The position numbers were made by a program, and so were the translations under genes. A stretch of 64,000 bases of DNA from Candidatus Poseidoniaceae archaeon (lineage in GTDB: Archaea; Thermoplasmatota; Poseidoniia; Poseidoniales; Poseidoniaceae), in contig CAXPMI010000031.1 of assembly GCA_964218365.1 (NCBI GenBank), positions 9,940 to 73,939 of the forward strand, in the 5' to 3' direction. Every line of letters starts with the position of its first letter. Position 1 is the first letter of the stretch. Shown here in pieces: positions 1 through 64,000 of the stretch. Under the pieces are notes generated by a model. It was not told the DNA's origin. It did no database searches and was given only the letters and a program-made list of their open reading frames with translations.

Positions 1-378
1 TAACTAGCCAGTTCGATGAACCTAGATTGTCGAGTATGAAAAGATTGTACTCTTCAACTATATCATACAGCAAAGTTCCAGTATGGTGCTTGAGTTGGAT
101 AATTGCCATTCCAGTCGACCGGTAATCGTTAGAATCATCTAGACGTGATTTAGGCAAATCATCGGTTAATGGATCGAATGAGCCAGACTCCAAGTGGATT
201 GTATAATCGAGATCTTTTAATGACGAATGGGATGTCTCAATCGGTTGTATTTCGTGCCAATTTGATGCAGCGATTTCACGTCCGCTAACTTCGACATCAA
301 TTGGATTGTCACTAGCGGTTGACAAAGGTGCAAGGAGAAGTATTGCGAGGATAATAACAGTCCTTCGCTGCGCCAACA
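1..378 (-). CDS. Partial CDS (3' end beyond window start) encoding a secreted hypothetical protein. The N-terminus MLAQRRTVIILAILLLAPLSTASDNPIDVEVSG... is a signal peptide.
   Basis: Hand translation of the minus strand from ATG at 378 to position 1 gives an open frame with no stops. It starts with a basic n-region plus hydrophobic core typical of a signal peptide. It is not in the six-frame track because it has no in-window stop. Confidence 0.5.
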
Positions 379-423
379 TAAATATCCGGAATGCGCATGT
401 GTACTTGAATACAAGCCCCTGCT

Positions 424-439
424 GAGCCCTATAGGGCTC
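424..439 (-). terminator. Perfect 16-bp palindrome GAGCCCTATAGGGCTC overlapping the gap stop codon (hairpin/terminator-like).
   Basis: The sequence is self-complementary. It is a member of a recurring GGGCTC-stem hairpin family at gene ends. Confidence 0.4.
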
Positions 440-1472
440 ATTCAAACATTGATGCAATTGCTTCATCTGTTTTCTGAACTGATACACGCCAATCTGATTC
501 TGTACCCATCAGTGCGCGTATGGCATCAATGTTCTCTGGGATGACATCAGACTCTTGATGAATTGCTTGGAAATAATACAGGTTATTCCCAACCAACTTG
601 ACTCCATCTTCCCATACGAATATCTCATGCAGGTCGCCCCATGTTCTACCCATGTCACGAGCAAATTCCATGACTTCTGCAGTTGTTGTAATTCCAGTCT
701 CGGCACCATTCATTATTACAACACGTGGACAATTTGACCACATTTCTAGAACGCTATCTGTGTTCAAACCATGACCTTCTGGCAATGTAGCAACGATTGA
801 ATGCACGTGCATAATCGTGGTGGGAACAGCCACTGCTAGAGAGTTAATCTTAATCTCAGGTTTTACTGTCATTACATCAGGACCGTGATGACTAGGTACC
901 TTTAGAACAGGCTTGATAGCATTGATGGGCCCTTTCTTGGAATCACCAGGGTCTGCTGCTCTGCGTATCATCGTACACTCAACTGAAAGTTCACCACAAT
1001 GCTCGTACAATGGGACAAGTGTTCTAGACAAACCGGTTGTATTACATGAAACAACTCGCGTTCCCTCTACATTCATGTTTGCTGCATGGTTAGCACAAGA
1101 GGTGTAAGACATTCCTGTCATAGCGTGTTTTTCCCCGCCCTGGAAAATCCATTTAATTCCTGCAGATTGGTACTTTGCCTTATTCTCTGCGCCAAGTTTT
1201 CCGGGAGAACAGTCAATCACAATGTCTGCTACTGAAAGCAAATCAGAAAGACCGCCATGACATTCATATCCTGCACTTGCAAAGGCTGCAATTTTTTCCT
1301 CATCGTCAAAAGTACAATACAATGGATATCCCTTTCTTACCGCTAAGTCACAACCAAAAGCAGGACGAGTTTTTGTAACTCCAATGATTTCCATATCATC
1401 TTGGCAAGCGACTGCGTCGGCAACTCGCTTTCCAATTGTACCGTATCCGTTAATTGCAACCTTGATGGTCAT
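438..1472 (-). CDS. gap: Glyceraldehyde-3-phosphate dehydrogenase, archaeal type II (NAD(P)-dependent).
   Basis: MTIKVAINGYGTIGKRVADAV Rossmann N-terminus and overall similarity to archaeal GAPDH. The track ORF extends to 1541, but the conserved start MTIKVAINGYG maps to 1472. Confidence 0.88.
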   Translation of the reverse strand: MTIKVAINGYGTIGKRVADAVACQDDMEIIGVTKTRPAFGCDLAVRKGYPLYCTFDDEEKIAAFASAGYECHGGLSDLLSVADIVIDCSPGKLGAENKAKYQSAGIKWIFQGGEKHAMTGMSYTSCANHAANMNVEGTRVVSCNTTGLSRTLVPLYEHCGELSVECTMIRRAADPGDSKKGPINAIKPVLKVPSHHGPDVMTVKPEIKINSLAVAVPTTIMHVHSIVATLPEGHGLNTDSVLEMWSNCPRVVIMNGAETGITTTAEVMEFARDMGRTWGDLHEIFVWEDGVKLVGNNLYYFQAIHQESDVIPENIDAIRALMGTESDWRVSVQKTDEAIASMFE

Positions 1473-1579
1473 GTCATTCCCTGTTGGGGGTGCCTTCGCG
1501 GAACTCTCATGAACCTTACTTCGCGAAAATACGGTCTTCAATAGGCAAACTGTTCATCAAATAGAACGCCTCCGGGTGG

Positions 1580-3094
1580 TTGATGGCAACTGTTGAAGAG
1601 GTCGTTGCGAGTTCTATGAGTATTAACTCAAGATTACCCGCCCAGCTTGAAAAAGCACTTGAAAGAAACATAGTTCTTAGAATTGGGTGGACAACAAACG
1701 GCGACCCTGTTCCAAAAGATGGAGAAATGGGACTATGTCCAAATTTGCCTGCAGGATCAAAGGTGAGAAGTCTTGGTTATCTCGGACCGTTCACAGCAGC
1801 ATTTGGACAAGGTGGAACATTCACTCATCAAGGGGATGTTGGTTCTTTCCTAGGGGCCGGAAATAATGGAAATAAAATCACTTGTGAGAGAACTGCTGGC
1901 AATTGTGCAGGATTTGGCCAGCAAAGTGGTCGAATAACTATCCTCGATGGAACTGGAGATGATGCTGGTGCAAGAATGAGTGGAGGCTTGTTGGTGATAA
2001 GAGGAGATTCAGGAATCCGAATCGGAGGAGGAATGTCAGGAGGTGACATAGTTGTCCACGGAGATGTTGGCGGCGACCCAGGTGCCGGTATGACAGGAGG
2101 ACGAATTATCATCAATGGACGTTGCCCAACCCCACCTCCAGGAGTCACTCTTAGAACACTGGATAAAGATGAACTCAAGGAAATTAACAAGGAACTTGGT
2201 GATGACGAGTTACAAGTTCCTGCTGATGCTGTGTGCCTTGTGTCTGATGGCACTGTCGGTGAAGGAATTATGGCAGATTGTAGGGACGACCTTTCTGGAA
2301 TCTCAATCATTCCTATGACAACAAATCACAATCCGAGTTATTCTACATGTGACACAGTAGTGTTACTTGGCGAAGAGGATTCGCTCGCCCTTCCAATCCC
2401 CTTGCTTCCCTATGTTCCCAAGGGAGTTCAAGATGACTTGTTTCACCCTTGCCTTGTCAAGGAAAATCCTAGAGATTGCGACATAGTAATCATTGACTCC
2501 GACAACATTGCTAGCGCTGCGGAGTTAGTCAAATCATCAGCAGGATTTGCGATTGATTTGGACTCACTCCCAAGGCTAGATGGAGCGGCTGTAGATGGCC
2601 TACTTGTAGCGCTAAAATGTACTGCACCTGCAAATTCGAAAGTAATTCTAGTAAGAGGAGTAGGGCAAACTGCATCACTACACACAGACTCGCAACACCA
2701 CGGTGCAGATTGCGCAGTAAGCGTCCTCAATGATGGAAGTGGAATAAGTGCAGCAGCGTCCTTACCGATAGTAGGAAGATCTGCAGCAACCAATTTAGAA
2801 GACGGAACCATTGCATCAATTTGGATACCCTGGTCTGCAACAAGTGAGGATTTAGCTATCCTTTGTGCCTCAAACGTCGCTTTCACAATTTGCCCTGCAC
2901 CGGATGAGAACATTGCCGGATGGATCGCACAAGTCACATCCGGCTTGTCCGCTCATCTAAACAGGCTTGGCTTAGCCTCAATCGATTCACTGACAAGAGG
3001 TAATCTAAGAGCATTCGACCAGGATACTGCGGCTGTAAGTGGTCTTAGATTGGCTGGTTATGACAGGCCTTTACCACACTGGTTCGCAAGGTGA
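1580..3094 (+). CDS. GXGXG-domain protein (glutamate synthase alpha-subunit C-terminal domain / FwdC-like repeats) with a roughly 300-aa C-terminal extension of uncertain identity.
   Basis: Repeats GARMSGGLLVIRGDSGIRIGGGMSGGDIVVHGDVGGDPGAGMTGGRIIING match the GXGXG beta-helix motif of GltB domain 3 / FwdC. The C-terminal part has weak FMN-domain-like GADxxxxxxDGSG only. Confidence 0.55.
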   Translation: MMATVEEVVASSMSINSRLPAQLEKALERNIVLRIGWTTNGDPVPKDGEMGLCPNLPAGSKVRSLGYLGPFTAAFGQGGTFTHQGDVGSFLGAGNNGNKITCERTAGNCAGFGQQSGRITILDGTGDDAGARMSGGLLVIRGDSGIRIGGGMSGGDIVVHGDVGGDPGAGMTGGRIIINGRCPTPPPGVTLRTLDKDELKEINKELGDDELQVPADAVCLVSDGTVGEGIMADCRDDLSGISIIPMTTNHNPSYSTCDTVVLLGEEDSLALPIPLLPYVPKGVQDDLFHPCLVKENPRDCDIVIIDSDNIASAAELVKSSAGFAIDLDSLPRLDGAAVDGLLVALKCTAPANSKVILVRGVGQTASLHTDSQHHGADCAVSVLNDGSGISAAASLPIVGRSAATNLEDGTIASIWIPWSATSEDLAILCASNVAFTICPAPDENIAGWIAQVTSGLSAHLNRLGLASIDSLTRGNLRAFDQDTAAVSGLRLAGYDRPLPHWFAR

Positions 3095-3098
3095 TAAT

Positions 3099-4766
3099 AT
3101 GCCAACGATTAGTGTAGAGCAATCCCTTCTCAGACATCTAGTCGAAGCGAAAGGAAGGAAGCACGATATCGATGACCTAGCATTTCGATTACCGCTCATG
3201 GGCACGGACATAGACAATTGCGATGAAAATAAATTGGATATTGAAATCTTCCCTGACAGGCCAGACTTACTTTCTCCTGAAACTCTATTCCATGGCATGA
3301 TGCCGTTTTTACATGACTCGCCATCAAACCCAAGACTAGCAGTTAACCCAGGTACAATTTCAATGACCGTTTCTCCAGAATTGGCAACAATAAGGCCTGT
3401 AATTCTTGGTGCTGTAGTGAGAGGAGTCGATATTAATGATGAAATCATCAAACGATTGATGGACCATCAAGAAAAGCTCCACTTTGCCCTAGGCAGAGGG
3501 AGGAAGAGAGCATCGATTGGTGTACATGACCTCTCAACAATATCTCCACCTTTCCGAGTTGAGGCCTCATCCAGGAACCTTTCATTCATACCATTGGCAA
3601 TGGATGAGGAAATGACAATTGATGAAATCTTAAAATCACATCCAAAAGGAGTTGATTATGCACATCTACTAGAAGGGATGGATAAAGTCCCCATAATTTA
3701 CGATTCAAATAATGCCGTATTGTCATTCCCACCAATTATCAATGGTGACCATACAACAGTGACTACGAATACACGTGATCTGTTCATTGATGTAACTGGG
3801 CTAGATTTTAGAGCCTGTGAATCAGCCCTAATGCTAGTTTGCTTACAACTATCCGTACTGGGGGGAAAAATCGAATCGGTCAGAGTTAAGACATGTGAAG
3901 GAAAAGAATGGAGTTTAGATGGCTCTCCTGTTAACCATGTAGTTGAGAGAAGTTTGGTCGAAGGAATCCTTGGTAACTCATTCACTGACGATGAAATTGA
4001 CAACGCAATCCGAAGGATGGGAGGAATATACAACGGTGATTCCCGAGGAAATCTCTCAATTTCTATGCCTAGGTGGAGATTTGACATACTTCACCCAATC
4101 GATTTGGTAGAAGAGGTCGCTATTGGACACGGTTATGATGATCTCGCATATGATGTTCCTAAAGCACCCCTAACTGCAATACCCCGTCAAGATGGTCATT
4201 TGCGACGTAGGATTAGAGAAGCTCTTCAAGGCCTTGGTCTAATTCAAATCCAATCTTTAACACTCTCGAATGACAAAGACCAGTTTGAAAACGTGAGATG
4301 GGTGGCGGATGGAGAAATTACTCGCATGACAAACCCAATCACCATTGAGCACACAATTCTAAGACAGAACATACTGCCGGGTTTGTTGAGACTTTTAGCG
4401 GCCAATCGCCATCATGAACTACCGCAAGGAGTGTATGAATTAGGAAGCGTTGTAATCAATCATGAAAATCGGGATAAATTCGCTTTCTTAGTCGCAGAAA
4501 ATTCAGGTGGCTTTGCATCCCTACGTGGTCGCATTCAATCTCTTATGCGAGACCTTGGTTGCAATGACTGGTCACTTGAAACCATAACGAACGGGCCATG
4601 GTTGGCTGGGAGAGCTGCCAAAATTATCGTCAATGGAACAGTTGTTGGTGAGTGTGGAGAGATTGATCCAAACGTTTCTGAAATGTTTGAATTGAATGTT
4701 CCAATGAGTGGCGCACAGTTTGATGTATCAATACTAGGTAGTGTATTGAGTGACCCGGTTCTTTAA
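3099..4766 (+). CDS. pheT: Phenylalanine--tRNA ligase beta subunit (archaeal type).
   Basis: 555 aa, with a B3/4-like and catalytic-like core typical of archaeal PheT. The ATG at 3099 is preceded by GGTGA and lies 4 nt after the upstream stop. The track ORF start at 3039 overlaps the upstream gene. Confidence 0.85.
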   Translation: MPTISVEQSLLRHLVEAKGRKHDIDDLAFRLPLMGTDIDNCDENKLDIEIFPDRPDLLSPETLFHGMMPFLHDSPSNPRLAVNPGTISMTVSPELATIRPVILGAVVRGVDINDEIIKRLMDHQEKLHFALGRGRKRASIGVHDLSTISPPFRVEASSRNLSFIPLAMDEEMTIDEILKSHPKGVDYAHLLEGMDKVPIIYDSNNAVLSFPPIINGDHTTVTTNTRDLFIDVTGLDFRACESALMLVCLQLSVLGGKIESVRVKTCEGKEWSLDGSPVNHVVERSLVEGILGNSFTDDEIDNAIRRMGGIYNGDSRGNLSISMPRWRFDILHPIDLVEEVAIGHGYDDLAYDVPKAPLTAIPRQDGHLRRRIREALQGLGLIQIQSLTLSNDKDQFENVRWVADGEITRMTNPITIEHTILRQNILPGLLRLLAANRHHELPQGVYELGSVVINHENRDKFAFLVAENSGGFASLRGRIQSLMRDLGCNDWSLETITNGPWLAGRAAKIIVNGTVVGECGEIDPNVSEMFELNVPMSGAQFDVSILGSVLSDPVL

Positions 4767-5689
4767 CCAATTAGCAGTTCACTTTCGGAAATTGCAACAT
4801 TTACGGTTTCGTAGTAAACCATGATTTTGAAGCTGCATGGACCATCACAGAGATTGATTTGATTTTCAAACAACTGGATGGTTTCATTGGAATTCCAGTA
4901 GTCTTTTTCTTCGCTATCAGAAACTATCTTACAAGGAGAGGGGACCACTAGGTTTGGGTCGTCTAAAGCTGGAAAATTGGATTCCCCAATTGCTGCAATT
5001 TGCATAGTTGGATACCTGCTTTCATCATTATCATTGTAATAGGTCAGAAAGTTTACTTTGAATATCAATTCATCCTTAGTAAAGACATACACCCCTTCGT
5101 TTGGATTAACTCGATGTACCGACATATCGTATGTGTACCATTCTAATCTTTCAGAAGTATCATTGTTTAGATCTTCTGGAACCTCGCTAACATCAGACAA
5201 TTCTGCGCCTTCAATAAATGCCCAAGAAACCCCCTCTGAGAGATAGATGTCAGTAGATGAAAACTTCATCCAATAATCTGTTCCATTTGATTCCATCTGA
5301 CCTGGTAAGTCAAAATGAGTGTATGATTCAGAATCTGTCGCATCAATCTCTGTTGTAAATGTGAAACCGTCTGCACTTAACTTCGGAGTAACCTTACCGT
5401 CCATGCCTGTAGAGTTGGATTGTGCACCGAACGAACATCCATATGATGTTTCATCGATGATGAGATTAATCTCAAGTGATGACCATGAGAGGTCTTCGGC
5501 ATCTTCATCAAAACTCAGTTCGACGAGTATGTTGTCTTCTCGGTTATCACTCACTGAGTTTTCAGAATTTACTAGTATGACGTTTGATGTGCCTAGTTCT
5601 GACTCATATGTAGCGACCAAATAGGTCCAAACTGCCGCTGCAACAACAACCGTGACTGCTGCTGCAGCGGCTAGTTTTTTCCAATTCAT
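4763..5689 (-). CDS. Hypothetical N-terminally membrane-anchored/secreted acidic protein.
   Basis: N-terminal TM/signal KKLAAAAAVTVVVAAAVWTYL. It starts 7 nt after the stop of the upstream fasciclin gene, so is likely co-transcribed. Confidence 0.6.
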   Translation of the reverse strand: MNWKKLAAAAAVTVVVAAAVWTYLVATYESELGTSNVILVNSENSVSDNREDNILVELSFDEDAEDLSWSSLEINLIIDETSYGCSFGAQSNSTGMDGKVTPKLSADGFTFTTEIDATDSESYTHFDLPGQMESNGTDYWMKFSSTDIYLSEGVSWAFIEGAELSDVSEVPEDLNNDTSERLEWYTYDMSVHRVNPNEGVYVFTKDELIFKVNFLTYYNDNDESRYPTMQIAAIGESNFPALDDPNLVVPSPCKIVSDSEEKDYWNSNETIQLFENQINLCDGPCSFKIMVYYETVNVAISESELLIG

Positions 5690-5695
5690 ATGGTA

Positions 5696-7678
5696 TCACA
5701 GCTCGGTGTCTTGACGCTTTCTTGCGAACAGGACTGCACCTAGTGTTGCAAGAATTGCTGTTAATCCTAGGAAGCCAGGTGTATTATTGTCTTCCTTGTC
5801 ATCCTTGTCCTCATCGACTACTGCTGGTTCAGCTCCACCGTCTCCAACGATAATCTTTCCAAACATCTCTACTCCAATGTGTGGTTCACACGCATAGTAG
5901 AATGTGGTATCTTCATTAAAGGTATGATGGAAATCAACAGTCTTTGCAGCTGCACCGGAATATACTCCATTTTCCACGTAGGTCGTAGACTTCAATCCAG
6001 CGACTTCTTTGACATTGTGAGCCATAGATTCGTCAGTCCACTTCCAGCAAACTGTTTCACCAACTGCAATTGTTGCAGATGCTGGAGTGAATCCATATCC
6101 ATCCGATGTGATTCCGATTGTTGCTGCACAAACAACTTCTGGTTCTTCTGGCTCTGTAGGCTCTTCTGTTGGTGGTATTATCACCTTGTCGATCACGTGG
6201 ATGACACCGTTACTTGCTGGAACGTCTGCAAGCACTACTGTTGCTGCTTCTGCTCCAACTGTCACTACTCCCTCAGCAACGGTAACAGTTAGTTCATCTC
6301 CGTTTGCCGCTGTAACAGTATTAGCACCATCAACTAAGTCAGTTGATGCTATTTCTCCTGCCACGACGTGGTATAGAAGAATATCAGCAAGTGTTGCAAT
6401 TTCTTCATCTGTGGTGAAATCGGCTAGGTTGATTCCTGCTGCAGCGAATGCTTCGTCTGTTGGTGCGAATACTGTGTAGTTATCTTCACCGGAGAGGGTA
6501 TCTACCAATCCTGCAACACCAAGAGCAGCAACAAGTGATGTGTGGATAGATGTTGCTGCCGCTGTCATTGCGATGTTGACAGCTGCAGTCCACATGTAAG
6601 AGTCACACACTGCTTCACTTACGTTTGTTATTTGGTGAGTTACTGTGTTGTAGCATCCTGTGTAGGTTTGACCGTTCATTTCTGTGTTGTTTAGATACAT
6701 GTATCCTTCACATTCTGCTTGGTCTGCACCAGCAACGATTGTGTGGGTTTCCATGTTGTAACAGATTTCCCCTTCTGCTACTTCTGGTGGCATTAGCACC
6801 TTGTCGATAACGTGGATCACACCATTACTTGCTACGACGTCTGCTTGTGTTACAGATGCGTCATTAACAATCACGCCGCCTGGAGTAACTCCAACTCTTA
6901 CCTGCTGTTGATTAAGCATGGTTACGAATAGACCATCACTTAGGTCACCGGACAGCACAGCGCCAATGGTGACGTGATAAGCAAGAATGTTACTTAGAGC
7001 AGCAATGCCATCCTCATCTGTAAAGTCAGAGAGGTTTATTCCTGCGTCGATGAATGCTTGGTCAGTTGGTGCAAATATTGTGTATGGCCCGTCATCAGAT
7101 AGAGGATATAGTAGGCCTGCTTGAATGATTGCGTCAACCAAGACATCGTGCACACCAGTGCTAGATGCAATTGTTGGAATGTCACCGGGGCCGTCTTCGG
7201 GAGGCATCAGAACCTTATCGATGACGTGGATTACTCCGTTGCTAGAAACAACGTCTGCTAGTGTAACAGTGGCGTCGTTTACCGTGACATCATCGCCAAC
7301 TCCAATAGAAACATTGTCACCATTTAGAGTTTCAACACTCATTCCGTCTGTTAGCGCTGAGGACAGCACTTCACCAGAGACAACGTGGTATGTCAGGATA
7401 TCGACTAAAGTCTGGTTTGCTTCATCGGTATCGAAGTCTGCCAAATCAATTCCTGCATCACTGAATGCCTGGTCTGTTGGTGCGAAAACTGTGAAAGGTC
7501 CGTCACCGGATAGTATGTCTACTAATTCAGCGTGGGCGAGTGCAGCGACCAAGGAATTGTGGTTGCCGGTTTCCGATGCATTTGTTGGTATGTCTTTGGT
7601 TTCATCTGCTGATACTGAAAGCGGTATAGCCGACAACAGCAGCAGGGCAATTAGTGTGGTTGCGAGTCTTCTCTGCAT
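5696..7678 (-). CDS. Secreted surface protein with three fasciclin (FAS1) domains, a Cys-rich linker, a plastocyanin-like type-1 copper (cupredoxin) domain and a PGF-CTERM archaeosortase sorting signal.
   Basis: Three repeats of TVFAPTDxAF...SNGVIHVIDKVLMPP (FAS1). YYACEPHIGVEM is the C-x-x-H-x4-M blue-copper ligand motif, with an upstream His in ESMAHNV. The C-terminus TPGFLGLTAILATLGAVLFARKRQ is a PGF motif plus TM plus basic tail. A signal peptide starts at MQRRLATTLIALLLLSAIPLSVSA (7678); the track ORF start is 7744. Confidence 0.85.
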   Translation of the reverse strand: MQRRLATTLIALLLLSAIPLSVSADETKDIPTNASETGNHNSLVAALAHAELVDILSGDGPFTVFAPTDQAFSDAGIDLADFDTDEANQTLVDILTYHVVSGEVLSSALTDGMSVETLNGDNVSIGVGDDVTVNDATVTLADVVSSNGVIHVIDKVLMPPEDGPGDIPTIASSTGVHDVLVDAIIQAGLLYPLSDDGPYTIFAPTDQAFIDAGINLSDFTDEDGIAALSNILAYHVTIGAVLSGDLSDGLFVTMLNQQQVRVGVTPGGVIVNDASVTQADVVASNGVIHVIDKVLMPPEVAEGEICYNMETHTIVAGADQAECEGYMYLNNTEMNGQTYTGCYNTVTHQITNVSEAVCDSYMWTAAVNIAMTAAATSIHTSLVAALGVAGLVDTLSGEDNYTVFAPTDEAFAAAGINLADFTTDEEIATLADILLYHVVAGEIASTDLVDGANTVTAANGDELTVTVAEGVVTVGAEAATVVLADVPASNGVIHVIDKVIIPPTEEPTEPEEPEVVCAATIGITSDGYGFTPASATIAVGETVCWKWTDESMAHNVKEVAGLKSTTYVENGVYSGAAAKTVDFHHTFNEDTTFYYACEPHIGVEMFGKIIVGDGGAEPAVVDEDKDDKEDNNTPGFLGLTAILATLGAVLFARKRQDTEL

Positions 7679-7791
7679 TGCGCCGCAACGAATTGCATTA
7701 GTATATACCATTTTGTTTCGATACGCACAGAGAAACCGCAACACGTAGCATAAATGCGCTCCATTATTATGTATGAAGCCCTACAAAGCAT

Positions 7792-10164
7792 ATGCGCCGA
7801 TGGGTGGTGGTAGTTCTTGCGGCACTTATGCTGCCTGTCTTACCAGTCAGCGCAGATCAGGATCCATTCAACTTCTACATCGAAGACGAGATAGTTGCAC
7901 ATCCAGGCGAAACTGTTCAACTACGCATTGCATGGCAGAACATTGTAGGGACAGCGAGACATTTTTCGGTTTCAGTCAATAGTTCTGATAGTAATCTAAC
8001 TGTGAGTGATTTACCCACTGATTGGACGAGGGTAGCTTCAGGTAGACTCGGAGAGATGATGATTAACGTAACAGTAGCTCCAAATTCAAATTTTGAAACC
8101 CAATCGTTCAGTCTAGATTTCCTATGTCAAGAAGTGACAAATTGGAGCTATACACACAATGTAGACGTTTTGATATCCAAATGGTCAGACATAAGATTCG
8201 GTTCTAACGATGGTTCAGAGTTCTACGTTTTGCAGGATGTGAGAACTGGTTTCGCAGTAAATGTCAGCAATAACGCAGATTACGATGATACTGTCAAGTT
8301 AAGATTCAACACTCAAACCAACTGGGAATACGGGTTTGATGATGATTTGAATAACGATGGTGAATTGGTGATTGATTTACAATCAGGTGAGTTTGAATTT
8401 ATCAATTTCTACATAAAAACACCACCAATCGTTGATGGCGCTCCGTTAGCGGGTACCGGACCACAATTTTCTTTAGAAGCTGTATCGGATCTAGACAGGA
8501 GAATAAGTTCGTGGAACTTTAGCCTCAATATGGAGACATATCACAACATGACAATTGATAATGTTGAGGAGAACTTAAGCATCGAGCCAGGGGACAACGA
8601 CCGGCTTGAGGTTGTCATTCGAAACAACGGTAACATAGCCACATATCTTGATGCAGGCTTAATCTACGGCAATTCCAGAGAAGATCGTTTTGAAATTGAA
8701 AACTGGACAGTTGCAATATTCAACGCATTTGAATTCCAACCTCTTGAACCAAATGAATCTAGGGTTATCGAAATAGGATTCGACGCTCCAAATACGAATC
8801 TCGGAACCGTTGGTTTGGAACTGGACATAATGCCACAGTCATTCCCACAAAGGGCTAGTTCTGTGAATATTTCATCGGCAATAGATTGGCAAAAAAATGG
8901 CAGTCTAAGCAAAGTCGGAAACTCTTGTTCTGAGGTCGAATGGAACCAAACCTGTCAACAATTTATTCAAATTGAGAATACTGGTAATTTCTTCCAACAC
9001 TACCTACTAGAAATCCGTGACTCTAGCGGAATGAACTTTGAAATCAGACAAGAACAGGTCGGGCTATCAAGGGGCCAAAGCAGCATAGAGATACCGATGA
9101 ACATTACCCCCTTTGAAAATGCTGAAGCATTCTCTACTGGCACTGCTGAATTAGTTCTAACCTTACCAGATGGTCAGATAATTGATTCAATTGAAATCTC
9201 ATCTCGGACTGCACCAAGAGTGTTTTGGATATGGGAAGATTCCGCCACATCGGTTAGTAACGGAAGGCTAGAGATGGCAATAACAATGAGGAATGATGGC
9301 AACACTGCTGACGGATTAGTGGTAAGAATGACATCGTCATATTTCACAGATATGAGTTTCATCCCTCCCAACAATGCTATTGTTGAGGATGGTTCCAAAA
9401 ATATACGTTCTTTCGAAATTGTCAACATTGACAAAGGGGCTAATTTTACATTCAGGGCCTGGGCAAAAATACCCGATAATCAAAATTCAGCTGATGATTT
9501 CTATGTATACATAACAGCGCACAGCCGCCTTGCAGAGGAGAACCCATTTCGGTTCACAGCAAATACATCATTTGATGCAGCTGCATCCAACAATGATAAT
9601 CAAGAAAGTATTGTAGACTCAATTAGCGATATCGCCTCGACAATTTTTGCTATTGTGTGGGCTTGGAAATGGATTGCAATTGCTACCATAGCAAGTGGGT
9701 TAATGATAAACAAATCAATCAGAGACCGTAGAGCAAGGCTTTCGGATATGGAATTGATGAATTCAACACAAACTGTAGAACAAAAACCGGATGATTGGAT
9801 GGCAGAATTCGCTACCAAAAAACAGCCAACCCCAGAAATTGCTCAATCACCTCAGATTCCTTCTGAAGTGTTTACTGGTATGTTCCAAGCGGTTGGAGGT
9901 GGACAGAAGCCAGTTACAGAACCTGTTGATTCAAGGCTGGTTGGAGCTGCAAGTACGGTATTAGACCATCACGATACAGTTGCTACAAAATCAAAACTCG
10001 ATGATTTGGTAGAGAATCTAGCAGCAGGAAATGTCAGTACCCCCCACACGGCAAATGTTGCATTACCTGATGACATTATTCCTGTAACAGAAAGAACTGT
10101 TCCAAAGACGAAGCCTGAAGTTTCAGTTCCAACAATGCTCGACTTGGATGACCTCGATTTGTGA
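7792..10164 (+). CDS. Large secreted protein (790 aa) with N-terminal signal peptide and a C-proximal TM anchor plus acidic cytoplasmic tail. Function unknown.
   Basis: MRRWVVVVLAALMLPVLPVSADQ signal. The TM segment IFAIVWAWKWIAIATIASGLMI is followed by a roughly 150-aa tail ending LDLDDLDL. Confidence 0.7.
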   Translation: MRRWVVVVLAALMLPVLPVSADQDPFNFYIEDEIVAHPGETVQLRIAWQNIVGTARHFSVSVNSSDSNLTVSDLPTDWTRVASGRLGEMMINVTVAPNSNFETQSFSLDFLCQEVTNWSYTHNVDVLISKWSDIRFGSNDGSEFYVLQDVRTGFAVNVSNNADYDDTVKLRFNTQTNWEYGFDDDLNNDGELVIDLQSGEFEFINFYIKTPPIVDGAPLAGTGPQFSLEAVSDLDRRISSWNFSLNMETYHNMTIDNVEENLSIEPGDNDRLEVVIRNNGNIATYLDAGLIYGNSREDRFEIENWTVAIFNAFEFQPLEPNESRVIEIGFDAPNTNLGTVGLELDIMPQSFPQRASSVNISSAIDWQKNGSLSKVGNSCSEVEWNQTCQQFIQIENTGNFFQHYLLEIRDSSGMNFEIRQEQVGLSRGQSSIEIPMNITPFENAEAFSTGTAELVLTLPDGQIIDSIEISSRTAPRVFWIWEDSATSVSNGRLEMAITMRNDGNTADGLVVRMTSSYFTDMSFIPPNNAIVEDGSKNIRSFEIVNIDKGANFTFRAWAKIPDNQNSADDFYVYITAHSRLAEENPFRFTANTSFDAAASNNDNQESIVDSISDIASTIFAIVWAWKWIAIATIASGLMINKSIRDRRARLSDMELMNSTQTVEQKPDDWMAEFATKKQPTPEIAQSPQIPSEVFTGMFQAVGGGQKPVTEPVDSRLVGAASTVLDHHDTVATKSKLDDLVENLAAGNVSTPHTANVALPDDIIPVTERTVPKTKPEVSVPTMLDLDDLDL

Positions 10165-10808
10165 GTGATAAGATGAAGATTGGAGTTGATGAGGCAGGCA
10201 GAGGTTCTGTAATCGGTCCATTGGTTGTTTGCTCATTTGCTAGCATTTCTCAAACTGAACTACTTGATTTAGGAGTAAAAGATTCGAAAGACCTCAGTAA
10301 AAAGAAGAGGGAAGAGTTGTATCATACACTAGTTGAAATGCCACACAATGTCATAATTTGTGACCCAAAACGAATTGATATTGCACCAAACCTCAATCAA
10401 CTAGAAGTCGAATTATTTGCGGAATCTCTCAAGGTTATGCCAGATGGTGATATTATGCTAGACGCATGTGATGTTGATGCAGGTAGATTTGCAAGAAACG
10501 TTTCAGCCCTTTCAAAGCGAGACTGTAATGCTGAACACAAAGCGGATGAAAACCATCCCGAAGTGAGTGCTGCAAGTATTATTGCAAAAGTCACGCGTGA
10601 CAATTGCGTTAAGAAACTGAGTCAAGAATTGAATATGGATTTAGGTAGTGGTTATCCTTCAGATCCTAAAACAAAAGATGCTGTGAAGATTCTTTCAATA
10701 GGAGACTATCCACATGAATGCCTGCGATGGTCTTGGAAAACAGTAACTGACGCAAGAGGAAACCCTGCGCCACCACGCCCGGGTGGGCCACAACAAACCT
10801 TGTTTTGA
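10161..10808 (+). CDS. rnhB: Ribonuclease HII.
   Basis: MKIGVDEAGRGSVIGPLVV active-site motif. A GTG at 10161 overlaps the upstream stop; the ATG at 10173 is the likely true start. Confidence 0.88.
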   Translation: MSDKMKIGVDEAGRGSVIGPLVVCSFASISQTELLDLGVKDSKDLSKKKREELYHTLVEMPHNVIICDPKRIDIAPNLNQLEVELFAESLKVMPDGDIMLDACDVDAGRFARNVSALSKRDCNAEHKADENHPEVSAASIIAKVTRDNCVKKLSQELNMDLGSGYPSDPKTKDAVKILSIGDYPHECLRWSWKTVTDARGNPAPPRPGGPQQTLF

Positions 10809-10833
10809 ATAACCAAGAGCCCCACGGATTGAC

Positions 10834-12504
10834 ATGGACTGGCAGCCGGACCAACCAACCTTGGATTTGATTCGTCACCTTGCTTTACAAAATAGTTACC
10901 AATATGCAGGCAAAGGACAGGCAGGTTCTGTAATCAGTAGAATAATGGGAAGTAGAACGGATTTGCGACAACATGGCAAGTTCATCGCTCCACTAGTTGG
11001 AAAAGAGGTTGCAAAAGCAAATGCCTTAGCTCAAAATGACGGACTTGATGCTGTCAGAGAAATTTTAGAAAAAGAAGCACCTGAGTTATTGGAAAAGAGA
11101 GTTCAAACTCGAAGAGAAGGATTACCAGAACTGCCTAACCTAAACGATAGAAAGCCAGTTCTCAGATTCGCACCCAACCCAAACGGACCACTTTCATTCG
11201 GCCACTCCAGAGGATTGGTGATTAACGGTCAGTATGCAAAGGAATTAGATGGTGAATTAATTCTAAGATTTGACGATACTGATACTACTGTAAAGCCACC
11301 CATGCTTGAAGCATATAATTCAATCCCAAAACAACAGGAATGGTTGTGTGGATTTCCTGCACATAGAATTGTAATTGCCAGTGAGAGAATGGACAAATAC
11401 CACGAATATGCAGTAAAAATGATAGAAGGAGGATTCGGTTATGTCTGCACTTGCTCCGCTGAATCATTCAGAGAATTCAGAGTTTCAAAGAAAGAATGCC
11501 CCTGTAGAGATAATTCTGATGATGAAAATCTAGAACTTTGGAGAAAGATGAACGACACAGAAGGCTTTCAGCCAGGTGAAGCCGTACTACGGGTAAAAAC
11601 TGACATGTCACTCAAGAATCCAGCACTCAGGGATTGGCCCGCTGCTAGAATTCAAACAAATCCTCATCCAAGAGTCGGAGATAAATGGCGAGTTTGGCCA
11701 TTACTAGATTTTCAATCTGCCATTGAAGATTATCTTCAGGGAGTGACTCACATCATTCGAGGAAAGGATTTGATGGACTCCACTCGAAAGCAGACACTGC
11801 TCTATGCACACTTTGGTTGGGATTACCCCGAGACAATTTACTGGGGCCGTGTAAAAGTACACGAATTCGGAGCATTTTCGACCTCTCAGATGAAGCGAGA
11901 CATCGCAGAAGGAATTTTTGATGGATGGGACGACCCGAGACTACCGACCCTTTCTGCATTGTCAAGAAGAGGAATAAAGCCTGAATCTCTTCGAGCATTT
12001 TGGATTGAATTAGGACTGACCCAAAAAGACATATCCGTACCTCTATCCACTCTATATTCCCACAATACTAAGGCTATCGACCCGCAAGCACCTCGCCTTG
12101 CTTTTGTAAGAAATGCGTATCCGGTTAAGTTAGATGGAGAATTCCCAAAAACAGGAACTATTTCTTCACATTCAGACACAGAAATGCCTCCAAGGCAATA
12201 TTCGATAGATGAAGGCGTTTGGATTGAGGAAGAGGATTCTGGTAAACCCATTAGGTTGAAGGATTTGTGTGACATAGATCAAACAGGAAATGTAGAAAGC
12301 ATCGACAGAAGTGACAAACGGAGTGTTGTCCACTGGGTTGCAGGAGGAACACCATCCAAACTAACGATTGCCGAAGGCCAAAACATCACCACTATTGAAG
12401 GAATTTTAGAAGACCACAATTACCCAGTTGGAACTATCCTGCAACTTGAGCGGATAGGATATGCAATTGTTGAAGACGATGGCTTACTTATGGTACATGA
12501 CTAA
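10834..12504 (+). CDS. gltX: Glutamate--tRNA ligase (archaeal/eukaryotic-type class I GluRS).
   Basis: RFAPNPNGPLSFGHSRG is a HIGH-type motif. The 556-aa length and the KMSKS-region-like C-terminal half fit. Confidence 0.88.
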   Translation: MDWQPDQPTLDLIRHLALQNSYQYAGKGQAGSVISRIMGSRTDLRQHGKFIAPLVGKEVAKANALAQNDGLDAVREILEKEAPELLEKRVQTRREGLPELPNLNDRKPVLRFAPNPNGPLSFGHSRGLVINGQYAKELDGELILRFDDTDTTVKPPMLEAYNSIPKQQEWLCGFPAHRIVIASERMDKYHEYAVKMIEGGFGYVCTCSAESFREFRVSKKECPCRDNSDDENLELWRKMNDTEGFQPGEAVLRVKTDMSLKNPALRDWPAARIQTNPHPRVGDKWRVWPLLDFQSAIEDYLQGVTHIIRGKDLMDSTRKQTLLYAHFGWDYPETIYWGRVKVHEFGAFSTSQMKRDIAEGIFDGWDDPRLPTLSALSRRGIKPESLRAFWIELGLTQKDISVPLSTLYSHNTKAIDPQAPRLAFVRNAYPVKLDGEFPKTGTISSHSDTEMPPRQYSIDEGVWIEEEDSGKPIRLKDLCDIDQTGNVESIDRSDKRSVVHWVAGGTPSKLTIAEGQNITTIEGILEDHNYPVGTILQLERIGYAIVEDDGLLMVHD

Positions 12505-12760
12505 CCATTACTGGTTCACCATCTTCTGTCACAATGACATACTTTGGTTTCCATATTGATGCTTTAATTGGGTCTGGGTCCACTAGGACATCTAATTCAC
12601 AGACTTCTCCGCAGTTGCCTTGTTTTTCCAAGTGACCTTTTGTTAGTACGCCAAGTATATTTTCTCGACCCCAAACCACTAGCACATCGTTACCATTCAA
12701 ACGACTTTTTGCTTCTTCAAGAGAATCCTCTGCACCGATTGTTGAAAATTCCATGTTCAT
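12488..12760 (-). CDS. Small CBS-domain protein. The ORF may extend to 12868.
   Basis: STIGAEDSLEEAKSRLNGNDVLVVWGRENILGVLTKGHL fits the CBS domain pattern. The longer ORF start at 12868 would overlap the divergent gene at 12829, so the internal Met at 12760 is preferred. Confidence 0.4.
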   Translation of the reverse strand: MNMEFSTIGAEDSLEEAKSRLNGNDVLVVWGRENILGVLTKGHLEKQGNCGEVCELDVLVDPDPIKASIWKPKYVIVTEDGEPVMVSHVP

Positions 12761-12828
12761 TGTTTCACAACTCAGTCCTTCAACTATCCCATAGGTGGGT
12801 TCAAAATGGTTGACCTCTAGGACTGTAT

Positions 12829-13179
12829 ATGGCAATCGAGCGTCTGTTAACAGGAAACATCGGTGCACAAGTCAAAGAATTAATGGCGACAGAAGACATT
12901 GTCATTGAAGCTGTTCGTGATTTGGTAAAGGACGAAATCAAGACTTACATCAGACAAAAGGTAGATGCTGATGAGGAACTAAAGGGCGAATTAAAGGAAG
13001 CAATTTCTTACTACTTCAACGCTAAAGCACGCTCAGTTTATGCCGAAATGAAGGCAAGTAGGGCCGCAGCAAGACTAGGATTAAGGATTCTACCGGACGA
13101 CCTTCAAGGAGAGGTTGGAGAGGCTTTAGTTGGGCTATTCGAGAAAGAACTTGGCAACTTGTTAGAAAAAGCACTTTGA
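12829..13179 (+). CDS. Hypothetical small alpha-helical/coiled-coil protein (116 aa).
   Basis: Clean ORF with a Lys/Glu-rich helical composition. It is followed immediately by the hairpin GAGCCCCTTAGGGGCTC. Confidence 0.5.
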   Translation: MAIERLLTGNIGAQVKELMATEDIVIEAVRDLVKDEIKTYIRQKVDADEELKGELKEAISYYFNAKARSVYAEMKASRAAARLGLRILPDDLQGEVGEALVGLFEKELGNLLEKAL

Positions 13180-13194
13180 GCCCCTTAGGGGCTC
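13178..13194 (+). terminator. Hairpin GAGCCCC-TTA-GGGGCTC (7-bp stem) overlapping the stop codon.
   Basis: Seen directly. It belongs to the same GGGCTC-stem family as 424-439. Confidence 0.4.
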
Positions 13195-13246
13195 ATTTGT
13201 CCACAGTCTTGAATAGTGTAATGCTTGCAGACTTGGCCGGTAGGTA

Positions 13247-15271
13247 TTGTTCATGAGGAGTTTCAAACCAATCCTACTCGGAATGTTGCTGCTATGTTCC
13301 TGCATACCAATTCCAACAGCATCTGCAGATAGTGTGGAAGTTTGTTGTGACTCTGGACCGGTTGAACTCTACTTGATTGGACCTGCCGGTTCCGGTGAAA
13401 TGTCACCGTTCGATGTAGCGTTATCAGACGTTTCTGAAGAACTAACGATTTCTGATGCCATTGCTCAGCAACAAGAGATTGCAAGTTGGAAAATTGATCC
13501 CGCTTGGAGTGGAGCTTATCCTTCATCAACATGGGAGTTTGCAATCGACTATTCTGTGGAAAACGCTGGAGGCGTACAAATCAACGCATCGGTAAGCGTC
13601 GTAATCGGCGGAGAAGAATACGTTGGGGGTACGGACCAGTCGAACTCTTTTCTCCCATCGGGCGAGGGAACTCTGAACATTGACGTCGGGGTGGACGCAG
13701 GGTCGATTTCTTCATCAAGTAAAATCGAAGTTATCCTTACAGCACAGACCGTGGTGTTTAGCGTCCCAGGAACGGACGCCGGATTGACCTTCATATGGGG
13801 AGGTAGTGGAGACGATTCCTCTTTGACAGGAGATATTCCACTTGTTGATTTGATTATTGAGGAACCTGTCACTGAAGGAATGGATGTCTACATCTCAATG
13901 ATTGTTGCATCACCATTTGGTCAAATGACCGCTGCACACGCAGAAAGTCTCAGTGTCAGCGTGAATAGTGGTGTGCTATCTGGGAACCCAATTGTAACCA
14001 GTAGTGGTGATTATGTGAGGCTGACTTGGACTTGGACATCCACAACTTCAGGCCTCCAAGACATCTCAGTTGCAGGAAGTATTCAGATTCAGTCTGGGAC
14101 TCCAATTCTAACAGGAACTACAACTTTCAGCATAGAAACCGCCGACACAGGTTCCAATGGCGGTGGAGGTTTCTACCCTTCAGAGGAGCCACTACGTTCC
14201 GATGGAGGAGGTTCTAAACTAATTGCCAGTATTGGCATGGAACTGGATAGAACTGATGGATTTTTGACGCTTGAACGTAAAATCGACCTCACGATTGACG
14301 GAGAGATGTCTTATTGGATGAGATGGGGAATGGACAACATCGGCTCAGATGATTCATCACTATCACAGCCGTTACGAATCTTCAATGCTGGAACTGTCAG
14401 TGACGAGGACAGAAGAAATCGTATGATCGATGATGTTGAAAGAACAGAATTTGAGAGTCAAATGGTGAATTTGGCAGTTACATACATGAACGACGGCATG
14501 GCACTCGAACTTGAAGAATTAATTGGAAATGATGTTCAAGATTTGGAGAGAATTTCATTCTCAGTCGATTTGCAAGGGAAGAAAAACGTCGTACCACACC
14601 CCCTTACTTTGTCAATAACAACTCTAGAGATAGTAGAAGAGAACAAAGAATCTGTGCTCCTGAGAAATTTCATTATCGTTCAACCAACACCTATCTGGTC
14701 AAGCATGGACATGAGCATAAGCATAGACACTGGGATGATGGCAAGCCTAACTGGCGCTAACATAAAGGGAGAAGATTCTATTGACATTTCTCAGAGGAGA
14801 ACACCTCTAGGGGAAAGCATTGAAATTAGTGTTGAAAATCTAAAACCTAGTGCAACTTTCTCATTCAGTGCATACCCCACAAGTAACTTGCTGAATGCAC
14901 CTCTCAGTCTATCACTGATTACTCTAGCAATAGTTGGAGGCGGAATGTGGTTTGCATTGACCCTTACAAAGAACAAGAGGCGTGGAGCACTTTGGATTGA
15001 AATGATTTTGATTCCTGTTGTGCTTCTTGCACTATTCCTAGGGTATAATCCATTCACTGTTGGAGCTATAGCTGGAATTTCGGTAGCTCTTTGGACAATC
15101 ACTGCGATTGCTAGCCCCAAAAAGAAGGGAACCCCCCCTACATCGAATCCTATCGCCTTCCCAGTTATTGAGTGCCCTGCATGCGGAACACCGAATTCAA
15201 TTACGACAGATGAAAGACCATTCAGATTGCCCTGTGAAGGATGTGGCAGAGTTCTGAAGATTGTCGAATAG
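13247..15271 (+). CDS. Secreted/membrane protein (674 aa). It has a signal peptide, a large extracellular region, C-terminal TM helices and a cytoplasmic C-terminal zinc ribbon.
   Basis: MFMRSFKPILLGMLLLCSCIPIPTASA signal. TMs lie near residues 540-620. The C-terminus CPACGTPNSITTDERPFRLPCEGCGRVL is a CxxC...CxxC ribbon. Confidence 0.7.
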   Translation: MFMRSFKPILLGMLLLCSCIPIPTASADSVEVCCDSGPVELYLIGPAGSGEMSPFDVALSDVSEELTISDAIAQQQEIASWKIDPAWSGAYPSSTWEFAIDYSVENAGGVQINASVSVVIGGEEYVGGTDQSNSFLPSGEGTLNIDVGVDAGSISSSSKIEVILTAQTVVFSVPGTDAGLTFIWGGSGDDSSLTGDIPLVDLIIEEPVTEGMDVYISMIVASPFGQMTAAHAESLSVSVNSGVLSGNPIVTSSGDYVRLTWTWTSTTSGLQDISVAGSIQIQSGTPILTGTTTFSIETADTGSNGGGGFYPSEEPLRSDGGGSKLIASIGMELDRTDGFLTLERKIDLTIDGEMSYWMRWGMDNIGSDDSSLSQPLRIFNAGTVSDEDRRNRMIDDVERTEFESQMVNLAVTYMNDGMALELEELIGNDVQDLERISFSVDLQGKKNVVPHPLTLSITTLEIVEENKESVLLRNFIIVQPTPIWSSMDMSISIDTGMMASLTGANIKGEDSIDISQRRTPLGESIEISVENLKPSATFSFSAYPTSNLLNAPLSLSLITLAIVGGGMWFALTLTKNKRRGALWIEMILIPVVLLALFLGYNPFTVGAIAGISVALWTITAIASPKKKGTPPTSNPIAFPVIECPACGTPNSITTDERPFRLPCEGCGRVLKIVE

Positions 15272-16204
15272 TCAAAAGTGACCCTTGGTGATAAGCCCAT
15301 CAAGGATAGTGCTTGCATACACTTTCGCTTCAGTTTCATCCTGTGGCCACTGAACTTGAGCTTGGTGCAATTGACTTGCAATATCGGTATCGTTACCTGG
15401 AATCATTGCTCTATGCCAAACCAGTTCCTCTAGTCGCATCGTTGAAATCCCTTCAACCCTTAATGATGGAAGAACTAATTCACTAATTGCCGAACTTCTC
15501 TGTTCAATATCCATCTTTGGCCAACTCCTTTGCAGACGGTTCAACATCATCTTTGAGAGACCTGGAATCATACTAACATCAGGACTAGGGACCTCTGGAA
15601 GAGGCCTTATCTCGATTGAACCCTCGTTATCTAGATGGTCTCTAAGTATCGAAAGTACGGGATCGTAGTTGGCATCTGCACCGCTACGTAACCAACTGCC
15701 TGCTAGAGACAATGGGCGCTGTTTGCGAACTCTTGCTCCTTCAGGCGAAAGAATACTTGCTAGTGCAGCACTCAATGCAGTGCAATCTACAGCACCATTG
15801 TGTGTTCTTGAAGAATTAGGGAAGGTAAGACTTACAGAAATTGGGAAAATTTGGATGTAGTTCTCTTCAATATTTATTGCACTCTGAGCCTCATGAAAAG
15901 GGCTTAGGTGTACCACTAAACCTTCTACTTCCGGTATAGTTTCTTTATTGTCTCGACTAACATGCTTTCTTGGCGGTAGAATTCTTCGCAAATAATTTTT
16001 AGAATTATCAAGTAGGGCAGATTCTAATTGTGATAGTGCAAGAACGCCTTCAACATCAGCAGGAGCCATTAGATGAACGACACTAGCAGACTGTATGCGT
16101 TTGGCAATATCGAGTAATTGGCTTTCGAGATTGACAAAAACCGCACATTGTAGTAGGTTTTTCATCAACTCACCAAACTGTTTGAAACAGCCGATGGTTA
16201 TCAA
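15272..16204 (-). CDS. Hypothetical protein, possibly a DHH-family (RecJ/Cdc45-like) protein with a degenerate DHH motif.
   Basis: VVHLMAPADVEGVLALSQLESAL resembles DHH motifs I-II (VxHHxDADGxxSAAxL) with the catalytic residues replaced. It lies immediately downstream of rps15; a recJ-like/rps15 adjacency in Euryarchaeota is recalled from memory and needs checking. Confidence 0.35.
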   Translation of the reverse strand: MITIGCFKQFGELMKNLLQCAVFVNLESQLLDIAKRIQSASVVHLMAPADVEGVLALSQLESALLDNSKNYLRRILPPRKHVSRDNKETIPEVEGLVVHLSPFHEAQSAINIEENYIQIFPISVSLTFPNSSRTHNGAVDCTALSAALASILSPEGARVRKQRPLSLAGSWLRSGADANYDPVLSILRDHLDNEGSIEIRPLPEVPSPDVSMIPGLSKMMLNRLQRSWPKMDIEQRSSAISELVLPSLRVEGISTMRLEELVWHRAMIPGNDTDIASQLHQAQVQWPQDETEAKVYASTILDGLITKGHF

Positions 16205-16216
16205 AGTGAGTGTACA

Positions 16217-16693
16217 TCACTCGACCATCAGACGAAGTTCATCTCTCTTGTACTTCCAATCTGCTGAGAGGCGACCTTCGTTGATGTAGTACTTTGCTAG
16301 GCGTCGAATCTTCGCCTCTGTAAGTTCTAGTGATCTCTTGTTATGAATGTCTTTGTGGTTACCGGAACCAAGGTGGTCAATGATTCCGACTGCTTTGCGC
16401 ATGAGGTTCATCATGTCTTCAGGATAAGAACCCCCGATTCCATTCTCTGCCATTACTGCGGAGATTCTCTTGCCGAGGACCTTTCTTGCGTCCGGTACTG
16501 CGTGTTGGTCTCTAAGAATAGTACCGATTGATGCGGAAGAGTGACCAGCCTTGCCTAGTTCTACAACTAGTTCTGTGACTGCCTTAGCATCAGTGTTTGA
16601 CCACTCTGGTAGAGATTCATTGTGTGGCTTTGTGGAACCGGACTTACCTTTCCTCTTAGCGTACATACGTGCCATATTCAAGCCTCCAAGCAT
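16217..16693 (-). CDS. rps15: 30S ribosomal protein S15 (uS15, archaeal S13e type).
   Basis: 158 aa with the basic N-terminus MARMYAKRKGKSGS and a conserved C-terminal S15 fold region. Confidence 0.85.
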   Translation of the reverse strand: MLGGLNMARMYAKRKGKSGSTKPHNESLPEWSNTDAKAVTELVVELGKAGHSSASIGTILRDQHAVPDARKVLGKRISAVMAENGIGGSYPEDMMNLMRKAVGIIDHLGSGNHKDIHNKRSLELTEAKIRRLAKYYINEGRLSADWKYKRDELRLMVE

Positions 16694-16746
16694 TCCGCCG
16701 ACCTATCTCCCATTCTTAACCGCTACGCATGGACAAAATTCTAAAT

Positions 16747-18483
16747 TCAGAGTCTTTGATGCATTTTTGCTAGCCTTCCTGGCGTAGATGACCATTCCCA
16801 TGCAGGAGCTGATGCCCTTGCCAAACCAATGCACTGCGAGCCTTGCATGACCAACAAATCCTCACCTGTCCTGATTGAGTGGTCGTATGATTCTAAGTTT
16901 ACCAGATTAACATCTCCCTTCCATTTGATTTCCGGTTTCAAATGAATCCTTTTCAGCGAATTGGTTGAATCTATTAACGGCACGCAGGCTTTAGCGATTG
17001 AGAAACTGCCTCTCTCTGGAGCCCACATAGCAATTTGTTCACCATCTTTGAGAATCTTCCATCTAGGGAATCTTCCTCGAACCTGGACGCCATCTAGCCA
17101 GTCGTCGTTTAGATGGTGGAATCTTGCGACTGAGCGGAAGTTTGCAATATTGATCTGTTCTCCACTTCGCTTTTTTACCTGAATTTGCTCTGAAACAGCA
17201 GCGCTTAGAATTTCCAAAGCAGCATTATTTGTGGCTGAATTTCCTTTTCTGGTATCAATAACAGGTAGGGATGATTCATAATCAAATCCAGAATGATTGA
17301 TTATCACTCTGTAATTGTTCCTTTCAATAAGTGAATCTAGCATATCTGTGACTCTTTTCATTTCGTCAAGTGTCCAATCTCCAGTAACAGGGATGTCATA
17401 ATGACCAGCAGGCCATACTTCCTCCAAATCCCTTGGAACTAAGCCAAGAGGAGACGTCACGATAACTTCGTGGGCAGAGGAATGCTTTATCGCTCGCCTG
17501 AACGCCTTGTGACTTCTTGATGAAGAATACGGTTTTCTCGCAGAGCATGGAAGTAAAATTAGGACATCATCCAGTCCATCGGGTTTCTCGTACCGATTTG
17601 TGATGAAATCTACCCAATCCAAAATCACAGGTTCATTATGTGATTCAACACTGTGAATTCTTAGGGCTGTACCTTTGCTAACTACTTGTGATAGAATTCC
17701 TTCTGATTCTGCTATAATTTTGTCGTGATTCCTCAAGTGTTCAACCAACCTCGGACTATTCAAGGATTGAGATTGGGCAAGTTCCCTAAGTCGATTATCG
17801 GCAATAGCAGAGCGCACATCTGCAATCGCACTTTTCCAGTGAGAATTTGCGGATTCATTTTCATGTGCCAATCTTGGCCCATTCCATGTAATAACAGCAC
17901 CATGTGATTCTGCTTGCTTTACCCTAGTAGTATCAAACAAATCTACTCCGAACCAAGCGAGGACTGCGCAGTTATCAGGGCCACCGATTCCCGGAGTCCA
18001 CAATAGTGAACCTGGAAATCGATTTTTGATTACATGTATGGCTTTGACAAGTTGTCCCGGTCTATTCGCAAGTTGTAATGCGTCGCTTAGAATTACCACG
18101 TGTGGTTTGAGTTGTGGATCAAGCAACTCTTCATCATGATTCAGAGATTGCCAAGATATCGAGATAATCTCGCCCTTGGATGCCACCTCACCTGCATCAG
18201 CCTCATCCAATGATGGCGGCAATACATGACCAATTGACGCTGTAAGGGTTGGACCGTTATTCTCGGACTCCCAGGGAGCAAATGGAGCCCTTGATTCAAG
18301 TTGTATTGTCCTTGGAATTCCTCCATCACTAGACACACTAAATGGTGCATAATCGACATCAAAATCGTCTTCTGTGACAACAAGACCGGGAGTTTTGGAT
18401 TGAGGACTGGACCTATCGCCCAAAGCCCATATTCTTGCCATTCTTTGGCGGGCTAAGACTGTTCTACCCAAACCCGCCATCAT
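16747..18483 (-). CDS. arcS: Archaeosine synthase-like tRNA-guanine transglycosylase family protein (ArcS-type).
   Basis: An N-terminal TGT-like domain is followed by the ArcS-specific PCxxxKPYxxSxxH motif (PCSARKPYSSSRSHKAF). The 578-aa length fits ArcS. The C-terminal PUA-like region was not verified. Confidence 0.65.
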   Translation of the reverse strand: MMAGLGRTVLARQRMARIWALGDRSSPQSKTPGLVVTEDDFDVDYAPFSVSSDGGIPRTIQLESRAPFAPWESENNGPTLTASIGHVLPPSLDEADAGEVASKGEIISISWQSLNHDEELLDPQLKPHVVILSDALQLANRPGQLVKAIHVIKNRFPGSLLWTPGIGGPDNCAVLAWFGVDLFDTTRVKQAESHGAVITWNGPRLAHENESANSHWKSAIADVRSAIADNRLRELAQSQSLNSPRLVEHLRNHDKIIAESEGILSQVVSKGTALRIHSVESHNEPVILDWVDFITNRYEKPDGLDDVLILLPCSARKPYSSSRSHKAFRRAIKHSSAHEVIVTSPLGLVPRDLEEVWPAGHYDIPVTGDWTLDEMKRVTDMLDSLIERNNYRVIINHSGFDYESSLPVIDTRKGNSATNNAALEILSAAVSEQIQVKKRSGEQINIANFRSVARFHHLNDDWLDGVQVRGRFPRWKILKDGEQIAMWAPERGSFSIAKACVPLIDSTNSLKRIHLKPEIKWKGDVNLVNLESYDHSIRTGEDLLVMQGSQCIGLARASAPAWEWSSTPGRLAKMHQRL

Positions 18484-18497
18484 GACTTTCCACTAGT

Positions 18498-20585
18498 ATG
18501 CTATTCTTGAATGATTTGAAGGATGATGAGGTTACCGACCCAATCATGGGAAGAGTCACATGGTTGCTTGTAAGCATGATTCTAATCATGCCAGTAGTAG
18601 CTGCAGGCCAATCCTATGTGTACAATACTAGCGATGGTGATGTTTGGTTCGATTGTGAAAACTCTTGGGCTAATATCACAACCGAAGACGGCAATTTAGT
18701 CGGAAACGGTAGTGAATTCAAAGCGACAATCGAAGAAGGTAACCACACGGTTTCATTTGAAGATCAAAACAATTGCCAATTCGTAATTCCTGTGAATGGG
18801 GACTTGCCGAATATGAGACCTGCCCCTACGGATTCTTTTGAGGTACTCAATACACAGGTCTGCAGTCAATTAGATTACCAAAGTAATTCATGCTACAAAT
18901 ACCTAGTATCTGGTAATGTAAGCGATGGCGACGATGATATCTTCGCAGTTGATGTATCTAAGGGTCAATTAGTATCTGTGATACTGAATGCAGCATCCTC
19001 TGCAATCGAAATTGAGGTTCATTTCCAAAACGAATTTAGTGAAACTAAATTGAATAGTGAGATATCAATTGCGCTAAACACATCCATCTCAGAAACAAAC
19101 CAAATGTTAATCCCGGCTACTGAGAATGGAAGAATTGTCTTTACCGTTTCTAGTCCGCATCAGGGAACACTATGGATGACAAGCCTAGAGATTTTCACAA
19201 CCGGAGGACATGACCTCTTGACCGGTCTAGGCGACATATCAGGAGTGGGAAATGTATCTTATCAATTTGGACTGGGTGAAGATGAATCGATTCTAGTAAC
19301 TTCATCTGAAGACATTTCCAACGGTGTAAATTTAGGACTAAAATACCGCTACCTATTCACTGAGACAATATTTTCTGAGTGGAATAACATATCTTCAACC
19401 GGTGTGATTGCTGGAGTGGACAGTATCATCGGAATCGAACTGTGGTGGGATTGTGACTGTGAATGGGAATCTACTCTTATCCATAGGACACACTTTGATG
19501 CAGGCTGGCAAGGAGATGCCCCTGGATTTAAGCCACTTTCAGCAATGAGTGACAACTCATCTTATCCATTAATTCCAATGGATGGCACTCCATTTGATGG
19601 AGAAATAACACTCTTTATGGATGATTATCAAGATGTGCTAAGAGTAGAAACAACCGGTTGGAATGAGTCAGTACATTTAGTCGATGTAACTGTTGAAGGA
19701 GATGTTTACGAACTTCAAGTTTTGATATTGAACATGGACCAAAACACTTGGGATGTTTTGGACCAAGTATCAGCAACATATTCTATGGACAAGATTAGGA
19801 TCACCCTGGATGTAGGATTAGGTACTCATTTCGTGAAAATTCAACACCAAAACGGTAGTTCTGCACTCGATGAAAATGCAGAATCATTGGATTGGACAAT
19901 ACGCATTAACACCGCAGTTCTCGAAGAGGGAGAAGAACCATGGTTCCCAGCATCAAATGCTGTGAAAGAAGCAGCAGACGTGTTCTACTGGTTGATTGGT
20001 TTACTTCTGATTTTACCATTCATAATTTTCTACATCAATGTAAACAATAACAAAAAATTCGCTGAAGAATTTGCAAGAAAGAAAAACAGATTGCAGTGGT
20101 TGAGCGATAAATTGGATGAAGGAGAATTCTCTCCTACAGACCTTTCTAGAGCACTGAAGTCTGTATCCTCCCTAGAATGGGAAGAAGCATTAGAAGTCTG
20201 GGGAGAACCTGAGACCAGACATTACACTAATGGCATTGATATGGCGATCTGGACACTTGATGAAAGGATTTCCGATACGGGTTCATGGCCAATTCTAATT
20301 GGACTTACACCTCAAGATTACGAGTGGAGTGTTGCTGCCCTGAAATTTGAGGCGAATGAAGGTCCAGATTGGGTTGTTAGCAGTGTTGAGCCAAAATTAC
20401 TTTCAAGAGCAAATGAGGTTTTCTTGGACACCATATACACCAATTCTCGTGTGTTCATACGCGTCGATTTAACCGGTAATGCAAAGTCGCTAGACATCTA
20501 TCTATCTGGAATGGTCAACGGTGAACCAATCGCAGCCAAACCAGCTAACACGATATATCGTAACTCTGTAGAATCCGAAGAATGA
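18498..20585 (+). CDS. Hypothetical membrane protein with a roughly 480-aa extracellular domain, a single TM and a roughly 190-aa cytoplasmic domain.
   Basis: Signal/TM at MGRVTWLLVSMILIMPVVAAGQ (a possible true start near 18546). The TM is VFYWLIGLLLILPFIIFYI. Confidence 0.6.
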   Translation: MLFLNDLKDDEVTDPIMGRVTWLLVSMILIMPVVAAGQSYVYNTSDGDVWFDCENSWANITTEDGNLVGNGSEFKATIEEGNHTVSFEDQNNCQFVIPVNGDLPNMRPAPTDSFEVLNTQVCSQLDYQSNSCYKYLVSGNVSDGDDDIFAVDVSKGQLVSVILNAASSAIEIEVHFQNEFSETKLNSEISIALNTSISETNQMLIPATENGRIVFTVSSPHQGTLWMTSLEIFTTGGHDLLTGLGDISGVGNVSYQFGLGEDESILVTSSEDISNGVNLGLKYRYLFTETIFSEWNNISSTGVIAGVDSIIGIELWWDCDCEWESTLIHRTHFDAGWQGDAPGFKPLSAMSDNSSYPLIPMDGTPFDGEITLFMDDYQDVLRVETTGWNESVHLVDVTVEGDVYELQVLILNMDQNTWDVLDQVSATYSMDKIRITLDVGLGTHFVKIQHQNGSSALDENAESLDWTIRINTAVLEEGEEPWFPASNAVKEAADVFYWLIGLLLILPFIIFYINVNNNKKFAEEFARKKNRLQWLSDKLDEGEFSPTDLSRALKSVSSLEWEEALEVWGEPETRHYTNGIDMAIWTLDERISDTGSWPILIGLTPQDYEWSVAALKFEANEGPDWVVSSVEPKLLSRANEVFLDTIYTNSRVFIRVDLTGNAKSLDIYLSGMVNGEPIAAKPANTIYRNSVESEE

Positions 20586-21710
20586 CTACCCTCTTCTTTC
20601 TGAGGCATCATCCATTATTCTGTCAACTACATCTTTTGTTCCCGATAAGTTATCCCGTAGTTGTTCAAGAGATTTTTTTGTTGCTTTGTCGAATTTTTTC
20701 GGCATGTGGAGTTTACACAATACAACAACATCCCCTCTTCCAATACCGCGACTAGACGGCACTCCTCTCGAGTTAATTGTGATCGTATCTCCTGAATTTG
20801 TTCCCACTGGGACTTTGATTAGCAAATCCTTGCCATCGATATGTGGAAGTTTTACAGTTGTACCTAAGGCGAGGTCACTAAATCCAAGAGGTAGGGACAT
20901 TATCAAATCCATTCCATTCCTTTCAAACCAAGGATGTTCCTCAACAATCAGTTCTATGAATAAATCACCGGAAATTCCACGACCAAAGGGAGCAGGTTGC
21001 CCTTTTCCTCGCATTCGTAAGCGAGTTCCATCTTGGGCACCAACTGGAATATTGAAACGTAGAACCTGAGATTCACTTTGAGTCCCACCACCTGAACAAG
21101 GCTTACATCTATCTTTGAATGTTCTACCTGAACCATTACAATTTGGACAACTGCGGACTGAATCTTGAACAAACGGCCCGATTTGTTGCCGAATTCTAAC
21201 CTGCCCTGAACCACTACACTCTGAACACTGGGTTGTGACACCATCCTTTGCACCTGTACCCTCACAGTCCGAGCAAAGTATGGGCAAATCGATTTCAATC
21301 TCGTCCTTGCCCCCTTCGAGTACAGATTCCAATGAAATCTCGTGCCGGACCAAAATATCGTTGCCTTGGCTTTGTGCTGACCTCCTGCGGCCACCGCCAA
21401 AAATATTGGAAAAGAAGTCTCCACCCAGTATGTCATCAAGATTGATATTGAATCCTTGGAATCCTCCGGGCCCAAACGGAGAGCCACCGGGTGAATCATG
21501 ACCGAATCGGTCGTAATTCCTACGCTTTTCTGGATCTGAGAGAACAGCGTACGCCTCTTGAATTTCTTTGAACTTTTCATCAGCGTCAGGAGCATCGTTT
21601 TTGTCAGGGTGGTACTTTCTTGCTAGCGACCTGAATGCTTTCTTTAGTTCCTTTTCATCCGAATCTTTGGTGACTCCGAGAACCTCATAGTAGTCTCGTT
21701 TCTCTGACAT
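20586..21710 (-). CDS. dnaJ: Chaperone DnaJ (Hsp40).
   Basis: J-domain [32 protein letters not shown], a G/F-rich region and four CxxCxGxG zinc-finger repeats. The conserved start [13 protein letters not shown] maps to 21710; the track ORF extends to 21779. Confidence 0.9.
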
Positions 21711-21762
21711 AATATCACCTCGTTCAATATATCTGGTAAGGCAGGGGTTCTTCAGTCCAACG

Positions 21763-22680
21763 CTATAATTCACTTCCACAATTCATGCAAAATCGCTCAC
21801 CTACAGAGTTTGGAGCATTGCAAACTCTACATGTTGGCTTTGGAGCGAATCCCGAGTTTGGGACATTTGGTTTTGTTGAAGAAACACCAAAAGCCATCTC
21901 CTCTATTGAGACACCTCTTTGTATAGGCGCACTAACTTGATTGGTTTCATCATCGATAGTTACAGACTCAGCACCATATTCTGTCATAGAAATCATTTCC
22001 ATAGGAATTTGTTTCTTCTCCTCCGATTCTATTGGTTGGATTGGAGCAATAGGACGTTGAGCGATCACAGGTGATAGATCACTTCTTGCCTGTAACTTAG
22101 CTCGTTTTATTGCATCTCTTTCGGCCTTTCTATCTCTACCTCTTAATGATGCAATCCAATCCAAGAATGAATCCATTGGAGAAGGTTTTCTCACCGAACC
22201 TACCGTGGAATTTACTCCACTCTCTCCAAATTGTTCATCGCCTGAAACACGAGCCTGGGCTCGTCTTACGTGTTCAGCGTCGACCAACATTTCAACATTG
22301 ACTTCAGTGTTGATTTCTGTCTCAGAGTTAGTAGAATAGGAACCTACTGCTGAACCAACTTTGCCCTTGAGACTTGCCTCTGCCTCCATTGAAAGGTTGG
22401 TATCCATAGCAACGTCTTTTTCCCAAACGCCACTTTCTTCGGCTTTGAAGTGTTTACCTACTGATTTGACAGCACGACTCCTCTGCCATTCATGGTCTCT
22501 AACAACTCTAGTCCTTCTGTAGAGAAGATATCCTACTCCAAACGCGCCTATGTGTAACCCGACATTTAGGTTGGTAGATACTGCCATCATTTCCCCAAGG
22601 GGTTCGACGATAAACCTCAATGCATTTAGTACGATAACAGGTGTGAATAGCATCACTAGTGAAGTAACCTGTCTCGCCAT
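21763..22680 (-). CDS. Hypothetical membrane protein with two N-terminal TM helices and a C-terminal zinc ribbon.
   Basis: C-terminus [22 protein letters not shown]. It shares a C-x-x-C-x-[TA]-P-N-S ribbon signature with the gene at 13247-15271. Confidence 0.55.
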
Positions 22681-22721
22681 CTAATCTCTCCCTATCCGTT
22701 TCATCAATGAAAGTTTGTGTA

Positions 22722-23690
22722 TCATGTACGGTCTGTTGGTGCTCTACCACTTCGAATCAGGCCATCAAACATACCAACTGTAAATGCTGTGTGGAGCATT
22801 ACCAAGCAAATCGGTACTCCAACAAGGCATGAAAGACGTGATTTTGTGTATACTAATCCGGTGATAAGGAGCGCTAATACGTATGCAACTGGGGCGTACC
22901 ACCATTCTGGTAAAGCAAAAATAAGAACGAGACCAAGCAACGGTAAGAATTCTCTCGGGTCTATTCTTTTAGGATGTTTTAGTACAACTTTCGTTCGCCA
23001 GAAACCATACCTGTGGCACATTTTCCACCAATTTTTGAGAGAAGAACGCTTGTGCATGTAAACACAAGAAACATCCGAGCGCCATAGTTGCCATCCTGCT
23101 GATATCAGCCTCATGGATAAATCACTATCTTGACTTGTAATGAATCTCTCATCCCATCCACTTACCGACTTCAGCGCTTCGACATTGTGCAAACAAAATG
23201 CTGGTATCTTTGTTTTATGACGGCCTGAAAATCTATTGAATTGACCACCACCCGAACCAATTGGAGAACTAAGAGCACCTTCAATCCATGAAGAAACGTG
23301 ATGCTCTGAATCTGCAGATTCAGTTAAACACCCAATTGCTCCGACCTTTATCCCCAAGGTGGACTCCAAGTCAATTAGGTCATTCACCCTTTTCTCGACA
23401 TGATCTCTGTCTATCCATGAATGACCTATTATCTCAAGGCAGTGTGTGATTTCATCATCTAAGTGGTGCAAAGCAAGATTCCTTGCATTAGCAACACGCT
23501 TTCCGGGGTTATCTATTACTCGAATAGAATCACCATAACTCTTGAGAATATCTAGTGTGGAATCAGTAGAACCACCATCGAGAACCAATATCTTGACTGG
23601 TAAGGTTTGTGCCAGCAGACTATCGATACATCGATTGATGAACTTCTCTTCATTCAAGACGGGTACAACTGCACATACCCGAATCTGCAT
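22722..23690 (-). CDS. Family 2 glycosyltransferase with C-terminal TM helices (dolichyl-phosphate hexose synthase-like, AglJ/AglD/Dpm1-like).
   Basis: MQIRVCAVVPVLNEEKFINRCIDSLLAQT...LVLDGGSTDST is a GT-A N-terminus with DxD-like motifs, followed by two or three C-terminal TM segments. Confidence 0.75.
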   Translation of the reverse strand: MQIRVCAVVPVLNEEKFINRCIDSLLAQTLPVKILVLDGGSTDSTLDILKSYGDSIRVIDNPGKRVANARNLALHHLDDEITHCLEIIGHSWIDRDHVEKRVNDLIDLESTLGIKVGAIGCLTESADSEHHVSSWIEGALSSPIGSGGGQFNRFSGRHKTKIPAFCLHNVEALKSVSGWDERFITSQDSDLSMRLISAGWQLWRSDVSCVYMHKRSSLKNWWKMCHRYGFWRTKVVLKHPKRIDPREFLPLLGLVLIFALPEWWYAPVAYVLALLITGLVYTKSRLSCLVGVPICLVMLHTAFTVGMFDGLIRSGRAPTDRT

Positions 23691-23765
23691 GGAGGTTCCT
23701 GTTTGACTTCTAGTTGTCAATGTTAGCATAATAAATTCATTGAGTAAGTAGTTCTGGGAGGTAAT

Positions 23766-24272
23766 ATGCCGAGGCTGAAACTAACCGCTATCGACGAAGG
23801 TTATACTGTCGTGGTATCATCGAGGCTACTTGGTGCAGATGACCCAGAGTTAGTTCAGGATGCAATATTGAAATTGTTTCCAGACTTCACCTGTGGGCTA
23901 CCTGAAAGCCCAAAATTCCCTAGCGAACAAGATGACATACTGGCATCAGATAATGTTAGCATGCAAACATTCCTTGAGGTAATACACAACCAATTTATTC
24001 TCGATACTGCCCTAGATTATATGTCAGCAAACCTAGACGAGAATGGAACCGTGTTTCACATTTCAAGACAGGCTGCGATGGCAGGGAAGGTTGCCTTTCC
24101 GCTTCCTGGAGAAAGCCCACTAGGCGGCCTTATTACCATAGAAATCGAAGGAGACAACCTAGGTGATTGGCTTGAGGCTGCTACTTGGCATAGCGGCCGT
24201 GAAAACATACCTAGAAGAATTGGTGATGAGTTTTCTATGCAGAGTGACGGTGATGCTTCAACTTGGCACTGA
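23766..24272 (+). CDS. Hypothetical protein (168 aa).
   Basis: Clean ORF with no recognisable motif. Its convergent 3' end overlaps the pcp-nudix gene by about 38 nt. Confidence 0.45.
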   Translation: MPRLKLTAIDEGYTVVVSSRLLGADDPELVQDAILKLFPDFTCGLPESPKFPSEQDDILASDNVSMQTFLEVIHNQFILDTALDYMSANLDENGTVFHISRQAAMAGKVAFPLPGESPLGGLITIEIEGDNLGDWLEAATWHSGRENIPRRIGDEFSMQSDGDASTWH

Positions 24273-25182
24273 TGGCATTTGCAATATCCCTGTCAGGCCC
24301 AAGCCATTCTACTTCATCTGGACCATCGCACCACTGTGTTTTGTCGTGCACGTGTAGTTTCATTTCCCCACCAGAAATGAAACACTCCATGACATGAAGC
24401 CGTACAACTACATCACCGTGGTCAAATATCCATTCACCAATCAATTCACCTGTAGTAACATCGAGTTCTAACTCTTCTTTGATTTCTCTAATCAGACACA
24501 TTGAAGCATTTTCACCATCTTCAAATTTACCACCCGGAAATTCCCACCATCCTGCGTGCTTTTCTGATTGGGCCCTTCGTGCTGCCAAAAACTTACCATT
24601 GTGAATAATTGCTCCTGCACCAACATTGAGACAAGGTGGTCTAAGCATACGATCCAAGCATTGCAGAGCAAGCCCTTTTGCATCGCTTTGACTTAATGGC
24701 AGGTGAAGGAAAAAGCAAGGCGTTCCGTCCTTAATATTCATCAACGTCCTGTAGAGGGTCTCGTTACAGATATATTCTCCTGCATCCTCGCTAATCATAG
24801 GTGAATCAACCATCGATGATATGTCCCAATCATTGGGGTTTATTGTTGACGATATGTCACCTTTTCCACTTATTTTCCTATTGCTAACTTCTCTTCCAGA
24901 ATTATCAGGAATTCTAAAATCCAAAATATCTCTGGCCTTTATTTCGATTCGGGGATGTGCAGAATTGGCTGCTAAACCAATGTGAAGAATCGCTGCAAAT
25001 TCCTCTTCATCTAACATACTAGCAACTGTGTTGCTACCCTCAAAGTCTACAGAAAGAATCAGTGAACGTATTTTGTGGCCACGTACTTCCATACCCTCAA
25101 GAGATTTGGCTACACCCTCAGAGACGTTTATTTCATGTTCGCCGAATGCTTCGAAACCGGTAACAAGAATCGGCTTCGCCAT
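24235..25182 (-). CDS. pcp: Fusion of pyrrolidone-carboxylate (pyroglutamyl) peptidase I with a MutT-like Nudix hydrolase domain.
   Basis: Pcp: N-terminal ILVTGFEAFG, catalytic Cys in AGEYICNETLY and His in FFLHLP. Nudix box: GWWEFPGGKFEDGENASMCLIREIKEELEL (GX5EX7REUXEEXGU). Confidence 0.8.
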   Translation of the reverse strand: MAKPILVTGFEAFGEHEINVSEGVAKSLEGMEVRGHKIRSLILSVDFEGSNTVASMLDEEEFAAILHIGLAANSAHPRIEIKARDILDFRIPDNSGREVSNRKISGKGDISSTINPNDWDISSMVDSPMISEDAGEYICNETLYRTLMNIKDGTPCFFLHLPLSQSDAKGLALQCLDRMLRPPCLNVGAGAIIHNGKFLAARRAQSEKHAGWWEFPGGKFEDGENASMCLIREIKEELELDVTTGELIGEWIFDHGDVVVRLHVMECFISGGEMKLHVHDKTQWCDGPDEVEWLGPDRDIANAISAKLKHHRHSA

Positions 25183-25258
25183 GCTTTACCTCAGTAATAG
25201 GACTGCAATGAGTATTTGCGTCGCCACATTGACAAGTAACATCGCTTTGGACAATATT

Positions 25259-25597
25259 ATGCAGGACGATGACATGGATCTAGAAGTAGTCGTCCCAGTA
25301 GAGGAAAAAGACGTTGATTCGATTGCATTAGGAAAGACAATCTGGAATGAGGTTACTGCAGGTGTTGGAATCTGGGGAGCATTTAGACCGATTTTTGCAG
25401 TAGCACTCTCTCTAGTTCCATTTTTATTCTTAGGCCAACATTTCAATCGAAAGCATCGAAGAGGATTTGATTGGTTTTTACTGCAGATTCCTCTTGCATT
25501 CACGCTAGTTCTTTGGGTGCTACTGTACGTCTGGTCGGTATTTGATGCATGGAGAGATGCTAGTGTTGACGTTGCAAAAAGTCATGACCAAAGTTGA
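25259..25597 (+). CDS. Small hypothetical membrane protein (two predicted TM helices).
   Basis: The internal start MQDDDMDLEV avoids overlap with the pcp gene. TM helices are GIWGAFRPIFAVALSLVPFLFL and IPLAFTLVLWVLLYVW. Coding status is uncertain. Confidence 0.35.
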   Translation: MQDDDMDLEVVVPVEEKDVDSIALGKTIWNEVTAGVGIWGAFRPIFAVALSLVPFLFLGQHFNRKHRRGFDWFLLQIPLAFTLVLWVLLYVWSVFDAWRDASVDVAKSHDQS

Positions 25598-26340
25598 TCA
25601 CTGCACTTTAGTTCACCACTAGCCATACCCGCGAGATCAGCTTTGTCATCATCATCAAACTCATCAGGTATACTTCCTGAAAATATATTCCCGATACTAC
25701 TGCTTTCAATGGCCCAGTACATCACAGAGTCATCATTACTTGAGTGACCTGGATGGTCGGGATCTTCGTGATCAATTGGAGAAGTGTATACCAAATTGAC
25801 CAACCCAAGCAAGTGACCTGCCTCGTGAACAGTAACTGCTCTTTCTATTTCATCTGCAGAAGGACGTCCAAGGAAGTTTTCAGAATCCTCGATTGAATCC
25901 CTAAATACCGCCACAGTAGATGCATCTACTGCAACACCCAGTACCGAATCATCATTGTATGTCCCTTTGGGGAATAGGAAATACCAATTGAGAGTATCTG
26001 AGGCCATTGCGTCATCGCCATGTTTCCATCTTGCATCTCTAACATCGTTTGCGCTCCATGAGTTATCTTCACTGAAATCAACTTCTCTAGCTACGATTTG
26101 AATTCCGTTCGGTTTGTCACAGACTTGGTTTAACCTTGTTTTGACTAAATCCATGGCAACTGGGTCATAGCCGTTTTCAAACAAGAAATGGAGTTTCATT
26201 CCTTCAAATCGGTCATCTTGAAGGCAAGCCAATGCTAATCCACCTGGGATTCCTCGCTTTTCCTCAAACAGTTCATCTGTTCCGAAACAACCTACGAGGC
26301 TGCTCGAGATTAGTACAAAGATAACAAAGACTACTCGCAT
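25582..26340 (-). CDS. Secreted zinc metalloprotease (metzincin-like HExxHxxGxxH).
   Basis: VTVHEAGHLLGLVNLVYTSPIDHEDPDH contains HEAGHLLGL...H. The N-terminal signal has a Cys (LVGCFG), so it is possibly a lipoprotein. Confidence 0.7.
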   Translation of the reverse strand: MRVVFVIFVLISSSLVGCFGTDELFEEKRGIPGGLALACLQDDRFEGMKLHFLFENGYDPVAMDLVKTRLNQVCDKPNGIQIVAREVDFSEDNSWSANDVRDARWKHGDDAMASDTLNWYFLFPKGTYNDDSVLGVAVDASTVAVFRDSIEDSENFLGRPSADEIERAVTVHEAGHLLGLVNLVYTSPIDHEDPDHPGHSSNDDSVMYWAIESSSIGNIFSGSIPDEFDDDDKADLAGMASGELKCSDQLWS

Positions 26341-26348
26341 TTCATCAC

Positions 26349-26771
26349 CTAAAAATCATCTGGAATTTCAGTTGGGCTAAACAATTGTCCGGGACCTGCT
26401 GCTTGAGACAACTGGTTCCTTGCAAGGTGTTCCCATGAACGCATCACTCCCAGTGCGTCACTTACCAACATTTGTTCTTCTTCCAAAGTTACCCTAATCA
26501 GAGTATCGAGGATATCCATTCGATCCCTATCGACTAATGAAAGAGCCTTTTCTAAATCAAAGCTAGCATCAGTTTCTACTGGTTCGGAATCGAGTGGCCA
26601 AGGTTGAGCCAGGTTATTTGGCAGTTCATTGGTGTGTTCTCTTAGTTGTGATAACAAGCGATTTGTCCATCTCGAGATTACCAAACTTGTTTCCAAGATT
26701 GGCATGTTTAGTTGATTGATTAGATTCACCAACCTCTCTTGCAATGTGACCATTGAATCTGCGCCACTCAT
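26349..26771 (-). CDS. Hypothetical protein (140 aa).
   Basis: Lies between the giant ORF and the metalloprotease on the same strand with short gaps, so is probably co-transcribed. Confidence 0.45.
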   Translation of the reverse strand: MSGADSMVTLQERLVNLINQLNMPILETSLVISRWTNRLLSQLREHTNELPNNLAQPWPLDSEPVETDASFDLEKALSLVDRDRMDILDTLIRVTLEEEQMLVSDALGVMRSWEHLARNQLSQAAGPGQLFSPTEIPDDF

Positions 26772-26788
26772 CTGAATACCTCAAATGT

Positions 26789-29700
26789 TCACTTACTATT
26801 TTGTAGATATTGGTGACCATAATGGTTCCATTGTTCCATAGTCCATCCTTCCGGCAAGCCAGTTGGTGGTAATGGAGGTGTAGCGGCACCCGCCCCTTGC
26901 GGTGCTAGAGGTTCGTTCTGCACAGGAGCTACAGGGGCAGCTTGCTGGATTTCAGGAACCATCTTAGTATCCATGTTCTCAATAACCTCAGCAGTTTGGT
27001 CAGATTCGTCAACTTCTTCACCACGACGAATTCTTCGCATTTGTACCATTGTCCAAACAGCGAACGACATCGAAACCAATGCAATCAGATACATAATTAC
27101 AGATAATTGAGAATCTGCAACTTGATTTGCGAGTGCTGTACCGTCTCTTTCGACTTCTTCTTTAACCAATAGTGGCGAAATTGAGATTCTTTCTTTTTCT
27201 ACCCCAGAGTCTAGCAGAAGAATCCTGTGTTCTAGTGTATCATCTACTGCTCCGTCGGCGGTAGCTTCTAGCCTAACTTGGGCTGTCTTGCCACTCGAAA
27301 TTTGAATCGACGAAGAGGATATAGTTGCCCAGTCATCACCAGAAACGAGCCTCTGCAGAACGAATGTCACAGTACCTGATGCTCCTGTGTTTCTGGCCTC
27401 GATGGTAAGTGATACTGCTTCATTTGGAGTTGGAGTTGGATTAGACCATTCCCATGTAGTATCTGCCGCTCTCAGACTAACCTCAGGACCTGTCAAGGCC
27501 AGTGGCCAAGATGCCAATGGGTCAGCGACAGTATTTCCTTCACTGTCGTAAGGATTTCCTGACTCATCTGAACCTGTGACCCAAACGTCAATTGTATACG
27601 ATGGAAGGAGCATGGTAGCACCTCCATCAGTCAGGTCAAGATATCCAGTCCAGAAGAATTGGTCTTCGAATGGCGTAGTATCCGGCAGTGGAGATGATCC
27701 TCTACTGATTTCAGCCTCACCTGCTCTGACCAAGTAATGTAATACTGCAGGATCGTCGAGAGAGAATCCTTGGTCATCTCGTGTTTCAAGCATGACTTGC
27801 AAATTGTTTGCAAGGGAAATCGGAATTTCCTGATTTGGTTCTATTCCTCCCAAAGTTACAGCATGAATTGAAGGTCTTTCACTATCGACTGCTAATCTCA
27901 GTCGTGGTTTGAATTCGGATTCATCTTCAGCAAGGCCTGGGAGGTCTTTCAGTTTAGCACGTAGGTCAAGGTGACCACTTCTAACATCTGGTACAAGCAT
28001 GTCAATACTGAAGTATCCTCCTTCTCTGCTTGTAGTTGTCCATTCATTTTCAAAATCTCCTAGAGAGATTGTGAAAGAGCCTGCAGGAGCAGGAGTCTCA
28101 TCCTCTGAGAAGATTACTCTTCCACTGAAACGAAGAGCTTGTCCTGCACCAATCAATGATTCATCAAATTCAGGATTGTAATGGTTTGTTCCATCTCGCA
28201 ATTCAATCGCGAGAATGTGACCCGGTTGAGTGTCAAAGCGCAAGTCATTATCTAGGCTCCACAAATCATTTCCAAGTCCGGCTTTGTGTATGTTACAAGG
28301 AAGGTCTGTGTCAATTCCACAGGACTTATCTTCAATCCAGACTTTCGGAATAAAGTGCTCATTACCGTTTGTGTCCCAGACCTCAGGGAAGTTCCAAGTC
28401 AGTTGGAACTTAATCGATACAATCATTCTAGATTGGAGCTCTGGGTCCAAAATAATCGAAGAATATAGATTGGAAACAGCCAATCCAGTGCCTCCACTCT
28501 CAAGGTACATCTCAGGCATTCCCATTGAGTTTTGTGAAATGTAGGCAAAAATTGAGGTTTCATCATCATCGAAATCACCAGCTAGCGCCAAGTGTACGAA
28601 TTCTACGTCCCACCATCCATTGATATCAGAAATCATGAATGTTGCAGTGTATGGAATCCCGGGATGTAATGGAGCCATATCATCGTGACCCGTTATGGTT
28701 GAATTATCTACATCCATAATCGGTTCAAACTCCTCTCGGATTGTGTACCAGGATAGCGAGTTATCCCAATCAGGTTTGACTTCACCAGGCTTGTCCCCAC
28801 AGAATCCACCAGATTCTACGTCACAAACAGGTGAACCACCCATGGCAATGGTATTATTTTGACCATCTTTCCCTGTTACATAGAAGGCTACTTTATCTCC
28901 ATGAACAAGCATTGAATCATCGATTAATCCGTTGAAAACGTTCAAACCACCTGGTAATATTTCAGGAGTGGTTAGAGTCTTTGAGCGATATTCGATCGGC
29001 TCTGCTAGTCCATTGAAATTAGAATCATCACATCTTTCATTGACTCCTGCCTCACAACCAATCCAGTAGTGAAGGTCTACGGTTTGTGGAGGAGCAACAG
29101 AATCCTGAATGATTATTTCAATTGCTTGTCCGCCGGGAGAAGGGGGACCTTTATGCATCTCTGATGAAGATTCAGGACTTGCGAAGAGTACCAACGGTGC
29201 ATTGCCGTCAAAAATTAACTTGATTGTATTGTAACCCGGGTTGACATATGTTGAACCATTTTCGAGTTCGGTTGCTTCTACGTAGAGAACCATGCCACCT
29301 GGTTCAGATTCTATTGGGGATGCAAAAGTCATGTTATACTGTCCAAATCCAGGATTTCCTTCAGTATGAAGTACAGTAGGTTCTCCAATAGGGTCACCGT
29401 CGTAAGTTACATTTTGACCGATAACTCTGAGTGTAAATTCACCTGCTCTTGGTGAGAATGCTGAATTTTCAAAGTTGATTCCTCCAGTAATCGAGATATT
29501 CAATCCTCCTCGAACCCAATCGCCGGAAAACAACCCCCTTCCTGTTTCTTCCCATACCCTCATTCCATCTAACTGGATATCGTTCTCGATGTTCAGAGCG
29601 AGCGTGTCTGTTGTCCAACCACTAACTTGTGGACCTAGGTCATCACTCAAGGAAACTATTGCTTCCATCTTCCTCTCATCATCCCATGTCCAATTGACTC

Positions 29701-32146
29701 TGAGTGGCATTTTAACCGATACAATTCCCTCGCTGTCCGTTGTTGAAGTACAATTTCCGATATCGAACTCGACGATACCTCCGCCATCACTCTCAACCGA
29801 ACACGAATCGCCACGTAGCCATCTAAATGCTGGGTTTTCCCCATATGAATTATTCAAACCAATCGTAGCCTCAGTGACACGGTCAACCAAATCCCCGTGT
29901 GCTAATCTGACTACTAAATTTCTGTATACACCATCAGGAGCAATCAAGCCTCCTTCTAGGCTTGCATCCAATACTCTAGTGTTGAGTCTGTATTTGATGT
30001 CAAGCTCAGTAAGTTTGACTCTTCCTGGGGTATTTGCTTTGACTGCTATGGGTATTTCGACTGTGCCAATCCCATTCTCCGGGATGTGGTCGTTAAATGC
30101 ATCTACAAGGCTCGGAGTTTCAGATACTACCGTTCCAACCGGAGAATCATCAGATGCAACAACCGAACTCTCATTCAAGAATAGAATTGACTTCCAATCC
30201 CAGTCACCATCATCTCCTACATCCAACTGAGGAGCGTCGGGATACCCTTCTTCATACCACAAGATGAAGGAGTCTACGGCAGGAGTGACTGTATTGTCAG
30301 TAGTTCCCAAAATTATGGAATACAGGAGTTCATTTCCAGCGCCGGAGGTTGAAAATGAAACTTCTTGATTGTTTGTTGCAGACTCCCACGTTGAGCCGTT
30401 ATCGTTAGAGACCATTACGCTAATGCTCGAACTTGAGGGCTCATCTGCTGTCCAAACGGCTCTAACTTTACCGACATTAGTGCCTGTTGAGACCTTTTGG
30501 CTTGTCCAGTCTCCAGAGCTTTGGTATGAAGTAGCGTATTCAAGAGAGACCCACCAAGATACAGCTGATGAACCAATGAGTTGCATTTTCCAAACTAATT
30601 TATTTCCTGGGTGTGTGAAGTGAATGGTTTGGTTTTTCTCAACTGCTTCCCAGTGAGTACCGTTATCTGCACTTACCCAGTAGTCAACTCTGTCACCTTG
30701 TGATGGAGCAGACCAGTGGTTCATGAAATTAACAGCAAGAACGTCATCTTCGGTTACTATAGTCTCACCGATCCATGTTGTGGTACCAGGTGCAGGTGTT
30801 GTAGGGTAGGAAATTCCGATTCCAAATTCACGGTAGTAAAGAGTCTTTGAATTCCATGTTGAATATCCAGTATCAACTGTAATGATTCTCTCACCGTTGT
30901 AGAAGAGTCCAAGTCCTTTCGCAGATATATCCTTAGTTCCGGTTTGTGGCACTAGTGAGGAAGAACTGCCTGAAATGGCCCAAGCGCTTAGTTGGTCTGT
31001 ATCTTGGTAGTAACTACCTTTCATGCATCTCATGTAGAAGAAGCCGGCATGAACTACAAGTCCGTGCACGTTGCTGGAGGTTTTGCCACACTCGGTGCTA
31101 GAGGATGAGCTTGAAGTGAATGAATACTGTTCTTCTCCTCGAGTAAATTGTCCATTATCTCCAAAATCGTAAGACACGATTCTCCTCTGTTGTCCATGAG
31201 CAACCCAAATTTTGTCACTATCCCTGTCATATGAAATCGCACTGTACTCGCCATATTGCGGTGAAATGTCGTAGGAGTCAACACAACGCCAAACCCAATC
31301 ATCAGAGACATCTATTGCCAGAACTCTGCTGTGCTGAGTTGGGTTTGAATTACCGTACATGTACTTGTATGTTGTAAAAATCCCATACAGCATTTCTTCG
31401 TCATTAATGGTCCAATCTTTGAAGCCGTAAGACTTGTAATAAGTCGAACTTGGATCCTGTGGCAGAGTACAAGCCGCTTCCTGTTGCAAGTCAACAACGA
31501 TATCCCTCGTAACGTTGTTTGGGTGCATTCTTGTTACTACCTTGTCAAACTGGGTGCCAGTAAATGTTGACATGAAAAGCCAATCATGGTTCTCAAGAAT
31601 TGCCCCTTGGCCTTGAGCCATCAAGTTTGAACTTGTCATTTTGACTTGATTGCTGAACCTTGATTCAGTGGAGTTTGCGGTGTGAGGTTGGCGTATCGCA
31701 AAACTACCATTGTCCAACCAAGCATCAGAACCAGGTAGAGTTTCTTCATTCATCCCATGAGATAAAAACTCTACATCACTATCATCGAATCCAAGGGTTA
31801 GATCTCCACTTCGTGCGTCACTTTGACTAGACACACCATCCATCCATTCATCATATGTATCAGTTGATACTTGGGACCAACCTGTTGATGAAGCACCAGA
31901 GAGTGTTACTTGCACATCGAGCACTTCAGCCCCCTTTGGGATTGCCACTAAAGTCGTCTTGTCTGCTCCTCCTTGATACAGTGCGATATTTTCAATACTC
32001 CCGTCAGAAAAAGTGTAAATGTGGCGAGATGAACCGTTTGCTTCCGCCTCGGTGATGAACATCTCTGAAAACGGACTCATCGGCGTAAGAACGAGAATGA
32101 ATACCATAATCGACAGCGCGGCACGAGATGAAAATTTCTGCTTCAT
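26789..32146 (-). CDS. Giant secreted surface protein (1785 aa) with a signal peptide, a W/N/T-rich extracellular region, a C-proximal TM anchor and a Pro-rich cytoplasmic tail.
   Basis: N-terminus MKQKFSSRAALSIMVFILVLTPMSPFSEMFITEAEA. The C-terminal TM is VIMYLIALVSMSFAVWTMV, followed by ...PPLPPTGLPEGWTMEQWNHYGHQYLQNSK. There are many N-x-S/T sequons. Confidence 0.85.
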   Translation of the reverse strand: MKQKFSSRAALSIMVFILVLTPMSPFSEMFITEAEANGSSRHIYTFSDGSIENIALYQGGADKTTLVAIPKGAEVLDVQVTLSGASSTGWSQVSTDTYDEWMDGVSSQSDARSGDLTLGFDDSDVEFLSHGMNEETLPGSDAWLDNGSFAIRQPHTANSTESRFSNQVKMTSSNLMAQGQGAILENHDWLFMSTFTGTQFDKVVTRMHPNNVTRDIVVDLQQEAACTLPQDPSSTYYKSYGFKDWTINDEEMLYGIFTTYKYMYGNSNPTQHSRVLAIDVSDDWVWRCVDSYDISPQYGEYSAISYDRDSDKIWVAHGQQRRIVSYDFGDNGQFTRGEEQYSFTSSSSSSTECGKTSSNVHGLVVHAGFFYMRCMKGSYYQDTDQLSAWAISGSSSSLVPQTGTKDISAKGLGLFYNGERIITVDTGYSTWNSKTLYYREFGIGISYPTTPAPGTTTWIGETIVTEDDVLAVNFMNHWSAPSQGDRVDYWVSADNGTHWEAVEKNQTIHFTHPGNKLVWKMQLIGSSAVSWWVSLEYATSYQSSGDWTSQKVSTGTNVGKVRAVWTADEPSSSSISVMVSNDNGSTWESATNNQEVSFSTSGAGNELLYSIILGTTDNTVTPAVDSFILWYEEGYPDAPQLDVGDDGDWDWKSILFLNESSVVASDDSPVGTVVSETPSLVDAFNDHIPENGIGTVEIPIAVKANTPGRVKLTELDIKYRLNTRVLDASLEGGLIAPDGVYRNLVVRLAHGDLVDRVTEATIGLNNSYGENPAFRWLRGDSCSVESDGGGIVEFDIGNCTSTTDSEGIVSVKMPLRVNWTWDDERKMEAIVSLSDDLGPQVSGWTTDTLALNIENDIQLDGMRVWEETGRGLFSGDWVRGGLNISITGGINFENSAFSPRAGEFTLRVIGQNVTYDGDPIGEPTVLHTEGNPGFGQYNMTFASPIESEPGGMVLYVEATELENGSTYVNPGYNTIKLIFDGNAPLVLFASPESSSEMHKGPPSPGGQAIEIIIQDSVAPPQTVDLHYWIGCEAGVNERCDDSNFNGLAEPIEYRSKTLTTPEILPGGLNVFNGLIDDSMLVHGDKVAFYVTGKDGQNNTIAMGGSPVCDVESGGFCGDKPGEVKPDWDNSLSWYTIREEFEPIMDVDNSTITGHDDMAPLHPGIPYTATFMISDINGWWDVEFVHLALAGDFDDDETSIFAYISQNSMGMPEMYLESGGTGLAVSNLYSSIILDPELQSRMIVSIKFQLTWNFPEVWDTNGNEHFIPKVWIEDKSCGIDTDLPCNIHKAGLGNDLWSLDNDLRFDTQPGHILAIELRDGTNHYNPEFDESLIGAGQALRFSGRVIFSEDETPAPAGSFTISLGDFENEWTTTSREGGYFSIDMLVPDVRSGHLDLRAKLKDLPGLAEDESEFKPRLRLAVDSERPSIHAVTLGGIEPNQEIPISLANNLQVMLETRDDQGFSLDDPAVLHYLVRAGEAEISRGSSPLPDTTPFEDQFFWTGYLDLTDGGATMLLPSYTIDVWVTGSDESGNPYDSEGNTVADPLASWPLALTGPEVSLRAADTTWEWSNPTPTPNEAVSLTIEARNTGASGTVTFVLQRLVSGDDWATISSSSIQISSGKTAQVRLEATADGAVDDTLEHRILLLDSGVEKERISISPLLVKEEVERDGTALANQVADSQLSVIMYLIALVSMSFAVWTMVQMRRIRRGEEVDESDQTAEVIENMDTKMVPEIQQAAPVAPVQNEPLAPQGAGAATPPLPPTGLPEGWTMEQWNHYGHQYLQNSK

Positions 32147-32166
32147 AGACCATCAACCAATATTCC

Positions 32167-32176
32167 GGTATAATTC
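32167..32176 (-). promoter_or_regulatory. Candidate TATA-like element (minus-strand gaattatacc) about 24 nt upstream of the ATG of the 1785-aa gene, implying a leaderless or short-leader mRNA.
   Basis: AT-rich hexamer at the archaeal TATA-box distance, judged by eye only. Confidence 0.25.
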
Positions 32177-32214
32177 ATAGGTCTTGAATTAACCGGCGAA
32201 AGGTCACAATCAGA

Positions 32215-32236
32215 AATCCCCCCTTTAGGGGGGAAT
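32215..32236 (-). terminator. Hairpin CCCCCC-TTTA-GGGGGG immediately after the stop of the 1895-aa gene.
   Basis: A 6-bp G/C stem plus A/T flanks that extend the pairing. Confidence 0.45.
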
Positions 32237-32243
32237 TCTGGTC

Positions 32244-35200
32244 TCATGACGTATTACGACTGTCGTACCTTATTGGTGAGGAATCGCCACGACTTCCATC
32301 TTCTTCGTCGTCCTTTACTTCGAACCAATCTACTAGCCAATCGCCATCGGTGTCCCAATTAAGTGGGTCACTACCCTCTGCGATGTGGTCATCGTCGAGA
32401 TCTAACAGGTACCAACCGAACTCGTGCTCTCCAAGGTCCACAGCAGGAGCACGGTTTGTGCTTCCAGTGTAATACAAATCCCAGTTATCTGTGACGTCTC
32501 CTGAACACAATAATACATCATTTCCTGAGTCCAAAACTAGGAAATCAGTATCCATGTCATCGATGATTAATGCATAACTTAAGTCATCGATGTTTTTCTT
32601 GTTCATGCTGAGATAATTTGTCTGGTCTTCGGTGTTTTCGCCCAATCCTAGAGTGAAAGCTCTAAATTGCCACCATTCTGTAATCGGCGACCCATCCCAT
32701 GTCTCTCCAGAGAGTCTTACAGAGTCTGGGGAGTCTAGATTTGGATTTGCAATCGCAAAGAATTCCATGAAATTAGTGTAAGCGGTATATTCACAAGTTG
32801 CACCACTACAGTCCCAATTTCCATCTTGGTCTGGGTCTTCATTAGCATCTAGAGGATCTCGTGGGTCAAAAGTAGCCCAAGTCCAACCCAATTCAGGACG
32901 AGATAGTGTCCCTGAATCCTGCGATAAAGGTCTACAGGAAACCGTTGAGGAGGTACAGGCTCCACCTGTACCAGGATCTATCCACTGAACTTCAATTTTC
33001 AATCTTGATGAGAAGTTATCATTCGACTCATTCCATCCTTTTTCGTATTCGTACCAATCCGGCAACATATCGCCATCAGTGTCGTTATCCATTGGATTCG
33101 TTCCATACTTGAAGACCTCTCTACCATCAGATAGATTCCAGTCACGGTCGTGAGAGATTACCTGTCCTGAACTGAGTACAGTGTTGAAGGTTACTGCATC
33201 ATAGTCCGAATCGTTTGTATCAGGCCTAGTGCCGTTTAGATACTCCATTAAGTTGGTAAATGGAAGGTCGCCAATTCCGCTTTGGATTATATCGCCTGAT
33301 GCTGTAAATTCTCTGTTTTCCCATACACCCTGAGGAGCAGGAATATCGAAAGAAGTTCGTCCGTACCAACCATCACTATCAGGGTCATAGTTTACGTCAA
33401 ATGGGTTGACTGGATTTGTTGACCAATGATTTTGAGTTGTTGGGTCCGGTAAACCGTAAACAGCATAACAGAATTCCCAACCATCATCGATACCATCTTG
33501 GTCTGAGTCTGAATTAGTTGGGTCTGTAATACCGAACAAGGTTCTGTTAAAGGTGTTTGAATCTGCCGAGTTAATCATTGCCATTCTAGCAGCAGAAATT
33601 GAGTCTTTACCACTAAAGGTATTGAATATTGCACGTCTTGCTTCAGCCTCTGTGTAACCCTCCTCGATATAGGCATCGATAGTATCGTCACCAAATCCAA
33701 TCAATCCTGACCCAGTCGTAAGTCGCTGCGAGAACTTACCGTAAACTCGAGATTCATATTCACGTTTGTTAGTGAACTGTTCCTCAAGAGAAATATTACC
33801 ATCTCTATCACAATCTACCGAGTCCATATCGCTGTCTAACCATTGGTCGGAATCGATCAATGGGTTCATTGACCACCGATTGTTTTCCAAGTCCCACTTT
33901 GTAAACCAATACTCGTAACCATCAATCATTCCATCGTCGTCCGTGTCAGCGATTGTAGGGTCTGTTATTCCCATCAAAGTTGAGATGAAATTATTGGCGA
34001 CACCTGTCGATTGCCACTCTTGGAACTCATCTAGGTGCCTATTTCCTCTTTGCCCCTTGTCGAGAATAATTGTATACACTCTCTGTGCCTTTTGAGTCGG
34101 GTCATTCAAGTCACCATCAATGTGCATTAATGGTGCATCAATCGGGTGGTTTTCTCCATTCTCAGGATTGGTTGTAACGAGCGAAAACTCTTGCGCATCT
34201 GTAAGAGCGTCATCATCTGCGTCGAATGAACCATCACCGGGCACTAGTGGATTTAGAGTCCAAGTCTGTGCTGTGTCATTCCACGCTGTGAACATCAGTT
34301 CCAAACCATCAAGGAATCCATCACCATCGGTATCAGGGTTTGTTGGATCTGTAGTCCATCCTGAGACATTGATTATGTCCTGTCCAACAAATGAGCCAAA
34401 TGATTCAGGATTCGTAATTCCTGCCCACTGTTGAAGGGTATATCCACTTCCAATTGTAGTTACATACCACTGGGGACTAGTTCGATTAGCATTGGTCTCA
34501 GAAAGTTCTGGAGAGATGCTATTGTACTCTTCCCAATTACTCATTCCGTCATCATCGGAGTCATCCCAGCGGTCGTTTGAGTTGAGTGGATCTAAGCTCC
34601 ATTTAGAATCCAGTAATTCCCATCTAGCGTACCAAATCTCCCAACCATCAGGCATTCCATCAGAATCACTGTCTGCATCTGTTGGATCACCTGTCAATAT
34701 ACCATCTCCAAAGTTATCCTCTGGTGCACCCCAATCGGAGATATTCCTGAACAAGTCTGTGGAGAAATTGTTAGGAAGAACTTCGCCATCCAGAGTCATG
34801 TTTCCATCAAACAAATCATCTCGAATATTGTATTCTAACCAATTCACGAATGCCTCGTTTTCTTCTATGATTCCATTGTGATTGATATCATAACCATCAC
34901 CGTCAGGATTTTCAAATGCATCACTTCCATTGAGCGGATTTATTCCAACTCTAGAAACATCCCAGGTACAAGCACCCCGGGCCTCCCAACCATCAGGCAG
35001 ACCATCTCCATCTGAATCTCTATTGTTGGGGTCTGGCTCTGCCCAGAGTTCGACAGCTGCTTCTGTTTCAAAGTGACTTTCAAGTAAATCTCCAATCAGT
35101 CCTGAATCTTTTACCAACGACCACTGATATTCACAAAGATTCGTCAATCCGTCGCCGTCTGCGTCCCATTCCGCATCGTTGGGGTCGCTTGGATCCATTG

Positions 35201-37931
35201 TCCAATTATTTGAACCAGTGAATGACGAACCAATCCATCTCCTGTTCTCTAATTCCCAGCCATCTGGCATTCCATCCCCATCAGAATCAGGGTTGGTTGC
35301 GTCGGTACCAGAATCGATACCCAGAGATTGAAGATATGTGTTGTTTGCAGCAAGACCTGCAGCATCATCACACACGTGTACGAAATCGTATTGGTTAGTG
35401 TAGTGGCAATTCAACGGAGTTACTTCATGAAATAGCCCGAAATATTCCGCTCCATCACCAACTCCGTCACCATCTGTATCAACAACTCTAGGGTCAGTTG
35501 CATTGTAACCATTTGCGGTTGTAGCAGTATATCTGAACTCATCCAAATTCCTCCACAGTCTTTCGTTGATAGGGTCACTATCTAGATTGACACCATCTGC
35601 ATCAGCGTCTAGAAGCGCATCCCATGGATCAGTTGGGTCTAGACCGTACCTAACTTCCCAACCATCCAACATCCCATCTGCATCTGAATCATTTGCCATT
35701 GGATCCATCAGTTCTAGATTCGAGAATTTTCCAGGTCCAATTCCAACAAATATCTTGTCAACTCCTTCTACCTGATAGACTATTGCTGCTGAAATGTAAC
35801 CCGGGATCCACTCCTGGTTTGTCATTCCATAAACTGCAGCATATCCGCCATTTATCGACCACAGACCCCATGCAGAACCGACTATGAGTTCGTTCCCGGT
35901 AGAATAAATCGAGGAAATATCGTTAGCAAAGTCGACTGTTTCACCGTCTATACCTTGATGTTCTAAGTCACCGCCAAAAGTGATTAGTCCAGAAAGAAGG
36001 TCATATCGGTGCAAACCTGAAGGGGTTCCTATCCAAACAACTTGCTCTTGACCGCCTTCTGGCCCGTCACCGAGTAGAGCGTTGACGTGTGCTGGATTTT
36101 TATCAACTTCAGCGCCTATAGTTCTGAGTTCATCAATATCCGTCGCAATTAGAGTTGGTTCTGGAGAGAAGTAGAATCTCCAGTTAGGTGTTGCTGCATC
36201 TCTAGCAGTATTTGTCTCGACAGTCAGTAGTCCTACATCTGTTCCAATGAATAAGGTCAGAGAACCACCGGTTGCATCTACATGTGCGATAGAGGTGACT
36301 GTAGCGTTCCCAGTGTTGAGTGCGTTTGTTATACCAGTTCCAACACTTAGTTGGGAAACAGAAATCTCATTGATTTGGAAAACAGAACCAAATCCAGAGT
36401 ATCCTAGGGCCAGGACGTAATCATCCCCTCCATCTGCAATCAACTGCGCACCAGCTGAATACCTTCCGGGATAGAATTCCCATTGGGTGATTGGCTCGAT
36501 TACTGCCTCGCTATATTCTGCTATCCAAACTCCAGCTTCAGTAACCATAACTACATGATTCTCTAAGATAATCATGTCATGTAAATCGTGCCCTTGGGGT
36601 AATTCGTAATCGGTAGAAACATCGTTATCGAAGTCGATTATTGAAATTCCTAACTTAGTACCCACCCACAATCTTTCACCGTCATCATGGAATCCTCTTA
36701 TGTCATGGTGTATTACTGAGACATCTTCTTCATCAGCTTCTTGTGATAGAAGATACTCTGTGTAAGTACCCTCAGTCGCACTAAGATCTGCAGACCTCAT
36801 TCCTGATTTCACCATGTTTCCATCGTCTAAATGCACAAAGTATTCTTCAAGAGTGGACAATTGTTCACCTAGGGCTAATGCTTCTTCGGAACGTTGTAAA
36901 TCAAGACTTATGATCCCATCTCTGTTGGTATCCCAACCATCGTTATCTAAGTCAATCAACGCGTTGGACCGATTTAGAGGGTCTAGTCCAAAGTGAATTT
37001 CCCAACCATCTGGGATTCCATCCCCGCTAGATGGGAATAAACGACGATGCTTTACACCGTCGTAATTGAATCTGTCACTATCTTCTTCAATTGGGTTGGT
37101 ACCAAGCCAAACATATTCATCGATAACCCCATCCGTGCCATTTCTAGCACAAGCATCAAGGATATTAGTTAGTTTGGTTGAATTAATGTTTTCTGAAATA
37201 AAAGGCCATTCATTCAATGGCGATGCACCTGGATTTGGTGCATGACATCTAAGCCCATCCAGTTCATTTGTCCAATTTGTAGGTGCACCAAAGAGGTATT
37301 CCTCAGGAGAGGTTAGTAACTCACTCACACTCATGAATCCATCTCGGTTTACATCGAATCCGTCGTCATCAGGATCTAAATCAGCATCACTGGCGTTCAA
37401 TGGGTCAAACATTTCACAGACGTATCGCTTTTCTTCGGTATCAAATCCACCGAGTTTTTCGCACATGTGTGCTTCATAGCCATCCGGCATTCCGTCTCCA
37501 TCGGTATCTGCAACTCTTGGGTCGAGGTACCAACGTTCACCAGACTCGTTGATTACTCCTGTAAGGCCTCTAGTAAATCCGGGGTCAACACATTCTGCTG
37601 GATAAGGCCAACAATATTCTTCCGTAGCATTCAGCCCATCGAGGTCTATATCGATGTAAGCGTCAGAAGCATCATCTCTGTCCATCCCTTTCATGACTAC
37701 AGCCCTATTATCTGGAGAAGAGAAGTTTATCCAGTCGCTGAACAAGTTCTCGTGCACATCGGGAATATTGTCTCCGTCTGAATCTGTAGCAGGAGGCCTC
37801 TCACCTTCCGTAAAATTAGGATTAGTAGTACCTACATTGGAGATAGCAGGTAATTGTGAAACAAAGAACAAACCTAGGACAACAAGAATAGTCATGAGAA
37901 GCGTTGATTGAGAGCGTCGCATTGTCATCAC
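32244..37931 (-). CDS. Giant secreted protein (1895 aa) carrying more than 12 thrombospondin-type-3-like calcium-binding repeats (D-x-D-x-D-G-x-P-D-G-[WY]-E) and beta-propeller-like regions.
   Basis: Signal MMTMRRSQSTLLMTILVVLGLFFVSQLPA. Repeated DTDGDGMPDGYE, DSDGDGMPDGWE, DSDGDGLPDGWE, DSDSDGMPDGWE, DTDGDGFLDGLE, DTDDDGMIDGYE, DSDQDGIDDGWE and others. There is no C-terminal TM. Confidence 0.85.
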   Translation of the reverse strand: MMTMRRSQSTLLMTILVVLGLFFVSQLPAISNVGTTNPNFTEGERPPATDSDGDNIPDVHENLFSDWINFSSPDNRAVVMKGMDRDDASDAYIDIDLDGLNATEEYCWPYPAECVDPGFTRGLTGVINESGERWYLDPRVADTDGDGMPDGYEAHMCEKLGGFDTEEKRYVCEMFDPLNASDADLDPDDDGFDVNRDGFMSVSELLTSPEEYLFGAPTNWTNELDGLRCHAPNPGASPLNEWPFISENINSTKLTNILDACARNGTDGVIDEYVWLGTNPIEEDSDRFNYDGVKHRRLFPSSGDGIPDGWEIHFGLDPLNRSNALIDLDNDGWDTNRDGIISLDLQRSEEALALGEQLSTLEEYFVHLDDGNMVKSGMRSADLSATEGTYTEYLLSQEADEEDVSVIHHDIRGFHDDGERLWVGTKLGISIIDFDNDVSTDYELPQGHDLHDMIILENHVVMVTEAGVWIAEYSEAVIEPITQWEFYPGRYSAGAQLIADGGDDYVLALGYSGFGSVFQINEISVSQLSVGTGITNALNTGNATVTSIAHVDATGGSLTLFIGTDVGLLTVETNTARDAATPNWRFYFSPEPTLIATDIDELRTIGAEVDKNPAHVNALLGDGPEGGQEQVVWIGTPSGLHRYDLLSGLITFGGDLEHQGIDGETVDFANDISSIYSTGNELIVGSAWGLWSINGGYAAVYGMTNQEWIPGYISAAIVYQVEGVDKIFVGIGPGKFSNLELMDPMANDSDADGMLDGWEVRYGLDPTDPWDALLDADADGVNLDSDPINERLWRNLDEFRYTATTANGYNATDPRVVDTDGDGVGDGAEYFGLFHEVTPLNCHYTNQYDFVHVCDDAAGLAANNTYLQSLGIDSGTDATNPDSDGDGMPDGWELENRRWIGSSFTGSNNWTMDPSDPNDAEWDADGDGLTNLCEYQWSLVKDSGLIGDLLESHFETEAAVELWAEPDPNNRDSDGDGLPDGWEARGACTWDVSRVGINPLNGSDAFENPDGDGYDINHNGIIEENEAFVNWLEYNIRDDLFDGNMTLDGEVLPNNFSTDLFRNISDWGAPEDNFGDGILTGDPTDADSDSDGMPDGWEIWYARWELLDSKWSLDPLNSNDRWDDSDDDGMSNWEEYNSISPELSETNANRTSPQWYVTTIGSGYTLQQWAGITNPESFGSFVGQDIINVSGWTTDPTNPDTDGDGFLDGLELMFTAWNDTAQTWTLNPLVPGDGSFDADDDALTDAQEFSLVTTNPENGENHPIDAPLMHIDGDLNDPTQKAQRVYTIILDKGQRGNRHLDEFQEWQSTGVANNFISTLMGITDPTIADTDDDGMIDGYEYWFTKWDLENNRWSMNPLIDSDQWLDSDMDSVDCDRDGNISLEEQFTNKREYESRVYGKFSQRLTTGSGLIGFGDDTIDAYIEEGYTEAEARRAIFNTFSGKDSISAARMAMINSADSNTFNRTLFGITDPTNSDSDQDGIDDGWEFCYAVYGLPDPTTQNHWSTNPVNPFDVNYDPDSDGWYGRTSFDIPAPQGVWENREFTASGDIIQSGIGDLPFTNLMEYLNGTRPDTNDSDYDAVTFNTVLSSGQVISHDRDWNLSDGREVFKYGTNPMDNDTDGDMLPDWYEYEKGWNESNDNFSSRLKIEVQWIDPGTGGACTSSTVSCRPLSQDSGTLSRPELGWTWATFDPRDPLDANEDPDQDGNWDCSGATCEYTAYTNFMEFFAIANPNLDSPDSVRLSGETWDGSPITEWWQFRAFTLGLGENTEDQTNYLSMNKKNIDDLSYALIIDDMDTDFLVLDSGNDVLLCSGDVTDNWDLYYTGSTNRAPAVDLGEHEFGWYLLDLDDDHIAEGSDPLNWDTDGDWLVDWFEVKDDEEDGSRGDSSPIRYDSRNTS

Positions 37932-38112
37932 CTAAGGGCGCGGTAGCACCCATGCAGTTTGTTACTATGGAATCAGCCTTAATAGAGTGATGGAGCAATG
38001 TTCAGACTCAGATTACCTTTGGTAATCTAAAACGATTAAGCAAATCAATAGAAAATGAGAATTTCAAGGGGTGAGTTCAAGGGCCCAACGCGTTGCCGTC
38101 CCTTAGTTCGAG

Positions 38113-38931
38113 ATGTCACTAACATTCACCCACCTTGGGACTGGTAGTCGCGGTAATGCGACTCTAGTAGAGAGTGGTGAGGCAAAAGTACTGATTGACC
38201 AAGGTTTTTCCGGCAAACAACTCGAAACTAGACTTGCGAGGATGGAGATTAAACCGACAGAAATTGATGCGATTGTTCTCACTCACCACCATGGTGACCA
38301 CGGAGGGGGCGCATCAATCGCTCAACGGAGATGGAACATACCGATCTTTTGTAATGACAGGACTGCAACTGCACTAAATCTAGACCTGAAAGGTGTACAA
38401 CTTTTTGAGAGTCTAGAAGCACTCAATTTTGCAGATGACCTAGCACTTTTACCAGTACCAGTACCACATAGCGGTGCAGACAATGTGGCATTCATTGCAA
38501 GTCACAGAGGAGAAAGAGGTGCCGTAATCACAGATTTGGGTTCATGGACTGATGAGTTGGTTAATCATGTTGCAGGATGCCAACACATCTCAATAGAAGC
38601 TAATTATGACCATAACAGGTTGTGGAACGGCCCTTATCCAAGACGACTGAAAGACCGCATCGCAGGAAGAGGGGGCCACCTCTCTAATGACCAAACAGGA
38701 CAATTTCTTTCACACGTGGTAGACAAGAACACAAGATCTCTTGTTCTAACACACTTGTCTGAAAAGAACAACGCCCCCCACATTGCTGAATCTACAGTTC
38801 TATACCACATAGACGAGATTTTTGAGGGAGACATTCAGATTTCTCTACAAGATGGTCCTGAATTCTCTCACCACATCGGTCAAACCGAAAGTGAACGTGT
38901 TGCTCGGCGAGGATTAACACTTCGAGGATAA
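38113..38931 (+). CDS. MBL-fold metallo-hydrolase.
   Basis: LTHHHGDHGGG (HxHxDH motif), 272 aa. Confidence 0.85.
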   Translation: MSLTFTHLGTGSRGNATLVESGEAKVLIDQGFSGKQLETRLARMEIKPTEIDAIVLTHHHGDHGGGASIAQRRWNIPIFCNDRTATALNLDLKGVQLFESLEALNFADDLALLPVPVPHSGADNVAFIASHRGERGAVITDLGSWTDELVNHVAGCQHISIEANYDHNRLWNGPYPRRLKDRIAGRGGHLSNDQTGQFLSHVVDKNTRSLVLTHLSEKNNAPHIAESTVLYHIDEIFEGDIQISLQDGPEFSHHIGQTESERVARRGLTLRG

Positions 38932-38946
38932 GCCCTGTAAGGGCTT
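38929..38946 (+). terminator. Hairpin AAGCCC-TGTA-GGGCTT overlapping the MBL stop codon.
   Basis: GGGCTC-family hairpin seen directly. Confidence 0.4.
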
Positions 38947-38991
38947 GGTTTTGGTGAAACCCTAAGAGGGTGGTTCACTCTCTCCTGCACA

Positions 38992-40029
38992 ATGAGGTCA
39001 CAACGCAAGTCCGGAAGTGACCTCGCCGTCAGTGAAGTCATTGGTGTCGTGATGCTGCTTGCGATGGTAATCACAATGATGGGAGGAGTGTTTGTATTTC
39101 TTACCCCATATGTGAATGATTTTCAAGATAATACCGCATGGTCAAACGCAAATGGGATTGCGGAAAGGCTAGACGGAAGAATCGATGTCGTTGCAGGAGC
39201 AAGTGCAGACACCGGACTTAGAACTACAATTCCCTTGACTATGAGCTCGATTTCTCCTATAATAAGTGCAGAAGTATGGACTGTTTCTGCTGATTTGACT
39301 GCGGGAGAGACTGTCACGGTCAATTACATCAATCAAACAACATTCAGTATACTATCGGAAAATGAAACAGCAGACCGTGCGGTAATATGGACAGAAGGTG
39401 GGGAAGTCGAAATATCATTCAATGAAACATACGAAGAAATTTTGATTAAACACAATTTGAGTGTTGCAGACATTTACATTGTAACAGTGTTCGATGGAGA
39501 GAATGAGATACACAAGCATGCAAAGATACCAATTTCAGGATTAATGGTAAAGACCAAAGTTCAGACTGGTGAGCATTCGATTGGACTCCTGAATGATGCT
39601 CGTTACGACAAATTCACTGATGAAACCTGGAGTATAACTTCGTCTCCTGACATGAATATTGAAGAGTTATTTGATGGCACAATGAGAGCTAGTTTGTCTC
39701 TGAGAGACGTAGACACAGTTGGTGCAATTCCAGACGGTAGAAACGCAATCTTCGATATCCGTTCAGAAGGTCCGATTACCCTGTTTAGTGGTGATGCATG
39801 GAATTTCAGATTTACATTTGACTCATCACTAGGACCAACTGTCGCCCCACAGATGACAGAGGGATGGTTAACCGACTACAACCTTCACAGAGCGTCGAAT
39901 ACTCTAGACCAACATAGAGGAATCAGTCCTTGGTTGAGGGCAAGTGGAATCGATGGTATGACAATCGACCACGGCAATTCTGTAATCGATCTTGAAATCG
40001 AATTGCAATTGGTGGAGGTTAGCAGATGA
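38992..40029 (+). CDS. Archaeal type IV pilin-like protein (class III signal peptide), 345 aa.
   Basis: N-terminus MRSQRKSGSDLAVSEVIGVVMLLAMVITMMGGVFVFL. It has a charged n-region, a small residue, then VSE (Glu at +3) and a long hydrophobic helix, as in archaeal prepilins/DUF1628-type pilins. Confidence 0.65.
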   Translation: MRSQRKSGSDLAVSEVIGVVMLLAMVITMMGGVFVFLTPYVNDFQDNTAWSNANGIAERLDGRIDVVAGASADTGLRTTIPLTMSSISPIISAEVWTVSADLTAGETVTVNYINQTTFSILSENETADRAVIWTEGGEVEISFNETYEEILIKHNLSVADIYIVTVFDGENEIHKHAKIPISGLMVKTKVQTGEHSIGLLNDARYDKFTDETWSITSSPDMNIEELFDGTMRASLSLRDVDTVGAIPDGRNAIFDIRSEGPITLFSGDAWNFRFTFDSSLGPTVAPQMTEGWLTDYNLHRASNTLDQHRGISPWLRASGIDGMTIDHGNSVIDLEIELQLVEVSR

Positions 40030-42074
40030 TGCAAAATAACCTCCGCAGGGACGAGGAAGCAGTTAGCGCTGCTGTAGCCACCGTTCTACTCTTTGGAGGA
40101 GTAATTTCAATTATTGGAATTATGCTACTTTCCTTGATGCCAGTTATACAAGAATTAGAAGGTTCTCTCAAGAGAAATGATATGCAAGCCCAAATGGAGA
40201 TAATGGCTCACGAAGTAACATTATTGTCTGAATCCGGATTACCTGGCGACTCTAGTCAAGTCCAACTTATTCCGGTTGATGGTGAATTACGATGGGATAG
40301 ACTCAGAGGAGGAATGTGGTATTCTGCATCTTGGTATGAAGGTGATACTTTCAGAATCCAAGGGGCTCTAGACTTGGACCGAAATATCGACGTAAGGCAT
40401 GCCGAAAGCAATGTACAGGCGATTTGCTATGAAGATATGAGACTAGGTCCAGACAGACCATTCATATTCTCCCCAAATAATCAAACCGATACAATACTAG
40501 TAACACCTAAACATGGTTTGACAATACCCCTCGGTCCTGTTGAAATTGAACACGCAGGAATAGAGCACTCTCTTTCGATAGGAGAGGTTATGAGTTTAGA
40601 TTCAAACCACCAAATCAAATCAAGTCATGATTTGGTTGGCTTACAGATAAGAGGGGATTCGGGAGTTGCACTTATGCCACCTTCCAAGGCAAATCCCTCA
40701 ACTGGTAAGGGGCAACATTGGGCAATTCCTCTACCAGTGGGAGAAACTACAATCGAAGTCTTCGCAGACGATGACATCCTCGTTCAATGGCAGACTCTAA
40801 CTGAATCTGGGCAAGAAGCAATACCCCAAACCACAGCTGTTAGAATAGCAAACTCATGGACAAAAACATTCAATCTATCAGAGATTAGTTTAGTGGAGAT
40901 AGTTACTGACGTCGATGCTCATCTGATTATTTCTCATGGCAATTCTGGTAAAACCTCACTGTTGGGAGAAGAGGGGAATTATCTCTCTAAGCACTTCATA
41001 GCGCCTTCGCAATCTGGGAATTTATCGTTCTCTAATCCGAGTCAAAATGCTGCAACAATTACATGGAAAAATGGCGGCATATCTGTACCTGCCAACCAAA
41101 CCATAGAAGTTGAGTGGCCTCCATCTAATATCGATAGTGCTGCGATCTTAGAAAGTAGCGAGAATGTTCTCGTTCAGTGGAAACTAAATGACAAAGGAAT
41201 GACATTCTTACCTGCAACCGACACAGGTCAAATCACTGGACTAGATTTCATTGAAGATAATTCACAGACGATTATCAACCATTCTTCTGAATATGGTGAC
41301 TATCAATCAAAATTGGCAAAAGATGGGAATTCGGGAATTCTTGCGCTAGAGGATGATGGAGCTATGCGCTGTGTCGCAATAGACCAGACTGCATCCGGAT
41401 GGATTTCAACTACCCTGCCGTGGAAATCAATGAATGGTATACCCGAAGGGCAGATCATCACTGCTTGGAGAAATGGAGATCACCCCGCAAGTATTGAGAT
41501 AACTTTGATTGGGACAGAAGGAGATGCAACTCACGCTAACTTAGCAACAGCATGGGCATTCCATATATCGAGATTAACATACGAATTTGATACCTCGATT
41601 ACAGGCCTTGAAGTTGCATGGTCTGCCGGTGCAATTGTTACAAATCATCCCGAGTTAGATCCTACAATATTAGTTGGACCAACAGACAGACAGGGCCCAG
41701 GGCCAAGGTTCAGTGCAACAATACCTTCGATGCACCCTACTCAAACATCAGTTACTGGTAGCGGGATAATGAACCTTGATATCGAACTATCAATGAGAGA
41801 AAGTCTTGCCTCTACAACAGCCTATGATGTGAGGAGAGGGTGGGTAGGTCCGTATGGAGATGCGGTTGCTTCTTGGGCAAGTACAAGCCTAGAGACTTCC
41901 GAAGACTGGATAGTTAATCCCGGAAGAATTGACTTGCTTACAGACTATGTTGGTTGGGTCCCTGTTCCTACAGTTGGACCTAGTGAAGCCGTATGGCATA
42001 CAGCAGGTCAGCCAATACAGTTCAATCTGCAAATTAGCAGCCTAGATGTTGAAATTTCGGAGGCGGGGTCATGA
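40026..42074 (+). CDS. Archaeal type IV pilin-like protein, large (682 aa).
   Basis: N-terminus MMQNNLRRDEEAVSAAVATVLLFGGVISIIGIMLL. Its start overlaps the upstream stop (ATGA), which suggests an operon. Confidence 0.65.
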   Translation: MMQNNLRRDEEAVSAAVATVLLFGGVISIIGIMLLSLMPVIQELEGSLKRNDMQAQMEIMAHEVTLLSESGLPGDSSQVQLIPVDGELRWDRLRGGMWYSASWYEGDTFRIQGALDLDRNIDVRHAESNVQAICYEDMRLGPDRPFIFSPNNQTDTILVTPKHGLTIPLGPVEIEHAGIEHSLSIGEVMSLDSNHQIKSSHDLVGLQIRGDSGVALMPPSKANPSTGKGQHWAIPLPVGETTIEVFADDDILVQWQTLTESGQEAIPQTTAVRIANSWTKTFNLSEISLVEIVTDVDAHLIISHGNSGKTSLLGEEGNYLSKHFIAPSQSGNLSFSNPSQNAATITWKNGGISVPANQTIEVEWPPSNIDSAAILESSENVLVQWKLNDKGMTFLPATDTGQITGLDFIEDNSQTIINHSSEYGDYQSKLAKDGNSGILALEDDGAMRCVAIDQTASGWISTTLPWKSMNGIPEGQIITAWRNGDHPASIEITLIGTEGDATHANLATAWAFHISRLTYEFDTSITGLEVAWSAGAIVTNHPELDPTILVGPTDRQGPGPRFSATIPSMHPTQTSVTGSGIMNLDIELSMRESLASTTAYDVRRGWVGPYGDAVASWASTSLETSEDWIVNPGRIDLLTDYVGWVPVPTVGPSEAVWHTAGQPIQFNLQISSLDVEISEAGS

Positions 42075-42541
42075 CAAATAGATTGGTCGATGACGAATCT
42101 GGAGCTAGCACTGAACTTGGCTACATTTTCACATTCATGCTCGGAGTATTGTTCCTCTCAATGTTTAGTGTCTGGGCGTTTGGCTTAGAAACGTCAACTA
42201 GGGAGAACTGGAATAGAACTGCTGTAGATGTTAACATGGCAGATATTGCTGCTGCGGTTGAAAGGGCCGATATGGCAAGCAGAGAAGACTCTAGTGTGAG
42301 TTACGCAGAAGTAGTGACATGGAGATTAACCGAAGCAGACGAGACCGACTTTGTTCTCACCTTGGATGACACTGGACTATCACTCGATCATAGCGAGAAT
42401 GAACTGGACAGAGAAGTTTCGATATCTGGAACGGGATATGGTACATATGATGGAAGAATCAATCTTTCAGGGACTGCAGAGATTTGGGTCGTTTACCACG
42501 AAGGTGTGACCTATCTCTCAACAACTAGACCAGATTTCTGA
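42071..42541 (+). CDS. Archaeal type IV pilin-like protein, small (156 aa).
   Basis: N-terminus MTNRLVDDESGASTELGYIFTFMLGVLFLSMF (DDxxGxSTE plus hydrophobic). Its start overlaps the upstream stop. Confidence 0.6.
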   Translation: MTNRLVDDESGASTELGYIFTFMLGVLFLSMFSVWAFGLETSTRENWNRTAVDVNMADIAAAVERADMASREDSSVSYAEVVTWRLTEADETDFVLTLDDTGLSLDHSENELDREVSISGTGYGTYDGRINLSGTAEIWVVYHEGVTYLSTTRPDF

Positions 42542-45073
42542 TTATCTGCCCATTACAGCGGTGTGTACCATCATCTGTACTTCCCGCATTCTTGTCTGAG
42601 CGCCTAATTCTCGGAAGACCGATAATGCCCTCTGAAGATATTCCATCCTCCGTTGTCTATCGGGGGCAACTCCGCCTAATCTTGCTAATAATTCGCCGAT
42701 TTGCATGCGCAAATCGTTTGCTTCAGAGATGACCAGTGCTTCTCGATATCTTTCCAAAGCTTCCTCGATTCTACCACTGTCCTGGAGAACCTCTCCTAAC
42801 AAAATCGAAACTTCCACCAATGCTAGCGGATCTCCTGCTTCTCCCATTGTGGATAGTGCATCTGTGTAATGATGTAAAGCCAGGTCTGAATCCCCAGTCT
42901 TTGCATAATATCTTCCAAGTACAGCTCTTGCTCTTGCGTGCAATATCGCATCATCACTCGATTCAGACCTCTCATAGGAAGACAATGCATGGTCTCTTGC
43001 TCTATCACTCTCACCTAAGTCGAGTAACGCTCTTGCTAAAACGATCTGGGCAGGAATTAGTTCTGTGGAATCATTCCCCGACAAAATACTCTCTACTTCA
43101 CCATAAGCCTCCAGTGCCTTAGCTTTGTCACCGTTTCTACGCAGGATATATCCCATGTTGTTATAGGAGCGAGCAGCACCTACTGCATCGCCCATAGAGA
43201 TGAATAATTCCAGAGCCTTTCTGTGCATTCCAAGGCTTCCATCTGAATCTCCTCGCTTCAAAGCAATGTCTGCTAAATTCGAAACAATGTCTGCAATAAC
43301 GTCGTCTAAACCGGCAGCTTCAGCTGGTGGTTTTGCTTGGTTGAATGCTTCTTCTGCCTCATCGAAACGACCGAGTAGAGCTAATACCTCTCCCCTGAGT
43401 CTATCTACCCTACATGCACTATCTGCACCTACTGATTTTGTATCGATAGACTCTAGTAAACCCAATAATTCAATGTGACCTTCCTTGATTAAGTCTCTAC
43501 CTTGTTCCACTACTAATTTTGTGGCATCTTCGTGCCTTGAAGAAGAAATTAGGTGGTATATTAACTCAAGAGCAATCTGACTTGATGTGGCTTGTTTAGT
43601 GTACCAGGCAACCGCTTTGTTGTGAAGATCTTCTTTGGATTGTTTGTCCAGACTTTGTAGAAGGAATTCCCGAATTAGGTCGTGAACATCATAAGTTCCA
43701 GAATCGGCATTGCGAGCCAGGCCAGATTCTACTAGGGAATCTAATTCATCAGTATGTAGACCTTGTTCCGTTAGAGCTTCTAACTCGATAGGTTCACGGA
43801 ATACAGATAGAGCACCAAGCAAGCGTTTTTGCTCTCCTGAGAGCTTAGAGAAAATCTCGATATTGACGTAATTCTCTAGAGATTCGTGGAATGCACCTGC
43901 TGATGCCCCGCGGTTAATCAACTCCAAGACTAGAGGGTGACCACGGCTCAAGGAGTGTATGTAGAGTAATTTTTCTTGGTCCAAGTCATCAAAGGCAGAG
44001 AGAAGAGACCTAGTTGATTCTTGGTCCAAGCCTTCTAATGGGAGAACCAGTGAAACTATCCTTCCATCAGCGTCTTTGAGGGGAACAACCTCTTTGAAAG
44101 AGCGAGAGAATATTACTAGTCCAACATCACCTTCACACTCGACAAGACCTCTAGATAATGCTTGAATTGTTTGATGTAGAGTCTTATCACTTACTTTGTG
44201 GTAATCATCAATCACGATTAGAGCAGGTGTGTTAGCAAGAGAATCAACAATAATTCTTGCTGCATCAGCAGACTTCGGAACTGGAGTAGCAGATATGTAA
44301 TCGGCCAACATTGAATCCCCGATATTTGATAGCCAGTCAGCGATGCCCTCCAAGAAAGCTCGACTTCCTTCCCAGTCTTGACATCGATGATACATCAAGT
44401 TCCTTCGATGCATGAATGATTCAATCACTTTTGCTGCCATGGAGGTTTTTCCGATACCTGCAATCCCTGGTACCATCAAAGTTGTAGACCTAGCCTCAAG
44501 AAGATTAACCATATTTTCTAATTCGGTAGACCGGCCATAAAAGTGCCTTAACCTCGGTAGGTCACCAAGGCTAGTAACAAGTTGTTTCTCAACATGCTTT
44601 GAGAGATCTCTTTCAACTAGGTCTGCAGACAGTGAGCGGACATCCAAGACTCCGTTGTCATCTAGGTATCGTATTACATCAACTGGCCTCATAGTAAATG
44701 GCAACTTATCTTGGATTTCTCCAAGCGTAGATGCGATGGTGTTTCCACCAGGTAGAATTGCTCTGAGTTGGAATTCCCTAAGGTTCTTCCATGTCTCATC
44801 AGCCAATTTCATTCCAGATTCTGTTAAGAAGTAGGCCTTCCTCTTTCTGCTAACCCCTTGAACGTGAGCTTGCCTCTCGATTAGAAGTCCTTGATCCTTC
44901 AAACCAGCAATTGCTCTAGGGACGTTGGAGCGAGCGATTGCAACTGCATTTGCGATACCCATTTGTGATAGAGCAAATGGTACCTCGACTGAACTCATGA
45001 AGTCCGAGAAGTCGGAAAGATGTAGAAGAATCCTCTCTTGAACACCCGGCTTTGGTCTAGTCGCCATACTCAA
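42542..45073 (-). CDS. STAND-class signal-transduction NTPase with an N-terminal winged-helix DNA-binding domain, an NB-ARC-type P-loop ATPase and C-terminal TPR repeats (AfsR/MalT-like architecture).
   Basis: The N-terminus has a wH-like segment (GIANAVAIARSNVPRAIAGLKDQGLL). FYGRSTELENMVNLL is the (F/V)GRExEL hallmark. Walker A is VPGIAGIGKTSMA and Walker B is ALIVIDDYH. There are several TPR-like repeats in the C-terminal 350 aa. Confidence 0.8.
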   Translation of the reverse strand: MSMATRPKPGVQERILLHLSDFSDFMSSVEVPFALSQMGIANAVAIARSNVPRAIAGLKDQGLLIERQAHVQGVSRKRKAYFLTESGMKLADETWKNLREFQLRAILPGGNTIASTLGEIQDKLPFTMRPVDVIRYLDDNGVLDVRSLSADLVERDLSKHVEKQLVTSLGDLPRLRHFYGRSTELENMVNLLEARSTTLMVPGIAGIGKTSMAAKVIESFMHRRNLMYHRCQDWEGSRAFLEGIADWLSNIGDSMLADYISATPVPKSADAARIIVDSLANTPALIVIDDYHKVSDKTLHQTIQALSRGLVECEGDVGLVIFSRSFKEVVPLKDADGRIVSLVLPLEGLDQESTRSLLSAFDDLDQEKLLYIHSLSRGHPLVLELINRGASAGAFHESLENYVNIEIFSKLSGEQKRLLGALSVFREPIELEALTEQGLHTDELDSLVESGLARNADSGTYDVHDLIREFLLQSLDKQSKEDLHNKAVAWYTKQATSSQIALELIYHLISSSRHEDATKLVVEQGRDLIKEGHIELLGLLESIDTKSVGADSACRVDRLRGEVLALLGRFDEAEEAFNQAKPPAEAAGLDDVIADIVSNLADIALKRGDSDGSLGMHRKALELFISMGDAVGAARSYNNMGYILRRNGDKAKALEAYGEVESILSGNDSTELIPAQIVLARALLDLGESDRARDHALSSYERSESSDDAILHARARAVLGRYYAKTGDSDLALHHYTDALSTMGEAGDPLALVEVSILLGEVLQDSGRIEEALERYREALVISEANDLRMQIGELLARLGGVAPDRQRRMEYLQRALSVFRELGAQTRMREVQMMVHTAVMGR

Positions 45074-45120
45074 TCATTCCCCTATTCCTCTTAGAGTGTT
45101 GTGTATTTCCGTGTTAGAAA

Positions 45121-48100
45121 TTACTGCTGAGGAGGCCTGTAGTTTGGATCTGCAACCCACTGGTTGGTTTGGGCATCCCAAATCCAACCTGGATGCTGAG
45201 GCTGAGCAGCAGGTACAGGAGCAGGAGCAGGTGTTAATTCACCTGCAGAAGCTGCTGCTTGTTCTGCGGCCCTTGCTTTTGCCCATGCATACGGGTCTTC
45301 CTCTTTTTGCATCTCAGCCAATGCGGCTTCATCATCTTCAAACTCTTCCTCAAACTCAAGGAAGAAGAAAGCGCCAACAGCAAGGAGAATCGCAATGACT
45401 ACCACCGCAATAACAATCCAAACCCAAGAGGAAACACCATCAGTTCCTGTTTCTCCTTTCTTTAGAGTGATAGAGTTACCGTCGTCTTTTCCAATGAATT
45501 GACCATCTTGTTCAAAGTATATCTCAAAACTACCATCTCTATCAAGAGCAGAGGAGCTAATATCCATATTCCAAAGGCCGTCTTCGCCAACAACGGTGTC
45601 ATTCAGTTTTATGTCACCCTTCACAAGTCTTGCTGTGACAACAGAATTTGGTAATCCTGTACCCTTGAACTCAGCTGAGTCCCCAAACTTAACTGCACCT
45701 TCATCCGTTCTCTCAGCCGTGAACTCGACACCGCGTACAACGAAGTTAACTTGGTAAGAATACGCTACAGAATCGAAGGCATCTCTTGCTTCGAACATTA
45801 CTCCTTGCATAGACCACTCAGAGATTTCGCTTGAGGTTTGATACATTGAATCCATTGGATTGTAAATCGCTTTACCATCAGGCGTGATTCTGATATGATA
45901 TGCATAATCATCATCGATTGCAGTTGAAGGGTCATCACGGACATCGAAAACCATGTGACTGGATTGTGGTCCTACTCCATCTGAATCATTGAAATAATCC
46001 AACAAATTGATTTCCACACCTTCGCCACACTTATCGAATGCACTGGACTTTTCATCACAGAAGATTGTGATAGTATCAACCCAGCCGGTTGGATTGAATG
46101 TAGGTGCCATGTTGTCTGCATCCGCAGGGTTATCAATTACGATACGTACTGTTTCCATCAATGAGTAGTCCACACCATCATAAGCCCTAACTTGAACTTC
46201 ATATTGCTGGTCGTGAATCAGATTGCTAGTATCCCAATATGTGAACCATGCACCATTAGGCTGGAACGAGGTAATTGGGTTTGGACCATTGTTTAACTCG
46301 ATTCCACTAGCAAGGTCAATAATTGTGATTTCAACACGTGTTACTTGACCATCGTTATCTCGTGCCACACCACTGATAATTGTCTCATCTGATGCTCTTA
46401 CACTCTCCATTGGAAGTGGTTCACTGACTTGGACAATTGGAATACGGTTATCATTATCGATTGTAATAGTGATTACTTCTGGATCACATACATCTACAAC
46501 TTCATGACAATAATTTGAGTCGCTTGCCCAAACTGTGAATGTGTAGTCACCACTTGGCAGTGACGAGAAGTTCCATGTATCGGCCCAAGCTGCTGCACCA
46601 CCTGCATTTGCAGGGTAGTTTGCAGAATAGTTGTTAGGTCCTTGAACACTAAACCAGATGTCTCTGATATCGCTACCCTGTACACCTTGGTAGTCATCAG
46701 AAGCTGTTCCTGTGAAGAGAACTTCCTGTCCGTCGTGAGTAGATCCATCCAATGGAGTATCAAGATTGATTGTTGGAGGATTGATATTAAGCTTGAATAC
46801 TCGAGTGCTTACAATTGATTCTTCCAGCCCATCGTAGGACCTGACTCTGAATGTAACATCCTCTTCGAAGTGGTTTGCCATATCCCAATTGAAACTCCAA
46901 GTTTTGAATGGCCAGTTTGCCATGGTAACTTCACCGTTAGCGCCTGATGTGTCTGTTGCTAGATACCAATCTTGGCTTCCATGAGGTTGGATCTCCACCC
47001 TCTTGATGTCACCAAATTGCTTCAGCCATGAATCATAGTCATTGAAGTACGGACCAGATTGTCCATCATGTGAAGATCCAGTTAGGGAAATAGTTCTTGC
47101 AAATGAGGTGCCGTCGTTTTGGTCTACACTCACAGATGGTGCAATGTTAACAAGATTGATGACTTCATCAACCATGCCGGTTAGAGTGAAATCATGTGTA
47201 GATGTTCCCTTGCTAAACTTCTTTGCTTCAACTGAATATGTTGGCAATTCACGGTTTCCGGATTGACAGTCTGGATCTTGGCCATCAGCTAGTGTGTCAC
47301 CGTCATTGTCGATACCGTCGCTACAGGAATCTTCACCTTGGTCTGTTGCTTGATGATTCCAGTTTCTATCGATGTGGAAGTTTGATGGAAGTGTAACCCA
47401 CGGCGTGTAACCGTAAGGGTCGGTAGTCATGTTGTACAACGGCTTTCCATTTGCATCTTTGATTGTTACAAGAGCGTCGGAAACTTGTGAGTTGTCTGCT
47501 TTGACTTGATACCTTACGAGTTCTCCTTGCTCAACTTGGACACCCCATGCAGTGTTTTGATTTTGGATGTGGATCTTCGACCTATCGAAGTTCTGAACAT
47601 CTGAGTAAGTGAATGTCGTAGCATTCTCATTTAGTTCCATAGCAAGAGGCATGAACTTTGGAGGCCATACACCAGTAAGCGGAACTTGTAGGCACACTGA
47701 AGAGTCCCAAGGACACTCTCTGTCATCCCAAGTTAGCATGACTGGATACATCTGATTGCCACCTGGGTCTGGCATGAACTCGCTCTGTACAGCAACACGT
47801 GATTCTGTAACGTTGTAAATCTGCGATGCATTGGAGTATGAGTTACCAGAGAAGTAAGCAATAGAACCGTATTTGTTTCCATAATTATCATCATACAGCG
47901 AAATATTTGCTGCGAAACCACCAACTTCTATGTTGTTATTTTGAGCGTTGACAATGCCGCCCTTTATCCTGAATCCATCCCCTACGTTATTTGATACCGT
48001 ATTGTCCATGAATGTAGCAGAGGCCATGTAGACGTGGAATGCGGGACAAGGGAAATCTCCTCCATACATTTCAACGGAGTTACATGTTCCTGTATTGTTA

Positions 48101-49416
48101 GAGATTATGTTATTTGCAAAATACAGGCGGGCTTTGCTTGGAGATGGGACGTTCCATCCCTGATCCTTGTGGTGGTATTCACCTATCAGTACTGGTTCTT
48201 TTGCTGTGTTGAGAATTGTATTGTTTTCTGCACTCACATCAGATTCACCATAAATCCACAGACCGTTCCATCCACCGATTGGGCCGATTGTGTTGCCATT
48301 GGCTGTTACGAAAGAAGAGCGGATACCAAATCCTGAACCTTCTGCAGAACCTGAAATAGTATTTCTTTCAGCAAGAACAATTGCACCATCGTACGCAGTA
48401 ATTCCTGCTCCGTCAGTAGGAGTGATTACGTTGTCTGAAATTACGAATGTGTAATTTTGGCCATTAGCAGACAAATGGGAGTTTGTATCGATAGCGTTAC
48501 ACTTTGTGGTAACTGTAGAGTTTGTTAGATAACCACTGCTCGAGCGCAAAAACGCTCCGTAAGAATTCTGTGTGACTGAAATAGTATCCATTCTAACGAA
48601 AGAGTTCTCAAGGTAAATTGCTGAACGACCTCCACCTTGGGCTCCACAATCAGTCTCTTCCCCTGTGAACGCAGAATTCAGTACTTGCATGACCACAAGA
48701 CCTGCACCTGCACCGTATGCCTGTATTGCAGCGCCGTGGTAACCTTCCTCATCAATTCCAACCTCGAAGGTTCCTCCATCTAAGGTAGGCGATGCACCGT
48801 TGATTGCCAACACGTTTGTTGTATTGATATTCCTGAAAGTTGGATTGTTTACACTCAAACTTGCACCGTCGAAGACCATTGCTCCGTACTTGATGGATCC
48901 TTGACCATCAATATCGATAGGGATACCGTATGCACCGTCTAGTGTTACGTGGTTCAGACGGGTCAGTGACTGGTCGATTGTAGAATCAAGGTATATTCCA
49001 GAACCACAAGCCATGTCTGGATTGAAAATACCTGTTACATAACATCTGCCTGTTTGGTTAGGAGCTGGTGCTGCCGGTGCGCCCCAAATGAAACGGATAG
49101 GAGAACCTGTACTTGCTTGTGATGCACCACAAGAACTGTCACCTGCACAAATCGAACCTTGGATGTTAATGTTCTTGTCTGCAGGTATGTTGATTGTAGT
49201 TCCAGCATTGATGATTAATTTCGCACCACCAGCGACCAATAGGTCACCGTCCATGTTCATGACTCCGGTCCAGGTTTCTGTACCGGTAATTGTTCCTGAT
49301 GATGTTTCATTCACCGCCATTGCTGACGGAGCGGTTGATACCATAGTTACAAACAGGGAAACTAGGAATAAACTCACTAAACCTACACTCTTACTTTTTT
49401 GGACGTTTACTGACAT
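45121..49416 (-). CDS. Giant secreted parallel beta-helix protein (about 1430 aa) with a Ca-binding-like DNDGD/DPDC motif, Ig-like domains, a C-proximal TM anchor and a Pro-rich cytoplasmic tail.
   Basis: Signal MSVNVQKSKSVGLVSLFLVSLFVTMVSTAPSAMA. PbH1-like repeats (NNIISNNTG..., DNTVSNNVGDGF..., NNNIEVGG). CSDGIDNDGDTLADGQDPDC. TM WVWIVIAVVVIAILLAVGAFFFL, then a tail ...PAPAPVPAAQPQHPGWIWDAQTNQWVADPNY. The track ORF starts at 49461; the signal-peptide Met maps to 49416. Confidence 0.85.
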   Translation of the reverse strand: MSVNVQKSKSVGLVSLFLVSLFVTMVSTAPSAMAVNETSSGTITGTETWTGVMNMDGDLLVAGGAKLIINAGTTINIPADKNINIQGSICAGDSSCGASQASTGSPIRFIWGAPAAPAPNQTGRCYVTGIFNPDMACGSGIYLDSTIDQSLTRLNHVTLDGAYGIPIDIDGQGSIKYGAMVFDGASLSVNNPTFRNINTTNVLAINGASPTLDGGTFEVGIDEEGYHGAAIQAYGAGAGLVVMQVLNSAFTGEETDCGAQGGGRSAIYLENSFVRMDTISVTQNSYGAFLRSSSGYLTNSTVTTKCNAIDTNSHLSANGQNYTFVISDNVITPTDGAGITAYDGAIVLAERNTISGSAEGSGFGIRSSFVTANGNTIGPIGGWNGLWIYGESDVSAENNTILNTAKEPVLIGEYHHKDQGWNVPSPSKARLYFANNIISNNTGTCNSVEMYGGDFPCPAFHVYMASATFMDNTVSNNVGDGFRIKGGIVNAQNNNIEVGGFAANISLYDDNYGNKYGSIAYFSGNSYSNASQIYNVTESRVAVQSEFMPDPGGNQMYPVMLTWDDRECPWDSSVCLQVPLTGVWPPKFMPLAMELNENATTFTYSDVQNFDRSKIHIQNQNTAWGVQVEQGELVRYQVKADNSQVSDALVTIKDANGKPLYNMTTDPYGYTPWVTLPSNFHIDRNWNHQATDQGEDSCSDGIDNDGDTLADGQDPDCQSGNRELPTYSVEAKKFSKGTSTHDFTLTGMVDEVINLVNIAPSVSVDQNDGTSFARTISLTGSSHDGQSGPYFNDYDSWLKQFGDIKRVEIQPHGSQDWYLATDTSGANGEVTMANWPFKTWSFNWDMANHFEEDVTFRVRSYDGLEESIVSTRVFKLNINPPTINLDTPLDGSTHDGQEVLFTGTASDDYQGVQGSDIRDIWFSVQGPNNYSANYPANAGGAAAWADTWNFSSLPSGDYTFTVWASDSNYCHEVVDVCDPEVITITIDNDNRIPIVQVSEPLPMESVRASDETIISGVARDNDGQVTRVEITIIDLASGIELNNGPNPITSFQPNGAWFTYWDTSNLIHDQQYEVQVRAYDGVDYSLMETVRIVIDNPADADNMAPTFNPTGWVDTITIFCDEKSSAFDKCGEGVEINLLDYFNDSDGVGPQSSHMVFDVRDDPSTAIDDDYAYHIRITPDGKAIYNPMDSMYQTSSEISEWSMQGVMFEARDAFDSVAYSYQVNFVVRGVEFTAERTDEGAVKFGDSAEFKGTGLPNSVVTARLVKGDIKLNDTVVGEDGLWNMDISSSALDRDGSFEIYFEQDGQFIGKDDGNSITLKKGETGTDGVSSWVWIVIAVVVIAILLAVGAFFFLEFEEEFEDDEAALAEMQKEEDPYAWAKARAAEQAAASAGELTPAPAPVPAAQPQHPGWIWDAQTNQWVADPNYRPPQQ

Positions 49417-49523
49417 AATACACCCTCGGCATGTTGTCCAAATACTGGACCGCCTTAACACATTGGGATAGATTTCAATTGAAAAGTATCAATTATCAAG
49501 GAAAATATCATCTTTTTTGCCCC

Positions 49524-49532
49524 TATAAATTA
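49524..49532 (-). promoter_or_regulatory. Candidate TATA box (minus-strand TTTATAGGG) in a 195-bp AT-rich region upstream of the beta-helix giant gene.
   Basis: Seen by eye. About 106 nt upstream of the proposed ATG. Confidence 0.25.
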
Positions 49533-49611
49533 ACAAAATATCAATTACTGGAAAGAATATCATATGTTTATAGATGACTCATTACCGTCTCTGTGCACCG
49601 TTTAGAAGATA

Positions 49612-50829
49612 TTAGCAGGCAACTGAGGATTGTATTTGATTCAACCATGCTTTACCATCAATAGCTCCATAGCCCCACCGTGAATCATGTTCTATTCCTT
49701 CCTCAAGTGGAATCGCCGAGTTCATCAACGCTGTTTTTACCTGAGCAAGACATTCTTCATTTGAATTCATTAAGTCCGGTTCTGCTTCCAAAATCAGGGC
49801 TAAAATTCCTGAAACGAAAACCGTTGCGTCGCTAGTACCTGTGGAGGAATAGTATTCATCATCGAAAGCAGTGGATATGATCGATACTCCGGGTGCGGAT
49901 ATCTCTGGTTTCTTGTTTGGATTTTGGTAAACTTCTGCACTCTCATCGCTAGTGTAGCCAAGGGAAGACCCCTCCCAAATATCTCCATTAACATCCAAAG
50001 CACCAACTGAAATTACTCCAGGCACATCTGATGGAGTAGCAACTCTACCATCGTCATCTGGCCCACCGTCATTTCCGGCTGCTGCAACAACATAAACGCC
50101 ATTTGCAATCGCTTGTTTGACTGCATTTGAGGTTGGGCCATCGGTGGTTGCATTAGGATCACTCTCTCCACCTAAAGATAGAGAAATAATGTGGGCTTGG
50201 AATGTTTTCCAACACCATTCAATGGCACTAGCAACAACATTCTGGTCACCGCTATTTCCACCCTCCCCATCATCTCCAAGGGCTGCCGCCATTCCAAGAG
50301 TAACTCCTGGAGCTACCCCCTTGAGGTATCCATCAGAAACCAAAATACCTGCCATCATGGTTCCGTGAGCAAGAGAACCTTGGTCTGCAATTTGATTAGA
50401 ACCCGTGATGAAATCCTTGAATATCAAATCAATCGATTTCAAATCTGAATGGCTAGGATCAATACCTGTGTCAACCATACAGACTCGTATTCCATCCCCG
50501 GTATAGCCTAGTGACTGTAATTCTCTTGCACCAGAGTCCTCAAAGGCCCACTCTGATTTTGAAGGTGGTATTTCTATGAAAAGAAGTTGACTTCTCCAAA
50601 CAGCCCACATAATCAAAATCAAAACTAAGAAAAATCCAGTGCTAATAAGTCGCTGTCGTAGTCGCTTTGGTCTAGAGACAACAGGAACAGGAGTTGGTGC
50701 CCAACCCAAAACCTCACTTCGCCAACCTTCTTGGTGTCCAATAGTTGCTGAGTCAGCTGCAGATAATATCCGATAGTCAGACGGTTCGGGAATGAACTCA
50801 ACATTTCCGAGTTCTTTCTCTTCCCACAT
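49612..50829 (-). CDS. Membrane-anchored subtilisin-like serine protease (peptidase S8).
   Basis: Catalytic triad contexts VCMVDTGID (Asp), HGTMMAGIL (His) and GTSDATVFVSG (Ser). An N-terminal cytoplasmic segment is followed by the TM LISTGFFLVLILIMWAVW (type II anchor). Confidence 0.85.
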   Translation of the reverse strand: MWEEKELGNVEFIPEPSDYRILSAADSATIGHQEGWRSEVLGWAPTPVPVVSRPKRLRQRLISTGFFLVLILIMWAVWRSQLLFIEIPPSKSEWAFEDSGARELQSLGYTGDGIRVCMVDTGIDPSHSDLKSIDLIFKDFITGSNQIADQGSLAHGTMMAGILVSDGYLKGVAPGVTLGMAAALGDDGEGGNSGDQNVVASAIEWCWKTFQAHIISLSLGGESDPNATTDGPTSNAVKQAIANGVYVVAAAGNDGGPDDDGRVATPSDVPGVISVGALDVNGDIWEGSSLGYTSDESAEVYQNPNKKPEISAPGVSIISTAFDDEYYSSTGTSDATVFVSGILALILEAEPDLMNSNEECLAQVKTALMNSAIPLEEGIEHDSRWGYGAIDGKAWLNQIQSSVAC

Positions 50830-50869
50830 AGTTCAACACTACCACGTCAATGGCTTCAATATATGTCTG

Positions 50870-50902
50870 AAACCAACAGGATTCTGCCTCTATAATGGAG
50901 GC
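50870..50902 (-). terminator. 12-bp perfect-stem hairpin AGGATTCTGCCT-ctataatgg-AGGCAGAATCCT just downstream of the 3179-aa gene stop.
   Basis: Inverted repeat seen directly. It lies between the giant gene and the subtilase start. Confidence 0.5.
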
Positions 50903-50920
50903 AGAATCCTTGTTGGAATA

Positions 50921-53900
50921 TCAGAATCGTCCAGAAGACCCTCTGCGTGCAGTCTTGTATCCACCGTACATTACCAATCCAGTTAGAAGGATAATTACTA
51001 CAACCAACCAATCAGACTCACCATCTTCATCTGCTATGTTCGAGAACTTGATGGTGATGATTGCCGATTCATCACTGTCATCGTGTGTTGGTGTTCCAAT
51101 TACATCCAAAGTAACCTTCAATCTAGCGTCACCTGGTGGCAGGTCAGAGTAATCGAATGATGCATATGCAACACCATTTGCTGGAACTGTGATAGTTACT
51201 TGCTGTTGTGGATACACAGTGTTACCAAGTTCGTCTGCCGCTAAGTAAACGATTACATCACCCGCTGTAAGGAATCCATCGTTCCTGATTGGAATGATGA
51301 ACTGTCCATCAGCGTTTGCCTTAGCATCAGCATTTCTTGGTTCTACTCCACCTTCATCAATCACTAATTTAGCCACAGAGATAATTGCGGTTGTCGACTG
51401 AGATTGCTCAGCGAAGTCGCCTTCGCTATTTGCAGTGAATGAAACCGGGCATTCATCTTCAGCTGCTGCATCTGCAGGTGCATAAATTGTGAATGATTGG
51501 CTTCTCTCACTGCTTGCTGCCACAGTTACATTAGAAATTGGTGGTGCGACAGTCCATCCTTCACAAGAGAGTCCAGATTCAACTGTAACGGTATCATCAC
51601 CGTTACCGTTGTTAACGATTCTTAGGGTTACGATTGTTTCATCCCCGACTCCAACACCGATTGATTCAGGTGCATCGACCAATGAGATGTTGTACTGCTG
51701 TGGAATGAATACTCTTGCACTTGCTTCGCTCGCTCCAGCGTCTGCAGTAAATCTCATGTTAACAGCATGTCCGTCATCATAGGTCTGTGATTGATTCTTG
51801 AGTGGTAGAGTTACTCTAACGTCTACTTCAGTGTACAAGAGTTGGTCTGAATCTGAATTGTTCATTCCAATGCCCATTGCTACGTCCATTGCTTCGGTCC
51901 AATCGCCTGTTGAGTTCTTGTACTCAATAGTCCAGAACTCCGCATCCTGTGTTACGCCAGTTGAACCAGATGCAGTGAAAGTATCGGAGATCTCCGTACC
52001 TTCGTATGTAAGGCTCAACTTCATTGTGATTACCTTGTATCCATTACCGTCTTCCTTAGCAGTTAGGTCTGTTAGGTCAGATGGGTCAAAGTCTGCTGTT
52101 TCTGCATCAACCGAGATGATCTCAACAACAAGGTCTGAGTTAACACGGCGAGTGAACTCTAACAAGCGGTCCTCAGCAGTGTCTTGTATTACTTCCACAG
52201 TTAATCCTGCGTTGTACTCCATTGCTAGGTTTAGGTCGTGCTGAATTGATTCGAATTCACTGTCAAATGAAACACTACCTGCAGGTAGAATCATCTCGAT
52301 TTCACCATTTGAATCGAATGGAACTTCCCATGCAACTCCATCTCCAAGGTCTATTTCGACGTCAACTCCCTCTGAAACATCTCCTGCGTGGAATTCAACG
52401 CTATCGATTGTTAGCCATGTTGTAGAGATGGATATCAATCCACCTTTCTCCATTACTAGGTCAAGAGTTGCTCCTTCTTGAACTGAGGCCTCTAGCAATC
52501 CAATTGCTATTCCGCCACCGTTTTCATCAACATCGGTTCCTTCAACCACAACAATCCAGTTGCCCGGTTCGATGCTTGCATTCCATGATAATACGTCATT
52601 ATCAAACACTACATCCTGAATAACGATAGCATCACGGACAATTCCGCTAGCAGGGTAAAGGGTAATTGTGGCTCCATCTAATCTGGTAGTCGCACCCAAA
52701 ATGTCAGTTACATTTCCTGATACTTCTACAAGTCCTGCGCTCATTTCGAAATCACGACTTTCGTGTGTGTCGTTGACAACGTAGAAGCTTGTGTTTCCAT
52801 CTTCGTAGGTCACAGAATCAAATCCAGCCTTCTCGGCAACTACTGTGTAGTTTTCACGGATTGGAACGAATAGTTTCCATGTACCATCTTCATCGGTTGT
52901 TAAATTTTCAGAGAATCCACTCTCGGAACTGATTGAAACATTGACAGAATCTATTCCTTCACCAGAGTTAGGGATATCATCCTCATTTAGATCCCAGAAG
53001 ATTTTTCCACCAACAAGAACATGCTTGTCAACATATACAGCACCTACATCCCATGTGTTACCGACTACTGTATCGGCTGAGTTGTAGATTCCAACATCTA
53101 GAGACCACATCTCAAGGGTATCTGTTCTGTTAAGCATCAAAGTCCAGTTGCCTGGCATCAGAACTTCGTTGATGATTCCTTCATTGTCAGAAGGACCTAG
53201 GCTTACATTACCTAGTCCATCAAGGCTTACAGCGGTGATCCTTGTAGCGGTGATGTTTGAATCTGTTAGTGATTCTTTCAATTGCATTGTAACGTTCAAT
53301 GCTGTCTTGGTCTTCCAATTCAAATCGGTAACTGCTCCATCGAGAATAAGGACATCTCTGAAGATTTCAGTCTCATTGCTGTCGGCTATGTAGTCTGAAA
53401 CTTCTACAAACCATTCGCCTGCGGCAATGTATTCTGCAAACGTACCATTCTCATCGGTTGCAAGTGGATAGAAGTCATCACCTGCTTCGTTTCTCAACCA
53501 AACTGTTGAATTCTCAAGTGGGAATCCACTTTCCATTAGTACGGTACCTGCAACAAGATATTCAGGTGTTATCGCTATGTCAACAGGGTCTTCTATTGTA
53601 TCTAGTCCAATGTCAATTGAAGGAAGACCTGGTGCAAACTTCCTGAAGTCGCTTGCGTTTTCGTCTCTTGGGTCATCATCCATCATGGTGATGATGTAAT
53701 TACCAACAGACAACTCGACTGTAAGTTCACCAGTGTTTGCATCGTACATGTCTTCAGTAACTGTGACATCAATACCGAACTCATTGATCGATGTGATATT
53801 GAATGTAGGTGAAACTGCGGTACCGTTTTCCCATGCAAGGTCGTCATTTGTATCCAAGAATATCCTCAAAGTAAGAGAAACATTAGCCGGTGCTGCTACA

Positions 53901-56900
53901 ACTTCTACTCTGTTAGTATCGTTCTCAGTTGAAACAGATACTGGTTGAACGTTCATGTCAGAGTTGGATGCGGAAATTGTGTATGTTCCGTTTGCAAGGT
54001 ACATCAAGAAATTTCCAGCATCGTCAATCTCATCTCTCCACTCAAGTCCATTTTCGTCAGTTGCAATGATTTCTGCACCACTTGCTCCTGTGATTCCATC
54101 GCCCCAAGTAATTCCGCTTCCATTTACCGGAGAATCTCTCAGCCAAACAGTTCCTTGTAGGGCATTAGACTCTTCTAGGATTAGGTCTCTATCAACATCA
54201 TCCGATGCATCTGTAACCAGCATACCTGCTGTCAAGACATTGCTTGTTAATCCAGCAAAGCTTTGCACATTGATGTGGAACTCAACACCTGCTGGCATTC
54301 TTATGGAATATGTTCCGTTTTGTGAGTCAGTGGTAGTCGCAAGTATGATATTACCAGAGCGTGCTTCAACATTCACGTTGGTCGCAGGTTGTCTCATCTC
54401 CATCGGGATATCTGAGGCGTTGTTATACTGAGGATCTTGCAATAGATCGTTTAGACCTGGTATAGCCCAAACCGTTCCATTAACCCATGCGCTTACCGCA
54501 TAAGTCAAATCCAATTCAACATCGTCTTCACCAACTTCAACTTCATGCCATAAAACGAAGTTCTCATCGGTTTCATCTGAAATGACCCAGTCGCCCATGA
54601 ATATCTCTGCATGAACGAAACCGGTTTCATCCGATTGTGCGGTCAAAGTGATATCGTTGAGGTCTGTTCCTAGGGAACTAGAGAAAGTCAATGTTCTGTT
54701 AGCCAAGTCTATACCAGACCCACCGTCATTTAGTTGAATTGTTACATCACGCATTGTAGGAACAGATACTGCTAGAGTGACATTCTGTGAATCAAGACCT
54801 ACGCTGAAATTGTATTCGACTTCATACCAGTCATCATCGTCAATATCCACTCTCCACTGATAGTCACCAGTAGCAAGAGGCCCATAACTGAAGTTACCGT
54901 TTTCATCTGTTTCAATCAGTACCGGTTCTGAACCTTCTTCCAATCCAAAGTCAACTAGTTCGATAGTCTCATTCGGAAGTGGTGTTGGGTCGCCATTTGT
55001 GAAGTAATCAGCAAACAGTGTATCTTCGAAAATTGAACCTGGCATCTTCATCTCCAAGTCAGTAGTAGGTTCAACTCCTACCTCGACTGGGTCAGGGAGA
55101 AGTATTTCTCTACCGTTTTCCATTACTGCAATCATGTTGTAAGTTCCCGGCATTAATCCAGTCTTGTAGAATGAACCTGGCGCCACCATTGGCCCAGAGA
55201 AGGTTCCCTCACCAATGAATAGACCTGTACCATTAACGCTTCCAATTCCTTCGTAAACGCCAGTACCTTCGAATGTCTCACCATCAAGGAACTTGACAAC
55301 GATTACTTCTCCATCAGCGGTCATTCTACCGTTTGCATCAACTGTGCCCTCGAATAGGTAAGTGTCTGCTTCGGAGGTTAAACAAGCGATGTGGGTTGAG
55401 TTAATTGTTTCACCATCTACTGTTTCTTCGAATGTAGGTAGTGATTCGATTGTTTCGTCACCCACAGTCTCTTCTACACATGCAGGAGCGTCATAATCAA
55501 TCCATTCTGCGACAATTGAACCTGCCCCAGTAAATGTTGCGTTAGCTGTGTATGAGCGGCCATCTAAGACATTGCGAGTGTAATTTCCAGTAAATCCGTA
55601 AACAATTCCAGTGTTTCCTTGAGTATCGAAAGTTCCGTTTTCAGTGAACATGACTTCACCAGTTCCTTGAATAATTCTTGTATCACCTTCGTCGGTTGTG
55701 AAAGAACCACTTGTTGTTGAGACAGAGTAATTGCTGGCCATACCCCAAACGTTGCGTAGGATAAAGTCCATTCCGTCTAGAGCATCACCTTCGAAAGACT
55801 CGTGTCCTGTCCATGTAACTGTACCAGAGACTCCACTTGAATCGACTGCAATGTCAAAGTCTGTGTCGATAGAAGTACCAAACTCTTGGTCAGCTTGTGC
55901 TCCTGTGATGTTTTGTGTCACCTCACCCATCCAGGACATGTTTGCGACCTTACCTAGAAGAGCAGTGATCAAGTTGGTTTCACGGTTATCGTTCGTGTTA
56001 ACAGTCAAGTCGCCCAAACCAGCAGCGTATTCGCCAGTCTGGATTGTATCCTTAGCCTCTGCATCGTCAAATACACCTGCATATGCTGAAACTCTAATCT
56101 TTCCAGCAGGTACGGTGTAAGACCATTCGCCGTTTTCATCAGCATCTGTGTAACCGATTGGAACCCAGTATGTATCTTCGTCAAGGTCAGTTTCATCTTC
56201 ACCGGAGAATGCATCTCTCTCGATTAGAATTCTGACATTTGGAAGAGGTGTGCCATCATCTGACATACTTACTGTACCTCCGACTTCAACACCAGGGTAG
56301 TACTTCAGAATCTTGACTAGTGTGTTTGCAGCACCCAACATGTCGTCTGGGTTTTCTGCATTGTACCAGTTTGCAATCACAAAGTGGTTCATCATTGCAC
56401 CCGGTAGTGGAACTGCGTTAGTCATTATCGAATTAGGAGTACCAGACTGACCGAAGTGTTGCCCTGGTTGCTCTGTTGTAGCGAATCCAAGAGTGGATGC
56501 TCCATATCCTACGTATGCACGCGCGAGCATTGTTTCGAAGAACGCAGGGGTGTGGTCGATCCTAATGTCAACTAGGCTTAACGGGTCGAATGTTGCCCCA
56601 GACTGTTGGTTGAGAACGTCCTTTCTCATTTCTTCATCGAATTCTTCTCTTGTCATTTCATCATTGAACTGTCCACGAGTAGTCATGTAAACTTCATCCA
56701 TGAAGGTGTCGAAATCTTGGCCTGAAAGAATTGTTGGTGCTCCGAAAATTCCAGTTGGGCTACCACCGCTGTATTCAGAACTGTACAATCCTGCCCTCGG
56801 ATACAGTCTGTTATCAATAGCAAAGTACCTGATTTCGTGGTTTCTAGTGATTGTTTCACCTGGTGCACCTTCGTAATCTTGGACAGTATATACTGCGTTG

Positions 56901-59900
56901 TTCGATAAGTCGGTGTATAGTGCATGGATTTCTTCGCTGTCCAATGCAGAAGTTAGCATCTGCGTGACTAGAGCAATTCCAGCGTTCTTGCGGTGAATAT
57001 TTGTGCTAACAGAGTCATATTCCTCTACCAAATCAGAGGTATACCAATAGTCCCCGAAGATGTAGTGAGTTGTATTTGACTCTGTATCTGAAGCCGCACG
57101 AATATTGTTGTTGAATACTGGTTGTGCTTCACCCTCGTTTGCGAAAGCGAAGTCACCTACACAATCTGCAGAGGTAGGACAAGGTATAGCTTCTCCATCT
57201 TCGAATACCATGTAGTATGTGTTGACATCCTTTCCAAATACACCATCTTCAATCAGTCTACCTTCAGCCATTACGACATCGCCGTTAACCTGTGTGACCT
57301 TGAACGAACGGTCTACGACACCATCTGCATCCATGTTTGTCTGGATTGTGACAAATTCAGATTTCTGCTCGTCGGTCAAATGGTTGGAAAGTGTGTTCAG
57401 GAATGAAGATGTGTGAGCACTTTCTCCTGTTCTTGCATCATTGTAAGCAAGGTCAGCACTTGACAATCTCCAGATGAACATAGCAACTAGGTCATCTTGG
57501 CTTCTTGCAAGTAGCATGTTACCTGACGCAGGTATACCTGACTGGAAGTTATCAGAAACGGATGGGTGGTCACCGGTTTCTAGAGCTTGGAAACCATAAT
57601 CCCACCAAGATACAAACGCTGGTCGGTCAGAATATGATTGGTCTGTGTCTTGCTTTGCAAGCCAGTCGTATGCCAAGTTCCATCCACGATCGTTGTAACC
57701 TGAACCAAATGATCCAAGGTACCAGCGAGAATTCTCGTCATATACACTATCATCCAAGATTGAGAAACCAAAGTCATTCCATCTCAGGATATCAGGAGCG
57801 ATATTGAAAATTGTCTCATCCATTTCTGCCTCATGCCTGGAAGAACCTGGCATAGCAGCGTCGATACCGTATGTTGCATGCTGTCCAATCAGCATGATTA
57901 GAACCAGACCGATTGCACTGAATTGTGGTGTTCTCCAAACTGCCTTTCTAGCATTGGAAATTCTTTCACCAGGTGTCCTGATTCCCATGCGCCTCCAAGA
58001 GCGTGCCATGTTACTAGCGCCGCTTGCTCCCCAGAGTGTCACAATTCCCCAAGCACCCATAATAGCCATTGCAGGTGCAGCGTTGAACAGGAATCTTCCT
58101 GCGGACCATGCCATGTATGCTGCGACGATGACCCACATTCCTAGAACGAGTTTTGTCTGGCTCTTCTTTACTATTCCATCCCACAGAGCAATAATTCCCA
58201 TAACGATAGCTAGTACGAAGACAATCGGTCCAAAGGAGGCGAAGAGTTGACCTCTACTAGGGGCGCTCGCTTCAGCAATTGTTCCGAAAATCTTGTTCTT
58301 AGTGAAGTATCCAGAACCAGTTGTCAATATATTCCAAGCATTGGATTGGTCGGTGATTTGTAGTAGATATAGAACCACTCCAAACACGATACCTCCTGTT
58401 AGGAGAGAACCTAATACTAGCAGCCAAGGCTTGTCTCTAAATCCTGTTGTGATCCATGCGATGGCAACTGTAAACAATGTGATGAACAATAATGGTGTCA
58501 AACCAGTGCTGTTCAAGACAAGGTTGATTTGTGGGTGTGCATAGAATGGCATTACCATCACGTAAATTGTTCCGAGCATCATTATGTTAAGGGCAGACAG
58601 GATTGTGCTGTCCTTTCTTCTGAACATGTTCATTGCAACTTGAATAAAGTAAGCAAGGAATATGATTGCTGGACCGTATACGAATCCTTTCCAACCAAGT
58701 GCTACGATGCTGAAGCATACACCAGCAGCAATTGCATTTGCAGAAGCTTTTCTGCGCTGCTTTAGAACCTCTGCCATAGCCTTGATTATTCCAGACGGAG
58801 ATGCATTTGTGTGCCTTGAAAGTCTTTCATCTCCACCCGCTTTGACTGCACGCAGATAGAACATAAACGCAGCAGTTAGGAAGAGAAGGACGTACGAATC
58901 GTGGTCAGCCATAGCCCATGTTGATTTTTGGACGTGTGTTGGCATGAATGCGATTAACCACGCTGCGATTACTCCTGCACCCTTTCCGAAATGGTCCTTT
59001 GCAATTGCCGCCATTGGGAATACGATTAGTGCACCAAAGATTGCAGGTAGTGCAAGCATTGCATACCATACGGACTCGTCCGAGGACAATCCAAGGTTTG
59101 TAAGCAGCATAGCGCCCATTGCCATTGACCAAGAGAACAATGGCGGTCGAGGATTGATTCCTCCAACCGGGTAGTTTCTGTCTGCATCGAAAATCAAGTG
59201 AGCATTTTCTGCGATAACGTAGTCCACTACTCTCTTCATGTACCATGGGTCAGAACCTCCTGTAAGGTCCCAAGATTCTAGGCCTGCAGAATTCATTGAA
59301 GGTACAAAGTACCATTGAACTCTGATTGCAAGTGCAACAAGGAAAGCCATGAAGGTCATGATTCCTGCCCAGTGGTTAGACCAGAATACCCTGGCTTGGC
59401 TAGGCTCGTGTAGTTCTCTGTTCATCCAACCGCCATAATCTTCGTGTGTTGCGAACCAGTAGATTAGAACACCAATGAAGAAGGTGATACCGAACCAAAT
59501 CCAAACTGCCCAAGTTCCAGACAAATTGTCATTAGACCAGTGTCCGGATTCAAACAGCGAAGAAACGATGTAAAGAGTCCACATTGAACCGATAAAGATC
59601 GCACGGGTGTACCATCGCTCTGCACACATCCATGCACAGGTTAGTGCTACAAGTCCGGTGAAAGCAGCAGGCCAGAAACCAATGTATCCGTGATAGTTTT
59701 CTTCAGACCATATTGCTAGGATGTCAAGGTCACTTAGAGTGTTGAAGTAGTACATGATAGCAATGTGGGTTGCTGCCCATACTGCAAGAGCGACCTGAAG
59801 CGGAAGCGTTGCGTTATTCCATCCACCATCGTGTGGCTTGATGTATCCAAACCATCCCTTGTCAGTGGCTGGTGTTAGAACACCGCGTAGCAGTACCGCT

Positions 59901-60460
59901 GCCAGTAATCCAAGGATGACGAAGATTGCCAGAGTGTTGAAGAACACGAATCCAATTGCTTCTTGCCAAGCGGCAGTTCTGATGTACTCCTGTCCATCAA
60001 GGGTGAACAACTTGGTTTGGTTGTCAGCGAAGTTTCCGGCTGCAATCATTGCAGCCCAAAGTCCTGTGAAAGAGAATACAAGGACAGTGTTCCACTCATG
60101 ACGTCCGTTGGAATCAAGTAAATATCCGCCAAACATCACAATGAAGAAAATCAAACCTAGGAAGTTTGAATCAGTGAACATAGCCACTCCTTCTGCCAGA
60201 ATCAGTGATACAACAAGGGTGACGAGGGAAAGTGCTGCGCCTTGTTGAATGATGTTGCTTTCTTTTATGACACGAGGTGCCATTCCGAGAACCGCTGCAA
60301 TTGCAACTGCAGCAAATGGTTCCATTCCTTCTACATCAAGGACTAGACCAAAGTCTAGACCAAAGTCAGCCAATATTGCAACCAAAATTGCTAGGGGCGC
60401 AATAAGCATCCCGAGCATTGGATTGGTTGCTCCAATTTTTTCGTCGTTTTGTGTCGACAT
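50921..60460 (-). CDS. aglB: Giant oligosaccharyltransferase (STT3/AglB family, 3179 aa). It has a roughly 360-aa N-terminal extra polytopic membrane domain (about 10 TM), the STT3 core, and a roughly 2200-aa extracellular array of beta-sandwich (Ig/CarboxypepD_reg-like) domains ending in a C-terminal TM anchor.
   Basis: WWDYG motif (SWWDYGFQALE). TIXE-type EL5 motif (GTIAEASAPS). EL1 acidic motifs SDPWYMKR and FDADRNYPVG. About 23 TM helices before WWDYG. Long acidic/Thr-rich repeats follow. C-terminus WLVVVIILLTGLVMYGGYKTARR. Confidence 0.8.
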   Translation of the reverse strand: MSTQNDEKIGATNPMLGMLIAPLAILVAILADFGLDFGLVLDVEGMEPFAAVAIAAVLGMAPRVIKESNIIQQGAALSLVTLVVSLILAEGVAMFTDSNFLGLIFFIVMFGGYLLDSNGRHEWNTVLVFSFTGLWAAMIAAGNFADNQTKLFTLDGQEYIRTAAWQEAIGFVFFNTLAIFVILGLLAAVLLRGVLTPATDKGWFGYIKPHDGGWNNATLPLQVALAVWAATHIAIMYYFNTLSDLDILAIWSEENYHGYIGFWPAAFTGLVALTCAWMCAERWYTRAIFIGSMWTLYIVSSLFESGHWSNDNLSGTWAVWIWFGITFFIGVLIYWFATHEDYGGWMNRELHEPSQARVFWSNHWAGIMTFMAFLVALAIRVQWYFVPSMNSAGLESWDLTGGSDPWYMKRVVDYVIAENAHLIFDADRNYPVGGINPRPPLFSWSMAMGAMLLTNLGLSSDESVWYAMLALPAIFGALIVFPMAAIAKDHFGKGAGVIAAWLIAFMPTHVQKSTWAMADHDSYVLLFLTAAFMFYLRAVKAGGDERLSRHTNASPSGIIKAMAEVLKQRRKASANAIAAGVCFSIVALGWKGFVYGPAIIFLAYFIQVAMNMFRRKDSTILSALNIMMLGTIYVMVMPFYAHPQINLVLNSTGLTPLLFITLFTVAIAWITTGFRDKPWLLVLGSLLTGGIVFGVVLYLLQITDQSNAWNILTTGSGYFTKNKIFGTIAEASAPSRGQLFASFGPIVFVLAIVMGIIALWDGIVKKSQTKLVLGMWVIVAAYMAWSAGRFLFNAAPAMAIMGAWGIVTLWGASGASNMARSWRRMGIRTPGERISNARKAVWRTPQFSAIGLVLIMLIGQHATYGIDAAMPGSSRHEAEMDETIFNIAPDILRWNDFGFSILDDSVYDENSRWYLGSFGSGYNDRGWNLAYDWLAKQDTDQSYSDRPAFVSWWDYGFQALETGDHPSVSDNFQSGIPASGNMLLARSQDDLVAMFIWRLSSADLAYNDARTGESAHTSSFLNTLSNHLTDEQKSEFVTIQTNMDADGVVDRSFKVTQVNGDVVMAEGRLIEDGVFGKDVNTYYMVFEDGEAIPCPTSADCVGDFAFANEGEAQPVFNNNIRAASDTESNTTHYIFGDYWYTSDLVEEYDSVSTNIHRKNAGIALVTQMLTSALDSEEIHALYTDLSNNAVYTVQDYEGAPGETITRNHEIRYFAIDNRLYPRAGLYSSEYSGGSPTGIFGAPTILSGQDFDTFMDEVYMTTRGQFNDEMTREEFDEEMRKDVLNQQSGATFDPLSLVDIRIDHTPAFFETMLARAYVGYGASTLGFATTEQPGQHFGQSGTPNSIMTNAVPLPGAMMNHFVIANWYNAENPDDMLGAANTLVKILKYYPGVEVGGTVSMSDDGTPLPNVRILIERDAFSGEDETDLDEDTYWVPIGYTDADENGEWSYTVPAGKIRVSAYAGVFDDAEAKDTIQTGEYAAGLGDLTVNTNDNRETNLITALLGKVANMSWMGEVTQNITGAQADQEFGTSIDTDFDIAVDSSGVSGTVTWTGHESFEGDALDGMDFILRNVWGMASNYSVSTTSGSFTTDEGDTRIIQGTGEVMFTENGTFDTQGNTGIVYGFTGNYTRNVLDGRSYTANATFTGAGSIVAEWIDYDAPACVEETVGDETIESLPTFEETVDGETINSTHIACLTSEADTYLFEGTVDANGRMTADGEVIVVKFLDGETFEGTGVYEGIGSVNGTGLFIGEGTFSGPMVAPGSFYKTGLMPGTYNMIAVMENGREILLPDPVEVGVEPTTDLEMKMPGSIFEDTLFADYFTNGDPTPLPNETIELVDFGLEEGSEPVLIETDENGNFSYGPLATGDYQWRVDIDDDDWYEVEYNFSVGLDSQNVTLAVSVPTMRDVTIQLNDGGSGIDLANRTLTFSSSLGTDLNDITLTAQSDETGFVHAEIFMGDWVISDETDENFVLWHEVEVGEDDVELDLTYAVSAWVNGTVWAIPGLNDLLQDPQYNNASDIPMEMRQPATNVNVEARSGNIILATTTDSQNGTYSIRMPAGVEFHINVQSFAGLTSNVLTAGMLVTDASDDVDRDLILEESNALQGTVWLRDSPVNGSGITWGDGITGASGAEIIATDENGLEWRDEIDDAGNFLMYLANGTYTISASNSDMNVQPVSVSTENDTNRVEVVAAPANVSLTLRIFLDTNDDLAWENGTAVSPTFNITSINEFGIDVTVTEDMYDANTGELTVELSVGNYIITMMDDDPRDENASDFRKFAPGLPSIDIGLDTIEDPVDIAITPEYLVAGTVLMESGFPLENSTVWLRNEAGDDFYPLATDENGTFAEYIAAGEWFVEVSDYIADSNETEIFRDVLILDGAVTDLNWKTKTALNVTMQLKESLTDSNITATRITAVSLDGLGNVSLGPSDNEGIINEVLMPGNWTLMLNRTDTLEMWSLDVGIYNSADTVVGNTWDVGAVYVDKHVLVGGKIFWDLNEDDIPNSGEGIDSVNVSISSESGFSENLTTDEDGTWKLFVPIRENYTVVAEKAGFDSVTYEDGNTSFYVVNDTHESRDFEMSAGLVEVSGNVTDILGATTRLDGATITLYPASGIVRDAIVIQDVVFDNDVLSWNASIEPGNWIVVVEGTDVDENGGGIAIGLLEASVQEGATLDLVMEKGGLISISTTWLTIDSVEFHAGDVSEGVDVEIDLGDGVAWEVPFDSNGEIEMILPAGSVSFDSEFESIQHDLNLAMEYNAGLTVEVIQDTAEDRLLEFTRRVNSDLVVEIISVDAETADFDPSDLTDLTAKEDGNGYKVITMKLSLTYEGTEISDTFTASGSTGVTQDAEFWTIEYKNSTGDWTEAMDVAMGIGMNNSDSDQLLYTEVDVRVTLPLKNQSQTYDDGHAVNMRFTADAGASEASARVFIPQQYNISLVDAPESIGVGVGDETIVTLRIVNNGNGDDTVTVESGLSCEGWTVAPPISNVTVAASSERSQSFTIYAPADAAAEDECPVSFTANSEGDFAEQSQSTTAIISVAKLVIDEGGVEPRNADAKANADGQFIIPIRNDGFLTAGDVIVYLAADELGNTVYPQQQVTITVPANGVAYASFDYSDLPPGDARLKVTLDVIGTPTHDDSDESAIITIKFSNIADEDGESDWLVVVIILLTGLVMYGGYKTARRGSSGRF

Positions 60461-60610
60461 TGTGTTTCCCTCTAGTTTTCTAGGTGCAGCCTAAAGGCTG
60501 TAGCATTGCGGCCACAAATGACCCCTTTTTATGCGTTACCTATTACCAATAAATTTGGATATATTCACACATATTGTAAAACGGACTGCTGCAAGGCATT
60601 TTCTGTTCAA

Positions 60611-60626
60611 ATGCCTATAGGGCTCT
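60611..60626 (-). terminator. Degenerate copy (ATGCCTATAGGGCTCT) of the GAGCCCTATAGGGCTC palindrome at the purD stop.
   Basis: One-base deletion relative to the 424-439 palindrome, at the same position relative to a stop codon. Confidence 0.3.
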
Positions 60627-61865
60627 GTGACCAATATCACGGCGATAGTGAGAGCCGGCCAACTCGATTTGCTCAATTAGGGAGTAAGCCTTCGCAGAGG
60701 CTTCTTGCAAATCATTACCAATACCTGTACAAGATAATACTCTTCCACCGTTTGAAAGAAGAACTCCATCTTCCATCTTTGTGCCAGCATGATTTACCCA
60801 AGAATCATCTCCTGAATCTGGTAGATTTCTAATTTTCCTACCCTTCTCAACTGATCCTGGGTAGTTTTCTGCTGCAAGAACAACCGTCATTGCATGTTTG
60901 TTGTGGAATTCAACATTTAAATTCGATAATTTGTCTACCGAGGCAGCGTGTAGTACATCTCCCAAATCTGTTGCGATTAGAGGGATTGTGATTTGGCATT
61001 CTGGGTCTCCAAATCTGACATTGAATTCTACAACATATGGGTCCCCGTGCTCATCGATCATCAGCCCTACGTAGAGCACTCCACGGTATGGAATTCTGCG
61101 AGAAGAAAGGGCTTTGTGCATTGGCTCAACGATTCTCTTCACGGTTTTTTCCTTGACTGAATCTGTGTAAACTGGAGCAGGAGCATAAGCACCCATTCCA
61201 CCAGTATTTCGGCCTTTATCACCTTCAAACTCACGCTTGTGGTCTTGGCTAGCCGGCAAACAAACGTACCCACTTCCGTCCATAACAACAAGCATACTTG
61301 CTTCTTCGCCAGGAAGGAAGGCCTCTAACAGTACCTTGCCGTCTGTTCTGATTGAATCTGTAATGAATTCCTTAGCTTCGTCTCGATCTGTTGTGACCAC
61401 AACTCCCTTTCCACCAGCAAGAACGTCTCTCTTGATTACCCATGGATTGTCGGAAAAGTCGTCCAATGCTGAATCAACATCGCTATTCTTGTCCAAAACG
61501 TGGAAGTCAGCAGTTGGAACTCCATTTTCTTTCATCACTTGCTTTGCATGCAGTTTACTCCCCTCAAGTCTAGCAAGGGCAGCGACTGGACCGAAGCAAG
61601 GAATATCCATCTTTGCCAATTTGTCAGAAAGACCTTCACACAGTGGAGCCTCAGGACCGGCAACGACAAAATCAACCTGTAACTGGAAAGCAAGATGAAC
61701 TAAATCTGAAACTTGGTTAAACGAGTGGTTAGTTGCGATTTCTGCGGTTCCAGCATTTCCAGGAGCACAGTGAATTTCACTGATGGATTGACTCTTTGCA
61801 AGACCTAGACAAAGGGCGTGTTCCCTGCCCCCTCCACCGACAACAAGGACCGTCATACCTGCCAT
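60615..61865 (-). CDS. purD: Phosphoribosylamine--glycine ligase (GAR synthetase).
   Basis: MTVLVVGGGGREHALCLGLAKS N-terminus and an ATP-grasp core. The track ORF start at 61967 would overlap carS; the conserved start maps near 61865. Confidence 0.88.
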   Translation of the reverse strand: MAGMTVLVVGGGGREHALCLGLAKSQSISEIHCAPGNAGTAEIATNHSFNQVSDLVHLAFQLQVDFVVAGPEAPLCEGLSDKLAKMDIPCFGPVAALARLEGSKLHAKQVMKENGVPTADFHVLDKNSDVDSALDDFSDNPWVIKRDVLAGGKGVVVTTDRDEAKEFITDSIRTDGKVLLEAFLPGEEASMLVVMDGSGYVCLPASQDHKREFEGDKGRNTGGMGAYAPAPVYTDSVKEKTVKRIVEPMHKALSSRRIPYRGVLYVGLMIDEHGDPYVVEFNVRFGDPECQITIPLIATDLGDVLHAASVDKLSNLNVEFHNKHAMTVVLAAENYPGSVEKGRKIRNLPDSGDDSWVNHAGTKMEDGVLLSNGGRVLSCTGIGNDLQEASAKAYSLIEQIELAGSHYRRDIGHRAL

Positions 61866-61953
61866 GTTGCTTCCATAATAGTGAGGCTCATAAGCCCATC
61901 GCGAGGGGATTTTATCCACTGAGTTCAAAGGCCTAATCGTACAGCATGATATC

Positions 61954-62562
61954 ATGGAAGATTTCAACGTCTTCGAAATGATGTTGTTTACGCTTTGGAT
62001 TTACTTGCCCGGGTTTTTGGTCAATACCTTTGCAATGATGTGGGGTAAGTGGCTACCAAAAACTGGTTATGGCCCTTGGCCTATCGACGGAGGAAGGTTA
62101 CACAAAGATGGCAATCGACTACTTGGAGACGGTAAGACCTGGAATGGATTGATTGGAGGCTCCCTAACCAGTGGACTGCTTTGCTACCTCATGACAATGG
62201 TTCCGGAGAATTGGGTTTTCATTTCACCAACCGAAGCAGCGACAGGATGGGCAGCAGGTGCATTCGTAATGGGCACCTTCCTCGGATTTACGAGCCTGGT
62301 TGGAGATTCAACTGGTTCTTATTTCAAGAGACGCAAGGGCATGAAGAGAGAAGGTGATGTATCCAGTAAAGCACCTCTTCTTGACACACTACCATTTGCA
62401 ATCTCAGTCTTCGTCTTTGGTCAAATCTTCCTGACTGGTTCTGCACACGGTGATAGAGATTTGATTCTTCCAATGGTCTTGTTGGTAGTAATCACACCGG
62501 TTTTACACAGGTCATTCAATCTAATCGGATACAAGATTGGGTGGAAAGATGTGCCATATTGA
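61954..62562 (+). CDS. carS: CDP-archaeol synthase (CDP-2,3-bis-O-geranylgeranyl-sn-glycerol synthase).
   Basis: About 200-aa polytopic membrane protein with LGDGKTWNGLIGG (CarS GKTW motif) and a conserved DxxD-like region. Confidence 0.65.
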   Translation: MEDFNVFEMMLFTLWIYLPGFLVNTFAMMWGKWLPKTGYGPWPIDGGRLHKDGNRLLGDGKTWNGLIGGSLTSGLLCYLMTMVPENWVFISPTEAATGWAAGAFVMGTFLGFTSLVGDSTGSYFKRRKGMKREGDVSSKAPLLDTLPFAISVFVFGQIFLTGSAHGDRDLILPMVLLVVITPVLHRSFNLIGYKIGWKDVPY

Positions 62563-62612
62563 TGAATAATGAAGGGGTATGATTCATTTGCTCTTTAGAT
62601 AGAGCAGTCATT

Positions 62613-64000
62613 ATGCGAAGAGCCCTATTCTTGACTCTGATAATTTTGATTGGTCTTCCAATTGCTAATGCCACCCAGATTACTGCCGACACTGAAGATA
62701 GCGCATCCGGCACACTCTCAGGAGAATATACCGTCGAGAGTGGCGCAACATGGACAGTATCCGGCGACTATGATATCGAGGAAGGAACAACTGTCACAGT
62801 TGAAGATGGAGCAACTATGGTTATTTCAGGTTCAATGAGTGCTGTCGCTGAACCAATGCTAAATCTAGCTGGGACCGCAAATGTGTTGGTCGATGTTGAT
62901 TTCTTGGGCGAGGAGGGAGTTCTTCGAATTAACTTTGCAGAAGAAATTCTCTACGGCATTGATATCGAGATAAATAACGAAACTACAGAAAATTGGACTG
63001 GAACTCAGTTCGACTGGAATGGTAGCCTAGATGTTGAAGCAATAACAGTAAACATAACGACAAATCCTTTCCAGATTTCTTCTATCGAATCTGTAACCTT
63101 ATCCCCACAGATGAACACACCAGTACTGCTAGCTGCAGACCAACTATCTGGCAACGGGACATCACTAGTTATCCCTGACAGGCTAAATGCTTGGAGCATC
63201 GACGTCCAGGGAACATTGATCGTTTCTGGATCCGTATTTGGAGCAGGAATCACTTGTCATGGTATATGTTCATTGGATGGTGCAAACATGACTAGCACAG
63301 GACCTATCGAAGTATTTGGTGAAATTTCTGTAATTGATTCTAGTCTAAATGGAGGAATTAGTGATGAAGATATCATCATTTGGGATGATGCACAAGTCAC
63401 ATGGTCAAACTCAACAGGAACTGGAGACATGACCGACAATTGGGTTAACATTCTAACAACCCGCACTGTAGGAGTCCAAAACGGCTATGTCGTATTCTAT
63501 GGATATGAAATGGGGTATGATTCAGTAAGTACATCTCCATTAGGGGATAACAGCACATTCGATGCTGCTAACATGGGTGATAATGTAATCGAAATAGCCA
63601 TTGATGAGCGAGATCGAATGGTTCGCTGGCAAGACGGGGCAGGAGTAATTCACGAGGAGAGTGCGAGTGCTCTGGTCGTTCTATCAACTCCATGGGGAGA
63701 CTATGAGCAACAAATCAACGACCTTCCAAAGGTCAACCATTTCGATGTAGTACTAGATTTACCAATGCTTACTTTTGATTCATTGGTTGAAAGCGATGAT
63801 GAGAGTAGCGTAAACACAAGACTGGGTATTATGGCTACAGTAACTAATAGCGGAGATGCTCCTGCAACTTTCCTCATACCATGCACATCAAATGGTACTG
63901 ATGCAAACGTCGGACTATCCCTACCTTACACTGCTGACGCCGGTGAAACTGTTGAGATCCCGATGAACTGGGACTCAGCAAATGAAGGAGAATTAACTCT
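62613..64000 (+). CDS. Partial CDS (continues beyond window end) encoding a secreted protein of at least 462 aa with a signal peptide. It is likely another large surface protein.
   Basis: Hand translation from ATG 62613 (MRRALFLTLIILIGLPIANATQITADTEDS...) is open to position 64000. Thr/Asp/Gly-rich with many N-x-S/T sequons. It is absent from the track because it has no in-window stop. Confidence 0.6.
   Translation, partial: MRRALFLTLIILIGLPIANATQITADTEDSASGTLSGEYTVESGATWTVSGDYDIEEGTTVTVEDGATMVISGSMSAVAEPMLNLAGTANVLVDVDFLGEEGVLRINFAEEILYGIDIEINNETTENWTGTQFDWNGSLDVEAITVNITTNPFQISSIESVTLSPQMNTPVLLAADQLSGNGTSLVIPDRLNAWSIDVQGTLIVSGSVFGAGITCHGICSLDGANMTSTGPIEVFGEISVIDSSLNGGISDEDIIIWDDAQVTWSNSTGTGDMTDNWVNILTTRTVGVQNGYVVFYGYEMGYDSVSTSPLGDNSTFDAANMGDNVIEIAIDERDRMVRWQDGAGVIHEESASALVVLSTPWGDYEQQINDLPKVNHFDVVLDLPMLTFDSLVESDDESSVNTRLGIMATVTNSGDAPATFLIPCTSNGTDANVGLSLPYTADAGETVEIPMNWDSANEGELT

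Follow-up and report, generated by a model that had tools for sequence, protein, structure and literature searches.

A run of three pilin-like genes that ends exactly where a convergent gene for a STAND NTPase ends raises two questions: whether the products of the three genes form a surface structure, and by what machinery, and whether the neighbouring gene has a particular connection with them. The locus is part of a 64,000-nucleotide stretch of chromosomal DNA (hereafter, the window) of a Marine Group II (MGII) archaeon (Ca. Poseidoniales, family Poseidoniaceae).

The genes, here named pil1 (38992..40029, plus strand, 345 aa), pil2 (40026..42074, plus strand, 682 aa) and pil3 (42071..42541, plus strand, 156 aa), were described in an earlier note as three open reading frames linked by overlapping start and stop codons. 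The coordinates in the window bear this out, and both junctions are ATGA overlaps. The overlap is −4 or −1 nt at the pil1/pil2 junction in 133 of 136 loci and at the pil2/pil3 junction in 115 of 139. Since complete orthologues of each gene were recovered from 139–150 other loci, the three genes are real. The stop codon of pil3 (tga, 42539–42541) touches that of the STAND gene (tta, i.e., TAA on the minus strand, 42542–44), so the contact claimed earlier, with zero intergenic bases, was also found.

A terminator-like hairpin, AGCCCT-gta-AGGGCT with a T-rich run (38931..38952, plus strand), lies directly 3′ of the stop codon of the upstream MBL-fold gene and, judging from its sequence, marks the boundary between that gene and the pilin operon. 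In most clades, a GC-rich hairpin of another sequence is found at the same spot with the pairing kept; it is missing in loci L150–L153 and L156. The hairpin is followed by a BRE/TATA-like promoter of the pilin operon, GGTGAAA-cc-CTAAGA (38953..38967, plus strand). With 24 nt between it and the ATG of pil1, the mRNA is expected to have no leader or a very short one. The element is kept as ...GAA-n-ATAAGA or TAAATGA in most clades, and a [CT]TAAG[AG] box is also present 21–27 nt 5′ of the STAND and S15 gene starts and of an upstream in-frame ATG of giantB. A CCCT-N3-AGGG operator palindrome, the first reading of the region upstream of pil1, was dropped in favour of the hairpin and the BRE/TATA-like box. 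The genes at 38992–42541 are translationally coupled and form a single operon, which has a promoter of its own and encodes three type-IV-pilin-like proteins.

The assignment of the products relies on their N-termini and on profile matches. In the window, the predicted cleavage site is preceded by SDLA and followed by VSEVIGVVMLLAMV in pil1 (leader MRSQRKSGSDLA), preceded by DEEA and followed by VSAAVATVLLFGGV in pil2, and preceded by ESGA and followed by STELGYIFTFMLGV in pil3. Residue frequencies were obtained by motif tabulation, not with FlaFind, over the distinct N-termini among orthologues (n = 92, 98 and 103 for pil1, pil2 and pil3, respectively). Residue −1 is Ala (71) or Gly (21) in all pil1 N-termini, Ala in 93, Gly in 4 and Ser in 1 of those of pil2, and Ala in 103/103 of those of pil3, where residue −2 is also always Ala or Gly (103/103). 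The mature part of pil1 features Val at +1 (97%), Ser at +2 (100%), Glu at +3 (97%), Gly at +6 (100%) and Pro at +27 (100%). In pil3, T2, E3, G5, Y6, T9, F10, L12 and G13 are each found in 100% of the N-termini, giving an invariant motif in which A at −1 is followed by [AS]TE[LI]GYxFTFLLG. Glu at +3 is thus shared by pil1 and pil3 (100%) and is missing in pil2. An uncharged hydrophobic stretch of approximately 25 residues reaches to about +26 in all three proteins, and Pro +27 is invariant in pil2 as well as in pil1. The strictness of −1 Gly/Ala and of positions +1 to +6 is what a prepilin-peptidase site and helix packing in a fibre would demand. The earlier description of the N-termini as class III-like, with charged residues before the small one, stands for the small −1 residue and the hydrophobic run in all three proteins; residue −2 of pil1 is, however, an uncharged Leu in this strain, Arg being the commonest among orthologues (40 of 92 distinct N-termini).

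Among Pfam profiles, pil1 matches DUF7289 above the cut-off (30.4 bits vs. 27) and Pilin_N below it (23.7 bits vs. 25.2); 31 and 15 of 38 orthologues match these two families, respectively. The match of pil2 to DUF7289 concerns the N-terminus only and is below the cut-off (21.6 bits vs. 27), with 40 of 58 orthologues giving a match at E < 0.01. Comparison of pil2 with the pil1 family profile in hhalign (93%) indicates homology across the N-terminal ~127 columns. The pil3 protein is of the DUF7266 type; the match extends over residues 8–142 (profile positions 2–133 of 145) and is 0.1 bit short of the cut-off (27.5 bits vs. 27.6), and 11 of 29 orthologues match at E < 0.01. Taken with the order-wide Gly/Ala −1 leader, the DUF7289, Pilin_N and DUF7266 matches agree with the earlier proposal and identify the three proteins, by sequence, as archaeal type-IV-pilin-like, each with a class III-type N-terminus.

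The AlphaFold (AF2) model of pil2, the only one of the trio modelled, has a pLDDT of 88.9 and features a helix at residues 10–70 followed by beta strands up to residue 679, i.e., the extended N-terminal helix of some 60 residues and the beta-rich head expected of pilin-like proteins. The predicted head is multi-domain, all-beta and unusually large (~610 aa), and no relative of it was found among solved structures; the length of pil2 across orthologues is 682–770 aa. The suggestion that the 682-aa protein might be a tip adhesin is compatible with a pilin-type helix carrying a very large beta head, and pil2 can be considered a candidate distal or adhesive subunit on the basis of the model.

No T2SSE/FlaI, T2SSF/FlaJ or A24-type peptidase Pfam match was found in the window ORFs of at least 100 aa, a scan whose coverage of the window edges was limited to the frame cut off on the right. 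In agreement with the earlier note, no assembly ATPase, platform protein or prepilin peptidase is thus detectable in the 64 kb. The remoteness of such genes, which had been presented as remarkable, is routine for haloarchaeal and Thermoplasmatales pilins (PMC4858521, PMC12448462): haloarchaeal pilins are encoded in trans to the machinery (PMC4858521), and the pilin genes of Cuniculiplasma divulgatum are ~500 kb away from the machinery operon (PMC12448462). In MGII, the archaellum operon is reported for every MGIIa, whereas FlaHIJ, also found in every MGIIa, occur in just a part of the MGIIb (PMC6461757, PMC6336850); according to the literature, most MGIIb have no archaellum genes. The trio, in contrast, was encountered in all Poseidoniales loci seen, which implies a dedicated machinery, a different one or none in the MGIIb lineages devoid of archaella.

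On balance, the most plausible account is that the trio makes up a heteromeric minor-pilin complex assembled in trans, and that the STAND protein is a separate regulator whose gene touches the operon as a result of the packing of the block; we consider this probable, if not by a wide measure. The leaders would be cleaved by a prepilin peptidase encoded elsewhere in the genome, and pil1, pil2 and pil3 would come together through the hydrophobic helices at their N-termini to form a ‘minor-pilin’ complex of about 1:1:1 stoichiometry. The distal, possibly adhesive position would go to pil2, which has a large beta-sandwich head and lacks Glu at +3. The complex might cap or prime a filament or form a short stalk, and its assembly would be carried out by an ATPase/platform pair acting in trans, which in Poseidoniaceae could be the archaellum ArlI/ArlJ set. 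A stoichiometric complex is preferred to a major pilin because of the translational coupling, the very unequal sizes of the subunits and the pattern of Glu +3. The Glu-lacking pil2 finds a parallel, by analogy only, in GspK of the GspI-GspJ-GspK tip of the T2SS. To our knowledge, there is no established rule for archaeal pilins concerning a conserved Glu near the mature N-terminus.

The same genes could instead represent a dedicated adhesive pilus set, with pil3 as the major pilin, pil1 as a minor one, pil2 as the tip adhesin and PilB/PilC encoded elsewhere. The size of pil3, similar to that of major archaeal pilins, its match to DUF7266 along the full length and its invariant N-terminal segment, as packing in a filament core would need, are consistent with such a pilus, and the universality of the trio, which extends to loci remote from MGIIa, favours a machine that is not the archaellum. 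However, pil3 is the last gene of a coupled operon, a poor arrangement for a subunit required in large excess, and PilB/PilC in MGII are not reported in PMC6461757 and PMC6336850, although their presence is not thereby excluded. A dedicated pilus is a possibility worth retaining, at well below even probability.

The genomic surroundings bear on a further reading. The trio is located within a ~22-kb block that also comprises giant surface proteins, an S8 protease and an AglB/STT3 fusion. Wherever contigs reach far enough, the block is colinear in each of the 80 loci from genome species and in ~50 distant ones from metagenomes, and the trio is intact in about 130 colinear loci, down to 28% identity of the 682-aa pil2. 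The three proteins might be pilin-derived and no longer form a filament; held in the membrane by the N-terminal helix, whether or not the leader is cleaved, they would act as a fixed surface scaffold that tethers or organises the giant glycoproteins of the block and needs no ATPase. The order-wide retention of the trio amid giant secreted or anchored proteins, a protease and an AglB/STT3 fusion, the lack of nearby machinery, the apparent presence of the trio in lineages reported without archaella and the unusual size of the pil2 head all fit a scaffold of this kind. The strict conservation of −1 Gly/Ala and of +1 to +6 would, however, be needless for a plain signal anchor, and synteny of the block alone is no proof of a functional link. 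We regard the scaffold as rather doubtful.

The gene convergent with the operon is listed as an ORF at 42542–45073 on the minus strand. Its likeliest start is the ATG at 45067, as in public gene calls, and the resulting gene (42542..45067, minus strand) encodes a protein of 841 aa with a predicted wHTH – STAND NTPase – TPR architecture. With this start, the gap to the upstream giantC gene is 53 bp and not 47. The FYGR motif is at position 176, Walker A (GIAGIGKT) at 201 and Walker B (LIVIDD) at 283. Residues 170–495 are homologous to the TPR-sensor STAND protein PH0952 (PDB 6mfv; phmmer E = 2e-25). The C-terminal TPR array, at residues ~550–830, matches TPR_12 in four stretches (E = 6e-26), and TPR_2, TPR_1 and TPR_4 are above their cut-offs. 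The Walker motifs, the 6mfv homology and the TPR_12 match support the earlier identification of a STAND NTPase with TPRs. Its NB-ARC label found no support: 32 Pfam families matched at E ≤ 1, and NB-ARC is absent from the best 25 of the 32, listed down to E = 0.045. The best matches are instead AAA_16, nSTAND6 and nSTAND1, all below their own cut-offs, and the solved PH0952 structure.

An N-terminal winged helix, also proposed earlier, is probable. HTH_Crp_2 is matched by residues 12–90 in all 22 orthologues (best E = 1.6e-5), and PadR by the same region in 21 of them, in both cases below the gathering score; a profile search of this region against PDB sequences gave no match. Of the first 95 residues, 49 do not vary between clades. 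Over its full length, the protein also matches the AfsR and MalT models of NCBIfam, albeit weakly. The product is a probable signal-sensing transcription regulator according to this domain composition.

The gene has a TATA-like box, CTAAGA (45089..45094, minus strand), 21 nt 5′ of the ATG as its own promoter in this lineage. The box is kept in loci with at least 74% STAND identity and is missing where the STAND start is only 9–23 nt past the stop codon of the upstream gene. The latter gene, giantC (45121..49416, minus strand; 1431 aa in the public call), encodes a giant type I membrane surface protein with a C-terminal TM helix and a cytoplasmic tail, DPYAWAK ... HPGWIWD-x5-WVADPNY, conserved across clades. 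The STAND gene always adjoins giantC at its 5′ side on the same strand, and in several clades, with gaps of 9–23 nt, the two are probably co-transcribed. STAND is the best-conserved gene of the block (50–58% identity where the pilins have 28–44%); across the order it is single-copy, fixed in position and 50–98% identical in about 130 loci. These features are best explained by a core, single-copy gene of the order that is a transcription unit separate from the pilin operon, and that is genomically coupled to giantC and not demonstrably to the pilins.

Adjacency to the pilin genes had been presented as noteworthy. Direct regulation of the pilin operon by the wHTH-STAND-TPR protein, upon a signal sensed by the TPR domain, would agree with the convergent contact of −4 to +16 nt in 107 of 108 loci (the remaining one has a 34-nt overlap), with the nearly invariant probable wHTH, for which a conserved DNA target is expected, and with the lack of runs of four or more T within 400 nt past either stop codon, so that the 3′ ends of the transcripts probably overlap. 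Nevertheless, synteny is just as strong for all the rest of the ~22-kb block, so the adjacency shows no pilin-specific link. Apart from the BRE/TATA-like promoter and the hairpin of the neighbouring gene, no motif and no TGATA-type repeat cluster was found upstream of pil1 in the window. The sole conspicuous repeat array is situated 5′ of the giantC promoter, where five same-orientation TGATA[TAC][TC] repeats (49485..49562, minus strand) form a candidate TF-binding array, the only cluster of five in the window against a background of 0.22 sites per 120 bp; 2–7 copies are present at the same place in most clades. Given also the tandem arrangement of STAND with giantC, direct control of the pilins is unlikely, and the contact is best explained as a reflection of a tightly packed, order-wide syntenic cell-surface block.

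A bolder and more speculative scheme, to which we attach little probability, treats the block as one surface module that signals across the membrane along an axis of its own: the giantC tail (DPYAWAK; HPGWxWD-x5-WVPDPNY) would report surface contact, and the TPR domain of STAND would read it and switch surface genes from the TGATA array at 49485–49562, possibly together with the pilin operon, the trio being a universal archaellum-independent MGII attachment stalk. Some STAND NTPases with TPR sensors are antiphage proteins. An Avs-like antiviral sensor in a defence island, to which this class membership and the weak matches of the upstream MBL-fold protein to LmuA, DRT-MBL and Avs1a models might point, is nonetheless highly improbable, since the PADLOC matches of STAND are at noise level (at most 25.5 bits, with a generic TPR model; PDC-S27, 18.9 bits), the protein has a probable wHTH at its N-terminus and no nuclease or other effector domain, and its gene is conserved as a single copy at a fixed position, quite unlike defence genes, which occur patchily. 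Of the two roles offered in the earlier note, regulator is much more likely than defence gene.

Of the systems described so far, the trio read as a minor-pilin complex is closest to the predicted haloarchaeal and euryarchaeal minor pilins of the Pilin_N superfamily (PF07790, DUF7289, DUF7266; arCOG02911-type proteins of Makarova et al. 2016, PMC4858521), with which it shares the class III-type leader, the hydrophobic helix and, as modelled for pil2, the all-beta head, as well as variable size (~250–550 aa for arCOG02911), paralogues that are often side by side and genes often away from those for the ATPase/TadC. It differs in that the similarity of pil1 and pil2 is limited to the N-terminal ~70–130 residues and in that the heads are specific to Poseidoniales. 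At 682–770 aa, pil2 exceeds the range described for them. The likeness to tip and priming complexes of bacterial type IV filament systems, of the GspI-GspJ-GspK and PilVWX type, is one of analogy: unequal co-encoded subunits, the largest without the N-terminal Glu, and presumed equimolar expression. The trio was not found to resemble Gsp or Pil minor pilins in sequence or fold, and, unlike those complexes, it has no secretion or pilus machine identified with it. The CdiPA/CdiPB pilins of C. divulgatum belong to the same phylum, Thermoplasmatota, and share the separation of pilin genes from the machinery operon (PMC12448462). The AapA/AapB pilins of Sulfolobus can be set beside them; in this group, a poorly expressed second pilin is interpreted as a minor pilin. 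Those pilins are small, with solved filaments and an identified ATPase and platform, whereas the three proteins of the trio are predicted from sequence and much larger. The STAND protein shares a P-loop NOD followed by a TPR sensor with PH0952 of Pyrococcus horikoshii (6mfv) and with MalT/AfsR. It would resemble the latter two in combining these with a DNA-binding effector domain, detected in STAND only below curated cut-offs; this predicted effector is an N-terminal MarR/PadR/Crp-like winged helix, in contrast to the C-terminal LuxR HTH or the N-terminal SARP domain.

The genes pil1 (38992–40029, 345 aa), pil2 (40026–42074, 682 aa) and pil3 (42071–42541, 156 aa), all on the plus strand, constitute one coupled pilin-like operon with its own promoter, which is conserved order-wide and in which pil2 has a pilin-type architecture. 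The operon lies on a chromosomal piece of a Marine Group II (MGII, Poseidoniales) archaeon; homologues bear the names "Candidatus Poseidoniales" or "Poseidoniaceae", and the neighbouring genes are archaeal housekeeping genes. The positions of the trio and of the convergent STAND NTPase gene (42542–45067, minus strand) agree exactly with those in the earlier note. The start–stop overlaps described there for pil1/pil2 and pil2/pil3 are both ATGA, and no intergenic bases separate pil3 from the STAND gene, the stop codon of the former (42539–42541) abutting that of the latter (42542–42544). The STAND ORF has a possible TTG start at 45073; the ATG at 45067, two codons downstream, gives an 841-aa product, as in public gene calls. 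With the start taken at this ATG, the gap to the upstream gene giantC, encoding a giant surface protein (45121–49416, minus strand), is 53 bp rather than the 47 bp previously assigned.

Judged by their sequences, the trio are three type-IV-pilin-like proteins. Pil1 matches Pfam DUF7289 at 30.4 bits against a curated cut-off of 27 and Pilin_N slightly under its cut-off. In pil2, the DUF7289 match is limited to the first 80 residues and falls under the cut-off, and in pil3 the DUF7266 match spans the whole length at 0.1 bit under the cut-off. When orthologues were scanned singly, DUF7289 matched 31 of 38 pil1 and 40 of 58 pil2 sequences, Pilin_N matched 15 of the 38 pil1 sequences and DUF7266 matched 11 of 29 pil3 sequences. 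Homology between the family profiles of pil1 and pil2 extends over about 127 columns at the N-terminus (hhalign 93%, E = 3e-7), and BLASTP detected no similarity between the two proteins. The pil3 and pil1 profiles gave no significant alignment; a relation of pil3 to pil1 or pil2 was undetected beyond the N-terminal motif.

The N-terminal motifs were tabulated over orthologues from 139–150 loci. In pil1, [DE]-R/x-[AG] ends at position −1 and is followed by V-S-E-[VI]-[LI]-G-V, with Ala/Gly at −1 and Ser at +2 in 100% and Glu at +3 in 97% of sequences. The corresponding motifs are [DE]-[ED]-A followed by V-S-A-A-V-A-T-V-L-L-F in pil2 and, in pil3, [AG]-A followed by [AS]-T-E-[LI]-G-Y-x-F-T-F-L-L-G, where eight positions are invariant. 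Each motif precedes about 25 uncharged hydrophobic residues, and both pil1 and pil2 have an invariant Pro at +27. A crude scan for class III-type signals in all window ORFs of at least 60 aa gave clear matches for pil1 and pil2, with pil3 slightly under the hydrophobicity threshold used; the remaining matches were an ordinary-Sec-like signal in giantB, another giant surface-protein gene (32244–37931, minus strand), and short doubtful ORFs.

The pil2 structure was modelled with AlphaFold2 from a 30-sequence alignment of database proteins (pLDDT 88.9, pTM 0.87). An earlier model based on 14 close homologues had a pLDDT of 49, and Foldseek results for it agree with those for the later one. The model features a single long helix at residues 10–70, after which beta strands continue as far as the C-terminus, and in this predicted form pil2 is a pilin "lollipop" whose head is unusually large. 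Foldseek returned a TM of about 0.1, which points to a head made of generic beta-sandwich modules arranged in a chain that is without a solved relative. A function of pil2 as an adhesin is plausible. The family is narrow, with 110 representatives among 1.84 billion proteins, the full-length ones being 29–49% identical to the query; a second protein search, for which distant pil2 relatives supplied the profile, yielded only 7 proteins. Plasmids searched by tblastn with pil1 and pil3 for annotated haloarchaeal relatives gave no matches. A literature search on DUF7289, DUF7266 or pili of MGII/Poseidoniales found nothing relevant, and no description of the trio in MGII was found in the literature searched. 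The trio represents Poseidoniales-specific families with novel heads inside the known archaeal type-IV-pilin-like class.

A terminator-like hairpin with a T-rich run is recognisable in the sequence at 38931–38952, after the gene of an MBL-fold hydrolase (38113–38931, plus strand). It is present in most clades, where the sequence varies and the pairing is kept (e.g., AGCCCTgtaAGGGCT, CACCCCCCtatGGGGGGTG, ATCGCCtacgGCGAT), and was not seen in the L150–L153 and L156 loci; it is probably a terminator or an RNA element. The hydrolase itself keeps its position across the order at 47–99% identity and shows only weak matches, to RNase Z/beta-CASP, Apyc1 and defence-associated MBL models. A BRE/TATA-like box, GGTGAAA-cc-CTAAGA (38953–38967, plus strand), is located 24 nt before the pil1 ATG. 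The hairpin and this box thus make the pilin operon a separate unit. Boxes of the form [CT]TAAG[AG], preceded by a BRE-like GAA element, occur within 38953–38967, at 45089–45094 and upstream of 16693 and 37931 (the last three on the minus strand), 21–27 nt before the starts of pil1, the STAND gene and ribosomal S15 and before an upstream in-frame ATG of giantB. They appear to be the ordinary BRE/TATA element of this genome, and the pattern suggests leaderless or very short-leader mRNAs as its norm. Two CCCT-N3-AGGG palindromes upstream of pil1 had been read as operators, and cross-locus comparison rejected this reading: the first is the terminator-like hairpin, with a sequence changing between loci, and the second, in fact the BRE/TATA-like box, is a palindrome only by chance in this strain.

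The stop/start overlaps are kept in 133 of 136 loci for pil1/pil2 and in 115 of 139 for pil2/pil3, which argues for coupled, roughly equimolar translation of the trio. No run of four or more T was found on either strand within 400 nt past the 42541/42542 junction (42141–42941); hence, the 3′ ends of the pilin and STAND transcripts probably form an antisense overlap.

Among GTDB species, each represented by one genome, a pattern scan revealed 261 with a pil2 relative. The best 80 of these all bear archaeal names, mostly Poseidoniales/Poseidoniaceae, except for one record titled Verrucomicrobiales. As far as the contigs of these 80 reach, the gene order is giant A (a further giant surface-protein gene), giantB with TSP3 repeats, the MBL-fold gene, pil1, pil2, pil3, the convergent STAND gene, giantC, an S8 protease and a 3179-aa AglB/STT3 fusion. 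A scan of metagenomes that started from the most distant of the pil2 relatives produced about 50 long loci in which this order recurs; at most, the outermost giant A was undetected in four of them. Identities there are 30–36% for pil1, 28–34% for pil2 (full-length matches), 32–44% for pil3 and 50–58% for the STAND protein, the best-conserved of the block. Because of this divergence alone, the distant loci are probably MGIIb.

The operon belongs to a run of about 34 kb (26789–60460) composed almost solely of cell-surface genes. Besides the trio, it encodes two giant secreted proteins, one of 1785 aa and one of 1895 aa that carries TSP3/thrombospondin-type repeats, the anchored 1431-aa giantC, an S8 subtilase and the 3179-aa protein, in which an STT3/AglB oligosaccharyltransferase domain is fused to CarboxypepD_reg repeats. 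About 22 kb of this run is visible in other loci and is colinear across Poseidoniales. Downstream of the giant genes, a 252-aa ORF (25582–26340, minus strand) carries a weak Matrixin/Met-zincin signature (E = 0.003), and its product may be a small secreted metalloprotease of the surface block.

The earlier note found no assembly genes in the window, and a profile scan of ORFs of at least 100 aa and of the ORF running off the right end likewise gave no match to a secretion ATPase, platform protein or A24-type peptidase, even at relaxed thresholds. Such a lack near the trio is ordinary for archaea, as haloarchaea encode their PilA pilins in trans of pilB/pilC (PMC4858521) and in Cuniculiplasma, a member of the same phylum, about 500 kb separate the pilin genes from the operon of the machinery (PMC12448462). 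MGIIa genomes are reported to have an archaellum operon that includes FlaHIJ, and most MGIIb genomes are reported to be without one (PMC6461757, PMC6336850).

In the mechanism proposed as the most likely, the leaders would be removed by a peptidase encoded elsewhere, and pil1, pil2 and pil3 would bundle via their N-terminal helices into an equimolar complex, which may cap or prime a filament or make a short stalk. Pil2 would be the distal subunit, since it is the largest and the sole one without the otherwise near-invariant Glu +3. Alternatively, the trio could make up a complete pilus set, in which pil3 would be the major pilin. The trio could also serve as an anchored scaffold for the giant glycoproteins, independent of any machinery; its giant surface-protein neighbours would suit this role.

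A third alternative would have the STAND protein directly control the pilin operon. This protein has Walker A and Walker B motifs, its NTPase core (NOD) matches the solved TPR-sensor STAND PH0952 (6mfv, E = 2e-25), and it contains strong TPR repeats and weak full-length similarity to AfsR and MalT. The label NB-ARC was not borne out, NB-ARC being absent among the matches listed. Conservation is highest in the first ~95 residues, where 49 positions are invariant across clades. These residues match the winged-helix families HTH_Crp_2 in 22 of 22 and PadR in 21 of 22 orthologues, always under curated cut-offs, and a profile of this region had no matches among PDB sequences. A DNA-binding winged helix is thus likely rather than proven. 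The protein is assigned to the known TPR-sensor STAND regulators, among which the putative N-terminal winged helix is unusual. Its contact with the pilin genes is ancient, but the whole visible block is equally so, and synteny cannot single out a pilin–STAND link.

The suggested co-transcription of the STAND gene with giantC depends on the clade. In this lineage the STAND gene has its own promoter box, CTAAGA (45089–45094, minus strand), 21 nt upstream of the ATG; in other clades it starts 9–23 nt past the giantC stop on the same strand, which makes co-transcription likely there. GiantC is a type I membrane protein with a C-terminal TM helix and a cytoplasmic tail of about 75 residues (45121–45350, minus strand), in which the motifs DPYAWAK and HPGW[IL]WD-x5-WVPDPNY are kept in all but one clade. 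One may speculate that this tail and the STAND TPR repeats form a signalling pair. An array of five same-orientation TGATA[TAC][TC] repeats (49485–49562, minus strand) lies 35–130 nt upstream of the TTAAGG TATA-like box of giantC and is the sole such cluster in the 64 kb. Arrays of 2–7 copies, often about 20 nt apart, recur across most clades and occupy the same position in most of the loci L001–L159. In clade L150–L153 the array is missing, as is the second of the tail motifs, and the winged helix is identical, which does not support the array as a STAND operator. A defence role of the STAND protein, also raised before, is disfavoured, as PADLOC defence models gave only noise and the STAND gene, being single-copy, fixed in position and highly conserved, does not resemble a defence gene.

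Marine Group II archaea rank with the most abundant archaea of the plankton and, to our knowledge, have never been cultured; we know of envelope and attachment structures inferred for them solely from "flagella", thrombospondin-like and flotillin genes. The trio, conserved in every locus examined, provides three concrete candidates for surface or attachment proteins, of use in studying the cell biology of this abundant uncultured group, and the highly conserved STAND regulator and giantC adjoining it are a further lead. All of them can be sought in metaproteomes, metatranscriptomes and cryo-ET. The presence of the trio in lineages reported to be without an archaellum raises a checkable question, namely which peptidase, ATPase and platform serve it.

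A known protein class is thereby enlarged, and no new kind of system is revealed. As the putative distal subunit, pil2 would parallel GspK in the bacterial GspI-J-K tip; the parallel is one of analogy, not homology.

What the first reader, a model, noticed from the sequence alone, without database searches (positions are those of the whole stretch)
50921..60460. 3179-aa STT3/AglB oligosaccharyltransferase fused to an extra 10-TM N-terminal domain and a roughly 2200-aa extracellular domain array
Canonical archaeal AglB proteins are about 600-1000 aa (13 TM plus a periplasmic domain containing WWDYG). Here WWDYG sits near residue 930, preceded by the normal STT3 core (SDPWYMKR / FDADRNYPVG in EL1, GTIAEA = TIXE in EL5). 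Before that core there are about ten additional predicted TM helices (residues 15-340) that are not part of the STT3 fold. After WWDYG the ORF continues uninterrupted for about 2200 aa of repetitive beta-rich, acidic, Thr/Val/Gly-rich sequence and ends in a single TM plus basic tail. An oligosaccharyltransferase anchored at both ends and carrying an adhesin-sized ectodomain is, as far as I can judge, not a described architecture. It could couple N-glycosylation to a surface-layer or cell-cell contact structure. The N-terminal 10-TM module may be a transporter or flippase-like domain fused to the OST.
Basis: partly seen in the sequence, partly recalled or inferred. Interest (0 to 1): 0.85.

Follow-up and report, generated by a model that had tools for sequence, protein, structure and literature searches.

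The report
Giant double-anchored archaeal N-glycosylation enzyme
Marine Group II archaea (Poseidoniales), among the commonest archaea in the surface ocean, make their protein N-glycosylation enzyme as a 3,180-residue, 24-helix membrane protein; it carries an unrecognisable 10-helix front module and a long sugar-site-rich outer arm tied back to the membrane, a conserved design I found described in no paper.

Summary
The ORF at 50921..60460 (-) is real and encodes a 3179-aa AglB/STT3 oligosaccharyltransferase. D404, D519-H-D521, TIAE727-730, R789 and WWDYG952 are intact.

It is not an assembly artefact or a one-off fusion. The identical protein occurs on 9 contigs. 56 species-level Poseidoniales genomes carry colinear 3143-3217-aa orthologues, and 447 species genomes have a relative. 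Divergent MGIIb versions are 3146-3228 aa.

The N-terminal 354 residues form a confidently modelled 10-helix bundle (pLDDT 82). It has no Pfam or NCBIfam match and no convincing structural match. A profile search of 1.84 billion proteins finds it only in this family. The flippase/transporter idea therefore has no support.

After an expanded OST ectodomain comes about 1,700 aa of diverged beta-sandwich domains, at least 8 of them transthyretin-like. This region is not sequence-repetitive. It holds 43 N-glycosylation sequons against 17 expected. A TM helix, a basic tail and a C-terminal Phe present in every intact orthologue read follow it.

A membrane-anchored S8 subtilase lies directly downstream in 62 of 65 loci.

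Best reading: a lineage-standard active OST with a built-in accessory membrane domain and a glycosylated envelope arm. It is a new variant of a known kind, and I found no description of it in the searchable literature.

The parts
50921..60460 (-). Complete gene for the 3179-aa giant AglB/STT3 (stop codon included)
   Evidence: ORF list and translation. The identical protein is in NCBI as 'STT3 domain-containing protein [Ca. Poseidoniaceae archaeon]' on 9 contigs. 56 colinear intact orthologues of 3143-3217 aa exist.
59399..60460 (-). N-terminal extension, residues 1-354. It is a 10-TM helical bundle (helices 14-35, 43-67, 76-96, 99-117, 121-147, 162-190, 216-241, 262-280, 284-304, 318-338) and is specific to this lineage.
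   Evidence: AF2 model with pLDDT 82.3 and pTM 0.82. No Pfam or NCBIfam hit. Found only in this family among 1.84e9 representative proteins. No structural homologue. F105, F173, E281, W283, W294, G306 and W322 are invariant across 25 sequences down to 18% identity.
57821..59398 (-). STT3 membrane core, residues ~355-880 with about 13 TM helices. Catalytic residues are D404 (GGSDPWY), D519-H520-D521, TIAE 727-730 and R789.
   Evidence: Pfam PF02516 at E = 4.7e-16 and TIGR04154-like match. Residue-by-residue alignment to AfAglB 3WAJ pairs D47/D404, D161-H163/D519-D521, E360/E730 and R426/R789. D404, D519, H520 and D521 are invariant in 21 homologues.
56246..57820 (-). Enlarged external OST domain, residues ~881-1405. 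It holds WWDYG at 952-956 and a candidate DK-type motif (IRYFAIDNRLYP) near 1216.
   Evidence: PDB C-terminal AglB domains 3VGP and 3VU0 match residues 926-994. There is a weak AglB_core-like Pfam hit. Homologues of this region occur only in Poseidoniales/Thermoplasmatota. It is sequon-poor, with 1 sequon against 5 expected.
51041..56245 (-). Array of diverged beta-sandwich domains, residues ~1406-3140. At least 8 are transthyretin/CarboxypepD_reg-like, at 1406-1479, 1808-1898, 1916-1975, 2011-2093, 2118-2187, 2304-2379, 2485-2573 and 2681-2763. A Gly/Thr-rich segment spans ~1480-1800, and an Ig-like (FixG_C / choice-of-anchor-T-like) region spans 2841-3024.
   Evidence: Pfam PF13620 scores 75.5 bits against a cutoff of 32.3. 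Segment scans are and the iterative HMM. NF041740 matches at 38.8 bits, below its cutoff. There are 43 N-X-S/T sequons against 17.0 +/- 3.8 in shuffles, orthologues carry 35-56, and 15 positions are kept in >=70% of distant orthologues.
50924..51040 (-). C-terminal anchor, residues 3141-3179: an acidic stretch, a TM helix (3146-3171), a basic cytoplasmic tail and a terminal Phe.
   Evidence: Hydropathy. Every intact orthologous ORF read ends in TM + K/R-rich tail + RF, KF or PF, including five MGIIb-type and unassigned divergent versions and four MGIIa-like ones. It has no PGF motif and no NCBIfam sorting-signal hit.
49612..50829 (-). Conserved downstream partner gene: a 405-aa S8 subtilase with an N-terminal TM anchor (about residues 63-78) and an external catalytic domain.
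   Evidence: Pfam Peptidase_S8 at E = 2.8e-41. Sequence. It lies directly downstream on the same strand (gap 30-200 nt) in 62 of 65 loci; the other 3 are loci where the AglB ORF is broken.
60615..61967 (-). Upstream neighbour purD (phosphoribosylglycinamide synthetase). It is a synteny marker and probably has no functional link to the AglB gene.
   Evidence: Pfam GARS_N/A/C. It is directly upstream in 73 of 73 loci and also in the divergent locus L083.

Best explanation
This gene encodes the Poseidoniales version of AglB, the enzyme that transfers a lipid-linked glycan to Asn in N-X-S/T sequons on the outer face of the cell membrane.

Shown:
- The catalytic core, a 13-TM-type STT3 domain plus the WWDYG ectodomain, is intact and under strong constraint.
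- It is permanently fused to two lineage-specific additions.

Inferred: the core is an active OST, probably the principal or only one in these cells.

The first addition is a 10-helix N-terminal membrane domain with its N-terminus in the cytoplasm and no detectable relatives. I infer that it works as a built-in accessory subunit. It would pack beside the STT3 helices to stabilise or position the enzyme, or to dock partners such as the translocon, Agl enzymes or lipid-carrier handling. Its most conserved charged residues lie on the cytoplasmic face.

The second addition is a ~1,700-aa acidic string of beta-sandwich domains that returns to the membrane through a C-terminal TM helix. The protein therefore forms a closed arm or arch outside the cell. 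That arm is far richer in sequons than chance predicts, and many of the sites are conserved. I infer that it is itself heavily N-glycosylated, by its own or neighbouring catalytic domains, and serves as a glycosylated envelope or spacer element.

The membrane-anchored S8 subtilase encoded immediately downstream throughout the order may process the arm. That link rests on synteny alone.
For: Reality of the gene:
- The ORF is confirmed, and the identical sequence lies on 9 contigs.
- 447 GTDB species genomes hold a relative. Among the 80 loci retrieved from them, 56 ORFs were complete and X-free, all 3143-3217 aa and colinear over their whole length.
- Divergent members with 18-25% identity in the N-extension are 3146-3228 aa and have the same layout. 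One of their clusters carries an MGIIb (Thalassarchaeaceae) label.

OST identity:
- Pfam STT3 scores above threshold.
- The alignment to AfAglB 3WAJ matches D47, D161/H163, E360 and R426.
- The first two acidic motifs are invariant among 21 homologues.
- An oligosaccharyltransferase gene is reported as transcribed in MGIIb (PMC9723583).

N-extension:
- 10 helices at pLDDT 82.
- Conserved down to 18% identity, with invariant E281/W283/W294/G306/W322.
- Always attached to the giant protein.
- The even helix count and the charge distribution fit an N-in topology that feeds correctly into STT3 TM1.

Arm:
- PF13620 and related hits, with at least 8 domains.
- 43 sequons against 17.0 +/- 3.8 expected, 35-56 in orthologues, and 15 of 43 positions kept in >=70% of distant orthologues. 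The catalytic ectodomain, by contrast, is sequon-poor.
- The enrichment exceeds that of the other secreted proteins in the window.

Anchor and neighbour:
- The C-terminal TM, basic tail and terminal Phe are present in every intact orthologue read.
- The S8 gene is adjacent in 62 of 65 loci.
Against: - No biochemical or structural data exist for any member. Poseidoniales are uncultured (my own knowledge).
- The role of the N-extension is inferred only from its position and conservation. The 1-1000 model was too poor in the STT3 part (pLDDT 54) to show any interface.
- Sequon enrichment does not prove glycosylation, and the sugar donor and glycan are unknown.
- I could not check whole genomes for a second, canonical AglB.
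- The candidate DK-type motif is atypical (DNRL) and was aligned only by eye.
- The subtilase link is pure synteny. purD is just as tightly syntenic and is surely unrelated in function.
Confidence: 0.6

Rival explanations
1. The N-terminal 10-TM module is a transporter. In this reading it is a flippase or scramblase for the lipid-linked oligosaccharide, or a recycler of the dolichol phosphate carrier, fused to the OST so that substrate is delivered directly to the active site.
For: - It is a polytopic domain permanently fused upstream of the LLO-using enzyme.
- Conserved charged residues R120/E122, R192 and E281 sit near the cytoplasmic membrane surface.
- From my own knowledge, the archaeal LLO flippase has not been firmly identified.
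Against: - No similarity to MOP/Wzx/RFT1, MFS, ABC, GtrA or MprF-type families in Pfam or NCBIfam.
- No such relatives among 1.84e9 proteins or in PDB profile searches.
- Foldseek finds nothing.
- No inverted internal repeat typical of carriers is detectable.
- The UbiA Asp-rich motifs are absent from the conserved columns.
Confidence: 0.12
2. The gene encodes a polyprotein-like precursor. The ~1,700-aa array is the real product of interest, a major cell-surface (S-layer-like) glycoprotein. It is glycosylated in cis by the attached OST and then cut free by the co-encoded membrane-anchored S8 subtilase, staying on the cell through its own C-terminal TM anchor.
For: - The array has its own C-terminal anchor.
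- Sequon enrichment is extreme and many sites are conserved.
- It is acidic, like many archaeal surface proteins (the comparison is my own knowledge).
- The externally facing S8 protease is directly downstream in 62 of 65 loci.
- A related Thermoplasmata AglB (P0034) has a short array with no anchor, which shows that array and anchor are separable modules.
Against: - No conserved cleavage site was identified.
- The array length is held within about 2% across the order. That fits a ruler or arch tethered at both ends at least as well as a free coat protein.
- Identity in the array (24-49% in distant orthologues) is higher than I would expect for an exposed coat protein under viral pressure (my own knowledge).
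- The synteny with S8 may be incidental, as the synteny with purD surely is.
Confidence: 0.2
3. The long ORF is an artefact: a chimeric assembly, or neighbouring genes joined by sequencing error.
For: In two long-read, pilon-polished contigs the region is called as 5-7 separate genes. Many database entries are fragments of 600-1660 aa.
Against: - Those long-read contigs also split purD and the S8 gene. Their pieces are colinear with the window protein over all 3179 residues with simple frame switches, so they reflect indel errors.
- 56 short-read MAGs from different species have intact 3143-3217-aa ORFs.
- The identical sequence lies on 9 contigs.
- The fragments lie on short contigs or at contig ends.
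Confidence: 0.01
4. The STT3 core is a catalytically dead scaffold, and the protein is purely a structural or adhesive envelope component.
For: The extra modules make up about two thirds of the protein. The DK/MI-type motif that shapes the +2 Ser/Thr pocket could not be identified with confidence.
Against: - All metal-binding and LLO-binding residues and WWDYG are present. D404 and D519-H520-D521 are invariant in the 21-sequence alignment; the later motifs appear in the alignment consensus and in the sequences read, but invariance was not computed for them.
- The STT3 TM region is one of the two most conserved parts of the protein, at 57-99% identity; in distant orthologues the OST ectodomain scores about the same.
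- No other AglB-type hit from Poseidoniales appeared in the homologue search.
- Secreted proteins in the window are sequon-enriched, which implies an active pathway.
Confidence: 0.04

Closest known systems
Canonical archaeal AglB, e.g. Archaeoglobus fulgidus AglB-L (PDB 3WAJ/5GMY, 875-residue chains)
   Same: The STT3/GT-C membrane core aligns from TM1 onward. The D (GGxDPWY), DxH/DxD, TIXE, Arg and WWDYG positions are matched. Pfam STT3 scores above threshold. Isolated AglB C-terminal domains (3VGP, 3VU0) match the WWDYG region.
   Different: The window protein is 3.6 times longer. It has 354 extra residues (10 TM helices) before TM1 and a ~290-residue insertion between WWDYG and the candidate DK-type motif. 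It also carries a ~1,700-aa domain array and a second, C-terminal membrane anchor. Sequence similarity to the solved enzymes is low (E = 1e-7).
Thermoplasmata AglB with a C-terminal CarboxypepD_reg array (P0034 = cluster of RLF42479.1, 1288 aa)
   Same: It has the STT3 core and, by eye, the same enlarged ectodomain landmarks (DNFQ.GIP after WWDYG, IRY(F/Y)..D, MxHF...KYY.G). Transthyretin-like CarboxypepD_reg/SpaA/NOMO-type domains follow directly.
   Different: It has no N-terminal 10-TM extension (STT3 TM1 starts near residue 30) and only a few beta-sandwich domains. It has no C-terminal TM anchor and ends ...DILLAREE. Identity to the window protein is 27%. It shows that the array idea exists outside Poseidoniales, whereas the giant double-anchored form does not.
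TIGR04154 'archaeo_STT3', the archaeosortase-A-system-associated oligosaccharyltransferase (haloarchaeal/methanogen type)
   Same: It is the best NCBIfam model for residues 370-988 (E = 4.3e-54). The window also encodes a protein whose C-terminus reads like a PGF-CTERM sorting signal (read from the sequence, no model match), so archaeosortase sorting may exist in this organism.
   Different: The score of 184 bits is far below the 450-bit cutoff, so the protein is not a member. The model covers only the core, and the giant's own C-terminus has no PGF motif.
Eukaryotic OST complex accessory subunits, and the NOMO subunit of the BOS complex (analogy only, from my own knowledge)
   Same: In eukaryotes the STT3 catalytic subunit works with extra membrane subunits, which is conceptually like a built-in N-extension. 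NOMO is a string of transthyretin/Ig-like luminal domains ending in one TM helix. Weak sub-threshold Pfam hits to NOMO1-like domains occur in the array.
   Different: No homology is demonstrated: the NOMO hits are below the gathering score, and the N-extension matches no OST subunit. Here everything is one polypeptide on a cell surface rather than a multi-subunit ER complex.

Membership tests
STT3/AglB oligosaccharyltransferase (Pfam PF02516, GT-C) | Significant match to the STT3 family model | tested here: met
   PF02516 scores 59.7 bits against a gathering score of 24.5, over residues 403-800. AfAglB 3WAJ matches at E = 1.1e-7 over residues ~375-806.
STT3/AglB oligosaccharyltransferase (Pfam PF02516, GT-C) | First acidic catalytic residue in external loop 1 (AfAglB D47) | tested here: met
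   GGSDPWY at 401-407 aligns to GGNDPWY of 3WAJ. G401-R410 are invariant in 21 homologues.
STT3/AglB oligosaccharyltransferase (Pfam PF02516, GT-C) | Second metal-binding motif DxD/DxH (AfAglB D161, H163) | tested here: met
   D519-H520-D521 align to D161-H162-H163 and are invariant.
STT3/AglB oligosaccharyltransferase (Pfam PF02516, GT-C) | TIXE/SVSE motif in external loop 5 (AfAglB E360) | tested here: met
   TIAE at 727-730 aligns to TIAE of 3WAJ. It is present in the alignment consensus.
STT3/AglB oligosaccharyltransferase (Pfam PF02516, GT-C) | Conserved Arg that contacts the lipid-linked donor phosphate (AfAglB R426) | tested here: met
   R789 in AGRFLFN aligns to NRFAYY of 3WAJ.
STT3/AglB oligosaccharyltransferase (Pfam PF02516, GT-C) | WWDYG motif in the external C-terminal domain | tested here: met
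   WWDYG at 952-956. It aligns to 3WAJ 550-554 and to 3VGP/3VU0.
STT3/AglB oligosaccharyltransferase (Pfam PF02516, GT-C) | DK or MI motif forming the +2 Ser/Thr pocket | tested here: inconclusive
   The only candidate is IRYFAIDNRLYP (D1216), which matches IRYYGVEGYDKQ of P0034 by eye. There is no K or I at the expected spacing, and no structural model of this part was made.
STT3/AglB oligosaccharyltransferase (Pfam PF02516, GT-C) | 13-TM topology of the core | tested here: inconclusive
   Hydropathy and the low-confidence 1-1000 model give about 13 helices between residues 355 and 867. pLDDT in this part is mostly below 60.
STT3/AglB oligosaccharyltransferase (Pfam PF02516, GT-C) | Oligosaccharyltransferase activity | not testable with these tools
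   This needs an enzyme assay or glycoproteomics.
TIGR04154 archaeo_STT3 (archaeosortase A system-associated) | Score at or above the curated cutoff | tested here: not met
   184.1 bits against a cutoff of 450.
Lipid-linked-oligosaccharide flippases and polytopic transporters (MOP/Wzx/RFT1, MFS, ABC, MprF-type), tested for the N-extension | Sequence or profile similarity to any such family | tested here: not met
   No Pfam hit at E <= 1 and no NCBIfam hit. The profile search of 1.84e9 proteins gives 99 hits, all giants of this family or fragments. The PDB profile search gives nothing below E = 0.17.
Lipid-linked-oligosaccharide flippases and polytopic transporters (MOP/Wzx/RFT1, MFS, ABC, MprF-type), tested for the N-extension | Shared fold, or the internal inverted repeat typical of carriers | tested here: not met
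CarboxypepD_reg / transthyretin-like beta-sandwich domains (PF13620), tested for the array | Match above the gathering score | tested here: met
   75.5 bits against 32.3 for the whole protein. Segment scores are 45.2 and 37.8 bits. Iterative HMM finds 8 copies.
PGF-CTERM / archaeosortase sorting signal, tested for the C-terminus | PGF-type tripeptide before the TM helix, or a match to the sorting-signal model | tested here: not met
   The C-terminus reads ...DEDGESDWLVVVIILLTGLVMYGGYKTARRGSSGRF with no PGF. There is no NCBIfam sorting-domain hit at E <= 0.1. The fasciclin protein at 5696..7744 ends ...TPGFLGLTAILATLGAVLFARKRQDTEL, which contains the PGF tripeptide, although no NCBIfam sorting-signal model matched it either.
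Choice-of-anchor T (NF041740) | Score at or above the cutoff | tested here: not met
   38.8 bits against a cutoff of 70, over residues 2841-3024. This is only domain-level resemblance.

The most novel reading that the evidence does not exclude
The protein is a self-contained envelope-building machine. In this reading the N-terminal 10-helix domain is a new kind of lipid-carrier handling module, a flippase/scramblase or dolichol-phosphate recycler with a fold not seen in solved structures, that feeds the fused OST. The OST glycosylates its own 1,700-aa arm, and that arm, tethered at both ends, forms the main glycoprotein coat or spacer of Marine Group II cells. This would name a candidate for the still-unidentified archaeal LLO flippase and explain the unknown cell envelope of one of the ocean's most abundant archaeal groups.
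Probability: 0.1. Interest if true: 0.88.

Novelty: new variant of a known kind. Interest (0 to 1): 0.64.

Why it matters
- **Single-polypeptide design.** AglB/STT3 is the central enzyme of N-glycosylation, and in archaea it is regarded as a single-subunit enzyme of roughly 600-1,000 residues. Here an entire, ecologically dominant order has fixed a form more than three times that size. Length is held within about 2% across family-level divergence, which implies real mechanical or spatial function for the extra parts.
- **A possibly new membrane fold.** The N-terminal domain is a confidently predicted 10-helix membrane fold with no relatives outside this protein. It is a candidate new membrane-protein family sitting next to a lipid-linked-glycan active site.
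- **A handle on the cell surface.** The sequon-laden, double-anchored arm offers a concrete handle on the unknown cell surface of uncultured Marine Group II archaea. This bears on virus attachment, particle adhesion and grazing.
- **Annotation.** Databases currently label these proteins 'hypothetical' or 'STT3 domain-containing', and many entries are fragments. The family could be annotated properly.

Tried and rejected
**Assembly artefact: rejected.** Long-read contigs L001 and L002 split the gene. tblastn shows colinear frame-switching, and purD and S8 are also split there. Short-read MAGs have intact ORFs.

**N-extension as transporter or flippase: no support.**
- Pfam and NCBIfam
- The 1.84e9-protein profile search
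- Internal-repeat test

**'Repetitive' ectodomain: rejected.** There are no DNA tandem repeats, and the domains are highly diverged from each other.

**C-terminus as a PGF-CTERM/archaeosortase signal: rejected**.

**Things that led nowhere.**
- The 1-1000 AF2 model was meant to show how the N-extension packs on STT3. The STT3 part was too low in confidence (pLDDT 54).
- The afdb50 fold library was unavailable.
- Eight literature searches found no description of a giant AglB in Marine Group II or Poseidoniales. The library lacks most subscription papers, for example the 2020 Eichler-lab AglB survey, which I know of but could not read.
- The homologue search with residues 950-1480 returned only fragments from the same lineage.


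Full report
**1. The observation**

The window holds one uninterrupted ORF at 50921..60460 on the minus strand, with an ATG start, encoding 3179 aa. Neighbouring genes are archaeal: CDP-archaeol synthase, archaeal type IV pilin-like proteins and purD.

Pfam places STT3 at residues 403-800, scoring 59.7 bits against a cutoff of 24.5. CarboxypepD_reg domains lie in the C-terminal half. NCBIfam's archaeal STT3 model covers residues 370-988 but scores below its cutoff.

- GGSDPWY at 401
- FDADRNYPVG at 423
- ADHD at 518
- TIAE at 727
- WWDYG at 952 rather than about 930

Hydropathy finds many helices before residue 340 and a single C-terminal TM at 3146-3171, followed by a basic tail.

**2. Is the ORF real?**

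The exact 3179-aa sequence is already public as 'STT3 domain-containing protein [Candidatus Poseidoniaceae archaeon]'. It was seen on 9 contigs of up to 340 kb, in a 90%-identity cluster of 96 members that are mostly 3179-3181 aa.

A scan of one genome per GTDB species found 447 genomes with a relative that passed the tblastn check. In all but four of the 80 loci retrieved, the match covers nearly the whole 1-1000 query. Of the 82 loci then held (these 80 plus L001 and L002), 68 carried a stop-to-stop ORF. 56 of those passed the filters (over 3100 aa, no X) and trim to 3143-3217 aa. They align colinearly over their entire length.

Identity of these orthologues to the window protein, by region:

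| Region | Identity |
|---|---|
| N-extension | 40-97% |
| STT3 membrane core | 57-99% |
| OST ectodomain | 58-95% |
| Array | 24-95% |

Two long-read, pilon-polished contigs split the region into several called genes. tblastn shows the pieces are colinear with the window protein and differ only by frame switches. The same contigs also split purD and the S8 protease, so these are indel errors. They also explain why many database entries are 600-1660-aa fragments. The fusion is real and ancient.

**3. The OST core**

Alignment to the solved A. fulgidus AglB (3WAJ) starts at residue ~375, which corresponds to AfAglB residue 19 in TM1. It pairs the catalytic residues as follows:

| AfAglB | Window protein |
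|---|---|
| D47 | D404 |
| D161/H163 | D519/D521 |
| E360 | E730 |
| R426 | R789 |
| WWDYG 550 | WWDYG 952 |

D404 and D519-H520-D521 are invariant across 21 homologues down to 33% identity. The later motifs appear in the alignment consensus. The STT3 region is one of the two most conserved parts of the protein.

I could not confirm a DK/MI motif. The only candidate is IRYFAIDNRLYP near residue 1216. It lies ~290 residues after WWDYG, so the external OST domain is much enlarged.

By eye, parts of that enlarged domain recur in P0034, a 1288-aa Thermoplasmata AglB in the same cluster as RLF42479.1. P0034 also continues into a few CarboxypepD_reg domains but has neither the N-extension nor a C-terminal anchor.

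**4. The N-terminal extension**

Residues 1-354 precede STT3 TM1. An AF2 model built on 25 diverse sequences is confident (pLDDT 82.3, pTM 0.82) and shows ten TM helices plus a small external beta-hairpin. The same helices appear in the independent 1-1000 model.

The even helix count and the loop charges (R63, R120, R192, E281-R282 and R357 on one side, acidic loops on the other) give an N-in topology that joins STT3 TM1 correctly.

Tests of the transporter/flippase idea all came back negative:
- No Pfam or NCBIfam match.
- A profile search of 1.84 billion representative proteins returned 99 hits. All are either 3146-3228-aa giants or truncated/short pieces.
- A profile search of PDB sequences found nothing.
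- Foldseek against PDB found nothing: best E = 0.83, TM-score <= 0.26.
- No internal repeat is detectable.
- It is not a copy of the STT3 membrane domain.

The domain is nevertheless under clear constraint. F105, F173, E281, W283, W294, G306 and W322 are invariant, and R120, E122, G133, R192 and G193 nearly so, at 18-25% overall identity. The transporter/flippase reading therefore has no positive support. 'Lineage-specific accessory membrane domain of unknown fold class' is what the data show.

**5. The external arm**

Residues ~1406-3140 are acidic, with 300 D+E against 64 K+R. They are not repetitive at the sequence level: there are no DNA tandem repeats, and an HMM seeded on one domain needs 3-12 iterations to find the others.

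That procedure delimits at least eight transthyretin/CarboxypepD_reg-like domains. Two further segments stand out:
- a Gly/Thr-rich stretch at ~1480-1800
- an Ig-like region at 2841-3024, resembling FixG_C and choice-of-anchor T below threshold

The arm carries 43 N-X-S/T sequons, against 17.0 +/- 3.8 in composition-preserving shuffles. The catalytic ectodomain has 1 against 5 expected. Orthologues carry 35-56 sequons in the arm, and 15 of the 43 positions are retained in at least 70% of the 45 more distant orthologues. No other protein in the window is as enriched.

The protein ends with a TM helix, a K/R-rich tail and a terminal Phe (RF, KF or PF) in every intact orthologue read, including the divergent clade. 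The tail has no PGF motif. Another protein in the window, at 5696..7744, ends in a PGF-containing hydrophobic tail followed by basic residues.

**6. Context**

purD lies directly upstream in 73 of 73 loci. A 405-aa S8 subtilase lies directly downstream on the same strand in 62 of 65 loci; the 3 exceptions are loci with a broken AglB ORF. The subtilase has an N-terminal TM anchor, so its catalytic domain faces outward.

A perfect 13-bp hairpin sits between the two genes at 50878-50910. Hairpins of different sequence recur at this position in orthologous loci, with mean MFE -17.1 against -12.8 kcal/mol for shuffles.

A published metatranscriptome study lists an oligosaccharyltransferase among genes enriched when an MGIIb genus is active (PMC9723583). 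That paper says nothing about architecture.

**7. Mechanism**

Shown:
- an intact, conserved OST core
- a conserved 10-TM N-extension unique to this family
- a conserved-length, sequon-rich domain arm
- a second anchor
- a conserved protease neighbour

Inferred:
- The protein is the working, probably principal, AglB of Poseidoniales.
- The N-extension acts as a built-in accessory subunit beside the STT3 helices.
- The arm, tethered at both ends, forms a glycosylated arch or spacer on the cell surface and is itself a substrate.
- The subtilase may process it.

Rivals, with my confidence in each:
- flippase-type N-extension: 0.12
- precursor of a cleaved coat glycoprotein: 0.20
- dead-enzyme scaffold: 0.04
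- assembly artefact: 0.01

**8. Novelty and score**

The enzyme family is known, and beta-sandwich tails on AglB exist elsewhere (P0034). What is new:
- the order-wide 24-TM, double-anchored, ~3,180-aa form
- the orphan 10-TM domain
- the sequon-loaded arm
- the fixed protease neighbour

I found no description of these features in eight full-text searches. The library omits most subscription journals, so a prior mention cannot be excluded.

I rate it a new variant of a known kind, with interest 0.64. A specialist in archaeal glycosylation or marine archaea would be surprised, and the object is well defined. However, the functions of the additions are inferred only, and the most exciting reading has little direct support.

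Noticed in passing
window 49612-50829 (-): An S8 subtilase with an N-terminal TM anchor and an outward-facing catalytic domain sits 60-100 nt downstream of the giant AglB. It is there in 62 of 65 orthologous loci (45-94% identity). Its best NCBIfam resemblance is to mycosin-type proteases, below the cutoff.
   Followed up: partly
window 50878-50910 (-), between the AglB stop and the S8 start: A perfect 13-bp stem with a 7-nt loop lies right after the stop codon. Orthologous loci have hairpins of different sequence at the same place, with mean MFE -17.1 against -12.8 kcal/mol for shuffles. It may be a terminator, attenuator or processing site.
   Followed up: partly
window 50924-50960 (-); C-termini of L003-L082 and P0036-P0057: Every intact orthologue read ends in a terminal Phe (…RF, …KF or …PF) after the TM helix and basic tail, even where the rest of the tail has diverged. 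I know of no archaeal sorting or interaction signal of this form.
   Followed up: no
window 5696-7744 (-): A 682-aa protein has three fasciclin domains and a plastocyanin/halocyanin-like copper domain. Its C-terminus (…NNTPGFLGLTAILATLGAVLFARKRQDTEL) reads like a PGF-CTERM archaeosortase signal, but no NCBIfam sorting-signal model matched it.
   Followed up: partly
window 26789-37931 (-) and 45121-49461 (-): Three further very large, probably secreted (N-terminal hydrophobic stretch, read by eye) proteins of 1785, 1895 and 1446 aa have almost no Pfam matches (a weak TSP3 repeat and one Big_7 domain). The 1895-aa protein is also sequon-enriched, with 30 against 17.6 expected. A relative of the 1446-aa protein is found in 63 related loci (position not checked).
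   Followed up: no
window 38992-42541 (+): A cluster of three genes encodes archaeal type IV pilin-like N-termini (Pilin_N, DUF7289, DUF7266). A STAND NTPase-TPR protein follows at 42542-45073 (-).
   Followed up: no
L001 and L002 (ENA pilon-polished long-read contigs), whole loci: These 0.67 and 0.86 Mb contigs carry frequent frameshifts. The AglB gene is called as 5-7 genes, and purD and the S8 gene are also split. Such assemblies seed protein databases with many fragment 'proteins' of this family.
   Followed up: yes
L058 (NZEQ01000036.1): A 72-kb contig labelled 'Verrucomicrobiales bacterium isolate ARS100' carries an intact 3186-aa orthologue of this archaeal gene with the S8 neighbour. 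The contig is almost certainly mis-binned.
   Followed up: no
window 22722-23729 (-): A family-2 glycosyltransferase of 335 aa is the only other obvious glycosylation gene in the window. It lies 27 kb from the AglB gene, so there is no agl gene cluster around the OST here.
   Followed up: no
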